Shown: piece by piece, positions 1-54,572 of the stretch | How the letters are laid out: every line of letters starts with the position of its first letter | Numbering within the stretch: the first letter of the stretch is position 1 | DNA from: Bryobacterales bacterium | GTDB lineage: Bacteria; Acidobacteriota; Terriglobia; Bryobacterales; Bryobacteraceae | Length of the DNA stretch: 54,572 nucleotides | Direction of reading: 5' to 3' | NCBI GenBank assembly: GCA_043785065.1 | Contig: JAYVXT010000108.1 | Coordinates: 1-54,572, forward strand | Translations under genes and position numbers: made by a program | Notes under the pieces: model-generated | The model's database searches: none | Told to the model about the DNA's origin: nothing | The model's input: the letters and a program-made list of their open reading frames with translations, nothing else

Positions 1-116
1 GCTTTGTATAAGCCGAGTTTTTCTCCGATGATCATTGGGCCGATGCTCATCATCGCACCTAAATCTCCTACAAGTTTGCCCATGAAGGCCATGAGCTTAT
101 CCGGGTTGATTGCCAT
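1..116 (-). CDS. Class I SAM-dependent methyltransferase, N-terminal fragment (gene continues beyond the window edge)
   Basis: The minus-strand ATG at 114-116 is preceded by GGAGGT (complement of 123-128). Translation is MAINPDKLMAFMGKLVGDLGAMMSIGPMIIGEKLGLYKA. This resembles the N-terminal helical region I recall from a methyltransferase family (FMGK.V.D.GA...IGD+LGLY+A). The piece is too short for the ORF track. Confidence 0.5.
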   Translation of the reverse strand, partial: MAINPDKLMAFMGKLVGDLGAMMSIGPMIIGEKLGLYK

Positions 117-220
117 ATCGAACCTCCACTGAAAAGAATGTTAGCATGGCAAATCGCGGAACACCAGGGGTGGGAGATGCCAGCGATGCCAGAAAATTAA
201 TAATATTTAGTGACGCTAGA

Positions 221-247
221 GTGAAACGTCGTGCTGGTGAGTTTCAC
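221..247. repeat. Inverted repeat GTGAAAC-N13-GTTTCAC in the divergent promoter region upstream of the DyP gene (candidate operator)
   Basis: Arms at 221-227 and 241-247 are perfectly complementary. It lies 67 nt upstream of the 314 start codon. A regulatory function is inference only. Confidence 0.2.
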
Positions 248-313
248 CTTAACGTAGACCCTCCTTTCCCAATTGAAATGGCTTGAGAGAATAGCAGGTG
301 TCAAGGAGACTTT

Positions 314-1747
314 ATGGTTATCAATCTAACGAAACCGCTGGCTTGGAAAGCAGCATCCGTGGAAGAACAGAAAATGCTTCAGTGTCTGCAAGGCAACATT
401 CTGAAGGGTCACGGGCGAACAGAAACCGTGAACATTTTCTTCAAAATGGATCCGGCTAAGGCACTGCAAATGAAGAAAGTGTTGCGGGAATTGGCCACTT
501 ATCACATCACCACGGCGGACCGCCAACTGCGGGAATCGGAGGTGTTTCATCAGAATGGAACTCCTGGGTCAACCTTCGTTTCGGTGTTTCTCTCGGCTAC
601 AGGGTATGCGGCGCTGGGACTTACGGCGCAAGCTCCATCCACCGAACCGCAATTCTTCAAGGAAGGCATGCGAAACGCGGACAGCGTTAAAGCCGTAAGC
701 GACAAGCTAGCTGATTGGGATCCGAAATTCAACCAACAAATTGACGGCATGGTATTGGTTGGTGACAATGATCGCAGGCAGGTTCAGTTCAAACGGGACG
801 CAGTGGCGGTCCTGTTGAAGGAAGGCGGGGCGACCATTCTGCATGAGCAGATTGGCAGCGCGGTAAAGAATCACGCCAACGATGGCATTGAGCACTTTGG
901 CTATGTGGATGGGCGCAGCCAACCCCTGCTCTTAGTTGAGGACATTGAACGGGAAGCCACCACGGCCGGAACCGTACGATGGGATCCCGCGTTTAGCCTT
1001 GACGCGGCGCTGGTAAAGGACCCGGCGGCGACTGACACGATAAGTTTCGGCAGCTACTTCATCTTCCGTAAATTGGAACAGAACGTGCAAGGCTTCAAGC
1101 GGCAGGAACAAGTTCTTGCTACCACGCTAGACTTCGCGACCCCGGACGATCGCGAGTTAGCTGGAGCTTTAGTTGTCGGTCGTTTTGAAGACGGAACCCC
1201 CGTTACACTTTCCAATGAAGCTAAAGGCGCCAATCCCCCCAACGACTTTAACTATTCAAACGACGCTGCCGCCCTCCGATGTCCCTTCCATGCGCATATC
1301 CGCAAGGTAAATCCTCGCAATGATGTAGCCTCGGAACGCGCCCATATTATGCCCAGGCGAGGCATTCCCTTTACGGATGTTCCACGCAAAGTTCACCCGT
1401 CCGATTTGCCAGGTTCTAAAGATTTGGCGGATTTCGATGCAAACGTGAAGCCTGATCTTCCTGCGGGTGGAGTTGGGCTGCTGTTCATGGCTTACAATTC
1501 CAGCCTGACCAAGCAATTCGTTTTCACGCAAAAATCTTGGGCCAATGATAAAGATTTTCCCAACGCGGGTGTTGGCGCGGACCCGATCATCGGACAGGGC
1601 GCGGGGACATCCGTCGCGCAGACTTGGCCCGTAACTTGGGACGACCCGGCCACCGTAACAAAGACGCTTAACTTCGCGAATTTTGTGACGATGCGCGGAG
1701 GGGAATACTTCTTCGCGCCGAGTCTTACGTTCTTCAAGAACTTGTAA
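314..1747 (+). CDS. Dyp-type (dye-decolorizing) haem peroxidase
   Basis: 477-aa ORF. It has the GXXDG motif in HFGYVDGRSQP and a proximal-His region FHAHIRKVNPR. It also has the N-terminal QGNILKGHGR and C-terminal GGEYFFAPS typical of the DyP fold. A GGAG lies upstream of the ATG. Confidence 0.9.
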   Translation: MVINLTKPLAWKAASVEEQKMLQCLQGNILKGHGRTETVNIFFKMDPAKALQMKKVLRELATYHITTADRQLRESEVFHQNGTPGSTFVSVFLSATGYAALGLTAQAPSTEPQFFKEGMRNADSVKAVSDKLADWDPKFNQQIDGMVLVGDNDRRQVQFKRDAVAVLLKEGGATILHEQIGSAVKNHANDGIEHFGYVDGRSQPLLLVEDIEREATTAGTVRWDPAFSLDAALVKDPAATDTISFGSYFIFRKLEQNVQGFKRQEQVLATTLDFATPDDRELAGALVVGRFEDGTPVTLSNEAKGANPPNDFNYSNDAAALRCPFHAHIRKVNPRNDVASERAHIMPRRGIPFTDVPRKVHPSDLPGSKDLADFDANVKPDLPAGGVGLLFMAYNSSLTKQFVFTQKSWANDKDFPNAGVGADPIIGQGAGTSVAQTWPVTWDDPATVTKTLNFANFVTMRGGEYFFAPSLTFFKNL

Positions 1748-1992
1748 CCTCAACCTGCTTTGCGGGCTTCGGTCAATTGTAAGCCGGTACGTTGATGAGT
1801 GAATTGCTGCGTATCGGCTTCAGCTGCCTCGAAGCCGGAAATCGTAATGATGTAGCGGCCATTATCGCCGCGCTAGAATGTAGTTCTTCGCTTTGAGATA
1901 CCATAATGCCGCCAAGTCAGCGGCTTTGAAGTAGTCGTCTTGGAGCGGCGCGCCATTTGCAAGCTCGCCGCCTTTCTTCAAAACCGCAAAGA

Positions 1993-2409
1993 TTACGCCG
2001 GTAACTTGGCCGTGTGACGAGCCACCATCTGCCAGCCGTTACCCACCTTAACCCAAACCATCACGTAATCCAATTTGGTGGTTGTGGCCTTACCTGCGGC
2101 CATGTTGTGCGCATCCATGCTGCCATGCACCACGGCGGAGTTGCCGTACATTTGAACCGTCCAGCCTGGCTTCAGTTCAAAGTGGGGTTTGCCTTTCACA
2201 AGCGCGGCAATGCACTGCGCCTTATTCTCAATTGCGGCGCTGGAGTGGACATAGATAAGCCCGTCGCCCAGAAGAGTTTTGAGCATGGCTTCATCGCCAT
2301 TATGGGCTGCGTCAACAAACTTGTTTACGGAATCGCGAACGGCCATTTCACCGGGGTCGGCGGCAAGGGCGAACGCAGAGAGCGATAAGAGAAGAAAACC
2401 TGTTTTCAT
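1993..2409 (-). CDS. Exported SnoaL-like / DUF4440 (NTF2-fold) protein
   Basis: An internal ATG at 2407-2409 gives MKTGFLLLSLSAFALAADP, a signal peptide. The rest follows the NTF2/DUF4440 pattern (FVDAAHNGDEAMLKTLLGDGLIYVH...GNSAVVHG...VWVKVGNGWQMVARH). The longer track ORF (to 2604) would overlap the divergent gene. Confidence 0.75.
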   Translation of the reverse strand: MKTGFLLLSLSAFALAADPGEMAVRDSVNKFVDAAHNGDEAMLKTLLGDGLIYVHSSAAIENKAQCIAALVKGKPHFELKPGWTVQMYGNSAVVHGSMDAHNMAAGKATTTKLDYVMVWVKVGNGWQMVARHTAKLPA

Positions 2410-2461
2410 GGAAGTCCAGTGTATCAGGGATTGGGGAGTGATAGGGCGTAATAATAGAGAA

Positions 2462-4063
2462 GTGCGCAGATACGCTCTCTCCATTTTATTCTCGGTGGCC
2501 TCGGCGCAATCGCAGTTGCGTTTTGAAAATGCCGCCGAAGCCGCCGGATTGCGGTTTGTGCTGGAAAATTCTCCCACGCCGCAAAAACATATGGTGGAAA
2601 CCATGGCCGGCGGTGTTGCGGTGTTCGACTACAACGGCGATGGGCGGCCCGATATCTTCTTCACGAACGGAGCGGCGCTTCCCTCGCTTGAAAAGAATCA
2701 CGCCAAGTATAGTAACCGCTTGTTTCGCAACGACGGGAATTGGAAGTTTACCGACGTGACGCGCGAAGCGGGGTTGGAGGGCGCCGGCTATTCGATTGGC
2801 GCCGCTGTTGCCGACTTCGACAATGACGGGCATCCGGATCTTTTCGTGGCGGGAGCCTATCGAAACCTGCTGTATCGCAATCGCGGGAATGGGACCTTTG
2901 AAGAAATTACGGTGAAGGCCGGCATCAACTCGAAATTCTGGTCGGTCGCCGCCGGTTGGTTCGATTACGATGGGGACGGGCTGCTGGATCTGTTCGTGGT
3001 GAATTACGCGAAATGGACTCCGGCGTTTGACCGCTTCTGCGGCGATGCGGCGAAGGGATTGCGGGTTTACTGCCATCCGAAATACTTTCCGGCTGTGGCT
3101 AATCAGCTGTATCGCAATCTGGGCAACGGTAAGTTTGCGGAGGTGACGGCGCCTAGCGGCATTGGGGATCATGCGGGGCGTGGCATGTCGGTGGCCTTCG
3201 CCGATTACGATGGCGACGGGCGTCCCGATGCGCTTGTGACGAATGACAACCTGGCGAATTTTCTGTTTCGAAATATGGGTGGGGGCAAGTTTGAGGAAGT
3301 GGCATTGGCGGCGGGGGTGGCGCTGCTCGATCACGGAAAACCGGTGGCTAGCATGGGGGCCGATTTTCGCGACGTCAACAACGACGGGTTGCCTGACATA
3401 ATCATCACTGCTCTTAGTGGCGAAACTTTTCCTTTGTTCTTGAATGTAGGAAAGGGACAGTTTCGGGACGCAACCCATTCGTCGAAGCTGGCTTTGGCGA
3501 CGAATCCATTTGCGGGATGGGGCCTGGGATTGTTTGATTTCGACAACGATGGCTGGAAGGATTTGTTTACCGCCAACTCACATGTCAACGATCAAGTAGA
3601 GAAGGTGGAACCGTATGTTTACCTGCAGCAGAATGCTATATTCCGAAACGACAAGGGGTCGTTTGCATTGGCTGACGCGGGTTTTGCCGTTAAGGCAGCC
3701 CATAGAGGCGCGGCGTTCGGAGACTTCGATGGGGATGGACGAATAGATATTGTAGTTTCGGCGTTAGGCGGACCGGCCGAGTTATGGCGAAATTTGAGTG
3801 TTTCCAAGGGTGGATGGCTTGACGTGAAGTTAATTGGGCACAAGTCAAATCGCGATGGTATTGGGGCGACTGTGAGAGTTGGAGGACAGAGCAACAGCAT
3901 GACAAGTGCGGTGAGTTATGCATCGTCGAGTTTAGGACCGGTGCATTTTGGCGGGCTGGGGGAAGTTGTTGATGTGGAAGTTGTATGGCCTACGGGGAAG
4001 ATCCGGAAAGTTGCGGGAGTGAGGACAGGGCAAGTGGTCTCAGTTGAAGAAATAGCTAAATAA
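2462..4063 (+). CDS. CRTAC1-family protein (FG-GAP/VCBS repeats plus C-terminal ASPIC/UnbV domain), secreted
   Basis: Repeated FDYNGDGRPDIF / FDNDGHPDLF / FDYDGDGLLDLF / YDGDGRPDAL / NNDGLPDII / FDNDGWKDLF / FDGDGRIDIV calcium-binding FG-GAP motifs. The C-terminus NRDGIGATVRV...GPVHFGGLG...VVWPTGK is ASPIC/UnbV-like. I placed the start at in-frame GTG 2462 (VRRYALSILFSVASAQSQ, a signal peptide). The exact start is uncertain. Confidence 0.85.
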   Translation: MRRYALSILFSVASAQSQLRFENAAEAAGLRFVLENSPTPQKHMVETMAGGVAVFDYNGDGRPDIFFTNGAALPSLEKNHAKYSNRLFRNDGNWKFTDVTREAGLEGAGYSIGAAVADFDNDGHPDLFVAGAYRNLLYRNRGNGTFEEITVKAGINSKFWSVAAGWFDYDGDGLLDLFVVNYAKWTPAFDRFCGDAAKGLRVYCHPKYFPAVANQLYRNLGNGKFAEVTAPSGIGDHAGRGMSVAFADYDGDGRPDALVTNDNLANFLFRNMGGGKFEEVALAAGVALLDHGKPVASMGADFRDVNNDGLPDIIITALSGETFPLFLNVGKGQFRDATHSSKLALATNPFAGWGLGLFDFDNDGWKDLFTANSHVNDQVEKVEPYVYLQQNAIFRNDKGSFALADAGFAVKAAHRGAAFGDFDGDGRIDIVVSALGGPAELWRNLSVSKGGWLDVKLIGHKSNRDGIGATVRVGGQSNSMTSAVSYASSSLGPVHFGGLGEVVDVEVVWPTGKIRKVAGVRTGQVVSVEEIAK

Positions 4064-4368
4064 TTATGGTAGAGGCTGTTGCAAAATTCGGTCACCCGGC
4101 AAGTTTGAGCACCACAGCCAGCACACGAAGTTCGGAAAGCGAATCGAATGAACGCGAGTTTTTTGAGCCGCGACCGTTAGGGAGTCGATTTTGGGAATTT
4201 TGCAAGAGCCCCGGTAGTTTATATTTTTAATATATGGATACGGAACGGCTGAAGAAAAAGCCGGGCAAGAAGATGGCGGCTTGTCTCCGTGGGGGGCTTT
4301 GGTTCTAACTTTGGAGCAAACCGCGCAGTACGCGAGCAGCGTTTGCGGCGGGACCGGGACATCCACGA

Positions 4369-5838
4369 TCATATCTTCGGTGGAGTAATCTCGCCAGTCT
4401 GTTCCGCTTCTTCGCCGAGCTTGCGAAGCTCCTGACTCTTCTTAAGAAGTTCGGCATTACGTTCGGTTTTGCCTTGAGCCGCGAGAGCGCGGCTCAACTG
4501 AAAGTGCAGGCTGCCGTCGCGGTCCACGGGCAGCGCGGCTTCAAGGTGCGGGGCGGCTTCCGCCGCGCGGCTGACCGACATCAGCGCGCGGCCTAGAGAG
4601 GCCCGAACAGGTAGCACATGGGGAGCAATGGCAGCGGCTTTTTCTAATGGCGCAAGCGCCTCTTCCATTTTTTGTTGGCCCACCAGCGCGTCACCTAACA
4701 ACCACAAAAGTTCCGCTTGCCCGGGAGATTTTTCCAACATTGCACGCAGATTGATTTCAGCCGGGGCGAACTCCTTGTTGGCCAGCAACGTGGCGCAGAG
4801 TTCTTTAGCCACGTTTGTGTCATTGGGGCGTTGTTCAAGCGCGGCGCGCCATTCGGCAATCGACTCGGCGTTCTTTCCTTGGCTTCGGTAAAGGCCCGCT
4901 AAGAATTCGTGCCACTCCGGCGAGCCCTCGAATTTACTGAGGCGGGAGAACGATTCGCGGGCCAGTTCGTTGTAAGCCTTTGAGCGCCAGTAGAGTGTTT
5001 CCGGCGTATCGCCCGTGGATTCCGCGGCTGCTTGAAAGCGTTTGGAGCGGAAGTGGCACTCTGGCGTTGGTTTGGCGCATGGAGTTGATGCTGGAGCCTT
5101 TTTGCGTTCGATAGCGGCCCAATCGGCGTGGCCCGTTTTGTCGTAGATTACGGCTATACTTTCACGCCAATCGGGGCGATCTGTTTTGGCCAATGCTTCG
5201 CGATACAAGCTTAGCGCGGAGCGCAATTGCTGCTGCTTGAAGCGAGTCTCAGCCACCAGCGCTAACCAATATGCGGAGCCTTGCGCCTTCTGATCCAGCT
5301 TCAGGTAGGCTTCTTCGGCCAAGGCTTCATAGGCCCGGCCCAGCTCCAGCCAGCCGCGAGGTTCGGTGGGCTTGGCCTTGGTCAAAGTGCGCCAGGCTAG
5401 AGCGGCGGCGGCGGGGCGCTCGGCGGTCATGGCGGCTTCGGCCAACATGGCGTTCAGTTCCAGATCGGCGGGCATGGCTTTCACGGCGCGCTCCAGAAAA
5501 TGGACGGCTTTGGCTGCGTTGCCCAGTCTTAAATAAGAGATGCCGCACATGGCTAGCGCGGGTGGAATGGATTGGGTTTTTAAAAGCGGTTCGAGCGTTG
5601 CGATGGCGTCCTGATCGCGCCCCGCCATATGTTGGGCCATGCCTAAGTTCGTGCGCAGACCGGTGTTGGCGGGCATAGCCTTGGTTAGTTCTTCGTAGAC
5701 GGAAACCGCTTCGGCGAACTTGCCTTGCGCCATGAGTTGCTTGGCTTGTTGCGATTTCAGGGCAAGTGGATCCTGCCCAAAACACGCGGCCTGAAATAGA
5801 AAAAGGGCGGCTCCTGATAAGAGCCGCCCTAGTTTCAT
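4369..5838 (-). CDS. Secreted tetratricopeptide-repeat (TPR) protein
   Basis: Start at ATG 5836-5838 gives MKLGRLLSGAALFLFQAACFGQ, a signal peptide. Multiple TPR-like A/L/Y-rich helical repeats follow (e.g. AEAVSVYEELTKAMP, GNAAKAVHFLERAVKAMP, WLELGRAYEALAE). It begins 13 nt downstream of the upstream receptor gene, so it is probably co-transcribed. Confidence 0.8.
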   Translation of the reverse strand: MKLGRLLSGAALFLFQAACFGQDPLALKSQQAKQLMAQGKFAEAVSVYEELTKAMPANTGLRTNLGMAQHMAGRDQDAIATLEPLLKTQSIPPALAMCGISYLRLGNAAKAVHFLERAVKAMPADLELNAMLAEAAMTAERPAAAALAWRTLTKAKPTEPRGWLELGRAYEALAEEAYLKLDQKAQGSAYWLALVAETRFKQQQLRSALSLYREALAKTDRPDWRESIAVIYDKTGHADWAAIERKKAPASTPCAKPTPECHFRSKRFQAAAESTGDTPETLYWRSKAYNELARESFSRLSKFEGSPEWHEFLAGLYRSQGKNAESIAEWRAALEQRPNDTNVAKELCATLLANKEFAPAEINLRAMLEKSPGQAELLWLLGDALVGQQKMEEALAPLEKAAAIAPHVLPVRASLGRALMSVSRAAEAAPHLEAALPVDRDGSLHFQLSRALAAQGKTERNAELLKKSQELRKLGEEAEQTGEITPPKI

Positions 5839-5851
5839 TGTGATCACTTCT

Positions 5852-8800
5852 CTAGAATTGCACACGCAGGCCGAAGCGTGCTTGGCGTTCGCCGAACGAA
5901 CTGCGAACGCTTAAGAAGTTGTTTCCAAGATTGGCGACGCTGGTGCTAGCCATACCTCCGAAGTGGGACGTATTGGGGAAGTTGGTTGCTTCTCCGCGGA
6001 ACTCGATCTTGATCCTTTCGGTGACGACGAACGTTCTGTTGAGCGAAAGATCCGTGTTCCAGACGCCTGGGTTGCGGAGGATGTTGCGGCCGGTGGAGCC
6101 GAAGCGCGTTGTGGTGACGGGGGCGAAGGCCGATGCGTCATACCAGAATGTGCCGGGGCCAACTTGTGATAGCCGTACAACTTCGGGCTTCACTTGGTCA
6201 GCGGTTTGTGCGTTGCCCCCACCGATGTTAAGCGAAGTGCCGGAAGCGCCGACCGTGAACGGAGTACCGGTGTAAGCGGCCATGATGCCGCCAACCGACC
6301 ATCCGCCAACAATATATGCCGCCGGTCCGCTTGAAGCCCATGACTTTCCCTTGCCGAACGGAAGTTCATAAACCCATCCGACGTTGAAAATGTGAGTACG
6401 ATCATATCCTGCTAGTGCTCGGTTGCGGTTGAATACTGGAGCCCAGTTCCAACCCACCCCGGCCCAGCCGTCTTCGTCGGTCATGTTAATGGCCTTTGAC
6501 CAGGTGTAGGAGCCCTGAATCATCAGGCCTTGAGAGAACTGCTTGCGGAAGCTGTTTTGCAAGGAGTGATAGTTAGAGCTGAGGTAACCATCCCACATGT
6601 TGGTGGCGATTTGGCGCCCGAACTTTGCGTTGTACGGACGGCCGGCGTTTCCGAGGCCCGGGGATGAGGAGTTAATGTCCAGATCCGCTAGTTGGTGAAC
6701 AGTCTGCGTGCCAACGTAGGCCAGCGTAACGATGACAGATTGGGGCAAGCGGCGTTCAAAAGTGGCGTTCCACGATTGCACGTAGCCACGATGAATCTGA
6801 CCTAGGTTGGGGCTACGCATATCAGCAACGGCCGGAAGGTTGACGATGCCGGTTGAAAGATCCGGACCCTGCACATCGGGAATGCCTTGGGCCAAAGTCC
6901 GTATTGTCGCGTAGGCGTTAGGCGCATCGAAGTTGAAGTTCACGGTTAGGGGATAGAATCCTCGCAATGGGCGAGAGAATGGAAGCGGATCGAAGTTGAT
7001 GCCATAACCCATGCGAAACACGGACTTTTCATCAATGCGATAAGCCAAACCGATCTTCGGAGCAAACAGCTTGTGGCTTACGGTGACGCCGCAATCCTTC
7101 GGCTGATTGCCGCGGCCACCGAGGCAAACTTGGTTGGTCAACGGTTCAAGCCGTTCAATACCCTTGCCCGTGGCGCGGGTCATCAGAGGATAGAGTTCGT
7201 AGCGCAGGCCAAGGTTTAAAGTAAGTTTGCGCGTCACCTGCCAACGATCTTGGGCATACCAGCCAAACTGGAATTCGCGAGGAGTCATCAGGATGTACTG
7301 GATGCTCTTCTGCACATTGTTCGATTCGCCAAGAAGGAAGGCTGCATAGGCATTGAAGTTGTTGGCGCTTGGTCCACCGTTTAGAGCGGTTGGTCCACCA
7401 GAAAAGTCAATGGCGCCACGCGGACCTGCGCCCAACTCAGGCTGATAGTGCGTCATACGGTGGTTGACGCCGTCAAAGCCGAAGCGGAATAGGTGGGCGC
7501 CTTTCGTGTAGCTCAAGTTGTGGCTGGTGGTGTAGCTTTCCTCGACACGGTTCAAAGGCATCCAACCAGGGACGCCAAAGCCGTTGTATCCACTAATACT
7601 GATATTGGGGAAGCCCGAAGCCATGATATCGTTGGGATTATTGATGCCGGGAATTCCCAGAATCTGGCTGTAGTTCTTGCCGAAGTCAACGCCGCGAACC
7701 GTTTGATCCTGGCGTTGATAACCGAACACGCCGTCGAGCAACAAGTTCGGGCCCAAGGTGTAGTTGTGGCCGGCGGACATGTTTTGAACGCGGGTATCGC
7801 CAGTACCGGGATCGGCACCGGGCGATGGTCCAACACCGTCACCGAAAATCGCTTTACCGGAGACGAGCGCCTTCATGATTCCATAGTGGCCCCATACCTG
7901 CGACTTTTCATTGCGGGTCCAGTTGATCTTCACATCGTTGTAATCGCGATGGAAGAGTGGGCCGCCGGTGGCATCAAGGTTACTATTAACTCCGGCCTTG
8001 TTTGGGTTTGGATAGTTGGCCTGAATTTTTTGGGCGGCCGAGCTGATGCGGCTGGTAGGAATCATATTTCCAGGGAACGCTTGCCTGCCTACGCCGTTAG
8101 CGGCGCCAGTGGCAGGATCGTAGATGGTTGTGCCGGTGGTTGCAAAGTTACCTCCGCGAATATCGGCGGTAGGCACGGAGTAGGTTCCGAATGCGCCGTC
8201 GCGCTGACGGGTGCCATCGAAGCTGTAAAAGAAAAATAGCTTGTTCTTCTTGATTGGTCCGCCGATTGTTGCGCCGTAATTGTTGTAGGTGCGGATCGGC
8301 TTCACCGGCGAAAAAAAGTTGCGGGCCTTCAAGTGATCGTTATCGTGGAACTCAAAAGCGCTGCCGTGAAATTGATTGGTGCCGCTCTTGGTGACCAGTG
8401 TGATTGAGGCGCCGCCGGCCATACCCTGCTCGGCGTCGCCCGCGGAGGTGGTGACGTTGACGGTGGAAACCATTTCGGCGGGCATAACGTAGCCGGTGTG
8501 GTGGGGCAGCCAAAGGTTCACCGAGGCGGCGCCATCGATACGGGTCATGTTGTTGTTGGCGTTTGTGCCGTTGATGTTGGTGCGCAACGAACGGCCTGGC
8601 GAATCTGTAACCGAATTCTGGAAAGACGACGGGGTCGCGCCAGGGACGAGGTTAATCAAGCTTTGATAGTTGCGGTAACCCGGCAACGGTAAGCTGGAAA
8701 TTTGTTGGGCATTCAATTCGGTATGCGTGTCAGCCTTGTCGGTCTGCAGTGTCGTGGCTTGTGCTTCAACAGTGATCGTGTCGGAAGTGGAGCCCACTTC

Positions 8801-9133
8801 CAGACGGGCGTTTTGCCGGGTGACCGTGTTAGCGGTTATGCCCAGGTTACGATAGGTTTCAGTCTTAAAACCGGCGTTGGTGACTTTAAGATCGTAGCTG
8901 CCAGGAAGAACGTTGGAGATCAGATAACGACCGCCTTCGTCTGTCTTGGCTTCGTAAGTTTGGCCTGTACCCTTATTCGTTAAGGAGACGGTAGCGTTCG
9001 GAATCAACCCGCCCGATGCATCTTCAAGCACGCCGATTACTGAACCGTAAAGGACTTGGGCAACCGCTGGGGTTGTCCAACAAATCATCATGGCAAGCGC
9101 CACGATGGGGAAAGATATTTTTCTTAGATTCAT
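5852..9133 (-). CDS. TonB-dependent-receptor-like outer-membrane protein with N-terminal carboxypeptidase-regulatory-like domain
   Basis: Start at ATG 9131-9133 gives MNLRKISFPIVALAMMICWTTPAVAQ, a signal peptide. The CarboxypepD_reg-like module is GVLEDASGGLIPNATVSLTNKGTGQTYEAKTDEGGRYLISNVLPGSYDLKV. About 1000 aa of beta-barrel-type sequence follow, ending in the terminal aromatic ...GLRVQF. Confidence 0.85.
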   Translation of the reverse strand: MNLRKISFPIVALAMMICWTTPAVAQVLYGSVIGVLEDASGGLIPNATVSLTNKGTGQTYEAKTDEGGRYLISNVLPGSYDLKVTNAGFKTETYRNLGITANTVTRQNARLEVGSTSDTITVEAQATTLQTDKADTHTELNAQQISSLPLPGYRNYQSLINLVPGATPSSFQNSVTDSPGRSLRTNINGTNANNNMTRIDGAASVNLWLPHHTGYVMPAEMVSTVNVTTSAGDAEQGMAGGASITLVTKSGTNQFHGSAFEFHDNDHLKARNFFSPVKPIRTYNNYGATIGGPIKKNKLFFFYSFDGTRQRDGAFGTYSVPTADIRGGNFATTGTTIYDPATGAANGVGRQAFPGNMIPTSRISSAAQKIQANYPNPNKAGVNSNLDATGGPLFHRDYNDVKINWTRNEKSQVWGHYGIMKALVSGKAIFGDGVGPSPGADPGTGDTRVQNMSAGHNYTLGPNLLLDGVFGYQRQDQTVRGVDFGKNYSQILGIPGINNPNDIMASGFPNISISGYNGFGVPGWMPLNRVEESYTTSHNLSYTKGAHLFRFGFDGVNHRMTHYQPELGAGPRGAIDFSGGPTALNGGPSANNFNAYAAFLLGESNNVQKSIQYILMTPREFQFGWYAQDRWQVTRKLTLNLGLRYELYPLMTRATGKGIERLEPLTNQVCLGGRGNQPKDCGVTVSHKLFAPKIGLAYRIDEKSVFRMGYGINFDPLPFSRPLRGFYPLTVNFNFDAPNAYATIRTLAQGIPDVQGPDLSTGIVNLPAVADMRSPNLGQIHRGYVQSWNATFERRLPQSVIVTLAYVGTQTVHQLADLDINSSSPGLGNAGRPYNAKFGRQIATNMWDGYLSSNYHSLQNSFRKQFSQGLMIQGSYTWSKAINMTDEDGWAGVGWNWAPVFNRNRALAGYDRTHIFNVGWVYELPFGKGKSWASSGPAAYIVGGWSVGGIMAAYTGTPFTVGASGTSLNIGGGNAQTADQVKPEVVRLSQVGPGTFWYDASAFAPVTTTRFGSTGRNILRNPGVWNTDLSLNRTFVVTERIKIEFRGEATNFPNTSHFGGMASTSVANLGNNFLSVRSSFGERQARFGLRVQF

Positions 9134-9174
9134 TTTGAAACTCCCCGAAGCTTTTATTCGTCTAATCAACTTGG

Positions 9175-9203
9175 TAGCTTTCGCCTATCGATTGGCAAAG
9201 CTA
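9175..9203. repeat. Imperfect inverted repeat TAGCTTTCGCC-N8-GGCAAAGCTA upstream of the receptor gene (candidate operator)
   Basis: The arms at 9175-9185 and 9194-9203 are complementary apart from one bulged C. It lies 42 nt upstream of the 9133 start codon. Function is inferred only. Confidence 0.25.
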
Positions 9204-9329
9204 TTTATTTAAGCTAGAGAATTTACTTCTGCAAGTCAAGGGGGTGCTAGCTTCCTCTGGTCGGCTGGGAAGTTGAAACTCACCTAACTGCAGTTTCCGA
9301 TTCCTTAGCCAATCAGGCCAGGGGGCCCG

Positions 9330-9720
9330 ATCACAGACAATGGTCGACTCCACTTTTTCACATAAGCATCCCCTGCTGATGTAGCGGGGGGATGTCTCGT
9401 AATTAATCGATGGAATGGGACGTTTGATTTAAGGACATTGTCGTGAATGCTGGCGTCAATTCAAAGCTCTGGTTGGTAACTGCAAGGTTGGCCGATTACG
9501 GGTTGCTAGACCTGTTCTTACTGAATTCCGCGAAGTGGACTCCGGCGTTTGACCGCCTTCAGCGAAGATGCGGCGATACTTCCGCCAATGGCAATCAGCT
9601 ATGCCGCAAGTTTGCCGATTATTATGGAGACATGCCCGGCCGTCTTTTTATCCCCCCGTTGTGTCTGGGTCAGATGGGGATTCACCGATCGTTTCGAGAA
9701 ATCATCTACAGCCTCGTGAG
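9330..9720 (+). pseudogene. Decayed, internally deleted fragment of a CRTAC1/FG-GAP gene, paralogous to 2462-4063
   Basis: DNA at 9412-9650 aligns by eye with 2885-3235 of the intact gene. Examples: GCGAAGTGGACTCCGGCGTTTGACCGCCTT vs GCGAAATGGACTCCGGCGTTTGACCGCTTC, and GGAATGGGACGTTTGA vs GGAATGGGACCTTTGA. The relic translates as NSKLWLVTARLADYGLLDLFLLNSAKWTPAFDRL versus NSKFWSVAAGWFDYDGDGLLDLFVVNYAKWTPAFDRF. The Asp-rich motifs are lost and there are deletions and stops. The boundaries are approximate. Confidence 0.6.
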
Positions 9721-9843
9721 CAACTTGCCTCTCGCCAAAAACCCTTACCCCGTGCACCCACATGCCAATATCAAATCGAAGAAGAATAAAGGGTAGTCCA
9801 CTTCCTACCAAGCAGTCCGCCTAATCCATAGCAAAGAGGGCCC

Positions 9844-10282
9844 ATGGCAACACAAGATCAAATCACGGCCAGCAAGGCCTTCAACACCTTCTCCACACAT
9901 GTCGTTTCCAGCTTCACCCAACCGCCGAAGGCATCGACCCTCTGCTGTCCGGCGCGAACAAAAAAGCCTCGCATCGCAACCTACCGCAAGCGAGCCGAAC
10001 GTACTTTCCATATGTGTTTGAAGGAAGTACCAGGCCCACCAAACCGCCCATCACTTGGACGAACCAATGCTGAAGAACGAACCCAAACTCCTTGAGTTTG
10101 CCTTCAAGACCGAGCCTTATGTCCGTCCGAACCCAATCGGCCGCAGCGAATCTTACCCGTGCCACACAGGCCGCAAATACAAGAACTACTATTGCGGAAC
10201 GAACCCAATTCCGCCTTCCCAGCGGTTTCGCAGTGGGGTTCGGCCAGTCGCCCGCTTCTCAAAGTCGTGTCATGGAGGATAG
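9844..10282 (+). pseudogene. Possible relic of a SEC-C-motif protein gene (frame-disrupted)
   Basis: At 10139-10198 the translation GRSESYPCHTGRKYKNYYCG aligns position-for-position with the SEC-C metal-binding consensus GRNDPCPCGSGKKYKKCCG, but two of the four Cys are Tyr. The surrounding reading frames are short and mutually out of frame. Confidence 0.3.
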
Positions 10283-10502
10283 GATGAGCCAGGCGAAGAC
10301 CATAGAGACGCCTCGGTTACAGTCCCAAATACCCACAAAGAGGGTTATGCCCCCCGCAACGGCGCTTTATTGAAATTGCGGAACAGCGCAATAATATGAA
10401 TGTGGATGACCCACGCAATTCTCTTTTGGCGCATTATGGTTTAGAGGAAGGCCAGAAAACATCTGATGGCTATTCGATTTCGTACCGATAAGTGAGGTAG
10501 CT

Positions 10503-11372
10503 ATGGTTTATCGTTTATTTCCGGCTGTGTTGGTCATCTTCATCGCCGCGGCCCTGCCGGCCAAAGCGCAACTCAGTGCGCGCCAGATTTTTTATGACGA
10601 TGGGAGCGATAAGAAGAATACGCCCCCGGCAAAACCGGCCATCGTAAACCCACCGAAGCCCAAAGCCGTGAAAAAAACTCCACCCGTACCCAAACCGGTA
10701 AAACCAAGCGAGGGAAATGAACCCGTAAAGATGAAGGGGCCGCCGGAGACAGTTTCACAGGCGCCTTATCAAGAGGTACAGGCCGTGCCTCTGGCTCTTC
10801 GCTACAGCATCTTGAAAATACTGCCTTCCGATGAATCCATGGAAGTGGATGCGGAGACCAGTTTCCGAACTGGCGACAAGATTCAATTAATGGTGGAGGG
10901 CAATCAGGCGGGGTATCTTTACATTTTCAGTCAAGGCACAAGTGGAACCTGGCGGCCCCTGTTCCCCTCATCGGAAGTAGAAAATGGCGACAACCGGATC
11001 CGCCCTCACAAACCTGTCATTCTTCCCGGGGAAAGTGAAGTCATAAAATTCGCGGGGAAACCAGGCAAGGAAAGGTTGTTCATACTCTTGTCGCGTAACC
11101 CCGACGAGGACATCGACAAACTCATCTACCAGCAAACAAGCAGCTCACGCACCATGATCGCAGCCGCGCCTATTAAGGGTTCGGCCGTGGACAAGCTCAA
11201 AGTGCAAGCGCGGGACCTGGTGATTGAGAGTGTCAAGGAAAAAGCGGCCGCCAGCGCGAGACCAATGGCCGGTTCGTCCGGCAGGATGAGTGAATCGGCA
11301 GTGTATGTTGCTACAAAAGATGTTTCCTTAAACGCCAAGGTGGTTGCGGAAATCAACCTCAAACACGAGTAG
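10503..11372 (+). CDS. Exported DUF4384-domain protein with Pro/Lys-rich linker
   Basis: The signal peptide is MVYRLFPAVLVIFIAAALPAKAQ. The linker is PPAKPAIVNPPKPKAVKKTPPVPKPVKP. The DUF4384-type core is FRTGDKIQLMVEGNQAGYLYIFSQGTSGTWRPLFPS...IRPHKPVILPG...FAGKPGKERLFILLS. GTGAGGTAG lies before the ATG. Confidence 0.75.
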   Translation: MVYRLFPAVLVIFIAAALPAKAQLSARQIFYDDGSDKKNTPPAKPAIVNPPKPKAVKKTPPVPKPVKPSEGNEPVKMKGPPETVSQAPYQEVQAVPLALRYSILKILPSDESMEVDAETSFRTGDKIQLMVEGNQAGYLYIFSQGTSGTWRPLFPSSEVENGDNRIRPHKPVILPGESEVIKFAGKPGKERLFILLSRNPDEDIDKLIYQQTSSSRTMIAAAPIKGSAVDKLKVQARDLVIESVKEKAAASARPMAGSSGRMSESAVYVATKDVSLNAKVVAEINLKHE

Positions 11373-11379
11373 GCGGCAC

Positions 11380-12084
11380 ATGAAAACGATTTCACTACTG
11401 CTACTTTCGGCTCTAGCTTCCTGTTGGGCGGCGGAGGCTCCGGTCAAGACGCAATGGATGGATATCATCCTGGAACGGCAACAGGCGTCCCTCTGGACAG
11501 CGGTTGAACCTGGTCTTGTGCTGAATCAAGGGGACATAATCCGCTTTCGCTTCCGCTCTAATTTCGATGGGTACCTGTATGTCACCAATCGCGGCTCAAG
11601 CGGAGCGGAAATGCTTCTATTCCCAAGAGAAGAAACCGGTAAAGCGAACCGCATTCAAGCGGGAAGGGACTACCTGATCCCAGCCACGGAAACACACTTC
11701 CGGATCTCCGGCCCCTCCGGCTACGATTCCATCTATTGGCTGGTTAGTCCGGTTTCCTTATCGGTGGGGCCGTCACTGCCAAAAATGACGGAATCCAACC
11801 TGCCTCCCGCCAATCCGCCAGGCAACGTCCAGCCACAACAGCCCGCCTCGCTAACTCCGCGTTGCGACCCTGCGCAGCTTCGCGCCCGTGGTTTTTGCAT
11901 CGATAGCGAAGCCGGTGTGCGAAACGTGGACGATCCTTCAAAGGCTCCGGCTAAAATCGCCCAGACTCCCGACCTACAACCGAGAGATTTAACTATGATA
12001 CAAAGCAAAAACAAGACTCGCATTTCCACCGGTGGCGCCATTGGTGGGCCCGTGGTTTACCAATTTCGTCTTGCCCATAATTAG
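11380..12084 (+). CDS. Exported DUF4384-domain protein (second paralog)
   Basis: ATG 11380 gives MKTISLLLLSALASCWAAEA, a signal peptide. The core is LNQGDIIRFRFRSNFDGYLYVTNRGSSGAEMLLFPREE...IQAGRDYLIPA...FRISGPSGYDSIYWLVSP, the same pattern as the preceding gene. Confidence 0.75.
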   Translation: MKTISLLLLSALASCWAAEAPVKTQWMDIILERQQASLWTAVEPGLVLNQGDIIRFRFRSNFDGYLYVTNRGSSGAEMLLFPREETGKANRIQAGRDYLIPATETHFRISGPSGYDSIYWLVSPVSLSVGPSLPKMTESNLPPANPPGNVQPQQPASLTPRCDPAQLRARGFCIDSEAGVRNVDDPSKAPAKIAQTPDLQPRDLTMIQSKNKTRISTGGAIGGPVVYQFRLAHN

Positions 12085-12156
12085 GCCGGAATTAATGACG
12101 CTAAAACACGCCGCACCGCGCTTTTATAGTAGAATGGCGCCAGTCATCCTCCTTTC

Positions 12157-14439
12157 ATGGCTAAAGACGCAATCTTAGAAGCCGACCTCGGCGGCATTCC
12201 GATCTCACCAGACGAACTGGCGGCGATCCCTGATTTTTCCGCCATTCGTAAAGAGATTTGGAGCAAGTTCCCCGGCGCCATCACCAAGAAAGTATTTAAA
12301 CCGGGTGAGATCATTATGCGGGAAGGCGAAAGCGGCTCAACCGCTTTTTACCTGCTTTCCGGTACTGTGGATATCTACATCAACAGTCCCATCGCCTCCG
12401 CCAAATCCAAACAGGGCAAATCCAAAAGCCTGTTCCAAGGCATCACCAAAATCACCAGCTACCTGAAGGGCATCCCGGAGCGCAACGAAAAAGGACGCGC
12501 CGTTCGGTCCCATATTCCCATTGATGCCTCGGTCGACCTGCCCATGGACAACCCCATCGCCTCCATTGGCCCTGGTGAGCTGATAGGCGAACTAGCCGCC
12601 TTGGCCGCCTTAAAGCAGGATCGCCTCAAGCGTCCCAAATTCTATCCGCGCTCGGCCACCGTTCGCGCTAAAACCGACGTCGAAATGCTGGAAATGTTGC
12701 CCAACATTTTGAACAACGTGCTCTACAACGCCCCTGCCTTCAAGGACAAGCTCAACAAGAACTACCGCACCCGCGCCCTTGACGCGCACTTCCGCTCCGT
12801 CCCCGTTTTCCGCGACGTCAGCCAGGAATTTCTCGACAAGCTGCGCGACCGCGTGGAACTGGTGGACGTCGTCCCCGGCCAAGTGATCTGTAAGCAGGGC
12901 GATGTGGCTGACGCCTTTTATCTGGTGAGGCTAGGGTTCGTGAAAGTGGCTCAGGATTTCCCTGGTGGCGAATTCGTGCTTACCTATCTTTCCCGCGGTT
13001 CTTACTTTGGCGAAATGGGCCTGCTTCCGCCCGTTTTCCGCGTCCGCGCCAAGGGCATCGAACCGGGGCAAACCGCCGAAGGAGCCCTAACATCGGAACC
13101 TCTCACATGCGGCCGCGCGCCGGAAGGCGAACGAGGTTTCGCCGCAGGCTGGGACGACTATATTTCCCGCGAGCATTTTCAAATGGCCGCTGAAGGCCGC
13201 CAAGTCCGCGTCACCAATCTTCCCTCGGGCAAGAACCCCATCCTGTTCCGCATGAAACCGGCCGATAGCTTCTTGATTTCACCCGGTGAGACTTTCGTTG
13301 TCGGCAACACAACGTTCGAAATCCTGGAAGATCCGTTCCTCACAGGCAAGCGCACCGCCACCTGCACTTCTATGGACTTCGTGCAGTTGGTGAAGATCAA
13401 GGCCGAAGACTTCGCTGCCATGCTGATCGAGTTCCCCTCGGTCAACGCCTCCATCACCGAAGTGGCGCGCGCCCGCCGTCAGATGGACATGCAGTTGTTG
13501 AACCGCGTCCAAACCGTTTCGCTCAACGACTTCTTAAAACAAGAACTGATGCAGGGTCAGAACCTGCTACTGATCGACCTGACTAAATGCACCCGTTGCG
13601 ACGAATGCGTCAAGGCTTGCGTTTCCACCCATACCGATTCGGTAACCCGCCTGATCCGCGACGGCCTGCGCTTCGACAAATACCTTGCGCCCACCAGTTG
13701 CCGCGCCTGCATGGACCCGCTCTGCATGACTCGTTGCCCGGTAGGTTCCATCCGCCGAAAAGAGTCGCTCGACATTGTGATTGAGGATTGGTGCATCGGC
13801 TGCGGCAACTGCGCCAATGACTGCCCCTATGGCAACATCAACGTCGTTGAACTGGTGAACGAAGGCGTCAAGGGGCAGAAGGCCGAACCCAAACCCAAAG
13901 CCGTCGTCTGCGATCTTTGCACCGAATACGCCGAACCCAATTGCGTGCGCGCCTGCCCGCACGACGCGGCTATCCGCGTTGAGCCGAAATCCTTCTTCGC
14001 TAAGGAACTTGCCGGCCTGCAACTAGCCGTTCCCAGCTTACCGGCCTCCGTCGCCCCGCAAGCCGCGGTCGAAGCTATGCCCGGCGGCGGCAATATGGAA
14101 ACACGCATCTATTCCAATGCCAGCGACCTGCTGCCGCTCTTGCCGCAATTGAAAATGGTGGAAGGCCCACGCCCAGGTTCTACATTGCAGTTGCGAATCC
14201 CCGCCACCACTTTTGGCCGCGGCGCCGAAAACGATTACCGCTTCGCCGACGACACGCAGCTTTCCCGCAACCATTGCCGCATCGTCATGGAAAACAGGCG
14301 CTTCATGCTGACCGACAACGGCTCCACCAACGGAACCTTCGTCAACGGCAACCAAGTGACGGAAATCGAACTGCGCTCCGGCGACTTGATTGAGTTCGGC
14401 GAGGTCAAGCTGGAATTCCACTCGGGGCAAATCCAATGA
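12157..14439 (+). CDS. Multidomain redox/signalling protein with four parts: cNMP-binding domain, cNMP-binding domain with a nested FHA-like insert, four-cluster [4Fe-4S] ferredoxin module (DmsB/NrfC/PsrB-like), and C-terminal FHA domain
   Basis: 760 aa.
- CNB1, about aa 30-190: GEIIMREGESGSTAFYLLSGTV ... GELAAL...RSATVRA.
- CNB2, about aa 212-440: FLDKLRDRVELVDVVPGQVICKQGDVADAFYLVRLG...YFGEMGLL [insert] KRTATCTS.
- FeS module, nt 13564-13989, 16 Cys in four motifs: CTRCDECVKAC, CRACMDPLCMTRCP, CIGCGNCANDCP, CDLCTEYAEPNCVRACP.
- FHA, nt 14152-14427, with all canonical residues: FGRG...SRNHCRI...STNGTFVNG...GDLIEFG.
- No Sec or Tat signal. Confidence 0.9.
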   Translation: MAKDAILEADLGGIPISPDELAAIPDFSAIRKEIWSKFPGAITKKVFKPGEIIMREGESGSTAFYLLSGTVDIYINSPIASAKSKQGKSKSLFQGITKITSYLKGIPERNEKGRAVRSHIPIDASVDLPMDNPIASIGPGELIGELAALAALKQDRLKRPKFYPRSATVRAKTDVEMLEMLPNILNNVLYNAPAFKDKLNKNYRTRALDAHFRSVPVFRDVSQEFLDKLRDRVELVDVVPGQVICKQGDVADAFYLVRLGFVKVAQDFPGGEFVLTYLSRGSYFGEMGLLPPVFRVRAKGIEPGQTAEGALTSEPLTCGRAPEGERGFAAGWDDYISREHFQMAAEGRQVRVTNLPSGKNPILFRMKPADSFLISPGETFVVGNTTFEILEDPFLTGKRTATCTSMDFVQLVKIKAEDFAAMLIEFPSVNASITEVARARRQMDMQLLNRVQTVSLNDFLKQELMQGQNLLLIDLTKCTRCDECVKACVSTHTDSVTRLIRDGLRFDKYLAPTSCRACMDPLCMTRCPVGSIRRKESLDIVIEDWCIGCGNCANDCPYGNINVVELVNEGVKGQKAEPKPKAVVCDLCTEYAEPNCVRACPHDAAIRVEPKSFFAKELAGLQLAVPSLPASVAPQAAVEAMPGGGNMETRIYSNASDLLPLLPQLKMVEGPRPGSTLQLRIPATTFGRGAENDYRFADDTQLSRNHCRIVMENRRFMLTDNGSTNGTFVNGNQVTEIELRSGDLIEFGEVKLEFHSGQIQ

Positions 14440-15404
14440 TCGTCGATCGCGGCCAGTTGCAATGGATCTATGCCACCACGGCCATCGCCATGGCCTCCAC
14501 CGCAGCCTACCTTGTGTACGCCGTCCTGTCGGCCAACGGCCCTCGCGCTGGCTCGGCAATGGGTTTGGTCTTCGGCTTTGCCGGCACGGGGATCATCATT
14601 TTTGAATGCCTGCTCAGCTTGCGAAAGAAGTACCCGGCCTCTCCGGTTGGCCGTGTCAGCTTGTGGATGCGCGCGCATGTGTGGCTGGGTCTGCTCAGCC
14701 TTTTGCTGATCCTGTTCCATTCGGGCTTCCATTGGGGGCGAGGCCTCGCTAGTCTGCTCATGTGGCTGTTCGCCATCATCGCTATAAGTGGAGTGGTAGG
14801 CGTCGCGCTTCAGAATTACATCCCCACGCGAATGATGGAGCTGGTTCGCCGCGAAACCATTTACGCCCAAATTCCCCACAACATTATTGAATTGCGCCGC
14901 GAGGCCGACGAGCGCACCGAGTTCGTCACGGCCGATCTTGGCGTTGAGGAAACCGACGTGGAATTCCAGCGCGCGGGCGGTGTGAAGCAGTACTTCGACC
15001 CTTCGCAAAAAGCCGGGGCCGCTGAAAAGCTAGCCGTATTTGTGGAGCAGCGCAGGAAGACCAGGCAGATCGACGTGGGCGACGAAGGAGCCGGCATTCT
15101 GCGCTCCCACTACCTGCAGGAGATCCGTCCCTACTTATTTCAAAAGCCGCAGCCGCTTTCCGGAAAGCTATTCCAGACCGAGCAATCCGTGCGCGCTTAC
15201 TTCAATTTCCTGCGCACCATCATGCCGGTGGCCGCGCATTCGGTCTTGACCGATCTGGAATCCATTTGCGAGGAGCGCCGGCAGCTTGCCGTGCAAACCC
15301 GCCTTCATCATTTATTGCATGGGTGGCTCTACTTGCACGTGCCGCTATCCATGGCGTTTCTGGTTCTAATTTTGATTCATGCGGTGGTGTCGCTCCGCTA
15401 CTAA
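14436..15404 (+). CDS. Integral membrane protein, 5 predicted TM helices and a ~165-aa cytoplasmic insert; candidate dihaem cytochrome-b-like (ferric-reductase/MsrQ-like) subunit
   Basis: The ATG overlaps the upstream stop (ATGA at 14436-14439). Hydrophobic segments lie at about aa 10-31, 41-62, 78-97, 103-127 and 295-320. Histidines sit at both ends of TM3 (RAHVWLG...LFHSGFHWG) and TM5 (LHHLLHGWLYLHVPL...LIHAVV). The RAHVWLGLLSLLLILFH pattern recalls ferric-reductase-domain haem-ligand helices. Coding status is confident; the cofactor assignment is inference. Confidence 0.6.
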   Translation: MIVDRGQLQWIYATTAIAMASTAAYLVYAVLSANGPRAGSAMGLVFGFAGTGIIIFECLLSLRKKYPASPVGRVSLWMRAHVWLGLLSLLLILFHSGFHWGRGLASLLMWLFAIIAISGVVGVALQNYIPTRMMELVRRETIYAQIPHNIIELRREADERTEFVTADLGVEETDVEFQRAGGVKQYFDPSQKAGAAEKLAVFVEQRRKTRQIDVGDEGAGILRSHYLQEIRPYLFQKPQPLSGKLFQTEQSVRAYFNFLRTIMPVAAHSVLTDLESICEERRQLAVQTRLHHLLHGWLYLHVPLSMAFLVLILIHAVVSLRY

Positions 15405-15405
15405 T

Positions 15406-16734
15406 ATGTCCAAAGAAGAAAAACCGATACCGTATGAATCGCGGATCATCGACACCAAGGGCACGGCCCAGAGGCTGGACCTGCGCTATCTCGAAAAGCC
15501 TAACCGCTTCATCGATCTGCGCAAGAAACTTACTTGGATCGCGCCGCTGGTTGCCGCCGTTGCCGCCATTCCGTTTCTAACCGGCATTGGCCCGCTCAAT
15601 AAAGTTTTCTCCAACGGCCCCATATCGAAGCCGCACGCCATTTTTGAGCAGAACTGCCAGCTATGCCACGCCAAAGCATTTTCCAAGGTGGCGGACGCAA
15701 GCTGCATCAAGTGCCACGACGGCCCAGCGCATCCAGCGAAGTTAGTGGACACAGGCAAGCAGAACCGCGACGTCCGCTGCGCTACTTGCCACCTGGAACA
15801 CAAGGGTTCAACCAATCTGAAGGAGGTCTCCAGCAAGAACTGCACCACCTGCCATGCCTCGCTCAATGAAAACGGCACAGGCGTGCATCTCAAGAATGTT
15901 TCGGTAAGCGCCTTCAAGGAAGGCAAGCATCCCAATTTCCCCGAGCCCGGTTTAATAGACAACCGCCCCTTGAAATTGAATCATGCCGCACACATGCCCA
16001 AGGACCCGAAGACAATTCGCGGCATGAAGCTGCCGATGAGGTGCACCGAATGCCACACCACTTCAGCAAACCTCGCCACCGGCGGCCTTGAGCCCGTCAC
16101 GTTCGAGGCTAATTGCAAAGACTGCCACAAGCGCGAACTGGAGTTCCTATTGCCCGGCCTCACGGCCCAGGCCTCTCCGGCGCCGCACACTAAGGACGTG
16201 GCCAAGATCCGCCAACACATTCTAGAAACCTATCAGCGGCTGGTGGCGGAAAATCCTTCCCTTACCATGCAGAGCCTTGATCGCGAAATGACCACCGAGC
16301 CCAGTCCTGCGGCGTGGATTGCGAAAGCTGCGAAGAAATCGGAACAATACTTATTTGAAAACAAGTGCAAGTACTGCCACGAATATGACGGCATGGACGA
16401 TGGCTTTCCCCTGATCAAAAAGGTAAACCGGATTCGTGGCCGTTACGTCGCCGATAAGCCCGAAGGCGAACCTTGGCTCGTGCGTGGGGAATTCGCCCAT
16501 CGCGCCCACCGCGCCGTGGACTGCTCATCCTGCCACTCCACCTCCAAAGCCAGCACCAAAACTTCCGACGTACTCATCGCCGGAATGAAGGATTGCGTGG
16601 CGTGCCATGGCAATAGCGGCACGGCCATCGACAACTGCTCACAGTGCCACCTATATCACAACAAGGCGAAAGAAAAAGACCATGACCGCCGCAGCGTGGA
16701 AGAACTGGTCGGCGCCTTAAGAGGAAGTTACTAA
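15406..16734 (+). CDS. Membrane-anchored decahaem c-type cytochrome
   Basis: Start at ATG 15406, 1 nt after the upstream stop. There is an N-terminal anchor helix (LTWIAPLVAAVAAIPFLTGIGPL) preceded by DLRKK. I counted ten CXXCH motifs: CQLCH, CIKCH, CATCH, CTTCH, CTECH, CKDCH, CKYCH, CSSCH, CVACH, CSQCH. Confidence 0.9.
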   Translation: MSKEEKPIPYESRIIDTKGTAQRLDLRYLEKPNRFIDLRKKLTWIAPLVAAVAAIPFLTGIGPLNKVFSNGPISKPHAIFEQNCQLCHAKAFSKVADASCIKCHDGPAHPAKLVDTGKQNRDVRCATCHLEHKGSTNLKEVSSKNCTTCHASLNENGTGVHLKNVSVSAFKEGKHPNFPEPGLIDNRPLKLNHAAHMPKDPKTIRGMKLPMRCTECHTTSANLATGGLEPVTFEANCKDCHKRELEFLLPGLTAQASPAPHTKDVAKIRQHILETYQRLVAENPSLTMQSLDREMTTEPSPAAWIAKAAKKSEQYLFENKCKYCHEYDGMDDGFPLIKKVNRIRGRYVADKPEGEPWLVRGEFAHRAHRAVDCSSCHSTSKASTKTSDVLIAGMKDCVACHGNSGTAIDNCSQCHLYHNKAKEKDHDRRSVEELVGALRGSY

Positions 16735-16737
16735 ACC

Positions 16738-17454
16738 ATGCAACTGTTCGGACTCTGCCATATTGGCCGCGTGCGCCAAAATAACGAGGACTGCCTGCGA
16801 ATCGAACCGGACCTCAACACAGTGATTGTCGCCGACGGAATGGGCGGGGCGAACGCCGGTGAAGTGGCCTCGGCCATCACAGTCGAAACCATTGTTGAGT
16901 ACCTTCGCAATCCACCGGAAACGCTTGCCGTTGCCGAGCGAATCAAAGAAGCCATCCGCGCCGCGAATGCTAAGGTTTGGCGGACGGCCCAGCAGCGTCC
17001 GGAATGCTCGGGCATGGGTTCCACTATCGTCATGGCCCATTGGGAAGGCGATCAGATTTGGATCCAAAATGCGGGCGATAGCCGGGCCTACCGTCTGCGG
17101 AATGGCGAACTGACGCAGCTCTCCTACGATCAGAATTTGGGCAATGACCTTCGCCACTCGCTTGGCTTGACCGCCGAGCAAGTCAAAAAATACCCGCAAC
17201 GCAACGTCCTAACCATGGCTGTAGGCGTAGGCAGCGACATTTTGGTGCGCTGCTATGAGGAGCCGATGGAACCGGGCGACACCTACTTGCTCTGCTCCGA
17301 CGGACTTTACGGGCCAGTTAAGGAGCCCGAACTTTTGGAAATCATGAAGAGCCCGCTTCCATTGCCAGCCTTGGCGGCTACGCTGGTGGACCGGGCCAAC
17401 GCAAATGGCGGCCCAGACAATATCACGGTGGCGCTTTTGCGTCATGATAAATAG
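16738..17454 (+). CDS. PP2C-family Ser/Thr protein phosphatase (Stp-like)
   Basis: 238 aa with RVRQNNEDC, VADGMGGANAGEVAS, LLCSDGL and GGPDNITVALL, the PP2C metal-binding motifs. It begins 3 nt after the cytochrome stop. Confidence 0.9.
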   Translation: MQLFGLCHIGRVRQNNEDCLRIEPDLNTVIVADGMGGANAGEVASAITVETIVEYLRNPPETLAVAERIKEAIRAANAKVWRTAQQRPECSGMGSTIVMAHWEGDQIWIQNAGDSRAYRLRNGELTQLSYDQNLGNDLRHSLGLTAEQVKKYPQRNVLTMAVGVGSDILVRCYEEPMEPGDTYLLCSDGLYGPVKEPELLEIMKSPLPLPALAATLVDRANANGGPDNITVALLRHDK

Positions 17455-17459
17455 GATCC

Positions 17460-18656
17460 ATGGAAGCAATCGGCGCATATAAGATTCAGAGCACTCTCGC
17501 CGCGGGCAGAAGGCCCGTTTATCTGGCCACGTCTAAAGACGGGAAAAAAGTTGTCATTAAGACGGCCCCAGTTAAGGAATTGGGGGAGGAAGAACGCGCC
17601 CGTTTCCTACGCGAAGCCGGGATCTGCTCCAAGCTCGATCACCCCAATCTGGTTAAGGTGATCGAATCGGGTGAAGCGAATGGGGTTCTCTATCAAGTGA
17701 TGGATTATCTCGAAGGCATGGACTTGAACAAGGCATTCGCCGCAGGACGGCAATTCACTTGGGCCGATAAACTAAGCATTCTTGAAGCGGTATGCTCCGG
17801 TTTGCAATATGCGCACGCGCAAGGTTTGGTTCACCGCGATATCAAACCAGCCAACCTGTTTCTGGAAAATGCGGGCAACATGCGCATCCTCGATTTCGGC
17901 ATGGCGCGTGAAGGCGCGTCCGAGTTGACGAAAGTGGGCTCCGCCGTCGGCACGCTGAACTACATGGCGCCGGAACAGATTCGCGGAGAAACCTGCACTG
18001 CCGCCACCGACGTGTTTGCGGTCGGCATTGTGATGCACCAACTTTGCACCGGCCATCATCCTTTCGCCATGGGCAAGAAGACTTTGCCGGAGATCCTCAG
18101 CGCCATCTTATTCGATGCACCGCCCGTATGGGGCGAAGCCGGAGACGGCGCGCCCGAAGGGTTGGAATTCGTCACCCGCCGTGCACTTGAAAAGGATTCC
18201 GAAAAGCGCTGGCATAATGCCGGGGAACTAAAGCAGGCTGTGTCGCTCTGCCGCTTTACGCTGGATAACAAACCCGCCGATGCGGCATTTTCTCAAGTAA
18301 CGTCCGCGCCCGCGGTCGCGCCGCGCGAGCCGGAAATAGAAAAGACCATTGTTGTAAAACGCGATGCTCCGCGGCCCGTTGCACCCGCACCTCCGCCGGC
18401 TCCAGTGCCGCTTCCACCGCCCGCGCCAAAATCGGCGCCCGTTCCGCAGCCACCTTCGCAAACCAAGTTCTGCACGTCTTGCACCTATTCGAATCCGCGG
18501 GACGCCGTGGTGTGCGGCAAGTGCGGCATTCCCTTCGCGGCCGCAACGGCAAGTGAATCCGCATCCGGCGTCTCCAATAAAACGATGTGGATATTGGCGG
18601 CCGCAGTCGCATTGCTTGTTGTTGCTTTGATATTTGTGGGAGTCCTTTCCAATTAA
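17460..18656 (+). CDS. Hanks-type Ser/Thr protein kinase, C-terminally tail-anchored, with Pro-rich linker and zinc-ribbon
   Basis: Kinase motifs are VVIKT (catalytic Lys), HRDIKPANL, DFG and APE. A Pro-rich stretch (APAPPPAPVPLPPPAPKSAPVPQPP) follows. Then comes CTSCTYSNPRDAVVCGKCG (CxxC-N12-CxxC, nt 18471-18524). The C-terminal TM helix is MWILAAAVALLVVALIFVGVL. Confidence 0.9.
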   Translation: MEAIGAYKIQSTLAAGRRPVYLATSKDGKKVVIKTAPVKELGEEERARFLREAGICSKLDHPNLVKVIESGEANGVLYQVMDYLEGMDLNKAFAAGRQFTWADKLSILEAVCSGLQYAHAQGLVHRDIKPANLFLENAGNMRILDFGMAREGASELTKVGSAVGTLNYMAPEQIRGETCTAATDVFAVGIVMHQLCTGHHPFAMGKKTLPEILSAILFDAPPVWGEAGDGAPEGLEFVTRRALEKDSEKRWHNAGELKQAVSLCRFTLDNKPADAAFSQVTSAPAVAPREPEIEKTIVVKRDAPRPVAPAPPPAPVPLPPPAPKSAPVPQPPSQTKFCTSCTYSNPRDAVVCGKCGIPFAAATASESASGVSNKTMWILAAAVALLVVALIFVGVLSN

Positions 18657-20234
18657 ATGGCTACTCCCCCGCGCATCGTCATTATTGGCGGAGGCTTCGC
18701 CGGCGTCTATGCCGCCCGCGCCCTTGAAAAATTACTAAAGCCGTGGGAGGCGGAGATCTGCCTCATCAACCGCGAAAACTATTTCGTCTTCCAACCGCTC
18801 TTGCCGGAAGTCATTAGCGGGGCAATCGGCCTGGTCGAAACTGTGTCTCCCATTCGACGCCTATGCCCCCGCACCCAACTCTACGTGCGGGATGTGGAAG
18901 CCGTCGATCTGCGCGAAAAGATCGTCCGCATGACTCCAGCCACACGCCCTCGCGCACTGGACCTGCCTTACGACTTTCTAATTATGGCCCCCGGAACGGT
19001 CACTGATTTTTCCGGCATGCCGGGCCTGGCGGAGTATGCCCTGCCCTTCCGCACCCTAGGCGATGCCTTGCGCTTACGCAACCGCGCCTTGGAATCGCTT
19101 GAGGAAGCGGCCATCGAAAAGGACGAGTGGTTCCGCAAGCGGCTGCTAACGTTCGTCATCAGCGGCGCCGGATTTTCCGGAGTGGAAGTAGCGGCTGAAC
19201 TCAACGATTTCCTGCGCGCAGCCGTGAAGGATTTCCGTAGTCTAAATGCCGAGGAAATCCAGGTCATCCTGGTCCATTCGCGGGAACGCATCCTGCCGGA
19301 AATGGCGCCGGAGCTGGCCGAATATGCTCAGAAACTTCTCGCAAAGCGCGGAGTCACTTTGAAGCTGGGCGTGCGCGTGAAATCATGCACCGCCGACACA
19401 GTGATCCTAAACAACGGCGATTGGATTGAAGCGCGCACCGTGATTTCAACCGTTCCCTCCGCCTTAACACCACTTGTAGCAGCGATGGATTGCAAGAAGG
19501 AAAAAGGCCGCCTGGTAGTGAATGGGCAGTTGGAAATGGCGGGATTTGAAGGCCAAGCGTGGGCCCTTGGCGACTGCGCCACCATCATGATGAGCGACGG
19601 AACAGCCGCTCCGCCCACGGCACAACACGCCACGCGCGAGGCCTATGTCGCCGCCGCAAACATCGTCGCTTGTGTCCGCGGCAATAGCGACCGGCGCACC
19701 TTTAACTTTGCAGGCCTCGGCAAACTAGGCTCACTTGGCCATCATTCCGCGGTAGCCGAAGTGTTCGGTATGAAAATCTCCGGCTTCCCGGCCTGGGTGC
19801 TCTGGCGGACAATTTATCTGATGAAGATGCCCGGACTTGACCGCAAACTGCGCGTCGGGCTCGATTGGTTCACCGGCATGCTCTTCAAGACCGACCTGGT
19901 CCAACTGCGCGTGCAGACATCGAGCAACATCACCAACGAGCATTTCGAGGCTGGCCAAATCGTCTTCGAACAAGGCGATGCCCCCGACCGTCTTTACATC
20001 ATTCAAAAAGGCGAAGTGGAAGTATTGCGCGATGGTGAGCGGTTGGCCTCGATCGGTGAGGGAGAATCATTCGGAGAAATGGGTCTACTGACCAATTCCC
20101 CTAGAAACGCAACCATCCGCGCCTCCAAGCCAACCGACGTTGTGGCTATCACAAAAGGCGACGTCACCCAATTGCTGAACAATTTTCCCGAACTCCGCGC
20201 GGGTTTGCAAGGCATCGCCGAAAAACGCAAGTAG
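18657..20234 (+). CDS. NDH-2-type NAD(P)H/FAD-dependent oxidoreductase fused to a C-terminal cyclic-nucleotide-binding domain
   Basis: N-terminal IVIIGGGFAGVYAA (FAD Rossmann), second dinucleotide fold FVISGAGFSGVEVAAEL, then WALGDCA. The C-terminal 100 aa (nt 19929-20231) form a CNB fold with an intact phosphate-binding cassette, FGEMGLLTNSPRNATIRA. The ATG directly abuts the kinase stop codon. Confidence 0.9.
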   Translation: MATPPRIVIIGGGFAGVYAARALEKLLKPWEAEICLINRENYFVFQPLLPEVISGAIGLVETVSPIRRLCPRTQLYVRDVEAVDLREKIVRMTPATRPRALDLPYDFLIMAPGTVTDFSGMPGLAEYALPFRTLGDALRLRNRALESLEEAAIEKDEWFRKRLLTFVISGAGFSGVEVAAELNDFLRAAVKDFRSLNAEEIQVILVHSRERILPEMAPELAEYAQKLLAKRGVTLKLGVRVKSCTADTVILNNGDWIEARTVISTVPSALTPLVAAMDCKKEKGRLVVNGQLEMAGFEGQAWALGDCATIMMSDGTAAPPTAQHATREAYVAAANIVACVRGNSDRRTFNFAGLGKLGSLGHHSAVAEVFGMKISGFPAWVLWRTIYLMKMPGLDRKLRVGLDWFTGMLFKTDLVQLRVQTSSNITNEHFEAGQIVFEQGDAPDRLYIIQKGEVEVLRDGERLASIGEGESFGEMGLLTNSPRNATIRASKPTDVVAITKGDVTQLLNNFPELRAGLQGIAEKRK

Positions 20235-20304
20235 GGCTGGCCCGTGTCATACCCACCCCAAAACCTCAAATTTGATAGACTTCTCTACAAATCAGGAGGG
20301 CTTC

Positions 20305-23300
20305 ATGTTTCGTTCGATTCCTCTTATCCTCATTGCCGCGTTGTTTGCCGCAAAAGTGCATGCGCAAACAACATTCGCCACCATCACAGGCGTAATCACC
20401 GATCCTGGCGGAGCAGTCGTCCCTGGCGCTGAACTTATCGTCACCCACGTTGAAAACAACTATCGCTACACTGCCCGCTCAAACGAAGCAGGCAACTACA
20501 ATATCACGCAACTTCGCGAAGGCGTCTACACTCTGCGCGTGCAAGCCCCGGGATTCAGTGAATCTCTTGTGCAAGAAATCCGCCTGGTTTCACTCGATGT
20601 CCGCCGCATAGACGTACGGCTTGCTATCGGCACGCTGGAAGCGAAGGTGGAAGTCACCGCCGGGGCAGCGCTCATCGAAACCGAAACCGCGCGCATCAGC
20701 GATTCCAAAGGTGCGGATTCGCTCAAAGCCCTGCCGATGAACACGCGCTCGCTCTGGAACTTCGTGGGCCTATCGCCCGGCGTCGTGCAAGCGGGGAACG
20801 GATCGTCAACCCGTCGCTTCGCCGGAAGCCGCGCCAATCAATCGGACGCCTCAGTGGACGGCGTGACCATTAGCAACAACATCGACGGCACTCAGATTTC
20901 GCCCCTGGTCAGCTACATCGAAAGCTTCGAGGAAGTGCGCGTCGACATGGCCAACAACACATCGGAATTCGGCTCCATCGGCCAGGTAACTATCATCTCT
21001 AAATCAGGCACGAACCAGTTGCATGGCAGCTTCTTCGATTACTACTCAACGCCATTTTTCCGCGCGCGCAACCCATTCGCGGCAACGCGCGGCACCGGCG
21101 TCAGGCACTCCCCAGGCGGATCGGTTGGCGGCCCCGTTGTGATTCCACAAATCTACAACGGCCACAACAAAACGTTTTTCTTTTACTCACTGGAAACTTC
21201 GCGGGGCAGCGCCATGCAACAACTGGTGAACCCCACCGTGCCGCTGGTCCCATGGCGATCCGGAGATTTTTCCGCACTCGCCGCCACCACCGTCATTCGC
21301 GATCCTTTCGCTTCTAACGCACCCTTCGCCGGCAACCGGCTTCCGGCCAACCGCATTTCTACCGTCTCCCAAAAGATTCAAGATCGCTTCTACCCGCTCC
21401 CCAATTTCGGCAACACCGCCACGTTAGTAAGCCAAAATTATCGCGAGCAACTCTCGCGCGAATTCGACCCCGACCTTTATTGGACCACGCGCATCGACCA
21501 TCGCTTTTCCGAAAAGAGTTTCGTCTTCGGCCGCTACACCTGGAACAATTCCTATAGCCGCCCCTTTGAAGGTAACCTGCCCACTATTGGCCAGTTGTGG
21601 CAAATTCGCGATACTCGCGCGCTCAACTTTTCCTACACGCAAACCATCAAAACAAATTTGATCAACGAATTCCGCTTTGGTTTCGCCTACAACGATCAGC
21701 CGCGCAACGGTGCACAAAATGGCAATCAACTGGCTAAGGATTTGGGATTACAAGGCCTTGCCCCTGGCATTCCGGATATCAACGGCATCTTGAAGCTCGG
21801 CTTCTCCGGCATAGGCGTCACCGGCCTCACGCAAACTGATTGGCGTCATCCTGGTTTCAAGAATTACCCGAAGCAGTTTCAAGAACAGTTGAGTTGGTTC
21901 CGCAACAAGCACACAGTGAAAGCCGGCGCGCTTGCCAGTTTCGTCCGGTTTGAAGATAACCAGGCGCCCGCCAACCTATTCGGCAGCGTCAGTTTTTCCA
22001 ACCGATTCACCAATCACCCCTATGCTGATTTCTTGCTCGGCATCCCCACCACGGCCGCGCGCGCTTTTCCCCAAACCTATGTCGACCGCTCGCGCCCCAA
22101 CTACGATCTCTTCATCATCGACGATTACAAGGTTTCGCCGAAGATGACTCTCAACCTGGGGATTCGCTACGAATTTCACCCAGCCTGGACCGAAGCCAAT
22201 GGCTTGCAATCGATCTTCGATATCGCCACCGGACAAATCGTAGTGCCTGACGGCTCGCTCAGCCAGGTCAGTTCTATTTTTCCAAAAAGCTACGTCAATG
22301 TAGTGGAAGCCAAAGCCGTGGGCCTGCCCGGCGGAACGCTGATCAAGACCGACAAAAACAACTTTGCGCCGCGCATCGGTTTGGCATACCGGCCATGGGG
22401 CAACAACACGGTAATCCGCGCCGGCCTCGGCATCTTCTTCGATATCGTGCCACGCCAAGTGACCACTAGTGGCGCGCCCTTCAGCGTGGCCGAACCCAAC
22501 TTCACCAATCCAACACCTGTGCCCACGCTGCTGTTCCCCCAAGTGTTTCCCGCAACGGTGGGCAATCCAACTACAGTGGTGCTGCCGGGCGCTATTCGCA
22601 CAGACCTGCGCGTGCCGTACAGCATGCAGTATAACTTCACTATTGAACATCAGCGCTGGAATAATGGTTTCCGCGCCAGCTACATTGGCACCAACACAAG
22701 GCAAGGCGAATGGGGTTACAACATTAATCAGCCTGTTGCCGATGCGCGCGCCTTCATCGACAAGCCACGCTTGTTCCCCAATTTCCCGGCCCTTACATAC
22801 ACAAGCAATGGTTCCGGCCACCAGTACAACGCCATGACGTTGGAAGTGCACCGCCGCTTTCTGAAGGGCTTCTCCTATCAGCTTTCCTGGGTTTTGGCCC
22901 GCGATATCGGCGATCTGGAACGCGGCGAATCCCCCGAGGATGCTTACAACCGGCACCGCGAAAAAGCAGTGTGGGTTGATATTCCCACGCATCGCGTCAG
23001 CGGCAACGTCATCTATGAATTGCCTTTCGGCAAAGGAAAGACGTTCCTTTCTAAAGCTGGCCGCGCCCTCGATACTGTTGCCGGCGGCTGGGAGTTGAGC
23101 GTTATCTACAGCTCTTATTCAGGCCAATTCCTCACGCCGCAGTGGACCGGCATTGACCCCACAGGCACTGCCTTCACCACCAGCCGCACCGCGGCGCAAG
23201 TGACAATTCGTCCCAACGAATTAGTGGACCCTAATCTCGATAGCGGATCGCGTTCAGTTAGCCGTTGGTTCGACCCCTCGGCGTTCGGTGCACCGGCCGT

Positions 23301-23580
23301 TGGATACTTTGGTTCGTCGGCCAAAGGCGTCATTAAAGGACCCGGCTCCGCCATCGTGAACAGCGGCCTTTCGAAGCGCATTCAAATTATGGAGCAACTG
23401 CGACTTCGCTTGGAGATCACCTCCACTAATTTCTTCAATCACCCGAATTGGGATAATCCCGGCCTGAACATTACTTCGCCGACTGATGTTGGAGTTATTT
23501 CCAGCGCGGGCGGAAACGTTTCTACTTTGGATTCCAGCGGCTCTCGTTCGTTCCGTGCCGGCATTCGGTTGGAATGGTAA
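20305..23580 (+). CDS. TonB-dependent-receptor-like outer-membrane protein with carboxypeptidase-regulatory-like N-domain
   Basis: AGGAGG at 20294-20299 precedes ATG 20305. The signal peptide is MFRSIPLILIAALFAAKVHAQ. The CarboxypepD_reg-like module is GVITDPGGAVVPGAELIVTHVENNYRYTARSNEAGNYNITQLREGVYTLRV. A long beta-barrel region ends ...GIRLEW. Confidence 0.85.
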   Translation: MFRSIPLILIAALFAAKVHAQTTFATITGVITDPGGAVVPGAELIVTHVENNYRYTARSNEAGNYNITQLREGVYTLRVQAPGFSESLVQEIRLVSLDVRRIDVRLAIGTLEAKVEVTAGAALIETETARISDSKGADSLKALPMNTRSLWNFVGLSPGVVQAGNGSSTRRFAGSRANQSDASVDGVTISNNIDGTQISPLVSYIESFEEVRVDMANNTSEFGSIGQVTIISKSGTNQLHGSFFDYYSTPFFRARNPFAATRGTGVRHSPGGSVGGPVVIPQIYNGHNKTFFFYSLETSRGSAMQQLVNPTVPLVPWRSGDFSALAATTVIRDPFASNAPFAGNRLPANRISTVSQKIQDRFYPLPNFGNTATLVSQNYREQLSREFDPDLYWTTRIDHRFSEKSFVFGRYTWNNSYSRPFEGNLPTIGQLWQIRDTRALNFSYTQTIKTNLINEFRFGFAYNDQPRNGAQNGNQLAKDLGLQGLAPGIPDINGILKLGFSGIGVTGLTQTDWRHPGFKNYPKQFQEQLSWFRNKHTVKAGALASFVRFEDNQAPANLFGSVSFSNRFTNHPYADFLLGIPTTAARAFPQTYVDRSRPNYDLFIIDDYKVSPKMTLNLGIRYEFHPAWTEANGLQSIFDIATGQIVVPDGSLSQVSSIFPKSYVNVVEAKAVGLPGGTLIKTDKNNFAPRIGLAYRPWGNNTVIRAGLGIFFDIVPRQVTTSGAPFSVAEPNFTNPTPVPTLLFPQVFPATVGNPTTVVLPGAIRTDLRVPYSMQYNFTIEHQRWNNGFRASYIGTNTRQGEWGYNINQPVADARAFIDKPRLFPNFPALTYTSNGSGHQYNAMTLEVHRRFLKGFSYQLSWVLARDIGDLERGESPEDAYNRHREKAVWVDIPTHRVSGNVIYELPFGKGKTFLSKAGRALDTVAGGWELSVIYSSYSGQFLTPQWTGIDPTGTAFTTSRTAAQVTIRPNELVDPNLDSGSRSVSRWFDPSAFGAPAVGYFGSSAKGVIKGPGSAIVNSGLSKRIQIMEQLRLRLEITSTNFFNHPNWDNPGLNITSPTDVGVISSAGGNVSTLDSSGSRSFRAGIRLEW

Positions 23581-23601
23581 TGTTCGTGAGAAACTAAAGT
23601 A

Positions 23602-26600
23602 ATGGCTGTTTGCTTTAGTTTATCCAAATTTTTGCTTCCTATCCTCCTAACGTTCACCCTCCCCCTCGCCGCTCAGGAATTCCGTGGAACTATCAGCGGA
23701 GCCGTCACCGATCCGACCGGATCTGTCATTCCCGGCGTCGCCGTCACCGTAAAAGAAACTCACACCAACACAAGGGTTGAAGCCGTCTCCGAAAAGACAG
23801 GCCAGTTCAATGCACTCTTCCTGCTCCCCGGCGATTACGACATCATTGCCAAAGCCACGGGCTTCAAGGAATTCATCCGGCACAACGTGCACGTGGGAGC
23901 CGGCGAGAACCTGGTGATCGACGTTACGCTCCAAGTCGGCGACGCCTCGCAGACCATCGACGTCACTTCCGATGCGCCACTTGTGAACAACGAAAACGCC
24001 TCGGTCGGCGGAGCCATCACCACCAAGGAAGTGGAGGACATGCCGCTCAACGGCGGTTCGGCTCTGCAACTGGCGCAACTGCAAATCGGCGTCATCAGCA
24101 GCCCTTTCAACAGCTCCTCCACCGTGGTGCAAACTTACGATTCTTCTAACAACTTCAGCATCGGCGGAACGCCTACGCAATCCAGCGAAATGCTGCTGAA
24201 CGGCGCGCCCAACGCCACTTGGGACATGCGTTCCGCCTACACGCCTCCGCGCGACGCGGTGCAGGAAGTCCGGGTGAAAGTGCTTGATACCGACGCGGGC
24301 TTCGGCCACACGCGCGGCGGCACCATCAACATGGTCATGAAATCCGGTACTAACAAACTGCACGGGAGCATGTGGGAAAACACCCAGCCATCGAACCTTA
24401 CGGCCAACAGCTTTTTCAATAACGCAAAAGGCCTGGGCAACCCTCTGACGCACTACAACCAATACGGCCTCACCGTGGGCGGTCCTGTGGTGCTACCCAA
24501 ACTTTTCAATGGCCGCGACAAGCTGTTCTGGTTCTTCGCCTGGCAGAACGACCGGAACAGCCAGCCATTCACCACCTTCATCAGCGTTCCCACCGACGCG
24601 GAAAAGCGTGGCGATTTCTCCCAAATTCTTAAAGCCGACGGCACCCAGCTCTACGATCCCTTCAGCGGCGCTCAAGTAGGCGGCGCCATCACTCGCCAGC
24701 CATTGCCGAATAATCAAATCCCGGCCAATCGCATCAATCCCATTACCGTCAACTATCTGAAGTTCTTCCCCGCCCCCAATGTCAACGAAGTGAACGCGAC
24801 ATCAAAACCCAACGGCTATTTCAACTTCGGCACCACTGCACCGAACATCAATTCAGCCGACAATGAAACCGGAACGCTTGACTACAACATGAGCCAACGC
24901 AACCGCATGTCGTTCAACGTTCGTCACAATGCACTGTACGCGAAGAAGAATGATTACTTCAAGAACATCGCCAGCGGCCAACTCACCAGCCGCGAAAATT
25001 GGGGCGGCAGCCTTGACGACGTCATTACTCTTGCGCCCACCAGCATTCTTAACATTCGCCTGAACTACACCTACATGTTTGAAAGCAGCACGGATCCCAG
25101 CGTTGGCCTTGACGCCACCACACTCGGGTTCCCGCAATACATGGTGGCAAAATCGCCGCGTCCCGCACTGCCCTATGTGTATTTCGATACCAGCACTGCA
25201 TTTCAAAGCCTAAGCTATAACGCGGCCGCCCAGCGTCCTTCCCAATCCATGCAGCTCTATGCAAGTTGGACGAAGATCAAAGGTAACCACGCCATTCGTA
25301 TCGGTGGCGATGCCCGTCAGTATAATCTGAATACCATCACCTACGCGCAAGCGGCCGGCGGCTTCAACTTCGGCGGCAACCGTTGGGTGAACTCCAATGC
25401 CAGCGCCTCGCAAACAGAAGCGATGGGGCAAGACATGGCCCAGTTCTTATACGGCCTGCCAACGCAAGGCTTCTTCGACATCAACACCTACGGCTCCTGG
25501 TATTCCAAATTTATTTCCGGCTTTGTGCAAGACGATTGGCGCGTACGCCGGAATCTCACCATCAACATGGGTTTCCGTTTCGATTACGATGGCCCGTTCC
25601 ATGAAAAATACGGCCGCACCGAAAATGGCTGGGCCTTCGATACGCCCAACCCTATCGCCGCCTCGGTTATCGCAAAGTACCGGGCCAACCCAATCCCGCA
25701 AATCTCCGCCGATGCTTTCCGCGTCAACGGCGGTTTGCTTTATCCCAAGGGCGACGCCGCTGCTTATGAGAACACTTCCCACTTGATCAGCCCTCGTCTT
25801 GGCGTTGCCTGGTCGCCCAATCGAATGAAAGGCAATAGCGTCATCCGCGTGGGTTTCGGCATGTTTGCCGCGCCGGTCACAATCGCCTACCTGGCGCAAA
25901 ACGGCAACTACTCTTCAAACCCGCTGATCAATCAACAAGGCTTCAGCCAGCAAACGGTGATGACGCCCAGCACCAACAACTATCTCTCGCCGGCGGCAAC
26001 ATTTAGCGATCCTTTCCCTGGCGGCATCCTATCCCCCGATCCATCGAATGTTGGCCAGACTACTTTCCTTGGCCAAAATGTTTCCTTCTTAAGTCCGAAA
26101 GCGAAGAGCCCTTATTCGTTGCGCTGGAACTTTGGATTCCAACAAAGCCTTGGATCAAAGATGGTTCTGGAAGCGGTCTACATTGGCAACCACTCGGTGC
26201 ACCTGCCCATCAATCTAACGCAGTTGAACGGAGTTCCCCGGCAATACCTAAGCACGCTGCCGGTGCGGGACACAGCCGTGATTAATTCTCTGAATGACAC
26301 CGTCCCCAACCCATTCAACGGCATCATTCCAAGGGGAACACCGGTGGGATCCACCACCAGCGTCGCCCAGTTGGTCTCCTTCTATCCTGAGTTCCCTCTT
26401 GGCTACACCAACGGCGGCTTCACAGGCAGCGGTGGAGTGTTGGAACAAAACAGAAACGTAGGCAGTTCCTATTTCCACAGCTTGAACATCCGGCTGCAAC
26501 GCCGGGTGAGCCGCGAATTGACCCTGATATCGAACTTCATCTACTCCAAGCTAATGGAGCAAACCAATTGGCTGAACGATACCGACCCGCAACCGGAAAA

Positions 26601-27168
26601 ACGAATCGGCGTGTTCGATCATACGCATCGCTTTGTAATGGCCGCCAGCTACGAACTGCCGTTCGGCAAGGGCCGCCGCTTCGCTTCTCATTCCCGCGCG
26701 CTGGATATTGTCGCCGGCGGTTGGCTGACAAACGGCATCTACACCTTTCAAACAGGACAGCCATTCACATGGATGGGCACCAGTTCCACCACCATCGGCG
26801 ACCTTGTTTATAACGGCGGCAAGCTAGTGTTCAATCCGCGCGAAACCAACGGCCCGGCGTTCAACACTTCAGCCTTCGATGGTAAGACGGCCAATCAGTT
26901 CGCCTATCATATCCGTACATTCTCCACCACGTTTTCCAGCCTGCGTGGCGACAGCACCAACGAACTGAATGGGTCGGTATTGAAGCGGATAAGCATCGCC
27001 CAAGAAGGAAGAACCTACTTCCAATTGCGCTTTGAAGTATTTAATGCGCTGAATCATCCTTCGTTTTCGTTTCCGAATTTGGCCCCAACCAATGCGGCCT
27101 TCGGCTTGATCACCAGCCAATCCAATCGTTCCCGCTCCATTCAGGTTGGCGGACGGCTGGTATTCTAA
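23602..27168 (+). CDS. TonB-dependent-receptor-like outer-membrane protein with carboxypeptidase-regulatory-like N-domain (tandem paralog)
   Basis: The signal peptide ends ...LLTFTLPLAAQ. The N-domain is GAVTDPTGSVIPGVAVTVKETHTNTRVEAVSEKTGQFNALFLLPGDYDIIA. The protein is 1188 aa and ends ...GGRLVF. It begins 21 nt after the preceding receptor gene. Confidence 0.85.
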   Translation: MAVCFSLSKFLLPILLTFTLPLAAQEFRGTISGAVTDPTGSVIPGVAVTVKETHTNTRVEAVSEKTGQFNALFLLPGDYDIIAKATGFKEFIRHNVHVGAGENLVIDVTLQVGDASQTIDVTSDAPLVNNENASVGGAITTKEVEDMPLNGGSALQLAQLQIGVISSPFNSSSTVVQTYDSSNNFSIGGTPTQSSEMLLNGAPNATWDMRSAYTPPRDAVQEVRVKVLDTDAGFGHTRGGTINMVMKSGTNKLHGSMWENTQPSNLTANSFFNNAKGLGNPLTHYNQYGLTVGGPVVLPKLFNGRDKLFWFFAWQNDRNSQPFTTFISVPTDAEKRGDFSQILKADGTQLYDPFSGAQVGGAITRQPLPNNQIPANRINPITVNYLKFFPAPNVNEVNATSKPNGYFNFGTTAPNINSADNETGTLDYNMSQRNRMSFNVRHNALYAKKNDYFKNIASGQLTSRENWGGSLDDVITLAPTSILNIRLNYTYMFESSTDPSVGLDATTLGFPQYMVAKSPRPALPYVYFDTSTAFQSLSYNAAAQRPSQSMQLYASWTKIKGNHAIRIGGDARQYNLNTITYAQAAGGFNFGGNRWVNSNASASQTEAMGQDMAQFLYGLPTQGFFDINTYGSWYSKFISGFVQDDWRVRRNLTINMGFRFDYDGPFHEKYGRTENGWAFDTPNPIAASVIAKYRANPIPQISADAFRVNGGLLYPKGDAAAYENTSHLISPRLGVAWSPNRMKGNSVIRVGFGMFAAPVTIAYLAQNGNYSSNPLINQQGFSQQTVMTPSTNNYLSPAATFSDPFPGGILSPDPSNVGQTTFLGQNVSFLSPKAKSPYSLRWNFGFQQSLGSKMVLEAVYIGNHSVHLPINLTQLNGVPRQYLSTLPVRDTAVINSLNDTVPNPFNGIIPRGTPVGSTTSVAQLVSFYPEFPLGYTNGGFTGSGGVLEQNRNVGSSYFHSLNIRLQRRVSRELTLISNFIYSKLMEQTNWLNDTDPQPEKRIGVFDHTHRFVMAASYELPFGKGRRFASHSRALDIVAGGWLTNGIYTFQTGQPFTWMGTSSTTIGDLVYNGGKLVFNPRETNGPAFNTSAFDGKTANQFAYHIRTFSTTFSSLRGDSTNELNGSVLKRISIAQEGRTYFQLRFEVFNALNHPSFSFPNLAPTNAAFGLITSQSNRSRSIQVGGRLVF

Positions 27169-27243
27169 TCGGGGATCGGCCCCTCTTTGGGTTAAACGCA
27201 TTTTTTCGGAGCTCAGGGAACTTTCGCACGTATTATATTCAAT

Positions 27244-29700
27244 ATGGAACTATGGAACTCCCTCCGCTTCGCCGTTCGTTCCCTCATCCGTGACAAAGGC
27301 TTCGCCCTCACCACCATTCTCACGCTGGCGGTCAGCATTGCCGCCAGCTCCGCGATGTTCGCTATTGTAAATTCCGTACTGCTGCGGCCTCTGCCGTTCC
27401 AAGATTCCGGCAATATCCTGCTAGTGCACAACGACTACCCGAAAGCCGGAGTGGGTCCGATGTCTACGAGCTCCGCCGCGGATTATTACGACCGCCTGGA
27501 AGGCATGGAAGCTTTCGAGGAACAGGCCATGTTCAACATCGGCAATCAGACGCTGGAGATTAACAACACCCCGGAACAAGTAAGAGGCATGCGGGCCACG
27601 CCATCGCTATTTCGATTGCTAAAGATTGGCGCCGCGGAGGGCCGCACGTTTACAAACGATGAGGGCGAAGAAGGAGCCGATCAAAAAGTGATTATGAGCC
27701 ACGCCCTATGGCAGCAGCTCTATGCCGGCGACAAGACTATCATCGGGCGCGGATTGCGGATGAACGGGCAACTGAGGATCATTGTCGGCGTAATGCCGCC
27801 AAGCTTTCAACTGATGGACCCTGACGTTCGCTTCTGGACTCCGCTCTCTTTCACAAAGGAACAAAAGAAGACCCATCACGGCAACCACTGGAATCACGTT
27901 GGCCGTCTGAGGCCTGGAGCCACGCTGCAACAAGCGCAAATGCAGGTGGATGGCATTAACGCCGCCAACTTGGAAAAGTTTCCGCAGATGCGTGAAGTGC
28001 TCATCAACGCCGGCTTTCATTCCAAAGTAGTGCGCCTGCAAGACCACATGGTGCGCGGCGTCAAAAGCGGCTTGTATCTGCTGTGGGCCGGCGCAATGTG
28101 CCTGGTTCTGATCGGCGCGGTAAACTTGCTGAGCATCACTCTGGCGCGCCTCAACACCCGCCGCAAGGATATGGCCACGCGCCTTGCGTTGGGCGCCGGC
28201 CATGCGCGTATTGCATGGCAACTGGTAACCGAACATGTCCTGCTTGGCTTAGCCGGCGCATCGGCGGGCGTAGGGCTTACGTTCGTCTTGATGCGGCTGA
28301 TCTCTTCAACCTCGGTGGATTTGCCTCGATCCGGAGAGATTCGCTTGGACGCAACAGTAATGGCGTTCGGATTCGGTCTGTCGCTTGTGGTAGCCGTGTT
28401 CACAGGTCTCGCGCCGCTTGCCGGAATGTTCGATAAAACGTTGGGCGACGGTCTGCGCGAAGATAGCCGGACAGGGACTCGGGGAAGAGCGTCCCGTTTC
28501 GCCCGGCAATGCTTGGTTGCGTTGCAGGTGGCCTGCGCCTTTGTGCTTTTGGTGGGCGCTGGCCTGCTATTAGCCAGCTTCAGCCAACTGCTGCGAGTGA
28601 ATCCGGGCTATGACACCAAGGGCGTGTTAACCGCCGCCTACGTAGCACCGCAATCACGCTACGCCGGGGACAAGGAATTAATCATTTTGGCCGATAGGAC
28701 TTTGGCTTCGATGCGCTCGCTGCCCGGGGTGAAAGTGGCCGGCGGCACGAACATTGTTCCGCTTGGCGGAGATCATTCCAATTCGGTGATCCTTGCCGAA
28801 GGTTACATGATGAAACCCGGAGAATCGGTGGTCTCGCCGAATGCGAGTACTGTGACCCCGGGCTATTTCGAGGCCATGGGCATCTCCGTTTTGAAAGGCC
28901 GCCCGTTTGATGACCACGACACCGAAACTTCAAAGCCAGTAGTGATTGTCGATGAAAAACTGGCGGCGAAATTCTGGGCCGGACAGGATCCGATCGGCCG
29001 ACGCATGTACTTTCCGCAGAGCGCGGAGAAGCTTCTGGTTATTGATGAAAAAACCAAGTGGCTGACTGTGGCCGGCGTGGTGCGCAGCATTCGTCAAGAT
29101 GACCTCAGCGGGAAGGGAACCTCAGCCGGAGCCTATTATTTTTCAATGAAGCAAAACACAACGCGCGCTTTAGTACTGACCTTGAAGACCGATGGCGATG
29201 CGGCGTCGCTTACGAGTGCCGTACGCGAACGGATGAAACAGATCGACCCGCAGCTTGCCCTGTTTGAGATTCACACAATGGAGGAGCGCGCCCAACTCTC
29301 GCTTGCCCCGCGCAAGACGTCGATGTTCCTCGCAGCCGGCTTCGGAGCGGTGGCGCTGTTCTTGGCCTCGCTTGGGATATACGGAGTGCTGGCGTATCTG
29401 GTTACGCAGCGGCGGCGTGAGATTGGAATTCGCATCGCGCTGGGCAGCACGCAAGGCGGTGTGGCGCGGCTTGTGCTAAGTGAGGGAATGCTACTTGCAG
29501 GCGCTGGCCTAGTGATGGGCATGGCCGGGGCAGTGGGGCTGCGAACTCTGATCGAAAGCCAGGTCTACGGGGTTAGCCCATTAGAGCCTCGTGTACTGTT
29601 GGGGGTAGCCGCTTTGCTGGGAGCCGTAGCGTTGCTTGCGTGTCTTGCGCCGGTGCAGCGCGCGATGCGGGTAGATCCCGTTAGAGTCTTGAGCGAATAA
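27244..29700 (+). CDS. ADOP-family duplicated FtsX/MacB-like ABC permease (no cognate ATPase in the window)
   Basis: 818 aa. The N-terminus LRFAVRSLIRDKGFALTTILTLAVSIAASSAMFAIVNSVLLRPLPF is the MacB/ADOP signature. There are two MacB-periplasmic plus FtsX 4-TM halves, the second ending IGIRIALGSTQGGVARLVLSEGMLLAG...VDPVRVLSE. Confidence 0.9.
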   Translation: MELWNSLRFAVRSLIRDKGFALTTILTLAVSIAASSAMFAIVNSVLLRPLPFQDSGNILLVHNDYPKAGVGPMSTSSAADYYDRLEGMEAFEEQAMFNIGNQTLEINNTPEQVRGMRATPSLFRLLKIGAAEGRTFTNDEGEEGADQKVIMSHALWQQLYAGDKTIIGRGLRMNGQLRIIVGVMPPSFQLMDPDVRFWTPLSFTKEQKKTHHGNHWNHVGRLRPGATLQQAQMQVDGINAANLEKFPQMREVLINAGFHSKVVRLQDHMVRGVKSGLYLLWAGAMCLVLIGAVNLLSITLARLNTRRKDMATRLALGAGHARIAWQLVTEHVLLGLAGASAGVGLTFVLMRLISSTSVDLPRSGEIRLDATVMAFGFGLSLVVAVFTGLAPLAGMFDKTLGDGLREDSRTGTRGRASRFARQCLVALQVACAFVLLVGAGLLLASFSQLLRVNPGYDTKGVLTAAYVAPQSRYAGDKELIILADRTLASMRSLPGVKVAGGTNIVPLGGDHSNSVILAEGYMMKPGESVVSPNASTVTPGYFEAMGISVLKGRPFDDHDTETSKPVVIVDEKLAAKFWAGQDPIGRRMYFPQSAEKLLVIDEKTKWLTVAGVVRSIRQDDLSGKGTSAGAYYFSMKQNTTRALVLTLKTDGDAASLTSAVRERMKQIDPQLALFEIHTMEERAQLSLAPRKTSMFLAAGFGAVALFLASLGIYGVLAYLVTQRRREIGIRIALGSTQGGVARLVLSEGMLLAGAGLVMGMAGAVGLRTLIESQVYGVSPLEPRVLLGVAALLGAVALLACLAPVQRAMRVDPVRVLSE

Positions 29701-29737
29701 GTGTACTTGTACCCTTTTTTATAATAGTTTGCACATT

Positions 29738-29749
29738 TGTAATATTACA
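29738..29749. promoter_or_regulatory. Perfect 12-bp palindrome TGTAATATTACA inside a sigma70-like promoter (TTGCAC 29729-29734, N18, TATGAT 29753-29758); candidate autoregulatory operator of the XRE gene
   Basis: The palindrome and the hexamers were read directly in the AT-rich 29701-29766 spacer. Promoter and operator function is inference. Confidence 0.35.
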
Positions 29750-29766
29750 TGATATGATGTTTGTGG

Positions 29767-30411
29767 ATGCTTCAACCCGTTCAGCAATGGCGCACCCGGA
29801 ACGGCCTGACTCAGGTCGACGCCGCAGCATTGCTTGGGGTCTCGCAGACCTATCTTTCCTTGCTTGAGAAGGGTGACCGGCCTTTAACGGCGCAGCTTCA
29901 GGAAAAGTTGTCCACCGTCAAGAAAACCGCGCCAAGAGGGTTCACCCCAAGAAGTTTTACGGATGACCGCTTCCGGGGGCAGTTGAGCGCCCTTGGCTAT
30001 CCCGGTTTCGCCCATGTTAAACCTGCCCGGTTGAAACCAAGCCCAGGCCCTTTTCTGTTATCGGTGCTTTCTTTAGCTGATGTGGATTCACGGGTAGTGG
30101 AGGCGCTGCCTTGGGTGGTGCATCAGTATTGCGGCCGGCTGGACCCTGCGTTGCTGGTGCGAAGCGCCAAACTTCAAAATCTGCAAAACCGTTTGGGATT
30201 CTTACTTCAAGCCGCACCGGAAAGGACGCCGGGCCTTGCGGTGGCATTGGCTGAACTGGAACGGGCGCGATTGTTGCAGGAATCAACTCTATGTTGGGAC
30301 TCAATGCCCACTGCCACGCGCGAATGGATGCGAGTGAACCGGTCGCCTTTAGCGCAATACTGGAATGTTGTGACCACTTTGCGGCCTGAGGATGCAAGAC
30401 GTGCCGCTTGA
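29767..30411 (+). CDS. XRE-family helix-turn-helix protein with a ~150-aa C-terminal domain of unknown function (putative antitoxin/regulator)
   Basis: The N-terminus WRTRNGLTQVDAAALLGVSQTYLSLLEKGDRPLT is a classic HTH_XRE. I placed the start at ATG 29767; the track ORF begins at TTG 29761. Its 3' end overlaps the next gene by 20 nt. Confidence 0.75.
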   Translation: MLQPVQQWRTRNGLTQVDAAALLGVSQTYLSLLEKGDRPLTAQLQEKLSTVKKTAPRGFTPRSFTDDRFRGQLSALGYPGFAHVKPARLKPSPGPFLLSVLSLADVDSRVVEALPWVVHQYCGRLDPALLVRSAKLQNLQNRLGFLLQAAPERTPGLAVALAELERARLLQESTLCWDSMPTATREWMRVNRSPLAQYWNVVTTLRPEDARRAA

Positions 30412-30949
30412 ACCGCCCTGCGAACCGTGGCTTTCTTTTTTGACCGAACTGGACGTTACGCTCGATGAACCAGCCGATTTCCATTGCATCGGCGGATTCG
30501 TGGTGAGTCAACACTACGGATTAGGACGTGAAACGGCGGACCTTGACGTTCTTTCGGTGTTTCCCAAAGCAGCGGCTGAACGTGTCATGCAGTTGGCCGG
30601 CAAAGGATCGGCGCTACAAAAAAAACATCGGGTTTACATTGACTACGTTCGGGTGGCAAACTACCCGGATTCCTATGAAGACCGTCTGATCCGCACGTTT
30701 CCCGTTTGGACCAACATCAGGTTATGGGCTCTCGAAGCACATGACCTTGCGTTGACGAAACTGGAGCGAAGCATTGAAAGGGATATCCGCGATGTGATGT
30801 TTCTGGCTAAGGCTGGGCTGATTAACCGGGAAACACTGATTGCACGGTTCGAGACTGAGTGGGAGCCGTACGTTACTGGCCGGGCTCCTACGTGGAATCG
30901 AGGCACGTTAAACATGTGGATTGAGGCTTGTTGGCCCAGGGAGGCGTAA
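30392..30949 (+). CDS. Nucleotidyltransferase-fold protein (DUF6036/AbiEii/MNT-like), putative toxin partner
   Basis: CIGGFVVSQHYGLGRETADLDVLS fits the minimal NTase motif hG[GS]-x(9-13)-D-x-D. The protein is 185 aa and translationally overlaps the XRE gene. Confidence 0.6.
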   Translation: MQDVPLEPPCEPWLSFLTELDVTLDEPADFHCIGGFVVSQHYGLGRETADLDVLSVFPKAAAERVMQLAGKGSALQKKHRVYIDYVRVANYPDSYEDRLIRTFPVWTNIRLWALEAHDLALTKLERSIERDIRDVMFLAKAGLINRETLIARFETEWEPYVTGRAPTWNRGTLNMWIEACWPREA

Positions 30950-31124
30950 CATGGGTTCAAGCTCAAGGGCGTAATCACAACATATGCCTCGCCATTAGCT
31001 CCCGCACCCATGGCGCACGCAATAATTCCTTGCTGGATTGTCATCAAATGGAAATACTCCATGCAAGAGCCCAGCCAAAGGATGGCGCGGACCCGAGTTT
31101 TCGATAGGTGTTTCCTTTTTAAGG

Positions 31125-31177
31125 CATCTCAGAGCGGCTTTGTTGCTGGTTGAGGGAAAGGTGACCGCTCTGAGATG
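31125..31177. repeat. 13-bp perfect inverted repeat (CATCTCAGAGCGG ... CCGCTCTGAGATG), a stem-loop between convergent genes
   Basis: Arms at 31125-31137 and 31165-31177, with a 27-nt loop. There is no clear U-tract on either strand, so a terminator role is uncertain. Confidence 0.4.
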
Positions 31178-31249
31178 GTGTCCTTTGAAAAGTTATACGG
31201 ATCAAGTTTCATTTCGTTCCGTTCGCCAGGCATTTTTTTTGAAATTATC

Positions 31250-32428
31250 TTATCCTCTCAGCATGCCTACAATCGCATTCGCTAGAACACAAATCATGCC
31301 GCTGGGTATAAGAACTTTCCAGCCCACATTCATTAATTGATCATAACGAAATCTGGGAAATGTACCGCGAAACCACACCATCAAATAGACCCATAACGAA
31401 ACTTTGAATAGGAACCAAAACACCGCCACCGTGGCGTGGTTGAATGCCGGCCATAGGAAAAGCGCCCCAATTAACCCAAGCCCGGCTATTACCACTATCA
31501 AAACAATTTGCTGAATGCGATCTTTCAAGCGAGCAACTAACTGAATACTGGCCAGGGATGAACCGCCGAAAATCAGAAACGGTATTCCATAGTTCATCGG
31601 AACTTCAAGCCAGCTAGTGTTCGGAAACGGACGCAGCCAGCCGCCCCAAAACAACACGACGCCAACCGACGCCACCACGAAAATGTTCCCATATTCCGCC
31701 AACATGAACAGCGCCCAACGAAAGCCGCTATATTCGGTATGAAACCCGGCCACTAATTCCGATTCGGCCTCGGGAAGATCGAAAGGCGTGCGGTTGATTT
31801 CAGCGGTAGCGGCGATCAGATAGATCATGAAAGCCCACATCATCAAGCCGCAATTTTCAAAGGCGAACCAGATGTGTTTTTGTTCCTGCGAGGCCACAAT
31901 CGCGGGCATTTGCAGTGTCCCCGCAGCCATCACGCCACACACCAGAGATAAGGACAAGGCCACTTCGTAGCTGACTAACTGCGCCGCCGAACGCAAAGCG
32001 CCCAGCAAGGAATAATGACTGTTGGACGCCCACCCGCCAAGAATGATGCCCAGTATCCCCACCGAAGAAGTTGCCGCAATCACCAGCAGGCCAACGTTGA
32101 CGTCGGCAATGTGAATCCAATTATTAAATGGAATCACGGTGAAGCCGGTGAGTGCGCACACACAGGAAAGCACTGGCGCTCCCCAAAAAATCATCTTGTT
32201 TGAATGCGTGGGGACAATGTCTTCCTTGATCAACAATTTTACGGCGTCGGCGATGGGCTGCAGCAAGCCATACGGCCCCACCCGCATCGGTCCAAGACGC
32301 ACCTGCATGTCGGCCAAAACTTTGCGCTCCACCAGCACGATGTATCCGGCGACTAATGGGAACAGCAGGATGATGACGGCCGTTACAACCAGCGGCATGA
32401 ACAAGGGGTGAATGAAAATTGCGTCCAT
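31250..32428 (-). CDS. nuoH: NADH-quinone oxidoreductase subunit H
   Basis: LVERKVLADMQVRLGPMRVGPYGLLQPIADAVKLLIKEDIVP is the NuoH/ND1 signature. The protein is multi-TM and 392 aa. Confidence 0.92.
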   Translation of the reverse strand: MDAIFIHPLFMPLVVTAVIILLFPLVAGYIVLVERKVLADMQVRLGPMRVGPYGLLQPIADAVKLLIKEDIVPTHSNKMIFWGAPVLSCVCALTGFTVIPFNNWIHIADVNVGLLVIAATSSVGILGIILGGWASNSHYSLLGALRSAAQLVSYEVALSLSLVCGVMAAGTLQMPAIVASQEQKHIWFAFENCGLMMWAFMIYLIAATAEINRTPFDLPEAESELVAGFHTEYSGFRWALFMLAEYGNIFVVASVGVVLFWGGWLRPFPNTSWLEVPMNYGIPFLIFGGSSLASIQLVARLKDRIQQIVLIVVIAGLGLIGALFLWPAFNHATVAVFWFLFKVSLWVYLMVWFRGTFPRFRYDQLMNVGWKVLIPSGMICVLANAIVGMLRG

Positions 32429-32431
32429 TAT

Positions 32432-33898
32432 TTACCGTCCTAACGAAGCGGCGGCCATGCGGATGAAGGGTTCCGGCAGCACGCCCATCGCAACCGTAGC
32501 CATGGCCGTTATAGCCAACGCCAAGCGCACGCCGTTCGAGGGAGCCAGTACTTGCGCTTCCGTCGATTCCACGGAGAACATGCTGCGCACCAGCCGGAAG
32601 TAATAATAGAGCGAAACGGCGACATATACCGCGCTCAATATCGCCAGGCCATACTTGCCCGACTCCACCAGCGCCAGGAAAATATAATACTTGCCGATGA
32701 ACCCGGCCGTGGGTGGAATACCGGCCAGCGAAAGCAAAAACACCAGCATCAACAAAGCGTAATAAGGGTAACGGCGGCTGAGCGCGGCCAAGTCATCAAT
32801 GGTTTCCACGGCTAAGCCCTTGCGCCGCAAGGCCACCAACACAAGGAAGGCGCCAATGGTCATGAAGGCGTAAGTAAGTAAGTAAATGGCCACGCCTACC
32901 AGGCCCGTATCATTCCCAGCCACTACACCCAAAAGTAAGTAACCGGCGTGGGCAATGGAACTGTAGGCCAGCATTCGCTTGACGTTCGATTGTGTGATTG
33001 CCGCCAGGTTTCCGATTGTCAAACTCAGCACGGCGGCGAAGGTTAGCAGTGGTTCCCATTGCGGGCGGGCCCCGCCTAGGCCCACCGCAAGCACTCGAAG
33101 TAATAAAGCGAAGCTGGCCGTTTTCGATGCAACGGCAAGAAATGCGGTGACCGTTGTTGGCGCGCCTTCATACGTATCGGGAGCCCACATATGGAACGGA
33201 GCCGCTCCGATCTTGAACAGTAACCCCGCCATGGTTGTGACAATGGCAAGATATAACAACCAATCATGCGGGCCTCTGCCTGGAACCACGGAAGCCAGTG
33301 CGGTGAGGTTAGTAGATCCCGTCAGGCCGTAGAAAATCGAAAACCCATAAATTAGCAGCCCCGTGGAAAATCCGCCCAGCAGCAAGTATTTCATCGCTGC
33401 TTCGTTTGACCGTTTTTCGCCGCGCAGAAAGCCCACCAGTACGTAGAAACTGACCGCCATGGTTTCCAGGCCAATAAAAATGGTCACCATGTCCACGCTG
33501 CTAATAATGAAGAATGCGCCGAAGGCGGCAAATAGCACCAGAGCGTAATACTCGGCATGGTGCTCGTGTTCGTTTTCAAGGTAGCGATAGCTGATCAGCA
33601 TTACAAGCGCGGCCGACATCAACACGATGCCATTAAAGAAGACGGCGAAATTATCCAGCACCAAGCCGCCGTTGAAGCCCGCTAGCGGTGTCATCCCATG
33701 CGCCGCCAGGTATCGATGCTGTTCCAACAATTGCCATCCGGCGAACACCAGGCCGGAGATCGCAATCCCCACCAGCCAGCCGCGGCCTTTAATGTCTTTC
33801 GGAAAAAGGAAGTCCAGCAATAGAACGGCAATGCCGAACATACCCAACAACAAAGCCGGAAGCAGGATGAAATGATCGGTTGCCGAATAGGAGATCAT
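32432..33898 (-). CDS. nuoN: NADH-quinone oxidoreductase subunit N
   Basis: 488-aa antiporter-like subunit with FKIGAAPFHMWAPDTYEGAPTTVTAFLA. It overlaps the nuoM stop by 4 nt. Confidence 0.9.
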   Translation of the reverse strand: MISYSATDHFILLPALLLGMFGIAVLLLDFLFPKDIKGRGWLVGIAISGLVFAGWQLLEQHRYLAAHGMTPLAGFNGGLVLDNFAVFFNGIVLMSAALVMLISYRYLENEHEHHAEYYALVLFAAFGAFFIISSVDMVTIFIGLETMAVSFYVLVGFLRGEKRSNEAAMKYLLLGGFSTGLLIYGFSIFYGLTGSTNLTALASVVPGRGPHDWLLYLAIVTTMAGLLFKIGAAPFHMWAPDTYEGAPTTVTAFLAVASKTASFALLLRVLAVGLGGARPQWEPLLTFAAVLSLTIGNLAAITQSNVKRMLAYSSIAHAGYLLLGVVAGNDTGLVGVAIYLLTYAFMTIGAFLVLVALRRKGLAVETIDDLAALSRRYPYYALLMLVFLLSLAGIPPTAGFIGKYYIFLALVESGKYGLAILSAVYVAVSLYYYFRLVRSMFSVESTEAQVLAPSNGVRLALAITAMATVAMGVLPEPFIRMAAASLGR

Positions 33899-35403
33899 CG
33901 CCGGGCCTCCGCCTGTGTGGAGTGTAGTCTTTCCACAATTTGCGCCACGGGTTTTTCAAAGGTATCGAAGAAAGGCTTGGGATAAACGCCTATCCAGAAA
34001 GCGGCGGCGATGAGCGGCAGCACCACAGCCCATTCGCGCAGGTTGAGGTCAACCAGTTTTTCGTTCTTTGTATGCGTGATCTCACCAAGCATGGTGCGTT
34101 GATACAGCCAAAGTAAATAAGCGGCGCCCAATACGATTCCCGGTACGGCGAACGCGGCCCACCACACGTTAGCTTCAAACGCGCCTTGTAGAATCGTGAA
34201 TTCGCCGGCGAAGCCATTCAATAACGGAAGGCCGGCGGAACTAAGCATGGCGATTGCAAACACCGTGGCGTAATTCGGCATGCGGTGAGCCACTCCGCCG
34301 AATTGCGAAATCTCGCGCGTATGACGCCGATCATAAATCATGCCAACCAACAAGAACAGCAGCCCGGTGGAGATGCCGTGGTTGATCTGCTGCAACACCG
34401 CTCCCCCAACGCCTTTCGTGTTCAACGAGAAAATACCCAATGTGACAAAGCCCATGTGACTGACCGAAGAATAAGCCACCAGCTTTTTCCAATCCTTCTG
34501 CATAAGACTTACCAGTGCCCCGTAAAGGATGGCGATGATGGAAAGATACACCAAGGTTCGCACGATGCCCGAATCGATGGAAGCGGCCGGCAGCAGAGGG
34601 AGTGAGAAGCGCAGGAACCCGTAAGTACCCATCTTCAACAACGCGCCCGCCAGCATTACTGACCCAGCGGTGGGGGCTTCGGTATGGGCGTCGGGCAGCC
34701 AAGTGTGGAAAGGGAACATCGGAACCTTAACCGCGAATCCCAGGAAGAGCAGCCAAAAAACGGTACGCTCCGCAGCTGGCGCAAGATGGGTTTGCATCAG
34801 TTCCACAATGTCAAACGTGCGGACTCCCGTTTGACTCGCATGGGCAAAGTAGAGCACCAAAATGCCGATCAGCATAACAACGCTTCCGGCCATTGTATAG
34901 ATAAAGAACTTCATCGCCGCATACAAGCGCCGTTCGCCGCCCCAGATGGCAATCAGGAAATACATCGGGATCAGCACCGCTTCCCAGAACACATAGAACA
35001 AGAAACAATCGAGTGAGAGGAACACGCCCAGGATGCCGGTTTCAAGCAGTAGCAACATGGCGTAGTAAGCCTTCGGCCGGTCGGATACCGAGGACCAGGA
35101 AGCCAGCACGGAAAGCAGCGTCAACAAAGTTGTGAGCATCACCAGCAAGAAGCTGATCCCGTCAACACCCAATGAGTAGCTAGCGCCAAGCGCGGGAATC
35201 CAAGTGGCGCGCTCAACGAATTGGAAGCCGGCTGCATGATTATCGAACCGGGCAACCAATCCCAATGAGATTGAGAAGCAAGCCAGCGCGCCTATATTCG
35301 CCACAATTCGAATCAGGTTCTTTTGCCCGGCAGGCACGGCAAGCACTGCCGCCATGGCCACTAGCGGCGCGAAGAGAATCCAACTGAGTAAGTGTTCGCC
35401 CAT
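33895..35403 (-). CDS. nuoM: NADH-quinone oxidoreductase subunit M
   Basis: Start at ATG 35401-35403 (MGEHLLSWILFAPLV), 2 nt downstream of the nuoL stop. The motif is FAVKVPMFPFHTWLPDAHTEAPTAGSVMLAG. The track ORF's 56-aa N-terminal extension overlaps nuoL and is rejected. Confidence 0.9.
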   Translation of the reverse strand: MGEHLLSWILFAPLVAMAAVLAVPAGQKNLIRIVANIGALACFSISLGLVARFDNHAAGFQFVERATWIPALGASYSLGVDGISFLLVMLTTLLTLLSVLASWSSVSDRPKAYYAMLLLLETGILGVFLSLDCFLFYVFWEAVLIPMYFLIAIWGGERRLYAAMKFFIYTMAGSVVMLIGILVLYFAHASQTGVRTFDIVELMQTHLAPAAERTVFWLLFLGFAVKVPMFPFHTWLPDAHTEAPTAGSVMLAGALLKMGTYGFLRFSLPLLPAASIDSGIVRTLVYLSIIAILYGALVSLMQKDWKKLVAYSSVSHMGFVTLGIFSLNTKGVGGAVLQQINHGISTGLLFLLVGMIYDRRHTREISQFGGVAHRMPNYATVFAIAMLSSAGLPLLNGFAGEFTILQGAFEANVWWAAFAVPGIVLGAAYLLWLYQRTMLGEITHTKNEKLVDLNLREWAVVLPLIAAAFWIGVYPKPFFDTFEKPVAQIVERLHSTQAEARR

Positions 35404-35405
35404 GC

Positions 35406-37277
35406 CTATTTCACCCAGAAGATTCCCAAGGCCGCGGCAATTGCGGCAACGATCACCAATGCGTAAGACTGTACAAAGCCGGTTTGTACAATACGCGCGG
35501 GAAAGCTGGCGAACATTGTGACAAAGCCGGTGATGCGAACAAGGCCGTCCACAATCCAGGTGTCGCCCCAAATAGATGCCCGCGATACAAAGCGCGTGAC
35601 AAGGCCAGCCCCATTGATGCCGCCGTCCACGATGCGGCGGTCGAACGACCCCAGATACGCCCCGCCCTTCATGCCTACTCCGCGAACGAATACGAAGTCA
35701 TAAATGTCATCGAAGTACCACTTGTTTTGCGCGAATTTAGTAAGTGGGCCAAGTGGTCCGCTGGATGCATGGAAGTAACGGGCCAGCAATATGCCGGTAA
35801 ATGCGGCAAAGACCGAAGCGGCCATCAACACGTGTTTTAGACCAACGTCCGGCGAATGGTGCGAGTGCAGTACAGGGTCAAGCCAGCGTTCCAATTGAGC
35901 GGCATAATAACTGCAACCACCGCAACCAAGAGCAAGGACCACTAACGGCGCCGTCATCACCAGATGCGATTCATGCGCGTGGACCTTTGTGCGCTTTTCA
36001 CCGAAAAAAGTAAGGAACATCAGCCGCCACATATAGAATGCCGTCAGAGCGGCGGTAATCAGGCCGACCGCAAACACACCATTGAAATTGAGGTAGGCAT
36101 AAAACAAAATTTCATCTTTCGAAAAAAAACCAGCCATGCCGGGAACGCCGGCGATTGCCAAAGCGGCTACAACCATGGTCCAAAAGGTGATGGGCATCTC
36201 GCTTCGCAGCCCACCCATTTTTCGCATGTCCTGCTCGCCGTTCAGGCCATGAATCACTGAGCCCGCTCCCAAAAACAGGAGCGCTTTGAAGAAGGCGTGC
36301 GTCATCAAATGAAACACCGCCACCCAATAGGCGCCTGCGCCGGCCGCCATGAACATGAAGCCAAGTTGGCTTACCGTGGAATAAGCCAGTACTCGTTTAA
36401 TATCGGTCTGCACAATGGCGATGGTCGCGGCCATGATGGCGGTGGCCGCGCCAATCCAAGCGATCGCGGTGCTTACTTCCGGAGCCAGCGAATAGATAGC
36501 GCTGGAGCGCGCCACCATGTAAACGCCGGCGGTCACCATGGTTGCTGCGTGGATCAAAGCGGAAACAGGTGTGGGGCCTTCCATCGCATCAGGCAGCCAA
36601 ACGAACAAAGGCAGTTGCGCCGATTTGCCGGTTGCGCCCAGGAACAACAGTGCGGCGGCGGCCGTCAGAAGTGGACTCGCGGTTAGTCCATGCAGATCGC
36701 GGAAAGCCACACTGCCATGCGTCATCGCCGCTACGCAAAACATGCCGAGGATAAAACCAGCATCGCCCACACGATTAAACAGAAATGCTTTCTTCGCCGC
36801 GTCGCCCGCCGATTTCTTGTTGAAGTAAAAGCCGATCAGTAAGTAACTGGCCAGCCCCACGCCCTCCCATCCGGCGAATAAAAGAACATAGTTATTGGCC
36901 AGCACCAGAATCAGCATGAAGAATATAAACAGATTCAGATAGCCGAAGAAGCGATAGTAGCCGCCCTCGTGATCCATGTAACCGGTGGCGTACACGTGAA
37001 TCAAAAAGCCGATCCCGGTGATGATCAGGATCATCACCGAACTAAGCGGATCAAGCAGGAAACCCCAATCCACCTTGGGCAGCCATTCGTACAAAATCAC
37101 TTCATGCGGCTTGCCGCCAGATTCCACCACCGCGCCCAAACTTAACAAGAAGGCCGCGAATATCGTGCCGGGCGCAATGATTTTTATCAGCGGCTTAGGT
37201 AATATGCGGCCCAGCAAAAGCAGCACCGCCGCGCCACCAAGCGGGATAAGTGGAATCAGCCAAATAAGATTTACCAT
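35406..37277 (-). CDS. nuoL: NADH-quinone oxidoreductase subunit L
   Basis: 623 aa with GKSAQLPLFVWLPDAMEGPTPVSALIHAATMVTAGVY and a long C-terminal extension with terminal TM helices, typical of NuoL. Confidence 0.92.
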   Translation of the reverse strand: MVNLIWLIPLIPLGGAAVLLLLGRILPKPLIKIIAPGTIFAAFLLSLGAVVESGGKPHEVILYEWLPKVDWGFLLDPLSSVMILIITGIGFLIHVYATGYMDHEGGYYRFFGYLNLFIFFMLILVLANNYVLLFAGWEGVGLASYLLIGFYFNKKSAGDAAKKAFLFNRVGDAGFILGMFCVAAMTHGSVAFRDLHGLTASPLLTAAAALLFLGATGKSAQLPLFVWLPDAMEGPTPVSALIHAATMVTAGVYMVARSSAIYSLAPEVSTAIAWIGAATAIMAATIAIVQTDIKRVLAYSTVSQLGFMFMAAGAGAYWVAVFHLMTHAFFKALLFLGAGSVIHGLNGEQDMRKMGGLRSEMPITFWTMVVAALAIAGVPGMAGFFSKDEILFYAYLNFNGVFAVGLITAALTAFYMWRLMFLTFFGEKRTKVHAHESHLVMTAPLVVLALGCGGCSYYAAQLERWLDPVLHSHHSPDVGLKHVLMAASVFAAFTGILLARYFHASSGPLGPLTKFAQNKWYFDDIYDFVFVRGVGMKGGAYLGSFDRRIVDGGINGAGLVTRFVSRASIWGDTWIVDGLVRITGFVTMFASFPARIVQTGFVQSYALVIVAAIAAALGIFWVK

Positions 37278-37573
37278 TTCAGCAAATCCACTTCGTCGGC
37301 TTGCACGCTTCCCTTGTTGCGGAACAGCGCGATCAAAACGCCGAGACCCACAGCCGCCTCAGCCACCGCCACGGCTATCACAAAAATGGCGAACACTTGA
37401 CCAGTCACTTGGTTGTGATACTTCGAGAAGGCAATAAGATTGACGTTCACCGCATTGAGGATCAACTCAATCGACATGAGGATCACAACAATGTTGCGGC
37501 GCGTCAACACACCCAATGCGCCAATCAACAGCAGCGCCGCCGATACCGCCAAATAGTGGTTGATGGTGATCAT
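37271..37573 (-). CDS. nuoK: NADH-quinone oxidoreductase subunit K
   Basis: 100 aa and 3 TM helices, with LMSIELILNAVNVNLIAF. Confidence 0.92.
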   Translation of the reverse strand: MITINHYLAVSAALLLIGALGVLTRRNIVVILMSIELILNAVNVNLIAFSKYHNQVTGQVFAIFVIAVAVAEAAVGLGVLIALFRNKGSVQADEVDLLKW

Positions 37574-38079
37574 CGCGTGCCGCCTTTGCCCGCCATCAGC
37601 ACCGACCCGACAACCGCCACAAGCAACAGGACGGACGCAACTTCAAACGGCAGCAAGTAACTGGTGAATAATAAATCGGCCACGTTCTCCGTATTGCCTC
37701 CGGTGATCGCCGTTGCGGATGCGGGAGGGGGCAACGTGGCAAATCCTTTGGAAAGGAATGCATAAAACGCGCCGGCCGAACCCAAAATAGCCAAAACAGC
37801 CACTGGCGTTTGCCCGTTGAACTGTTTCAATTTAGCCGCCTGATCCAAATTCACCAGCATGATCACAAACAGGAAAAGCACCATGATGCCGCCGATGTAC
37901 AACACGATTTGCACCGCGAACAGGAACTCGGCGCCCTGCATTAAATAGAGACCGGCAACTCCCAATAGCGAGGTCATCAATGCCAGCGAACAATGCACGG
38001 CGGAACGCAACAATACCGTACCCAGCGCTCCTAAGATCGCCAGCGCAGCAAACGCGTAGAAGAAAACGGAGTCGCCCAT
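37570..38079 (-). CDS. nuoJ: NADH-quinone oxidoreductase subunit J
   Basis: 169-aa hydrophobic protein starting FFYAFAALAILGALGTVLLRSAVHCSLALM...AEFLFAVQIVLYIGGIMVLFLFVIMLV. The position and size fit NuoJ. Confidence 0.88.
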   Translation of the reverse strand: MGDSVFFYAFAALAILGALGTVLLRSAVHCSLALMTSLLGVAGLYLMQGAEFLFAVQIVLYIGGIMVLFLFVIMLVNLDQAAKLKQFNGQTPVAVLAILGSAGAFYAFLSKGFATLPPPASATAITGGNTENVADLLFTSYLLPFEVASVLLLVAVVGSVLMAGKGGTR

Positions 38080-38534
38080 TATGACTTGTACTTGACCGGG
38101 TACGGTCCTTCCTCAAGCATCCTGCGATCCCAAATTTGGCCTTCGCGGGTATAGCTGGCCAGCTCGAAATCCTGCGTTAATTCCAGCGCATCCACCGGGC
38201 ACGCGTCTTCGCAAAGTCCGCAGAACATGCAGCGCGATGTGTCGTAGATGAAGGTCGTCAAATCCTTGCGTTTCGTTTCCGGGTTGCGATCCCATCCGAC
38301 AACAATCAAATTCTCAGGGCAGGCAATGGCGCACAGATTACACGAAATGCACAGCGTTTCGTTGTTTTCAGGATTGATATTCAGCCGTGGGGCGCCTCGA
38401 TACCGCTCGGCGATATGCGGGCGTTCGGCCGGATACTGCTCCGTATAGATGTACTTCGGGTTCTGATTCCGGAAGGTCACCCACAGGCCTTCCAGGAAAT
38501 CTATCAGAAAGAATCGGCGGAATAGCTTTTTCAT
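38079..38534 (-). CDS. nuoI: NADH-quinone oxidoreductase subunit I (2x[4Fe-4S])
   Basis: Start at ATG 38532-38534 (MKKLFRRFF) overlaps the nuoD stop (ATGA). It has [12 protein letters not shown] and [12 protein letters not shown]. Confidence 0.92.
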
Positions 38535-39646
38535 CGGTCCACCTCCCCCAACACAATATCGATGGTGCCAATAATCGCCACTACGTCTGCCACCAGCACG
38601 CCCTTGCACATCGCATCTAACGACTGAAGATTCACGAGCGACGGCGGACGCACGCGCAGACGGTAAGGATTGAGCGTACCATCGCTCACAATAAAATATC
38701 CTAGTTCGCCCTTCGGCGACTCAATGGAAACATACGCCTCACCAATGGCGGGCTTGAATACTTTGGGGAACTTGGCCATGACCGGACCCGTGGGAATCTT
38801 CGCCACCGCTTGTTGAATGATACGAACCGATTGGCGCATCTCAGCCATTCGGACCACGTAACGATCAAAGCAATCCCCGTTGACTCGCGTGGGAACTTCA
38901 AACTCGTACTGTTCGTAACCGCAGTACGGCTGCAACTTTCGAAGATCGGCCGGCACACCCGCGGCTCGAATCATTGGCCCACTTACTCCATATCGTTTGC
39001 AATTTTCGGCGTTCAAAATGCCGACGCCCGTGAGCCGTTCCACCCAGATGCGATTGCCGGTGAGCAGTTCCTCATACTCGTCAATCTTGCCGGGCAAATC
39101 GTCGCAAAACTTTTTAACTTGCTCTTCAAAACCGTCGTAGAGCTCGTACTGCAGTCCGCCAATCCGGAAGGCATGTGTAGTTAGGCGCGCCCCGCAGTAG
39201 TTCTCAAAAATCTTAAGAACCTCTTCCCGTTCGCGCAGCGTGTAAAACAGCGGGGTAATCGCGCCAATGTCCAGCGCGTGGGTTCCTAGCCAAAACAGGT
39301 GGCTGGCGATGCGATTCAACTCCGTAAGAATCACGCGGACAGCTTGGGCTCTTGGCGGCGCTTCAATTCCACCCAGCTTTTCCACCGCCAGACAATAACC
39401 CAGCCCATTTGAAACCGCCGAAATGTAATCCATACGGTCCACATACGGGGCAAACATTTGGTAAGTGCGAGCCTCGGCGATTTTTTCCACGCCGCGGTGC
39501 AGATAGCCGATGACGCACTCAGTGCCGTTCACCTTTTCACCGTCCAACTTCAGGATGATGCGCAAAACGCCATGCGTCGACGGATGCTGCGGGCCCATGT
39601 TGAGCACCAGTTCATTGGAATCGAGAAATGTTTCCACCGCGCTCAT
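38531..39646 (-). CDS. nuoD: NADH-quinone oxidoreductase subunit D
   Basis: [14 protein letters not shown] near the N-terminus, 371 aa, with C-terminal DIVLGEVDR. Confidence 0.95.
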
Positions 39647-40185
39647 TGGCCGCTCTCAATTCCCAGGTTGTCTTTCACCCAGCGGTTATCCATTTGGGTG
39701 ATGCCGTATTCCTTGCGCAGCGGGTGCCCGGTCCATTCTTCCGGCAGGAGAAGCCGCTTCATGTTGGGGTGACCGGCGAAGCGGATACCAAACATGTCGA
39801 AAACTTCACGCTCCATCCAATCGGCGCCCAGGAAAACAGAAGTGGCGGTTGGCGGCGTGTCCCCATCGGCGATGGAGGTTTTCACTCGGACGCGCTCATT
39901 GCGCGAATAGCTGTATAAGATGTAAAGCAGCTCGAACCGCGCGGGGCGTTTCGGATAGTCGATGACGGTCAGATCCACAAGATAATCGAAACCGGATTGC
40001 TTCAGGCTTTCGATAACCGGCAGAACGGCATCGGGCGGCGCGACGAAGAAGTTTTGGCCAACATAAGTGAGCGCTTGAATTGCTTTGCTTTCAAGCGCAT
40101 GACGGATAGTATAGGGAAGGTCGCCCTCCCAGTTGGAACAGGCCATCTCGGTTGTCGGCCCGGCGGGCTTAGTTTCTTCGGCCAT
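39643..40185 (-). CDS. nuoC: NADH-quinone oxidoreductase subunit C
   Basis: 180 aa with [29 protein letters not shown], the NuoC signature. It is the first gene of the cluster. Confidence 0.92.
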
Positions 40186-40666
40186 TCAATTAAGGTGTCT
40201 ATATAAAGGATGACATAGCCGAGGGTCAGGACGCCAATCCGCCAGATCGAAGGCGGCAATCTTGATGGTGAATGGGGCTTTTAGTGATGTGGATAGCTCA
40301 GACGCCACTCCAGCGTTTCGCAAAGAAAGTTGCCGCGGTGCTGGCTGTACCGGTCAGTACCAAGCCTCTTCGTTTGTTCATTCGGATTTGCCATATGAGG
40401 TTGGGCCGCTATTGCAATTAAATTGCGGTGTAGCTTGGCGTAGCTAGGTCCATTGCAAGTAACAGCATGACTAGTCACCTCAGCCCGCTTAACCGCAACG
40501 GCTACATCCTTTGGAGTCTATTTTCAAATCCAATTCGATGTTAGTATCGAAATGTTCGCACTGTATGCCTTTCTTTTTGGGTTGGTGGACCGCTTGGAAC
40601 ACCAAGGCCGCAACAGGATTCTGGTGGGCCTTCAGGCATGCAGGTGTAAAACCCGCCAGGAAACAG

Positions 40667-40704
40667 AGCGAGGCGGATGTTGGGACTTTCGCCTCGCTTT
40701 TGTT
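40667..40704 (+). terminator. Intrinsic-terminator-like hairpin (AGCGAGGCG-N14-CGCCTCGCT followed by TTTTGTT), 17 nt upstream of the sseA start
   Basis: A 9-bp GC-rich stem (40667-40675 and 40690-40698) with a downstream T-tract. No convincing ORF ends here. Confidence 0.5.
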
Positions 40705-40720
40705 AACTTAGTTTTGAACA

Positions 40721-41539
40721 ATGCCCACTCCGTTAGTGACCGCCGCATGGCTGCTGCAACATCCCCCGGATCCGAACATTCGCGTGGTCGATACGCGATT
40801 TGTTTTGGGGAAACCTGATGCCGGACGCGAGGCTTTTGCCGCCGGCCACATTCCCGGAGCAGTGTTTGTAGACCTGGAACGCGACCTTAGCGCCCATCCT
40901 CACCCCGATCGCCGAGGTGGCAGGCACCCTTTGCCCACCATCATCAAGTTGGAAGAAACGTTGTCGAAGCTAGGAATTCTAAACGAACAACACGTGGTTG
41001 CCTATGACGACGGCGGCTTTTTCGCGGCGCATTTTTGGTGGCTGCTTCGCTACCTAGGGCATGACAGCGTGAGTATTCTCGATGGGGGACTACCGGCATG
41101 GACTGGGCCCCGGGAAACAGTAGCGCGGCACTATTCCGGACACTTCCACGCGAAGCCAAGAGCCGAAATGCTGGTGGATGCGAACTACGTCCAGAATCGG
41201 GGAAGCGCTTCAGTACTCATGGATTCCCGCGCGCCGGAACGATTTCGGGGGGAAGTGGAGCCCATCGATTTGAAGGCCGGACACATACCTGGAGCTATTA
41301 ACAAGGATTGGGCGAACGGCCTTGAGAACGGGCATTTTAAATCCAGCGAAGCGCAGGGTGATCGCTTCAAGGACGTGCGGAATGCCGGGGAAGTGATCGT
41401 CTATTGCGGAAGCGGCGTTAGCGCCGGAGCCAACATGCTGGCTCTGGAACTGGCGGGGATTCACGGCGCGAAGCTCTACGCGGGAAGCTGGTCGGATTGG
41501 GCTAGCGACGATACCAGGCCGATTGCCACGGGCTGCTAA
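40721..41539 (+). CDS. sseA: Two-domain rhodanese sulfurtransferase (3-mercaptopyruvate/thiosulfate type)
   Basis: 272 aa with LVTAAWLLQH...VVDTRF, GHIPGAVFVDL and GHIPGAINKDW. The active-site loop is VYCGSGVSAGANMLAL (CGSGV[ST]A type). Confidence 0.85.
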   Translation: MPTPLVTAAWLLQHPPDPNIRVVDTRFVLGKPDAGREAFAAGHIPGAVFVDLERDLSAHPHPDRRGGRHPLPTIIKLEETLSKLGILNEQHVVAYDDGGFFAAHFWWLLRYLGHDSVSILDGGLPAWTGPRETVARHYSGHFHAKPRAEMLVDANYVQNRGSASVLMDSRAPERFRGEVEPIDLKAGHIPGAINKDWANGLENGHFKSSEAQGDRFKDVRNAGEVIVYCGSGVSAGANMLALELAGIHGAKLYAGSWSDWASDDTRPIATGC

Positions 41540-41603
41540 GTTCCGAAAGTATTGTGAGAAAATTGAAAGGTTCCAATTCCTCATCCTTGGAGATCCTTAC
41601 CTC

Positions 41604-42875
41604 TTGAAGATCCTCGTAGTTGGCTCTGGTGGCCGTGAGCATGCCTTTGCCTGGCGCTTGGCCCAAAGCCCTTCCGTCAGCAAAGTTTTCGCGGCGCCCG
41701 GTAACGCCGGCATTTCGGCGAATGCCGAATGCGTTCCCCTGACGGATTCTTCCCCCGCCGGTTATTTGGCGCTGGCTAAGTCGCTTGGAGTTGACCTTAC
41801 CGTGGTCGGTCCGGAGGCGCCATTGGTGGCGGGCATTGCCGATGCGTTTCTGGCGGATGGCCAGCTTATCGTTGGACCGACGGCGGCTGCGGCAAGCATG
41901 GAGGGCTCGAAGAGCTATTCCAAACAGGTGATGGCTGAAGGCGGCGTACCCACGGCGCGATACGTCGAAGTTAGTACTTACGATGATGCTTTGAAGGCTC
42001 TGCATCAGTTCCCTTATCCGGTAGTGATCAAAGCGGATGGCCTTGCGGCGGGGAAAGGCGTGGTGATTGCCGAAGATAGGGCGATTGCACTTGAAACGAT
42101 CAGCCAGTTTCTGGCGGGTTCGCTGGGCGATGCGGGGAAGAAGATTGTTATTGAAGAATTCCTGGTTGGCGAAGAAGTCAGTTACATTGTTCTGACCGAT
42201 GGCGAATCGATCCTCGCCACCGAACCTGCGCAGGATCATAAGACGATTTTCGATGGTGACAAGGGTCCGAACACCGGCGGCATGGGTGCGTACTGCGATT
42301 CGCGGATTCTGACGGCGGCGCAGCGTTCGGAGGTGATCGGCAAAATCATTGAACCAACGCTTAGCGTTTTGCGGCGGCGGGGAACTCCGTTCTCAGGGTT
42401 TCTGTTCGCCGGCCTAATGATGACCGCCGATGGGCCGAAGACGCTGGAGTTCAATTGCCGTTTTGGCGATCCGGAAACGCAGCCCATCCTTTGCAGAATG
42501 AATGGCGATTTCGGCGAAGTGCTGCTGGCGTTGGCCCAAAAGCGCCTCGGTGAAGTTAAGGTCGATTGGACACCGGAACCATCGATCTGCCTTGTGCTGG
42601 CTGCGGCCGGCTATCCGGGCAAAGTGCGAACAGGCGATGTGATTACGGGATTCGCCGAAGCCGAGGCCGAAGGGTCTAAGGTTTTTCATGCGGGGACGAA
42701 GCGGGTGGGAAGTGACATCGTGACAGCGGGTGGCCGGGTGTTGGGTGTGACGGCAAGCGGAGCAACATTGCAATCGGCTATCGATCACGCTTACAAGGCG
42801 GCATCGCACTTGCGATTCGAGGGTATGCAAATGCGGAGCGACATTGGGCGGAAGGGCCTTCAGCGCTGGGCGTAA
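41604..42875 (+). CDS. purD: Phosphoribosylamine--glycine ligase
   Basis: (L)[22 protein letters not shown]... the ATP-grasp core ...[10 protein letters not shown]...[12 protein letters not shown] placed the start at TTG 41604, with GGAG 11 nt upstream. The upstream in-frame ATG 41523 would overlap sseA and add a non-homologous 27 aa. Confidence 0.9.
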
Positions 42876-43037
42876 GAAGGCGCTATTCTTCAGGTATGGA
42901 TTGGTTCCAAGTAGTTTGCATCATCTTTGCCGTGGTCATCATCGCCCGCACACAGAAAGGCGGAGGTTGAGGACCTAAACCTTCCGGTCGTGGGCCGGGT
43001 TGCTCCTAGGACTAAGATAACGATAACCGACCCTGGT

Positions 43038-43940
43038 ATGATTTGGATACACTTTCAAGAAGGTTCCAATTTGTTCCGCTTAAAATTACCCGTCATAGCG
43101 CTTGCTACGCTTGCAAGCTTCTCCTCAATTCAAGCATTTGCACAGGGCCCTCCCGCAGGAGGAAATCGTCAAGCTCCGGCTGCGCCGCGTGCGCGCCCTA
43201 ACGCTTTCCCGACCGATCGGCCGCCGGCGGATGCCGCAACAGTTGGTCGTGGCAAGGCGCTTTATGGCGTTCATTGCAACTTCTGCCACGGCTCCGATGC
43301 GCGTGGTGGTGAGGGCGGGCCGAACCTGCTGCGGACAGAGATCCTATTAAAGGACATGAAAGGCGAGTTGCTGCTGCCGGTAGTGCAGAACGGCAAGGGC
43401 GAAATGCCTCCTTTCAATTTGAACGAAATACAAGTGGCCGACATCGCCGGATTCCTTCATAACTTCCCGGTGGCTGGTTATGACCTTTCGCGAAATACGC
43501 CGCTTAGCATTTTGGTGGGTGATGCGAATGCGGGCAAGGCCTATTTCGCAAAGACGTGCGCGAAGTGCCATTCCACGTCCGGCGACTTGAAGGGACTTGG
43601 GGCGAAGTTTAGCGATCCGAAACAACTGCAGCAATATTGGCTGATGCCAGGCGGCGGTCGTGGCGGATTTGGTGGAGGCCCCGCTGCTCCTTCGCGCCTG
43701 AAGCCGGTGACGGTGGCGGTAACCACTGGCTTGGGAGTAGTGGAAGGACGGCTGATCCGTATCGATGATTTCCTTGTGGTGCTGGCGCAAGCGGATGGCT
43801 CCCAGCGTACCTTTACTCGTAATGGGGATGCTCCCAAGGTTGTAGTGAATGAGCCCTTGAAACCCCATAAAGAATTGTTACGGGTTTATTCGGATGATGA
43901 TATTCACAACGTAACTTCTTACTTGTCGGGGGTGAAATGA
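43038..43940 (+). CDS. Exported dihaem c-type cytochrome with C-terminal beta-rich domain (probable electron acceptor of the adjacent quinoprotein)
   Basis: Two CXXCH motifs (CNFCH, CAKCH), each in a class-I cytochrome c context (GKALYGVHCNFCHG; GKAYFAKTCAKCHS). The signal-like region is LKLPVIALATLASFSSIQAFAQ. Its stop overlaps the start of the next gene. The start codon is uncertain (43038 ATG, or TTG 42927 upstream). Confidence 0.8.
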   Translation: MIWIHFQEGSNLFRLKLPVIALATLASFSSIQAFAQGPPAGGNRQAPAAPRARPNAFPTDRPPADAATVGRGKALYGVHCNFCHGSDARGGEGGPNLLRTEILLKDMKGELLLPVVQNGKGEMPPFNLNEIQVADIAGFLHNFPVAGYDLSRNTPLSILVGDANAGKAYFAKTCAKCHSTSGDLKGLGAKFSDPKQLQQYWLMPGGGRGGFGGGPAAPSRLKPVTVAVTTGLGVVEGRLIRIDDFLVVLAQADGSQRTFTRNGDAPKVVVNEPLKPHKELLRVYSDDDIHNVTSYLSGVK

Positions 43941-45637
43941 CCATGAATAACTTGAAACTAATTCTATTCATCGCACTTCCCCTGAGTCTGGCTGCCCAAG
44001 GGCTTGATCCTCGCTCACTTACTAAGCCGCTTTCCGATGAATGGCCCACTTACTCTGGCGACTATACCGGCAAGCGCTACAGCCTTCTGAAACAGATCGA
44101 CCGAAGTAACGTCAAAAACCTAAGCTTAGCTTGGACTAGCCGCGTAACTCCCGGCGCGGGAACGCAAGGCCCTGGTGGTGGACGCGGGGGTTTTGGGGGT
44201 GGTGGTGGCGCTCCGACTATCGTTGGCGGGGAGGGTACTGGCGAAGTTGGGGGCGGCGGATTCGGCGGCGGTTCTTCAATTCGCGCTTCCATTCTGGCCG
44301 TGGATGGCATCCTTTACCTTTCGATGCCCGACAATGCCTGGGCTGTTGACGGGCGCGACGGCCGAACCCTGTGGCGCTACTACTGGAAGACCAAAGGCGG
44401 AACACACATTGGCAACCGCGGGTTGGGCATGTGGAACAACCGGCTCTATATGGAAACGCCGGACGACTTCCTGGTTTGCCTCGACGCTAAGACTGGCAAG
44501 GAATTGTGGCACAAGCCTATGGCCGATTTCAGCCTGCAATACTTTTCGACCATGTCTCCTATCGTGATCGGCAACCACATTATCGTGGGCACGGGCAACG
44601 ATCTTGACGAACCAGGTTATGTGCAATCGCGCGATCCGGAAACCGGCGAAGTGCAGTGGACCTTCAATACCGTTCCGATGAATAAGGGCGACGCTGGTCT
44701 TGAAACTTGGGGCAGCCTGGACGGCGCGCGGCATGGCGCCGGCAACGTTTGGATTCCCGGCGTCTACGATCAAGACACGAAACTCTACATCTTCGGCACG
44801 GGTAATCCTTCACCGGCATATACGAATCCCAAGAGCCGCGATGGCGATAATCTTTATACCTGTTCGATTGTGGCGATCAACATCGATACCGGTAAGATGG
44901 CTTGGTATTACCAGCTGAATCCGCATGACACGCATGATTGGGATTCCACCGAGACGCCGATTATGGTGGATGGCGATTTTAAGGGCAAGCAGCGCAAGAT
45001 GGTGGTGCATGCCGACCGTAACGGTTACTTCTATGTGCTGGACCGGCTAACCGGCGAGCACTTATTGACGAGTAAGTTCTCCTCAACCGTGAATTGGGTG
45101 AAAGAGATTAACGCCAAAGGGCAGACGATTCGCGATCCGAAGAAGGATTCGATTGTGGCCGGCGCTTTGGTTTCGCCGAACAATGCTGGGGCGACAAACT
45201 GGCCCCCCGCCGCCTATTCGCCGGATACCGGACTGTTCTATGCGCCGACTAGCGACACCTACGCGATGTATTATTTGACCGAAACCGACCCGCGCGGCGC
45301 GATGGGGCTGGGCGGCAAGGACGAGCAACAGCTTGCTTCCTTGGGGACGCATTTGACGGCGATTGACTACAAGACCGGCAAGATCGCCTGGCAGCATACT
45401 TACCCGGGAACGGGGGGCTTTGGCGCCGGGAATGGGATTTTAGCCACTGCGGGTAAGCTGGTTTTCGCCGGTGATCAGAGTGGAAATTTCATTGCCTTTG
45501 ATGCCGGTAACGGAAAGATCCTGTGGCATGCGCGAATCGGCAATGTCAGTAATGCGCCGCAGACTTACTTGCTCGACGGAAAACAGCATGTGTTAGTTGC
45601 CGCCGGGGATGCTTTGTTTGATTTCTATTTGCAGTAA
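43937..45637 (+). CDS. PQQ-dependent dehydrogenase, methanol/ethanol-family beta-propeller (divergent, no vicinal Cys-Cys)
   Basis: The signal peptide is MTMNNLKLILFIALPLSLAAQ. Family hallmarks are EWPTYSGDYTGKRYS, LVCLDAKTGKELW, DNLYTCSIVAINIDTGKMAWYYQLNPHDTHDWD, RNGYFYVLDRLTGE and AFDAGNGKILW. Confidence 0.88.
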   Translation: MTMNNLKLILFIALPLSLAAQGLDPRSLTKPLSDEWPTYSGDYTGKRYSLLKQIDRSNVKNLSLAWTSRVTPGAGTQGPGGGRGGFGGGGGAPTIVGGEGTGEVGGGGFGGGSSIRASILAVDGILYLSMPDNAWAVDGRDGRTLWRYYWKTKGGTHIGNRGLGMWNNRLYMETPDDFLVCLDAKTGKELWHKPMADFSLQYFSTMSPIVIGNHIIVGTGNDLDEPGYVQSRDPETGEVQWTFNTVPMNKGDAGLETWGSLDGARHGAGNVWIPGVYDQDTKLYIFGTGNPSPAYTNPKSRDGDNLYTCSIVAINIDTGKMAWYYQLNPHDTHDWDSTETPIMVDGDFKGKQRKMVVHADRNGYFYVLDRLTGEHLLTSKFSSTVNWVKEINAKGQTIRDPKKDSIVAGALVSPNNAGATNWPPAAYSPDTGLFYAPTSDTYAMYYLTETDPRGAMGLGGKDEQQLASLGTHLTAIDYKTGKIAWQHTYPGTGGFGAGNGILATAGKLVFAGDQSGNFIAFDAGNGKILWHARIGNVSNAPQTYLLDGKQHVLVAAGDALFDFYLQ

Positions 45638-45743
45638 CTGGCGCCGCCGCGGACCAACGGGAATCAAAATCTCTCAGACAAAGTTAGGCGGACAGGGGTC
45701 CGGCTGCGATAGAATCAACCTCTTGGACAAAGGAGAATTCCCA

Positions 45744-46751
45744 ATGAAACGACTACTCACCCTCACCCTGCTTACTTCGCTTGCCCTTAGCGCTCAGACG
45801 CTGAAAATTGTCACCAGTGGACAAACGCCCGACGTCATTCACGACTGGCAATCCGCTTCGTCTAAAGTTCGCATCGTCAACGCCACGCCGGCCTCGCTAG
45901 ACAAGGAACTTGTGGATGCCGACGCCTATGTTGGAGAAATCACGCCGGAACAAGTGCGCCTGGCGAAGAAACTGAAATGGGTGCAAATCACCAGCGCCGG
46001 GGCCGAAAAAGTGCTCCACAAATCCGGGGGCAACGACCTGCGCGATAGCAACATTGTCCTCACCAACAACCAAATCGTTCAAGGCCCGGAAATCGCCGAT
46101 CACGCCATGGCCATGTTGCTTGCGCTTGCCCGTGGCTTGCCGAAGTTTTTCGCCGACCGCCAAACGGAAACCTGGAACCCGCGTCCTTATCCCGGTATTG
46201 AACTGAACGGAAAAACAGCCGTGGTAATTGGCGTGGGCGGTATCGGAACGCAAATCTCGGTGCGCGCCTGGGCCCATGGCATGAAGGTGATCGGCGTCGA
46301 CCCGGAAGACATTCCGTTCACTCCGTTCATCAGCAAAGTTGTGAAGCCCGACCAATTGAACGAGGTTCTGCCCGAAGCGGATGTACTGTTCATCTCCGTG
46401 CCGCACACCGAAAAGAGCCACAAAATGATGGGCCCGCAACAATTCGAGCTGATGAAGAAGGGGTCGTATTTCATCGCCGTCAGCCGCGGTGGCATCTATG
46501 ATTTGCCCAGCCTGGTGAAAGCTCTCGACAGCCAACGCTTAGCTGGCGCGGGTGTTGACGTTACAGACCCGGAACCGCTGCCCCCCGGCAATGCGCTTTG
46601 GAAATTCAACAACGCAATCATTACACCGCACATCGCCGGCCGTTCCGATAAAGACCGCGCCCGCATGCTCGGCACGGTGAAAGCAAATATCGCGCGCTTT
46701 GCCGATGGCAAGCCGTTGATTAACGTTGTCGACAAGCAGAAAGGCTACTAG
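45744..46751 (+). CDS. D-isomer-specific 2-hydroxyacid dehydrogenase family protein with N-terminal signal-peptide-like extension
   Basis: AGGAG at 45731-45735 precedes ATG 45744 (MKRLLTLTLLTSLALSAQT). The NAD fold is VVIGVGGIGTQISVRAWAHGMKVIGVD. The catalytic Arg/Glu/His contexts are VSRGG, DVTDPEPLP and ITPHIAGRS. Confidence 0.85.
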   Translation: MKRLLTLTLLTSLALSAQTLKIVTSGQTPDVIHDWQSASSKVRIVNATPASLDKELVDADAYVGEITPEQVRLAKKLKWVQITSAGAEKVLHKSGGNDLRDSNIVLTNNQIVQGPEIADHAMAMLLALARGLPKFFADRQTETWNPRPYPGIELNGKTAVVIGVGGIGTQISVRAWAHGMKVIGVDPEDIPFTPFISKVVKPDQLNEVLPEADVLFISVPHTEKSHKMMGPQQFELMKKGSYFIAVSRGGIYDLPSLVKALDSQRLAGAGVDVTDPEPLPPGNALWKFNNAIITPHIAGRSDKDRARMLGTVKANIARFADGKPLINVVDKQKGY

Positions 46752-46761
46752 ATCATAATAA

Positions 46762-46790
46762 GCTCGCCGGCCAACATAAAGCCGGCGAGC
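46762..46790 (+). terminator. Perfect 10-bp GC-rich hairpin (GCTCGCCGGC-N9-GCCGGCGAGC) 11 nt after the dehydrogenase stop
   Basis: Arms at 46762-46771 and 46781-46790. No U-tract follows, so it may be a U-tract-less terminator or an RNA-stability element. Confidence 0.4.
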
Positions 46791-46955
46791 CGCGACCTCG
46801 CGAACTTGCGTTGTAATCATCGGGTATTCCCTAATACTAAGTGTCATGGCTTATCGTGTGGCAGGTTACGAACAAACCACCTCCCGTCGAATCGATGCTT
46901 TGGACCATTAAGAAAATATGATTTTGTTTACGGATGCCTGAAATATATTTCAGAC

Positions 46956-48233
46956 TTAACGTTCGCGCCATAGCCGTTGTGCTGCAAACCAAAGCCCCGC
47001 CGGAACCAGCATCACCAACCCATTGATAACCGCAATGCGCTGCACGGGAATGCCGCGGTCCACGAAGTACCCCGCCACCGCGCTTGATGCGGCCATCGTT
47101 ACCACCCCAAGGCTGAATTCGGCGGAGAACACGCGGCCCCGGTAGCGGTCGTCCGTGGACAGTTGCAACAGCGTCGTGGAAAAAACCCAGACCATCGCTA
47201 GCCCCGCGTGGGCCGCCATCACGCCGGGCACCGCAAATAGCAGCGTTGAACTTACACCTAACAACACATACCCCGCGCATGCCAGTATCATGCCGCACAG
47301 AATCGCGTACCGCATGCGCTTTTGCGAATTACCCGCAATCCCTGAAATGGTGACCGGACCAAGAATCGCGCCCAACCCGCGCGCGCCCATCAAAAGACTT
47401 TGCCCCAACATGCCGGCTTTCTCCGGGCCGAAAGTGGAATCCATCACCGGGAAAATGCGCAAACCTAAAATCGGAAGAATTACCCAGTTCGATCCCAACA
47501 ACCCAAGGCCGGCTTTACAGAACATCGTCGCCAATAGCCGGCCATCTTTCCTAACGTAACGTAACCCTTCGGCAATCGGCGTGAAATCGAACATTGACCG
47601 CCAAGTGAAATCCGGGTGGCCTTCCATGTGGGGTTCCACAAAACTCATCCTGCGAATCAGCAATGCCGAAGCGACGAACGAAAGGCTGTTCACCACGAAC
47701 ATCGCCTCGCGCCCAAAGGCCGCGGTAAACACACCGCCCAAAGCAAAACCCATCATGAAATTGAACGACCAGGTAATGGACGACAGCGTGTTGGCCGGCG
47801 TCATATCCCTGGCATTCGTGATATTTGGGATTACCCCATGATGCGCTGGTTCAAACAATGCCCACATCACCGTTTCCAAAAACAACAACACGTAGATAAA
47901 CCAGATCGTTTCCGGCGTGGTCACAAACAGCATCAACAACACGATCACGGCGCGGGACCAGTCGGCGAAGATCATGATACTCTTGCGGCTTAGTCTGTCA
48001 TTCAGCACTCCCGCCGCGGGCGAAGTCAAAACCTGCGGCAGCACCTGCATGACGAACGCGAGCGCAATGGATTCGGCCCTTCCCGTGAATTTCAGCAGCA
48101 AGCTGTAAACGGCCAGGGAATAAAACCAATCGCCAAGTTCGCTGACGATTTGTGCAAACCACAGCAAGCGGAAGTTGCGATTCTCCCGCAGGATGCGCGC
48201 GTAGTCGCGGAATGAAAACGCGTCGGAGGCCAT
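46956..48233 (-). CDS. MFS transporter (EntS/MFS_3-like)
   Basis: 425 aa with about 12 hydrophobic segments. The N-terminus NRNFRLLWFAQIVSELGDWFYSLAVYSLLL is typical of this MFS subgroup. It begins 4 nt downstream of trpS. Confidence 0.85.
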   Translation of the reverse strand: MASDAFSFRDYARILRENRNFRLLWFAQIVSELGDWFYSLAVYSLLLKFTGRAESIALAFVMQVLPQVLTSPAAGVLNDRLSRKSIMIFADWSRAVIVLLMLFVTTPETIWFIYVLLFLETVMWALFEPAHHGVIPNITNARDMTPANTLSSITWSFNFMMGFALGGVFTAAFGREAMFVVNSLSFVASALLIRRMSFVEPHMEGHPDFTWRSMFDFTPIAEGLRYVRKDGRLLATMFCKAGLGLLGSNWVILPILGLRIFPVMDSTFGPEKAGMLGQSLLMGARGLGAILGPVTISGIAGNSQKRMRYAILCGMILACAGYVLLGVSSTLLFAVPGVMAAHAGLAMVWVFSTTLLQLSTDDRYRGRVFSAEFSLGVVTMAASSAVAGYFVDRGIPVQRIAVINGLVMLVPAGLWFAAQRLWRER

Positions 48234-48237
48234 AAGA

Positions 48238-49227
48238 CTAAGCCAGTGAGTAAAGCCCCATTCGCTTCTTAGTCAATTCAACCGTTTCCCGCGCGATCGG
48301 TGTAACACGCGCGGCCCCTTCCTTCAGAATGCTTGCGATGTAGCCAGGGTCCGCCGTAATTTCCTGATACCTCGCTTGAATGGGCCGAAGGCCTTCCACA
48401 ACCGCCTCCGCCACTGTCTTTTTCAAATCTCCGTAACGCATCCCCTCGAAGTGGCTGCGCATCTGGTCATCGCTCCACTCGGTGAATGCCTGATGAATAC
48501 CCAGCAAATTCACCACTCCCGGCCCGGCGTTTTCAAAACTCACGGCTGGGTTGGAATCCGTCGTCGCCCGCATGATCTTCTTTCGAATCGTCGCTGGCTC
48601 ATCGAGCAACGCGATTGCATGGCCCGCGCCGTCGGCCGATTTGCTCATCTTCATAGTCGGATCATCCAAGCCCATCACGCGAGCCCCAACTGCCGGCAAT
48701 TTCGTTTCGGGAATTACGAACGTATCGCCATAAAGCGAGTTAAACCGCTGCGCAATGTCGCGCGTCAATTCCAGATGCTGGCGCTGATCGTCACCCACCG
48801 GAACAATCTTCGCTTGATATAGGAGGATATCCGCCGCCATTAAAACCGGATACTGCAACAGCCCGGAACCAATCGTTTCTTGCGCTTCAGATTTAGCTTT
48901 AAACTGCGTCATCCGTTCCAGCCAGCCAAGCGGCGTGACACAGGTGAACATCCAAGACAGTTCCGCATGGCCAGGCACGGACGACTGCGCCACAATCGAC
49001 GACTGCTTGGAATCAATGCCGCATGCAATGAACAGCGCCGCAAGTTGATGGATGTTTGTCCGTAACTCTTCCGGCTTCTGATAAACCGTGATGGCGTGCA
49101 GATCGACGATGCAAAAGATGCTCTCGTAATCGTACTGGATCTTAACCCAGTTCTTTAGAGCGCCAAGATAATTTCCGATATGGAGGTTGCCTGTGGGTTG
49201 AACCCCGGAGAGAACGCGAGCTTTCAT
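48238..49227 (-). CDS. trpS: Tryptophan--tRNA ligase
   Basis: Start at ATG 49225-49227 (MKARVLSGVQPTGNLHIGNYLGA). The HIGH-type motif (HIGN) and KMSKS are both present. Confidence 0.95.
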   Translation of the reverse strand: MKARVLSGVQPTGNLHIGNYLGALKNWVKIQYDYESIFCIVDLHAITVYQKPEELRTNIHQLAALFIACGIDSKQSSIVAQSSVPGHAELSWMFTCVTPLGWLERMTQFKAKSEAQETIGSGLLQYPVLMAADILLYQAKIVPVGDDQRQHLELTRDIAQRFNSLYGDTFVIPETKLPAVGARVMGLDDPTMKMSKSADGAGHAIALLDEPATIRKKIMRATTDSNPAVSFENAGPGVVNLLGIHQAFTEWSDDQMRSHFEGMRYGDLKKTVAEAVVEGLRPIQARYQEITADPGYIASILKEGAARVTPIARETVELTKKRMGLYSLA

Positions 49228-49273
49228 GTGTGAAATTCCAGTGTAGCGCGCCGCCCTGCGCGACAATATTAAG

Positions 49274-50464
49274 GTGCGTATTGAAAAACTGGTTTACGGC
49301 GGCGCGGGGCTTTCGCGCAATGATGGCAAAGTGGTGATGACGCCGTTTGTGCTAGCCGGCGAGGACGTTCAAGTCCGCGTGGTGAAAGCGAAGAAAGAAT
49401 TTGACGAGGCTGCCGTGGAGCAGATTCTGGAAGCTTCCCCCTTGCGTGTGGATCCCAACTGCCGCTACTTCGCCACGTGCGGCGGCTGCAATTATCAACA
49501 TACCGGTTACGAAAACCAGATCGAAATCAAGAAAACAGCCCTGCGCGAAGTGCTGCAGCGCGTGGGCCGGATTGAACCGCCGGTCCACATTCACGCCATC
49601 ACCGGCGAGCCTTGGGAATACCGCAATCGCGCGCAGTTTCACATTGACGGTGGCCGCATCGGCTACCGCGAGGCGGGCTCGCACAAGGTTGTGGATGTCG
49701 AGGAGTGCCCCATCGTCTCTCCCAAAATCAATGAGGCCTTGTGCGCTTTACGAGGCATTGTGAAGGACCGGCGCTTTCCGCGATTCCTCGAATCGATCGA
49801 GTTTTTCTCCAACGAAAGCGCAGTGCAGGTAAACGTGATGCAGACCCACGGAGGGTTGCACGTGGCGCGCGCGTTTTTTGATTGGGTGGAAAAGGAAATA
49901 TCCGGCGCCATCTCCGGGCCTCTGGAATACCACGTGATAGGCGAGCGGTTCAAGGTGAGTCATAATTCGTTCTTCCAGATCAATCGCTTTTTGATTCCGC
50001 AATTGGTGGACGCGGCGATTGGGAAGGAAGAAGGGGAAACGGCGATGGACCTTTACGCCGGGGTTGGCCTGTTCACCATTCCTCTTTCGCGACGGTTCAA
50101 GAAAGTGACGGCCGTTGAGATGAGCCGCAGCGGCCATGCGGACCTGGAAGCAAACGTAGCCACCGCGCATCGCAAAGTGGAAGTAGTCCGCAATCAGACC
50201 GAGATGTTTTTGGAAGGCGTCGAAAAGACTCCTGACTTTGTGCTGGCCGACCCGCCACGCGCCGGACTGGGTAAGCCCGTCACCAAGGAACTGCTGCGCA
50301 TTGGAGCCAAGCGCGTGACCATTATTTCGTGCGATCCGCCCACTCTTGCGCGCGATTTGCAGGCGCTTACTGCTGGAGGCTACGCGGTCGAATCGATGAC
50401 ACTTGTGGACTTGTTCCCGCAGACTTATCATATGGAAACAGTTACGAAACTAGTGAAGGGATAG
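49274..50464 (+). CDS. RumA/TrmA-family (uracil-5)-RNA methyltransferase with TRAM domain and Fe-S Cys motif
   Basis: GTG start. It has an N-terminal TRAM-like region, CRYFATCGGCNYQH, SAM-MTase motifs (DLYAGVGLF, ADPPRAGL) and the catalytic-Cys context ISCDPPTLARDL. Confidence 0.88.
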   Translation: MRIEKLVYGGAGLSRNDGKVVMTPFVLAGEDVQVRVVKAKKEFDEAAVEQILEASPLRVDPNCRYFATCGGCNYQHTGYENQIEIKKTALREVLQRVGRIEPPVHIHAITGEPWEYRNRAQFHIDGGRIGYREAGSHKVVDVEECPIVSPKINEALCALRGIVKDRRFPRFLESIEFFSNESAVQVNVMQTHGGLHVARAFFDWVEKEISGAISGPLEYHVIGERFKVSHNSFFQINRFLIPQLVDAAIGKEEGETAMDLYAGVGLFTIPLSRRFKKVTAVEMSRSGHADLEANVATAHRKVEVVRNQTEMFLEGVEKTPDFVLADPPRAGLGKPVTKELLRIGAKRVTIISCDPPTLARDLQALTAGGYAVESMTLVDLFPQTYHMETVTKLVKG

Positions 50465-50485
50465 TCTGGTGAAGGCAAAGTAACG

Positions 50486-52576
50486 ATGAAAATAAATGGG
50501 ACGATTTCTTTAATGCTTTGCTTGGCGGCATCCATGGCGCAAGCGGCCGCGCCTCCGGTCGCAAAGACCAAGGACCATCGGGAGACACGCCACGGCGCCA
50601 CAGTCGTGGATCCGTATTTCTGGCTGCGGGAAAAAACGAATCCGGAAGTTTCCGAATTCCTCGAAGCCGAGAATACGTACACCCTGGACAGTACGAAACA
50701 CCTGAAGCCATTTCAGGACCAGCTTTATAAAGAAATGCTGGGGCACGTGAAGGAAACCGACCTGAGTGTGCCCGTTCGCCGCGGGGTCTATCTTTATTAT
50801 TCGCGCATTGCGGCTGGGCAACAGTATCCGGTGCAATGCCGCAAGAAAGGCGAGAACGGCGCCGAAGAGATTCTGTTGGATCTCAACGAAATGGCCAAAG
50901 GGAAGAAGTTCATCAGCCTGGGAAATATGGCTGTTAGCGAAGACCAGAATCTATTGGCTTTTACCACCGATTACGCCGGCTTTCGCCAGTACAGCCTCAA
51001 CGTTAAGGATCTACGAACTGGTCAGATGCTGCCCGACACCGCTGTGCGCGTGGGAAGCATGCAGTGGGCCTCCGATAATAAAACGATTTTCTTCACAACC
51101 GAAGATGAAATCACCAAACGTTCCGACCATTTGTGGCGCCACACGTTGGGCGAAAAGCAACCTGTAAAAATCTACCGGGAATTGGACGAACTCTACCGTA
51201 TCCGCGTGTCCAAAACCCGCGACAAGAAATATCTGGCGCTGAACATCGGCAGCACTGACGCAAGCGAGGTGCGGCTTCTCCGCGCCGATCAACCACAGGG
51301 CAACTTCTCAGTGTTTCTGCCCCGCCAGAAAAAGCACAAGTACAATGTGGATCATCGCGAAAACCTGTTCTACATTCACAGCAACAAGAATGCCATTAAC
51401 TATCAAATTCTTACGGCCCCGGAGAGCGATCCATCGCCAAAGAATTGGAAAGTTTTTATTCCGCATAACCCCGATGTACTCTCGCAAGGCATCGATTTGT
51501 TTAGCGATTTCGCGGTGGCAATCGAAAGGTGGCAAGGGCTGACGCGCTTACGCGTCCACAGCTTCAAGTCCGGTAAATGGGAGGCCATTTCATTCCCGGA
51601 ACCGGTTTACGCTTCCAACCCCGGAGGAACGGAAGACTACAATTCCAACACCTACCGGTACACCTATCAAAGCTTCGTCACTCCGCCCAGCGTCTTTGAA
51701 TACGATACGGCCAAGGGGCAATCTACGTTGCTTAAGAAGCAGGAAGTTCCCGGTTTCGATGCGTCACAATATGTCGCCGAACGGCAATGGGCCACGGCTC
51801 GCGACGGCGTGAAGGTGCCGCTATCCGTTTTCTACAAGAAGGGTTTCGAGCGAAACGGAAAGGCTCCGCTCTTTCTTTATGCTTATGGCTCCTACGGCGC
51901 AGGGTCGCAAGCAAGCTTTTCAAGCACGCGCTTAAGCTTAGTGGATCGAGGCATGGTTTACGTGATCGCCCACATTCGCGGCGGTAACGAAATGGGCGAG
52001 AAGTGGCACGAAGATGGCATGCTGATGAAGAAGAAGAATACCTTTACCGACTTCATCGATTGCGCCGAATATTTAGTCAAGGAAAAGTGGGCGGCCAAAG
52101 ACCGCATTGTGATTGAAGGCGCAAGCACCGGAGGGCTTCTGATGGGAGCGGTCGTCAACATGCGCCCCGATTTGTTCCGCGCGGTCCATGCGGGCGTTCC
52201 CTTTGTCGACGTAATGAATACAATGCTGGATGCTTCACTACCATTGACGGTGGGGGAATATCTGGAATGGGGCAATCCCAATGATAAGGCCGCCTACGAT
52301 TACATGAAGACTTACAGCCCGTACGACAACTTGGAAAAACGAGCCTATCCGGCTATCCTGGTCACCACCAGTTTCAACGACAGTCAGGTGATGTATTGGG
52401 AGCCCGCCAAATACGTGGCCCGTTTGCGAACCCTGAAGACGGACGGCAATCAACTTTTGTTGAAGACGAAGATGGAGCCCGCCGGGCATGGGGGAGCGTC
52501 TGGCCGCTATGACCGGTTGAAGGATTCAGCCTTTGAATACGCTTGGATGCTTTCGCAAGTAGGAATCTCCAAGTGA
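50486..52576 (+). CDS. S9-family serine peptidase, oligopeptidase-B-like, exported
   Basis: A signal peptide is followed by VVDPYFWLREKTNPEVSEFLEAENTYT. The catalytic Ser context is IEGASTGGLLMGAV, with a later FNDSQV and GHGG region. The protein is 696 aa. Confidence 0.88.
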   Translation: MKINGTISLMLCLAASMAQAAAPPVAKTKDHRETRHGATVVDPYFWLREKTNPEVSEFLEAENTYTLDSTKHLKPFQDQLYKEMLGHVKETDLSVPVRRGVYLYYSRIAAGQQYPVQCRKKGENGAEEILLDLNEMAKGKKFISLGNMAVSEDQNLLAFTTDYAGFRQYSLNVKDLRTGQMLPDTAVRVGSMQWASDNKTIFFTTEDEITKRSDHLWRHTLGEKQPVKIYRELDELYRIRVSKTRDKKYLALNIGSTDASEVRLLRADQPQGNFSVFLPRQKKHKYNVDHRENLFYIHSNKNAINYQILTAPESDPSPKNWKVFIPHNPDVLSQGIDLFSDFAVAIERWQGLTRLRVHSFKSGKWEAISFPEPVYASNPGGTEDYNSNTYRYTYQSFVTPPSVFEYDTAKGQSTLLKKQEVPGFDASQYVAERQWATARDGVKVPLSVFYKKGFERNGKAPLFLYAYGSYGAGSQASFSSTRLSLVDRGMVYVIAHIRGGNEMGEKWHEDGMLMKKKNTFTDFIDCAEYLVKEKWAAKDRIVIEGASTGGLLMGAVVNMRPDLFRAVHAGVPFVDVMNTMLDASLPLTVGEYLEWGNPNDKAAYDYMKTYSPYDNLEKRAYPAILVTTSFNDSQVMYWEPAKYVARLRTLKTDGNQLLLKTKMEPAGHGGASGRYDRLKDSAFEYAWMLSQVGISK

Positions 52577-52658
52577 ACTCCGACTGGCCCTATTCTCACC
52601 ATATCCCGATTCTCACAATATATTGTTGAGTGTTGGAAAGTGGGGCTGGCCCGTGGCC

Positions 52659-52786
52659 GGAGCGCGACTCTCAAAAAGTCGCGCTCCCACGAATCTAAGG
52701 AACCCCCCGCAATTAAGTTAAGTGTTTTTCTGGTGGTTACGGCTTTTAAGCCGTCACGCCGGACGCAAGTCCGGCGAGTCCTGCAT
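52659..52786. repeat. Cluster of three perfect palindromic hairpins (REP-like) in the convergent intergenic region
   Basis: The three hairpins are:
- GGAGCGCGACT-N7-AGTCGCGCTCC (52659-52687).
- ACGGCTT-TT-AAGCCGT (52749-52764).
- CGCCGGAC-GCAA-GTCCGGCG (52767-52786, GNRA loop). Confidence 0.45.
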
Positions 52787-52818
52787 AGAACCGTTTCTAT
52801 TGGTCAAAGACGCAGCCC

Positions 52819-54141
52819 TTACTTGTTGCGGATTGCGAACAAGTGGCGCGCGCCGCGAATGAACAACGTGTCCCCCGACGCGGCGGGCGTGGCCATCACC
52901 GGCTCTTCCATCTTGTTCACCGCCAGTTCCTGATAGCTATCACCTGCTTTGATCACGTACACTTCGCCTTCTTCATTCGCCGCGTAGACGCGATCACCCG
53001 AAGCAATTACCGACGCGCTGGCCCCGGTCCCCTGCCCCAAGCGCTGCTGATAAACAGTAGCGCCCGTCTTCGCTTTATATACGGTAAGAATTCCTGCGCC
53101 GCGATTGCCAAACGCAAAGATGGAATCGCCGCAAGCAACGGGCGTGGACAAATACGGCGCCTCCTCGCGCATCCATGCCACCGATTGCGCCGACCCCGTA
53201 ATGTCTCCTCGCGCCCCTGGCCTGATGGCATACGCTCTGCGTTGGTTGCGGTAGTATCCGGTGAACACATAGATAAGTCCGTTCGCCGTGAACGGCGTCG
53301 GCACGGAGATCATCGAGGTTCCTTTTAGCCGCCACAATTCCTTGCCCGTTTCCGCATCGTATCCAAGCACGTGCTCCACCCCATTGGCCACCAACTCTGT
53401 GCTAACCGGCCCTTCAACAATCGTTGGGGTCGACCAACTTGGTTTCGATTCGCGCGGCGTGCGCCAAAGCTCTTTACCCGTCTGCGCATCGAAAGCGGCG
53501 ATGAAGCTGCCTTGGTGCATGTCCACCTGCAAGTAAATTTTGCCACTCCACAAAATCGGCGACGCGGCGCTGCCCCATTGATAATCGGGCACGTCGAATG
53601 CGCCTTGATCCATTGCCCCCAGGTCTTTCTTCCACAGCAACTTTCCTTTCAGGTCGTAACAATACAAGCCTTCGGAGCCGAAGAAAGCGATCAGGTGTTT
53701 TCCGTCAGTGGCAGGTGACGGGGAGGCGTAGGAGTTGTGCGGATGGCGCAACACGCGAGGCTTGCTCTTGGCCGCAAGCTGGTTCCATGCAATGCTCCCC
53801 GTCTTTTTGTTGATCGCTAGAACGCGAAATTCCTGTTCGGCTGCATCCTGGCGGTCGTCCCGCTCGCCCTTCAGTTTCGCTTCAAAAACCATATTGGAAT
53901 TGGAACTGACTGCGGTAGTGAGGAAGACAAGATCGTCCCAAATGACAGGGCTTGAGAGGCCAAGCCCGGGCATCTCCGTCTTCCAAGCGATGTTCGCGCC
54001 CGTTTCGACATTCCACTTAGTAGCTAGCTTTGTACTTTCAGCAATACCACGCGCCCCGGCGCCGCGGAAGCTTGGCCAGTTCTCAGCCGATAGCGGCAAA
54101 ATCGTGATCAGCAAAGCGGCAAGTCTCATAAGTCTTAGCAT
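52819..54141 (-). CDS. Exported PQQ-like (BamB-type) beta-propeller repeat protein
   Basis: Start at ATG 54139-54141 or 54127-54129 (MLRLMRLAALLITILPLSAENWPSFRG). Repeated propeller blades are visible (e.g. AFDAQTGKELWR, GYDAETGKELWR, VYKAKTGATVYQ). The track ORF's first 26 aa come from translating an upstream palindromic element and are rejected. Confidence 0.8.
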   Translation of the reverse strand: MLRLMRLAALLITILPLSAENWPSFRGAGARGIAESTKLATKWNVETGANIAWKTEMPGLGLSSPVIWDDLVFLTTAVSSNSNMVFEAKLKGERDDRQDAAEQEFRVLAINKKTGSIAWNQLAAKSKPRVLRHPHNSYASPSPATDGKHLIAFFGSEGLYCYDLKGKLLWKKDLGAMDQGAFDVPDYQWGSAASPILWSGKIYLQVDMHQGSFIAAFDAQTGKELWRTPRESKPSWSTPTIVEGPVSTELVANGVEHVLGYDAETGKELWRLKGTSMISVPTPFTANGLIYVFTGYYRNQRRAYAIRPGARGDITGSAQSVAWMREEAPYLSTPVACGDSIFAFGNRGAGILTVYKAKTGATVYQQRLGQGTGASASVIASGDRVYAANEEGEVYVIKAGDSYQELAVNKMEEPVMATPAASGDTLFIRGARHLFAIRNK

Positions 54142-54572
54142 ACAGCGTATCGCCGGCACGAGCGTACCCTTACGCAAAGCCTGTATGCCGTAGGGCGGAC
54201 CCCCCGGTCCGCGGCCCACGCCCTCGTCGGCCTTTTCAGGGCGCCAAAATCATCCGCCCTCTTCATGCCAATTGCTTCATCACCAATGATTCGAATCTCT
54301 TTTAACTTTAAGAACCAATTAGTTAGTGCAGTGGAAACTTTCAATCCAACACCACCAGTGCGCTACATTTAACCAGAAGACAATTTGTTGGCCAACAAAC
54401 TTCTACGCAAAAGTCCGCGCGGTAATCCATTGTTCGATAAAGTGACCGGCTGTGAAGTGACGAAGAACTCGAAGCGGTTATTAACCTGCGAAGAGGGAGA
54501 AATTACCTAGCAGCCGGAAACTTCTATGCTCAGCGCGAGGGAGAAGTGTGTCCGGGCTTGGAGCTCTACTAG

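Follow-up and report, generated by a model that had tools for sequence, protein, structure and literature searches.

Several parts of the locus analysed here have described relatives. HycB3 and HycB4 of HDCR are electron-wire polyferredoxins, and among PDB chains they are the closest by sequence to the Fer4 module of the first operon protein (best E 4.7e-14), which resembles them. In the same protein, according to Foldseek, the tandem cyclic-nucleotide-binding (CNB) domains resemble PKA-R/PKG and the C-terminal FHA domain resembles OdhI/GarA (36% identity, rmsd 1.2 Å). Regarding electron input, HoxEFU/NuoEF-type modules are reversible in known enzymes, and NDH-2 enzymes normally reduce quinone rather than iron-sulfur (FeS) proteins. 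It is also well established in bioenergetics that inward electron movement opposes the membrane potential and that NAD+ reduction demands very low-potential donors.

The window is a 54,572-nt stretch of DNA from a Bryobacterales bacterium (assembly GCA_043785065.1, contig JAYVXT010000108.1), and the locus occupies positions 10503-20234. It contains eight plus-strand ORFs, the last six of which (12157-20234) are densely packed. The features are listed below; types A and B denote two forms of the module that were compared across genomes.

10503-11372, plus strand: exported DUF4384 protein 1, a neighbour and not core (Pfam E 3.6e-15; N-terminal signal sequence in the translation)
11380-12084, plus strand: exported DUF4384 protein 2, a neighbour and not core (Pfam E 1.4e-12; N-terminal signal sequence)
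12157-14439, plus strand: FeS subunit, 760 aa, cytoplasmic, without signal peptide (Pfam; 26-homologue alignment; Foldseek)
12244-12771, plus strand: CNB1 of the FeS subunit (type A versus type B alignment; invariant residues among homologues)
13042-13350, plus strand: divergent FHA-fold domain of about 105 aa (hhalign; AF2; sub-threshold Pfam)
13564-13992, plus strand: 16-Cys module with four [4Fe-4S]-type motifs, HycB/HydN/DmsB type (alignment; NCBIfam; PDB sequence matches)
14134-14427, plus strand: canonical C-terminal FHA domain (Pfam E 1.2e-21; Foldseek OdhI/GarA)
14436-15404, plus strand: membrane subunit with five transmembrane helices, predicted to hold two haems b (His conservation; positive-inside topology; weak Pfam)
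15406-16734, plus strand: decahaem cytochrome c (ten CxxCH motifs; Pfam Cytochrome_C7/c3)
16738-17454, plus strand: PP2C Ser/Thr phosphatase, Stp1 type (Pfam PP2C_2 E 8.5e-15)
17460-18656, plus strand: Hanks-type Ser/Thr kinase (Pfam Pkinase E 1.8e-46; HRD, DFG and APE motifs)
18657-20234, plus strand: NDH-2-type flavoprotein fused to a canonical CNB domain, accessory (Pfam; two GxGxxG motifs)

All features in the initial annotation were found where it had placed them, as judged by ORFs, Pfam and motifs. Direct reading of the sequence bore out the junctions of the six-gene operon, namely ATGA (-4), TAA-T-ATG (+1), +3, +5 and TAAATG (0), as well as the 72-nt gap upstream of 12157 that separates the DUF4384 pair from it. 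Ten haem motifs, 16 patterned cysteines and five conserved junctions are far above chance expectation. The initial observation is thus real, and its interpretation was partly supported by the analysis below. Profile annotation recovered DUF4384, cNMP_binding, Fer4 dicluster, FHA, PP2C_2, Pkinase and Pyr_redox_2. The Ferric_reduct match expected for the membrane protein was not obtained: the window protein fell under every Pfam threshold, its single match being DUF4405 (22 bits; cutoff 26.7).

The trio of FeS subunit, membrane subunit and decahaem cytochrome occurs at no fewer than 579 loci in species-representative genomes from several phyla. We kept the 80 retrieved loci that had enough sequence, and all 80 shared the order and strand of the trio. 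Two groups were compared: type A (n = 16 loci, Bryobacterales, including the window) and type B (n = 56 loci). Upstream of the trio, 55 of the 56 type B loci carry a gene for an NAD(P)H-oxidising NuoE-NuoF flavoprotein, and the type B FeS subunit bears a HoxU/NuoG-like N-terminus. For example, one type B locus (L035) encodes a NuoE+NuoF fusion (Pfam 2Fe-2S_thioredx, Complex1_51K and NADH_4Fe-4S; NCBIfam nuoF_fam, 463 bits) next to an FeS subunit whose HoxU-like N-terminus scores 174 bits. Together these features provide strong comparative evidence for the cytoplasm-to-periplasm conduit proposed initially; the quinone-linked branch offered as its alternative is retained below as a lesser rival. 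Type A differs from type B in being without the NuoE-NuoF input and in having an extra FHA domain, an FHA-like insert in CNB2, and PP2C and/or a kinase. The 16 cysteines, four histidines and ten CxxCH motifs are kept in type A exactly as in type B. The NDH-2-CNB gene is operon-linked in one subclade only. The DUF4384 pair, whose second protein has a lipobox-like LASC motif, is not a conserved component: both genes have the same distribution, and just the nearest relatives (L004, L006 and L013) have them in front of the operon.

In the FeS subunit the domain order is CNB1, CNB2 with the inserted FHA-like domain, a four-cluster polyferredoxin and the C-terminal FHA domain. The initial annotation listed two CNB domains, 16 cysteines and one FHA domain, all of which held up (Pfam cNMP_binding over two stretches, E 1.9e-26; Fer4 dicluster families; FHA), and missed the second, divergent FHA fold. 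The cysteines (C478/481/484/488, C515/518/523/527, C546/549/552/556 and C585/588/596/600) are invariant in 26 homologues, and the four cluster motifs are invariant across types A and B. NCBIfam matches of this module are HydN/AegA/DsrO-like, every one under the equivalog cutoff, and its AF2 model is unreliable (pLDDT about 30). The inserted domain splits the CNB2 phosphate-binding cassette (FGEMGLL ... KRTAT) into two halves. Its pThr-binding signature (G319-R320, S337-R338-x-H340 and N360) is invariant, it aligned with the C-terminal FHA domain by hhalign (probability 86.7%, E 4.4e-6), and its AF2 model is beta-rich (pLDDT 84-93). Below threshold, Pfam matched it to Yop-YscD_cpl in 5/5 sequences and to FHA in 2/5. 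The C-terminal FHA domain carries the signature residues G687-R688, S703-R704-x-H706 and N725. Just N-terminal of it, within the motif ETRIYSN, stands T649 (14101-14103), which is invariant in 26 homologues and is a candidate phospho-site.

The CNB1 cassette retains G144-E145 and R165-S166 and contains an 11-aa insertion found specifically in type A. In the alignment of the two types, type B shows canonical cassettes (FGEMTCMNFYPRSAT and FGEIGLLGGGVRTAT) and no type B protein has the FHA-like insert, whereas insertions interrupt both cassettes in type A. This makes cyclic-nucleotide binding less certain in the window's form than in type B, and such binding may be altered or lost in type A.

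The membrane subunit has two histidine pairs, H81/H95 within TM3 and H301/H315 within TM5, each spaced H-x13-H. These four residues are 99% conserved across 143 diverse relatives (representatives less than 50% identical to each other). Positive-inside analysis pairs them across the membrane and places the soluble domain of about 160 aa between TM4 and TM5 in the cytoplasm. The motif E-F-x-T165-A-D-L-G of this subunit (T165 at 14928-14930) reaches at least 90% conservation in type A and does not occur in type B, and T165, in the cytoplasmic domain, is a second candidate phospho-site. The family comprises 3277 clusters at E<=1e-3. Its weak Pfam matches are confined to di-haem b families (Ferric_reduct in 14/51 members, DUF4405 in 9/51, Ni_hydr_CYTB in 2/51), and the AF2 model is unreliable (pLDDT 64). 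The decahaem cytochrome consists of a cytoplasmic tail of about 40 aa, an N-terminal membrane anchor and a periplasmic haem domain. Its ten CxxCH motifs recur in nearly all related loci, and types A and B share the conserved tail motif TK..AQR..L.Y.

The phosphatase scored 222.9 bits against the NCBIfam model Stp1_PP2C_phos (cutoff 230). The kinase has a zinc ribbon and a C-terminal hydrophobic helix, a membrane anchor. Taken singly, each of the two genes occurs in 12 of 16 type A loci and in no type B locus (0/56). Overall, FHA together with PP2C and/or kinase was found at 15 of the 16 type A loci, against none of the 56 type B loci, indicating, in agreement with the initial proposal, that the phospho-Thr triad is part of the system.

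We give slightly better than even odds to the reading that this operon specifies a regulated conduit for electrons across the inner membrane, probably one that works without quinone. The cytoplasmic subunit, with its four predicted [4Fe-4S] clusters, would dock onto the cytoplasmic domain of the five-helix protein. The latter would stack two bis-His haems b, H81/H301 on the cytoplasmic side and H95/H315 on the periplasmic side, which would hand electrons to the periplasmic decahaem cytochrome anchored in the inner membrane. We read type B as a conduit from NAD(P)H to a periplasmic cytochrome that does without quinone, in which the ancestral-type path would run from NAD(P)H through FMN, the FeS wire, the haems b and decahaem c to acceptors in the periplasm or further out. 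An outward flow of electrons dissipates the membrane potential, which would explain a tandem cyclic-nucleotide receptor inside the wire. Type A has lost the diaphorase input and gained the canonical FHA domain, the FHA-like domain in CNB2, the membrane-anchored kinase and PP2C. Kinase and phosphatase would then set the phosphorylation state of threonines, T165 and T649 being candidates, and FHA binding would switch the docking or conformation of the FeS subunit, and hence electron flow, on or off. Most type A operons contain no gene for a cytoplasmic electron donor; in the window NDH-2-CNB is the sole candidate. In its subclade this co-transcribed protein is the best candidate for an NAD(P)H-oxidising donor, or alternatively it may feed a parallel route that the same nucleotide regulates. 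Several observations count against the conduit reading: the missing donor gene in most type A operons, the usual preference of NDH-2 enzymes for quinone, the interrupted type A cassettes, the presence of cyclase genes near the system in just 4/83 loci, and the absence of outer porin-cytochrome-like genes from the 54-kb window.

A doubtful alternative is that the Bryobacterales haem/FeS chain is a transmembrane redox sensor that signals the redox potential of the periplasm or the extracellular space to the FeS subunit without metabolic flux. The redox state of that subunit would then feed into Ser/Thr phosphorylation and cyclic-nucleotide signalling through FHA and CNB. This would fit the loss of NAD(P)H input in type A and its gain of signalling parts only (two FHA folds, PP2C and kinase). 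It would also fit a kinase with no extracytoplasmic sensor domain of its own in its translation or Pfam annotation, and the FHA-nucleotide cyclase fusion that one type A operon (L017) has roughly 700 nt 3' of NDH-2-CNB, a fusion that fits the regulated conduit as well. On the other hand, the whole wire is retained as in the flux-carrying type B, an NADH-oxidising flavoprotein was added in one subclade, and the operon has no output gene such as a transcription factor. Moreover, many type A loci continue with further genes, for a C554-like tetrahaem cytochrome, an octahaem LVIVD protein, and a putative outer-membrane barrel of some 700 residues with the C-terminus ...VNVRMVF. These downstream genes resemble an outer porin-cytochrome leg and suggest real electron export.

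It is quite unlikely that the system is instead a quinone-linked branch, in which NDH-2-CNB reduces menaquinone and the di-haem membrane protein, functionally like the quinol dehydrogenases CymA, ImcH and CbcL, transfers electrons from menaquinol to the decahaem cytochrome, leaving the FeS subunit as a second entry point or regulator. An NDH-2-type enzyme indeed belongs to the transcription unit of the window and of its subclade (Pyr_redox_2 E 6.7e-38; NDH2_C; cNMP_binding E 7.2e-23, the third CNB of the operon). The complete six-gene operon recurs with different, unrelated flanks in two further loci (L087 and L088), and the weak Ni_hydr_CYTB matches point to a quinone-reactive cytochrome b family. 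Nevertheless, most type A and all type B loci are without NDH-2-CNB, and its homologues at <=62% identity are mostly stand-alone genes in unrelated contexts. In type B the FeS wire is coupled directly to a NuoEF/HoxU diaphorase and subunits of a quinone module are absent, and the membrane protein family has its better matches in Ferric_reduct, a family that moves electrons directly through the membrane. Inward uptake, with periplasmic donors feeding the decahaem cytochrome and electrons passing to the FeS subunit and, in type B, on to NAD(P)+ as a lithotrophic reductant supply, is highly improbable: sequence fixes no flow direction and the type B modules are of the reversible kind, but the route would run against the membrane potential and require very low-potential donors, the hosts belong mostly to soil heterotroph lineages, and the outer porin-cytochrome-like genes fit export equally well.

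The regulated outward conduit thus remains our preferred reading. The initial statement that the architecture matches no described system agrees with the databases, since no entry in Pfam, NCBIfam or PDB describes this complex. Judged against these three resources, the widespread NADH-to-cytochrome module is apparently unnamed. By comparison of sequences and gene order, the window's system is a lineage-specific derivative of that module and is not unique to this genome.

All eight open reading frames of the region lie on the forward strand. We re-read their coordinates and junctions from the window sequence, and they agreed with the layout of two DUF4384 genes and a tightly packed six-gene run that the initial annotation had described.

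Genes of the region and their products
10503-11372, forward, first DUF4384 protein
11380-12084, forward, second DUF4384 protein
12157-14439, forward, FeS subunit
14436-15404, forward, membrane protein
15406-16734, forward, decahaem cytochrome c
16738-17454, forward, PP2C phosphatase
17460-18656, forward, Hanks kinase
18657-20234, forward, NDH-2 with a cNMP-binding domain (NDH-2-CNB)

A gap of 72 nt separates the second DUF4384 gene from the run, in which the successive junctions are ATGA (-4), TAA-T-ATG (+1), +3, +5 and TAAATG (0). A promoter and terminator scan of 9100-21000 gave counts no higher than the shuffled expectation, so that it carries no information on the operon boundaries. Profile searches against Pfam bore out most of the domains named earlier, that is, DUF4384 (in both upstream proteins), CNB, Fer4, FHA, cytochrome, PP2C, Pkinase and Pyr_redox_2. 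For the membrane protein of the window, the sole Pfam match is DUF4405, below threshold. NCBIfam has no equivalog for the FeS protein, the membrane protein or the cytochrome, and the sole near-equivalog among the operon proteins is the PP2C (Stp1-type, 222.9 bits against a cutoff of 230). The DUF4384 pair was rejected as a part of the system, being found in the closest relatives only.

Several other features of the window were recorded along the way.

Other features of the window
5852-9169, reverse, large outer-membrane protein (CarboxypepD_reg + OMP_b-brl_4)
20272-23580, forward, large outer-membrane protein (CarboxypepD_reg + OMP_b-brl_4)
23602-27168, forward, large outer-membrane protein (CarboxypepD_reg + OMP_b-brl_4)
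29761-30949, forward, HTH_3 gene overlapping a DUF6036 nucleotidyltransferase gene
31250-40185, reverse, complex I (nuo) gene run
31250-32428, reverse, NADHdh/NuoH of that run (Pfam)
32432-33898, reverse, Proton_antipo_M subunit of that run (Pfam)
42927-45637, forward, dihaem cytochrome c directly upstream of a PQQ-dependent dehydrogenase

With 1100-1190 aa, the three outer-membrane proteins on either side of the operon are very large, and the second of them likely starts at the ATG at 20305, after AGGAGG; no link between these proteins and the conduit was found in the relatives. The nuo run, on the strand opposite to the operon, appears to encode an ordinary respiratory complex unrelated to the conduit. 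One FeS-subunit frame within it (stop-to-stop 38082-38720, called as 38079-38609) weakly matched the NuoG-N query. The dihaem cytochrome (Cytochrome_CBB3 + Cytochrom_C, two CxxCH) and the dehydrogenase look like a typical periplasmic alcohol or sugar dehydrogenase pair, and the HTH_3/DUF6036 cassette resembles a toxin-antitoxin or defence-associated pair.

The FeS subunit has 760 aa and no signal peptide, and Pfam recognised in it two cNMP_binding stretches, Fer4 dicluster families and an FHA domain. Its 16 cysteines form four motifs (residues 478-488, 515-527, 546-556 and 585-600), invariant among 26 aligned homologues, with the CxxCxxCxxxC(P)-like pattern of four-cluster polyferredoxins of the HycB/HydN/DmsB type. 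The closest solved relatives by sequence in the PDB are HycB4 (the best match, E 4.7e-14) and HycB3, electron-wire polyferredoxins of hydrogen-dependent CO2 reductase. Foldseek on an AF2 model likened the N-terminal half to the tandem CNB-A/B of PKA regulatory subunits and PKG, and the C-terminal domain to the FHA domain of OdhI/GarA (36% identity, rmsd 1.2-1.7 Å); the polyferredoxin part of this model has a pLDDT of about 30, and no inter-domain geometry is readable from it. The C-terminal FHA domain (Pfam E 1.2e-21) has the pThr-binding residues G687-R688, S703-x-x-H706 and N725, and a conserved threonine, T649 (ETRIYSN), lies shortly N-terminal of it. An insert of about 105 residues (aa 296-398, nt 13042-13350), which the initial annotation had overlooked, splits the phosphate-binding cassette of CNB2 (FGEMGLL ... 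KRTAT). On four lines of evidence we identify it as a predicted second, divergent FHA fold: AF2 modelled it as a confident beta-sandwich (pLDDT 84-93); hhalign matched it to the C-terminal FHA profile (probability 86.7%, E 4.4e-6); sub-threshold Pfam matches were to Yop-YscD_cpl, an FHA-fold family, in all five sequences searched and to FHA in two of them; and the signature G319-R320, S337-R338-x-H340, N360 is invariant.

The membrane protein contains five hydrophobic helices, the last two of which (TM4 and TM5) are separated by a soluble segment of about 160 aa. Four histidines, H81, H95, H301 and H315, are 99% conserved across 143 representatives with less than 50% identity, and both pairs are spaced as H-x13-H. 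Positive-inside analysis of 51 diverse members assigned three stretches to the cytoplasm: the N-terminus, the soluble segment and the loop at 63-75, which averages 5.3 Lys+Arg. TM3 and TM5 therefore run parallel, from inside to outside. The family thus has the histidine pattern of ferric-reductase domains, two pairs about 13 residues apart on parallel TM3 and TM5, and from this pattern H81/H301 and H95/H315 can be predicted to ligate one haem near each membrane face. Weak Pfam matches within the 51 members were to di-haem b families only: Ferric_reduct (PF01794) in 14 at E<=0.01, the best at 7.7e-5, DUF4405 in nine and Ni_hydr_CYTB in two. Sequence and profile searches of the PDB returned no real relative, and an AF2 model from a shallow alignment of 25 sequences (mean pLDDT 64) gave noise in Foldseek against the PDB (best E 0.49). 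The family itself is large, its profile finding 3277 clusters (50% identity) at E<=1e-3 and 510 at E<=1e-30. In many relatives (P0265-P0378, 550-880 aa), the cytoplasmic insert that separates TM4 from TM5 is much larger, and one retrieved locus, L024, has this long form. That they are cytochrome fusions was ruled out, as they carry no CxxCH or Pfam domain in what is just a larger insert.

The cytochrome, of 442 aa, carries ten CxxCH motifs and matches Cytochrome_C7, Cytochrom_c3_2 and Cytochrom_CIII in Pfam; a 40-aa cytoplasmic tail and one anchor helix precede its periplasmic decahaem domain. Its NCBIfam matches to Geobacter-type ExtN/ExtO, QrcA and NrfH reached only about 22 bits. The kinase (Pkinase E 1.8e-46) has the catalytic Lys (VIK) and the HRD, DFG and APE motifs, a zinc ribbon and a C-terminal anchor helix, with no external sensor domain, and the PP2C has RxxNED and DGMGG motifs. 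Judged by these motifs, the two enzymes encoded beside the FHA protein are predicted to be catalytically competent. The last product has two GxGxxG motifs (GGGFAG at residue 11, GAGFSG at residue 170) and the C-terminal domain expected of an NDH-2 (Pyr_redox_2 E 6.7e-38, NDH2_C E 2.8e-8), and we assign it to that class on these features.

How far the arrangement extends beyond this genome was quantified from its relatives. Homologues of the FeS protein number more than 2000; the best 120 are all full-length, share 64-96% identity and are labelled Bryobacterales or Solibacter, Solibacter usitatus Ellin6076 among them. When one genome per GTDB species was scanned, at least 579 loci emerged; the best 80 of these were retrieved with 10-kb flanks and annotated by phmmer with the domains of the window and the proteins of one distant locus; taxon labels are those of the MAG records. 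Overall, the trio of FeS subunit, membrane protein and cytochrome kept the same order and strand in every one of these best 80 loci with enough sequence. Around the trio, the retrieved loci fell into two forms. The Bryobacterales form, which includes the window, we call type A (23 loci at first count, 21 after removal of duplicates, plus the window). The other, type B, comprises 56 loci, whose labels include Acidoferrum, other Acidobacteriota, Verrucomicrobiia, Chthoniobacterales, Rokubacteria, Binatus, Eremiobacterota, Dongiaceae, Wallbacteria and a few Bryobacterales.

In type B, a NuoE+NuoF fusion precedes the trio in 55 of the 56 loci, and the FeS subunit opens with a HoxU/NuoG-like module that is followed by the same CNB1-CNB2-16-Cys region. 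The fusion in L035, a locus from a Candidatus Acidoferrum MAG, matches 2Fe-2S_thioredx, Complex1_51K, SLBB and NADH_4Fe-4S in Pfam and nuoF_fam in NCBIfam (463 bits). This locus (L035:6080-12488), together with 55 others among L021-L083, represents a widespread module of four genes, encoding the NuoE+NuoF fusion, the HoxU-like protein with tandem CNB and 16 Cys, the di-haem membrane protein and the decahaem cytochrome. It has no NCBIfam name and is the apparent parent of the operon in the window. A divergent gene for a C554-like tetrahaem cytochrome often adjoins it (nearby in 40 of the 56 loci).

Type A loci, the window operon included, lack the NuoF-type and NuoG/HoxU-type parts of a diaphorase-coupled complex, and their FeS protein starts exactly at the domain boundary. 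They have the C-terminal FHA domain and interrupted CNB cassettes, with 11 aa inserted in CNB1 and the FHA-like insert of about 105 aa in CNB2; the cassette residues G144-E145/R165-S166 (CNB1) and G285-E286/R399-T400 (CNB2) are kept. The cassettes are canonical in type B (FGEMTCMNFYPRSAT and FGEIGLLGGGVRTAT) and in the CNB domain of the NDH-2. Also specific to type A is the motif E-F-x-T-A-D-L-G around T165 in the cytoplasmic segment of the membrane protein, at least 90% conserved and with Leu at pT+3. Common to both types is another insertion in CNB1, of about 50 aa and predicted to be disordered (window 12385-12552, FeS aa 77-132), which ends in a strongly conserved H-I-P-I-D-A-S-V-D-L-P and may be a docking element.

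Among the 16 type A loci with at least 4.5 kb downstream, PP2C and/or kinase genes were present in 15 and both in nine, while FHA, PP2C and kinase were found in none of the 56 type B loci. This exclusive co-occurrence indicates that the FHA protein and the PP2C/kinase genes work together. The proposed phospho-Thr triad of kinase, phosphatase and FHA reader is thus encoded and co-occurring in type A, and is no part of type B. A linked nucleotide cyclase was ruled out as a general feature, with a cyclase gene near the system in only four of 83 loci and none in the window. One type A operon, in locus L017, encodes a 340-aa fusion of FHA and class III nucleotide cyclase (L017:16463-17485) downstream of NDH-2-CNB, with a gap of roughly 700 nt; it is the only such locus seen and hints at a coupling of phospho-Thr and cNMP signalling.

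The position of NDH-2 had to be separated from that of the trio. Fusions of NDH-2 and CNB are very common in Acidobacteriota (the best 120 matches all have a CNB domain); homologues of up to 62% identity stand in unrelated contexts, and those of about 64% or more are linked to the operon. Two loci, L087 and L088, have the complete six-gene operon with different flanking genes, and within the subclade of the window NDH-2-CNB therefore genuinely belongs to the operon. As a core subunit it was rejected, being present in four of 16 type A and none of 56 type B loci and standing alone elsewhere. We regard it as a subclade-specific accessory and as the best candidate for the NAD(P)H-oxidising partner in that subclade. 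Stand-alone genes for NDH-2 with a C-terminal cNMP-binding domain were seen in varied contexts in L084, L085 and L086 (genes at 9001-10600), one next to pentose-phosphate genes and another with a CHASE2-guanylate cyclase two genes away, which suggests that cNMP-regulated NADH oxidation is a general trait of Acidobacteriota.

Many type A loci carry three further genes downstream, for a C554-like tetrahaem cytochrome, a protein of about 700 aa without a Pfam match whose end (...VNVRMVF) is like that of an outer-membrane barrel, and an octahaem LVIVD-repeat protein of about 1200 aa.

Downstream gene run in four type A relatives
L007:14242-20955
L001:7258-10409
L017:17540-20915
L088:17961 onward

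These genes, absent from the 54-kb window, may form a porin-cytochrome conduit across the outer membrane, and the resemblance would support electron export.

Taken together, type B would carry electrons from a flavin NAD(P)H-oxidising module through about eight FeS clusters and the di-haem membrane protein to the periplasmic decahaem cytochrome. Because this NuoEF-fed wire comes without quinone-module subunits (none in the type B module), we read the core as a putative quinone-independent NAD(P)H:cytochrome c transmembrane conduit, similar in logic to NOX or Fre-MsrQ but with a multihaem acceptor. A less likely, rival reading is a quinone-linked branch. Outward electron movement is favoured by the membrane potential and dissipates it, and a valve in this position therefore needs tight control; under another rival reading, electrons would instead be taken up inward. 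In type B, the tandem cNMP receptor between two FeS modules would gate the outward flow. Type A keeps the wire in full but lacks the input and has phospho-Thr parts in addition. Candidate phospho-acceptors are T165 in the membrane protein and T649 upstream of the FHA domain, in a GarA-like arrangement, and phosphorylation-dependent FHA binding would switch the docking or conformation of the FeS subunit. The same receptors and clusters could also belong to a redox sensor, the remaining rival.

We tentatively propose, as a reading somewhat more likely to be wrong than right, an electron valve gated by a second messenger and phospho-Thr. Electrons from cytoplasmic reductant would reach acceptors in the periplasm or outside the cell independently of quinone, and the FeS wire itself would carry the receptors. 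The tandem cNMP-binding module would lie between FeS modules in all forms, joined by two FHA folds in Bryobacterales, and a single allosteric site would integrate the nucleotide and phospho-Thr signals and thereby connect or interrupt the electron path. Both here and in the conduit reading, we infer cofactor binding, the direction of flow, the gating and the electron donor of type A.

If the core works in this way, many soil bacteria (including Acidobacteriota, Verrucomicrobiota, Methylomirabilota/Rokubacteria, Binatota and Eremiobacterota by MAG labels) would route NAD(P)H electrons across the inner membrane into multihaem cytochromes, bypassing the quinone pool. This would bear on the redox balance of abundant, poorly cultivated soil lineages and on the possible reduction of extracellular iron, humic substances and other acceptors. 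Receptors for cNMP and an FHA domain in an electron-transfer subunit would be a new control of respiration, post-translational and acting on the wire itself, and, for signalling research, an FHA fold within a cNMP phosphate-binding cassette would be an unusual domain architecture. The type A operon is present in the cultured strain Solibacter usitatus Ellin6076, and the predictions are therefore testable.

Among known systems, the Tmc, Hmc and Dsr complexes of sulfate reducers bridge the inner membrane with three parts: an FeS protein on the cytoplasmic side, a haem b subunit within the membrane and, in the periplasm, a multihaem cytochrome of the c3 family. The operon shares this overall logic, as had been proposed, and its cytochrome, matching the c3/c7 Pfam families, is of the c3-family multihaem kind. 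Membership was ruled out by the other two parts: the Pfam scan of the 760-aa FeS protein (Fer4 dicluster families, CNB and FHA only) found no CCG domain of the HdrD-like kind, and Pfam found no NarI- or NrfD-type membrane subunit in the operon. Instead, a HycB-like polyferredoxin with fused CNB and FHA domains serves as the FeS subunit, the membrane subunit comes from an unnamed family, and the common form of the system is fed by a NuoEF/HoxU diaphorase.

In NOX/DUOX, STEAP and MsrQ with Fre, a flavoprotein oxidises NAD(P)H and electrons cross the membrane via two bis-His haems b. The membrane protein shares with these ferric-reductase-domain systems the two His pairs in TM3 and TM5, here H-x13-H, but has five rather than six TM helices, a 160-aa cytoplasmic insert before TM5 and no fused flavin or NAD domain, and does not reach the Pfam thresholds; a long FeS wire lies in between, and the acceptor is a decahaem cytochrome, not O2, metal ions or MsrP. 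With the HoxEFU/NuoEFG diaphorase, type B shares the NuoE+NuoF fusion and the HoxU-like N-terminus of the FeS subunit, a module that the window operon entirely lacks. However, the diaphorase has here a membrane haem protein as its partner, in place of a hydrogenase, formate dehydrogenase or complex I quinone module, and a tandem CNB stands between the HoxU-like part and the polyferredoxin.

The likeness to GarA/OdhI of Actinobacteria, which work with PknB/PknG and PstP, lies in the 36% identical FHA domain, the conserved Thr shortly before it and the Hanks kinase and PP2C encoded alongside. By contrast, the FHA domain is here fused to an electron-transfer protein and is not a free regulator of TCA-cycle enzymes, and a cNMP phosphate-binding cassette houses a second FHA fold. 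ImcH, CbcL and the Cbc complexes of Geobacter and the Ndh2-dependent extracellular electron transfer pathway of Listeria are likewise inner-membrane entries to multihaem or flavin acceptors in the periplasm or outside the cell; the Listeria pathway also has a dedicated NDH-2 in the same locus, and some relatives of our operon have porin-cytochrome-like genes. These known systems draw electrons from the quinone pool, whereas the common form here is wired directly to an NADH-oxidising module, and any homology of the membrane domain to ImcH or CbcL goes no further than the general di-haem b class.

Taken one by one, the polyferredoxin, FHA, kinase, PP2C and NDH-2 are ordinary members of their families. 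Judged against Pfam, NCBIfam (June 2026) and the PDB, the novelty lies in how the parts are combined, in the membrane family without a name, in the CNB tandem of the FeS wire and in the FHA fold inside the phosphate-binding cassette. If the electron-valve reading is true, the membrane subunit would define a new di-haem membrane protein family, and the system would be, to our knowledge, the first respiratory-type electron-transfer complex under direct allosteric control by both cNMP and Ser/Thr phosphorylation.

Follow-up and report, generated by a model that had tools for sequence, protein, structure and literature searches.

A four-cluster ferredoxin protein with two CNB and two FHA domains, encoded ahead of a membrane protein and a decahaem cytochrome in Bryobacterales

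Control over respiratory chains, and over those for extracellular electron transfer, is usually exerted through gene expression. The only system found in the literature with a gene trio like the one described here is encoded by ptdABCDEFG of marine Alphaproteobacteria UBA11136, Nitrospirales and Planctomycetes (bioRxiv 10.1101/2023.11.21.568154; 2024 preprint). PtdE is described as a CNB protein that carries 4Fe-4S clusters, PtdF as a membrane-spanning protein resembling ferric reductases and PtdG as a decahaem cytochrome of the periplasm, and the function of Ptd is "completely unknown" in the words of its authors (bioRxiv 10.1101/2023.11.21.568154). The core trio has so far been named, not characterized, and the family to which it belongs is large.

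The stretch of DNA analyzed here (the window) is a 54,572-nucleotide contig of a Bryobacterales bacterium (GenBank assembly GCA_043785065.1, contig JAYVXT010000108.1). It contains the same three-gene order as ptdEFG, matched by description and not by sequence, and an NDH-2-like gene that parallels PtdC, the FAD/NAD(P) oxidoreductase of the ptd operon. The pentahaem PtdA, the porin PtdB and the tetrahaem PtdD have no equivalent in the window. Conversely, the Ptd paper mentions no FHA domain, cassette insertion, kinase or phosphatase, and it counts two clusters in its iron-sulfur protein as opposed to the four seen here.

Architecture of the 760-residue protein

The first gene of the trio encodes a soluble 760 aa protein with the domain order CNB1, CNB2 with an FHA domain inserted, four [4Fe-4S] motifs, a Pro/Ala linker and a second FHA domain (Table 1). 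Pfam assigns cNMP_binding in three stretches (PF00027, 92.3 bits against a threshold of 27.5) and several Fer4 families across aa ~470-612. The original prediction of a CNB, CNB, four-cluster ferredoxin and FHA fusion is therefore confirmed by the ORF and its Pfam domains, and every motif string quoted in it lies at the position given. No transmembrane segment, signal peptide or RR/Tat signal was found in the protein, which begins MAKDAILE. More than 2000 homologues were retrieved at E <= 1e-10, the best 120 all being ~750 aa long, and the wider family comprises 702 clusters (50% identity) at E <= 1e-30. The family is common in soil and peat Acidobacteriota. In structure, the modeled protein fits best with the tandem CNB domains of PKG and PKA-R (Foldseek, E ~1e-12, ~420 aligned columns).

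Table 1. Coordinates of the protein, its domains and the downstream genes in the window
Feature	Position	Strand	Basis
760-aa protein	12157..14439	+	ORF list, Pfam domains, no TM/Tat motif, homologues
CNB1 (aa 40-190)	12274..12726	+	Pfam; homologue alignment
CNB1 beta-barrel insertion, ~57 aa (aa 77-133)	12385..12555	+	alignment, model
CNB2 N-terminal part (aa 215-291), to cassette helix FGEMGLL	12799..13029	+	Pfam, alignment
FHA inserted in CNB2 cassette (aa 292-396), 105 aa	13030..13344	+	hhalign, PDB profile, AF2, Foldseek
CNB2 C-terminal part (aa 397-448): R399-T400-A401, beta7-8, C-helices	13345..13500	+	alignment, model
Four-cluster ferredoxin module (aa 473-612), 16 Cys	13573..13992	+	Cys motifs, alignment
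E648-T649 of ETR[IV][YF]S motif, candidate phospho-acceptor (hypothesis only)	14098..14103	+	conservation
C-terminal canonical FHA (aa 663-757), GarA/OdhI-like	14143..14427	+	Pfam, PDB sequence matches
Membrane partner, 322 aa, putative dihaem b	14436..15404	+	TM prediction, His pattern, synteny
Decahaem cytochrome c, membrane-anchored, periplasmic	15406..16734	+	Pfam, motif alignment, TM prediction
PP2C-type Ser/Thr phosphatase	16738..17454	+	Pfam; syntenic in most loci
Hanks-type Ser/Thr kinase, Zn-ribbon, C-terminal TM anchor	17460..18656	+	Pfam; syntenic in most loci
NDH-2-like flavoprotein (Pyr_redox_2, NDH2_C), C-terminal CNB	18657..20234	+	domain search

Both CNB domains retain Gly-Glu and Arg-[ST]-Ala, the ligand contacts of the phosphate-binding cassette, and in neither is the canonical contiguous cassette, with ~8 residues from Glu to Arg, present; 19 residues separate E145 from R165 and 112 separate E286 from R399. 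In CNB1 the cassette residues G144, E145, R165, S166 and A167 are invariant in the homologue alignment, and the cassette is ~11 aa longer than in members of the wider family. The ~60-aa insertion predicted for this domain was found at close to the expected size; the cassette spacer, given earlier as 14 aa, is 15 aa (150-164). The barrel insertion is modeled with low confidence (pLDDT 30-40) and has a mean identity of 50%. It includes a motif, HIPIDxxxDLPxxNPIA, that is found family-wide, distant members included.

The ferredoxin module carries four cysteine groups, C478x2Cx2Cx3C, C515x2Cx4Cx3C, C546x2Cx2Cx3C and C585x2Cx7Cx3C, in which all 16 Cys are invariant. As claimed originally, the sequence combines the 4x4 Cys spacing of the DmsB/NrfC/PsrB type with the lack of a twin-arginine signal. 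Solved structures of the HycB type are the top sequence matches (E 1e-15 to 2e-10), the nearest being HycB4 (E 1e-15, query 19-156 of 165) and HycB3 (E 9e-13) of HDCR, the AOR polyferredoxin, FHL HycB and ArrB. The NCBIfam HydN model scores far below its cut-off (52.8 bits against 260), Fer4_11 stays below the Pfam threshold (17-24 bits against 26.2), and no hydrogenase or FDH gene occurs among the window ORFs scanned. In the full-length model the Fe-S region has a pLDDT of ~30, too low to give a reliable cluster geometry.

The C-terminal FHA is matched by PF00498 at 684-748 (E 1e-21, 77.3 bits against 20.7) and modeled with a pLDDT of ~90. It matches the PDB sequences of GarA and OdhI at E 4e-14 to 3e-12, and 4qcj with 36% identity and a target-normalized TM of 0.88 in Foldseek. 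The five canonical residues attributed to this domain, G687, R688, S703, H706 and N725, are all present; H706 is Gln in many homologues. About 15 aa ahead of the domain, after the variable Pro/Ala linker of 40% identity, lies the E648-T649 motif; T649 does not vary among the homologues aligned, and E648 is kept in at least 90% of them. The motif falls outside the GarA/OdhI alignment and does not align with the ETTS of GarA.

An FHA domain within the CNB2 cassette

The second cassette is split, as originally proposed. Its two halves, FGEMGLL (284-290) and RTATCTS (399-405), are separated by 108 aa (nt 13030-13356). G285 and E286 are invariant, and R399, T400 and A401 are at least 90% conserved. 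In relatives that lack the insert the cassette reads FGEIGLL-x(2-4)-RTATC.

The inserted segment is a genuine FHA domain, and the evidence is well beyond chance. Its landmarks are CGR (318-320), ISREH (336-340), LPSGKN (355-360) and PGETFVVGNTTFEI (376-389). It aligns with the profile of the C-terminal FHA over 93 columns at E 6e-6 (hhalign), and a profile of the insert matches only FHA domains among PDB sequences (best E 1e-4). The predicted structure of aa 286-404 (AF2, pLDDT 88, pTM 0.81) is a beta-sandwich of 11 strands placed inside the CNB2 cassette, which answers the question raised earlier about the fold of aa 292-400. All of the top 50 Foldseek matches in the PDB are FHA domains, with an rmsd of 2.5-3.3 A over ~100 columns, and GarA is among the matches (E 1e-6, target-normalized TM 0.76). 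PF00498 itself does not match the insert, and the related PF16697 reaches 20 bits where 33.2 are required (E 8e-4).

The insert had been described as a degenerate FHA-like segment. The likeness stands; the domain is divergent, yet not degenerate, because none of its five hallmark residues, G319, R320, S337, H340 and N360, each with a counterpart in the C-terminal FHA, varies among 66 homologues. Mean identity to the 760-aa protein is 60% for the inserted FHA and 62% for the C-terminal one, compared to 40% for the linker. The insert occurs in all full-length matches over 50 Bryobacterales loci, and is thus conserved across one order of Acidobacteriota.

The same CNB2 loop accommodates, in related proteins, either a canonical FHA domain or one of the c-di-GMP-type PilZ kind; counted by lineage, FHA is found there in two and PilZ in one more. 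Some family variants add as many as three FHA domains, or a PilZ domain. The CNB2 cassette is intact in 84 of 115 representative clusters; in two variants, P0187 and P0221, FGE is replaced by FG[FL]E. It had also been suggested that the inserted FHA converts a nucleotide sensor into a phosphopeptide sensor. Conversion goes further than the data: with Gly-Glu and Arg-Thr-Ala kept, the insert may equally well supply an additional input or take the place of the old one; an altered input as such gains indirect support from the FHA and PilZ domains found in the same loop. A bolder reading, put forward tentatively, is that the exposed cassette loop serves as a modular socket for FHA or PilZ, filled more than once, through which the conduit described below is gated directly. 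If so, phosphorylation, cyclic mononucleotides or c-di-GMP would gate a path from NAD(P)H through Fe-S clusters and b haems to the decahaem cytochrome. This would be a new principle, with kinase or second-messenger control exerted on the electron wire itself and not on transcription. A CNB loop that accepts FHA or PilZ also offers a naturally occurring template for building allosteric sensors.

Gene neighborhood and models for function

The gene is translationally coupled to that of a His-rich membrane protein, the start of which overlaps its stop (ATGA). This partner has about 5 TM helices and a ~165-aa cytoplasmic loop. Its invariant histidines form two pairs, H81/H95 and H301/H315, spaced 14 apart and retained down to 35% identity; H291 and H295 are also invariant. 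The partner has no Pfam match above threshold and no sequence homologue among solved structures, and the two b haems putatively assigned to it are thus suggested by the His spacing. Below threshold, it and its relatives resemble the dihaem-b families DUF4405 (9 of 12 members), Ferric_reduct (8 of 12) and cytochrome b561 (2 of 12). The decahaem cytochrome encoded next has 10 invariant CxxCH motifs, 10 further invariant His and an N-terminal TM segment (aa 41-64), and weakly resembles TmcA (E 7e-8, below the cut-off). Its start is given as 15379 in the ORF list; the ATG at 15406, just after the upstream stop, was taken. It is the one multihaem ORF of the window apart from an unrelated dihaem ORF. 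The PP2C phosphatase and Hanks kinase that follow in the same operon can, judging by their domains, erase and write FHA ligands. The NDH-2-like flavoprotein, a candidate electron donor on the NAD(P)H side, is present in only some relatives (L002-L005, L009, L011, L039, L047). The window ORFs scanned include no nucleotide cyclase.

These neighbors revise the picture of an orphan cytoplasmic four-cluster wire. A cytoplasmic four-cluster ferredoxin with HycB-type relatives holds up, and the lack of a nearby molybdopterin or NrfD gene is literally correct for the ORFs scanned; the protein is nevertheless not partnerless, since the membrane protein and decahaem cytochrome genes lie directly downstream. 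The order Fe-S protein, membrane protein, decahaem cytochrome is found in every Bryobacterales locus with enough flanking sequence, usually with start/stop overlap. Of 9 distant contexts, 8 have the membrane gene next to the Fe-S gene and 6 have a gene for a multihaem cytochrome c; L056 lacks the cytochrome and P0246 lacks both partners beside the gene. Four-CxxCH cytochromes accompany distant family members, and kinases or nucleotide cyclases neighbor the distant versions. In L053 and L059 a NuoE~F gene adjoins a NuoG-like~CNB-CNB-Fer4 gene, and in P0246 all are joined in a single NuoEFG~CNB-CNB-Fer4 fusion. Such fusions in sister proteins hint at the electron source, and thereby open the function of Ptd-like systems to experiment, for instance in the cultured Solibacter usitatus Ellin6076.

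Its place beside a membrane protein with putative haems and a cytochrome with ten of them makes it probable that the 760-aa protein switches electron flow across the membrane. The model preferred, with somewhat better than even confidence, casts it as the cytoplasmic part of an electron conduit through the membrane, a subunit that cNMP and phosphorylation on Thr would regulate. In this model the HycB-like chain of four [4Fe-4S] clusters, once loaded, would exchange electrons with the 5-TM His-rich protein and its putative two b haems, which would in turn pass the connection on to the membrane-anchored periplasmic decahaem cytochrome c, the three presumably forming a complex. CNB1 and CNB2 would sense cyclic nucleotide, while the inserted and the GarA-like C-terminal FHA domains would recognize phosphothreonine made by the co-operonic Hanks kinase and removed by PP2C. 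With a ligand or phosphopeptide bound, the Fe-S module would then change shape or dock differently, which would start or stop the flow of electrons. The NuoEFG-like fusions in sister proteins favor an outward direction of flow, from NAD(P)H. If true, a wire that itself reads cNMP and phosphothreonine and has a kinase and a phosphatase beside it would provide a direct and fast switch on electron flow, and the sensor design offers concrete mutants with which function can be tested.

NarHI and FdnHI combine a four-cluster ferredoxin with a dihaem-b-like membrane subunit, an architecture to which the Fe-S protein and its putative dihaem partner would correspond. The present pair might likewise be quinone-coupled, reducing quinone or oxidizing quinol, with the decahaem cytochrome as an accessory branch and the sensors still gating the Fe-S subunit. 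The membrane gene is indeed the steadier neighbor in distant contexts, and its product weakly matches prokaryotic cytochrome b561. This alternative is nonetheless unlikely: the partner is not recognizable as NarI or FdnI, and the decahaem gene comes next wherever the flank of a Bryobacterales locus is long enough, and in the majority of distant contexts. That the haem and Fe-S chain, rather than serving bulk respiration, reports periplasmic or extracellular redox state, which the CNB and FHA domains, kinase and phosphatase turn into a signal, is still less probable. Four of the five folded domains of the protein are signaling modules, the operon supplies the two enzymes, and the variants with additional FHA or PilZ domains would fit such a role. 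However, a four-cluster wire with ten c haems is oversized for a sensor, the protein lacks an output domain such as a DNA-binding or GGDEF domain, and a complete NADH-oxidizing NuoEFG-like module is found fused to sister proteins or next to them, which indicates substrate-level electron flow.

It is very improbable that the sensors are relics, in which case the CNB domains would no longer bind nucleotide, the inserted FHA would be a mere spacer and the wire would be constitutive. The non-canonical length of both cassettes, the failure of the Pfam FHA model to detect the insert and the FG[FL]E variants could be taken that way, but the ligand-contact residues of both cassettes and the five hallmarks of the insert vary little or not at all, the kinase and phosphatase pair is conserved beside the gene, and separate sensor domains recur at the same site.

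Relation to other known systems

The Tmc and Hmc complexes of sulfate reducers follow a like logic, with a multihaem cytochrome c in the periplasm, a cytochrome b in the membrane and an Fe-S protein on the cytoplasmic side. The last of these is HdrD-like, with CCG domains, and not a HycB-like ferredoxin; their membrane subunits are unrelated to the membrane partner described here as far as compared, and they are not known to have signaling domains. The beta subunits DmsB, NrfC and PsrB share the superfamily and the 4x4 Cys spacing with the 760-aa protein. Unlike them, it has no Tat signal and no molybdopterin or NrfD/PsrC/DmsC partner, and its CNB domains come first. The cytoplasmic four-[4Fe-4S] ferredoxins HycB3/HycB4 (HDCR filament, 7qv7), HycB of formate hydrogenlyase (7z0s), HydN and the AOR polyferredoxin (8c0z) share its four Cys groups. 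Their docking partners are subunits of hydrogenase, formate dehydrogenase or aldehyde oxidoreductase and, unlike the present protein, they are without sensor domains.

GarA and OdhI are the proteins most similar to the C-terminal FHA, and the upstream Glu-Thr loosely recalls their ETTS auto-inhibitory site. GarA and OdhI stand alone, whereas the FHA is fused here, the ET motif is much nearer to it, and the presumed target of regulation is not a 2-oxoglutarate enzyme. Tandem CNB domains are likewise a feature of PKG and of PKA regulatory subunits (CNB-A/CNB-B) with Gly-Glu ... Arg-[ST]-Ala cassettes. Compared to these, the Bryobacterales protein has a 57-aa insertion and a longer cassette in CNB1 and an FHA domain in CNB2, and the effector is an Fe-S wire instead of a kinase.

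Architecture of the fusion protein

The 760-aa protein joins two CNB domains, a four-cluster ferredoxin module and FHA, as the original prediction had held. Pfam assigns three stretches of cNMP_binding (92 bits), a set of 4Fe-4S families covering aa ~470-612 and a canonical C-terminal FHA domain at aa 684-748 (E 1e-21); Fer4_11 stayed below threshold. The Fe-S module contains 16 Cys in four groups: C478x2Cx2Cx3C, C515x2Cx4Cx3C, C546x2Cx2Cx3C and C585x2Cx7Cx3C. By sequence it is closest, among solved structures, to HycB4/HycB3 of the HDCR filament, the AOR polyferredoxin and HycB of formate hydrogenlyase. Both CNB domains keep the Gly-Glu and Arg-[ST]-Ala contacts. CNB1 carries an insertion of ~57 aa (aa 77-133), close to the ~60 aa predicted, and the spacer of its cassette, from GELAAL to RSATVRA, is 15 residues rather than the 14 claimed. 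The CNB2 cassette is indeed split: FGEMGLL (aa 284-290) and RTATCTS (aa 399-405) are separated by 108 aa (nt 13030-13356). Every string that had been quoted from the insert lies at its residues, namely CGR (318-320), ISREH (336-340), LPSGKN (355-360) and PGETFVVGNTTFEI (376-389).

A Tat-exported DmsB/NrfC/PsrB-like subunit was ruled out, there being no signal peptide and, among the window ORFs scanned, no molybdopterin or NrfD partner. The N-terminus has no twin-arginine motif, no hydrophobic segment was found in the protein, and the window ORFs scanned include no molybdopterin subunit, NrfD/PsrC, hydrogenase or formate dehydrogenase; on the signal and the partners the original prediction was correct. 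In the full-length AlphaFold model, pLDDT is ~30 for the Fe-S region and the CNB1 insertion, and wire geometry and domain packing are unreadable there. A conserved ETR[IV][YF]S motif with an invariant T649 is located ~15 aa before the C-terminal FHA, after a variable linker. It is a candidate phospho-acceptor, as a hypothesis only; it lies outside the alignment of the protein with GarA/OdhI and does not align with their ETTS site.

The FHA domain in the CNB2 cassette

The Pfam FHA model does not match the CNB2 insert. Profile-profile, PDB-profile and fold comparisons were therefore required, and the FHA identity of the insert rests on four independent comparisons. Against PF16697, a family of the FHA clan, the insert alone scored 20 bits (E 8e-4, below threshold). 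Its profile aligned end-to-end by hhalign with that of the protein's own C-terminal FHA (probability 85%, E 6e-6, 93 columns), with GR, SRxH and N in register. Searched against all PDB sequences, it matched FHA domains exclusively, DgcB FHA being the best (E 1e-4), followed by GarA, Rv0020c, APLF and Ki-67. The insert is also the best-predicted part of the full-length AlphaFold model (pLDDT 83-95). Since a Foldseek search with that model was swamped by tandem-CNB matches, the insert was re-modelled alone (aa 286-404), giving eleven strands with pLDDT 88 and pTM 0.81. FHA domains made up all 50 of the 50 best matches of this model in the PDB, with an rmsd of 2.5-3.3 A over ~100 columns; GarA led (E 1e-6, target-normalised TM 0.76). 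The proposed structure prediction thus returned an FHA beta-sandwich.

The homologues agree. More than 2000 were found at E <= 1e-10, the best 120 all ~750 aa long, with UniRef100_Q01YJ3 as the orthologue in Solibacter usitatus Ellin6076, and their database labels read only "cyclic nucleotide-binding domain-containing protein" or [quoted passage not shown]. G319, R320, W332, D333, S337, H340, N360, F380, G383, T385 and F387 are invariant in 66 of 66 aligned sequences. Mean identity to the window protein is 60% for the insert, 62% for the C-terminal FHA and 40% for the Pro/Ala linker. Among 50 loci drawn from species-representative genomes (labelled nearly all Bryobacterales, Solibacter or broader Acidobacteriota, one Acidimicrobiia), every full-length match has the insert. 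Because it is so strongly conserved, the insert is neither an accident of one genome nor degenerate, as it had been called; it is a divergent, yet true FHA domain with the full hallmark set. A lineage-specific accident was ruled out by its presence in all full-length Bryobacterales matches together with the invariant hallmarks.

An exhaustive search over 50%-identity representatives retrieved 702 clusters at E <= 1e-30. Its members have in common the two CNB domains, a linker and the ferredoxin with four clusters, and their CNB1 contains the same barrel insertion as that of the window protein and the motif IPIDxxxDLPxxNPxA. CNB2 and ferredoxin could be located in 115 clusters, the window protein counted in. 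The CNB2 cassette is uninterrupted (FGEIGLL-x2-4-RTATC) in 84 of these, contains FHA in its loop in 5 and another insert in 1; in 25 its state is undecidable. The FHA-bearing clusters form two groups, the Bryobacterales type and that of the representatives P0187 and P0221, whose loop inserts exceed the Pfam FHA threshold (E 2e-13 and 2e-16). In a third representative, P0124, a PilZ domain (PF07238, E 6e-14) occupies exactly the same cassette point, a rare form with three 90%-identity clusters. The P0124 gene (locus L051, 5010-6860) is flanked by a membrane-partner homologue and two multihaem cytochromes; PilZ relatives also include P0274 and P0275. In a crude nearest-neighbour comparison of core similarity, the two FHA groups are not mutual nearest relatives. 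These sequence comparisons hint at repeated, independent insertion into the CNB2 loop, which would make the CNB domain loop a reusable insertion socket.

Other members vary at the N-terminus. One to three FHA domains are added in P0125, P0145 and P0206, and NuoG-like 2Fe-2S/4Fe-4S modules in P0135, P0313 and hundreds of ~720-aa proteins of Candidatus Acidoferrales; P0246 (1483 aa) has a complete NuoE+NuoF+NuoG-like fusion. A large subfamily of 850-1250 aa (P0188, P0193, P0198, P0204, P0232 and about 30 other representatives) has 130-450 unrecognised residues in its CNB2, placed elsewhere than the FHA, namely upstream of the cassette, and another ~170 residues split its ferredoxin module; Pfam recognised nothing in these inserts.

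Operon partners and a proposed electron conduit

The fusion gene is followed by genes for a membrane partner and a decahaem cytochrome, and then by a PP2C phosphatase and a Hanks kinase with a Zn-ribbon and a TM anchor.

Features of the window, with positions in nucleotides
Feature	Position	Strand	Remarks
~1100-aa ORF	5852-9169	-	flanks operon
DUF4384 protein	10503-11372	+	N-terminal hydrophobic segment; first of two consecutive genes directly upstream of the fusion gene
DUF4384 protein	11344-12084	+	N-terminal hydrophobic segment; second of the two
CNB-CNB-ferredoxin-FHA fusion	12157..14439	+	760 aa; from ORF listing
Membrane partner	14436-15404	+	322 aa; start overlaps fusion gene stop (ATGA)
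Decahaem cytochrome c	15406-16734	+	N-terminal anchor
NDH-2-like flavoprotein	18657-20234	+	Pyr_redox_2 + NDH2_C, C-terminal cNMP-binding domain; same operon as the fusion gene
~1100-aa ORF	20272-23580	+	flanks operon; CarboxypepD_reg + OMP beta-barrel
~1100-aa ORF	23602-27168	+	flanks operon; CarboxypepD_reg + OMP beta-barrel
HTH_3 gene	29761-30411	+	overlaps next gene
DUF6036 gene	30392-30949	+	nucleotidyltransferase-like
Complex-I cluster	31250-39646	-	NuoH, NuoN/M/L-type antiporter subunits, NuoD
ORF with two CxxCH	42915-43937	+	immediately upstream of next gene
PQQ-dependent dehydrogenase	43937-45637	+

Some five TM helices are predicted in the membrane partner, with a cytoplasmic loop of ~165 aa. 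Two His pairs, one (H81/H95) within a single helix and the other (H301/H315) within the last helix, are each spaced 14 residues apart, and these together with H291 and H295 are invariant even among homologues of 35-43% identity. Sub-threshold Pfam matches in its family are to DUF4405 (9 of 12 members), Ferric_reduct (8 of 12) and prokaryotic cytochrome b561 (2 of 12); against PDB sequences its profile found only coiled-coil noise and no solved homologue. The His pattern points to a putative two-haem transmembrane cytochrome b. An invariant Glu-Thr (E140-T141, in RETIY) follows closely on TM4 at the cytoplasmic face, superficially like the ETRIY motif of the fusion protein; it is also kept in distant homologues whose Fe-S partner is without FHA. 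In the decahaem cytochrome, ten CxxCH and ten more His are all invariant. Its start is ambiguous: the ORF lister gives ATG 15379 (+), inside the upstream gene, whereas ATG 15406, one base past the upstream stop, fits the homologues better.

The order Fe-S, membrane, decahaem gene is kept in every Bryobacterales locus with enough flank, and phosphatase, kinase or both come next in most. The NDH-2-like gene is found in some relatives only (L002-L005, L009, L011, L039, L047). Synteny of the DUF4384 pair is largely confined to the closest relatives: the pair lies immediately upstream in L001-L005, L042 and L046, has weaker matches in L010 and is placed ~7 kb upstream in L009. Of nine distant family members, eight have the membrane gene as an adjacent gene and six a multihaem cytochrome c gene. 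The operon of L059 (Candidatus Acidiferrales) consists of NuoE~F, NuoG-like~CNB-CNB-Fer4, membrane protein and decahaem genes; these four genes recur in L053, differently ordered and accompanied by a kinase and a cyclase. No nucleotide cyclase was seen among the window ORFs scanned. The class III (Guanylate_cyc) cyclase genes adjoining these distant operons (L053, 14591-16465; L059, 12530-14899, with CHASE2) are a plausible local source of cNMP.

From the likeness of the ferredoxin to electron-wire polyferredoxins, together with the gene neighbourhood, the fusion protein is predicted to form the cytoplasmic end of a conduit across the membrane. All functional statements on this system are predictions, and we infer the direction of electron flow, the loading with haem and clusters, the formation of a complex and gating. 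Electrons would pass from the Fe-S wire through the b haems and on to the decahaem in the periplasm. Their ultimate donor is probably NAD(P)H, which would feed in by way of the NuoEFG-like modules of sister lineages and, in the window, perhaps by the NDH-2-like flavoprotein. The unusual fusion of that flavoprotein to a CNB domain suggests that one nucleotide signal controls both it and the Fe-S wire. Docking or conformation would be under the control of the four sensor domains, and both FHA domains would read phosphothreonines that the adjacent kinase writes and PP2C erases. The inserted FHA occupies the loop that leads, exposed to solvent, from the cassette helix to the phosphate-binding Arg. 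The termini of an FHA domain are close together, on the side opposite its peptide-binding loops, so the insertion need not destroy the cassette. Dual input to CNB2 is at least as likely as the originally proposed conversion of a nucleotide sensor into a phosphopeptide sensor. The predicted view of an allosterically controlled, cytoplasm-facing wire was largely right, except that the wire is no orphan, as membrane and periplasmic partners are encoded downstream. Second-messenger and phosphorylation control acting directly on an electron wire is implied.

Several other window genes were noted. The complex-I cluster is of interest since sister lineages fuse NuoEFG-like modules to this family. The minus-strand ~1100-aa ORF resembles the other two by eye only, and to take these ORFs as the missing outer-membrane component would be pure speculation. 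The two-CxxCH ORF is probably the cytochrome partner of the PQQ-dependent dehydrogenase, a pair that appears unrelated to the fusion protein; the HTH_3/DUF6036 genes have the look of a small defence or toxin-antitoxin-like pair.

Alternative readings and known systems

One alternative is that the Fe-S protein and the membrane partner make up a quinone-coupled module like NarHI or FdnHI, from which the cytochrome branches off; the membrane gene is in fact a more constant neighbour than the cytochrome. The whole chain could also serve the kinase network as a redox sensor, but NuoEFG is fused to sister proteins and an output domain is absent. If the sensor domains were relics, as they could be, their ligand-contact residues would hardly be expected to be invariant; the conservation of kinase and phosphatase and the recurrence of sensor insertions at one site argue against relics as well.

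A literature search on this architecture returned nothing except one preprint, on a ptdABCDEFG operon in marine bacteria (10.1101/2023.11.21.568154). Neither it nor the other full texts searched mention FHA or PilZ inside a CNB cassette, a C-terminal FHA, the kinase/phosphatase pair or NuoEFG fusions. The function of ptd "remains completely unknown" according to its authors, who describe PtdC as an FAD/NAD(P) oxidoreductase and PtdG as "a periplasmic deca-heme protein" (10.1101/2023.11.21.568154). The present system is of a barely described, uncharacterised kind, and its trio of Fe-S protein, membrane partner and decahaem cytochrome is, matched by description alone, the same as the Ptd core trio (10.1101/2023.11.21.568154).
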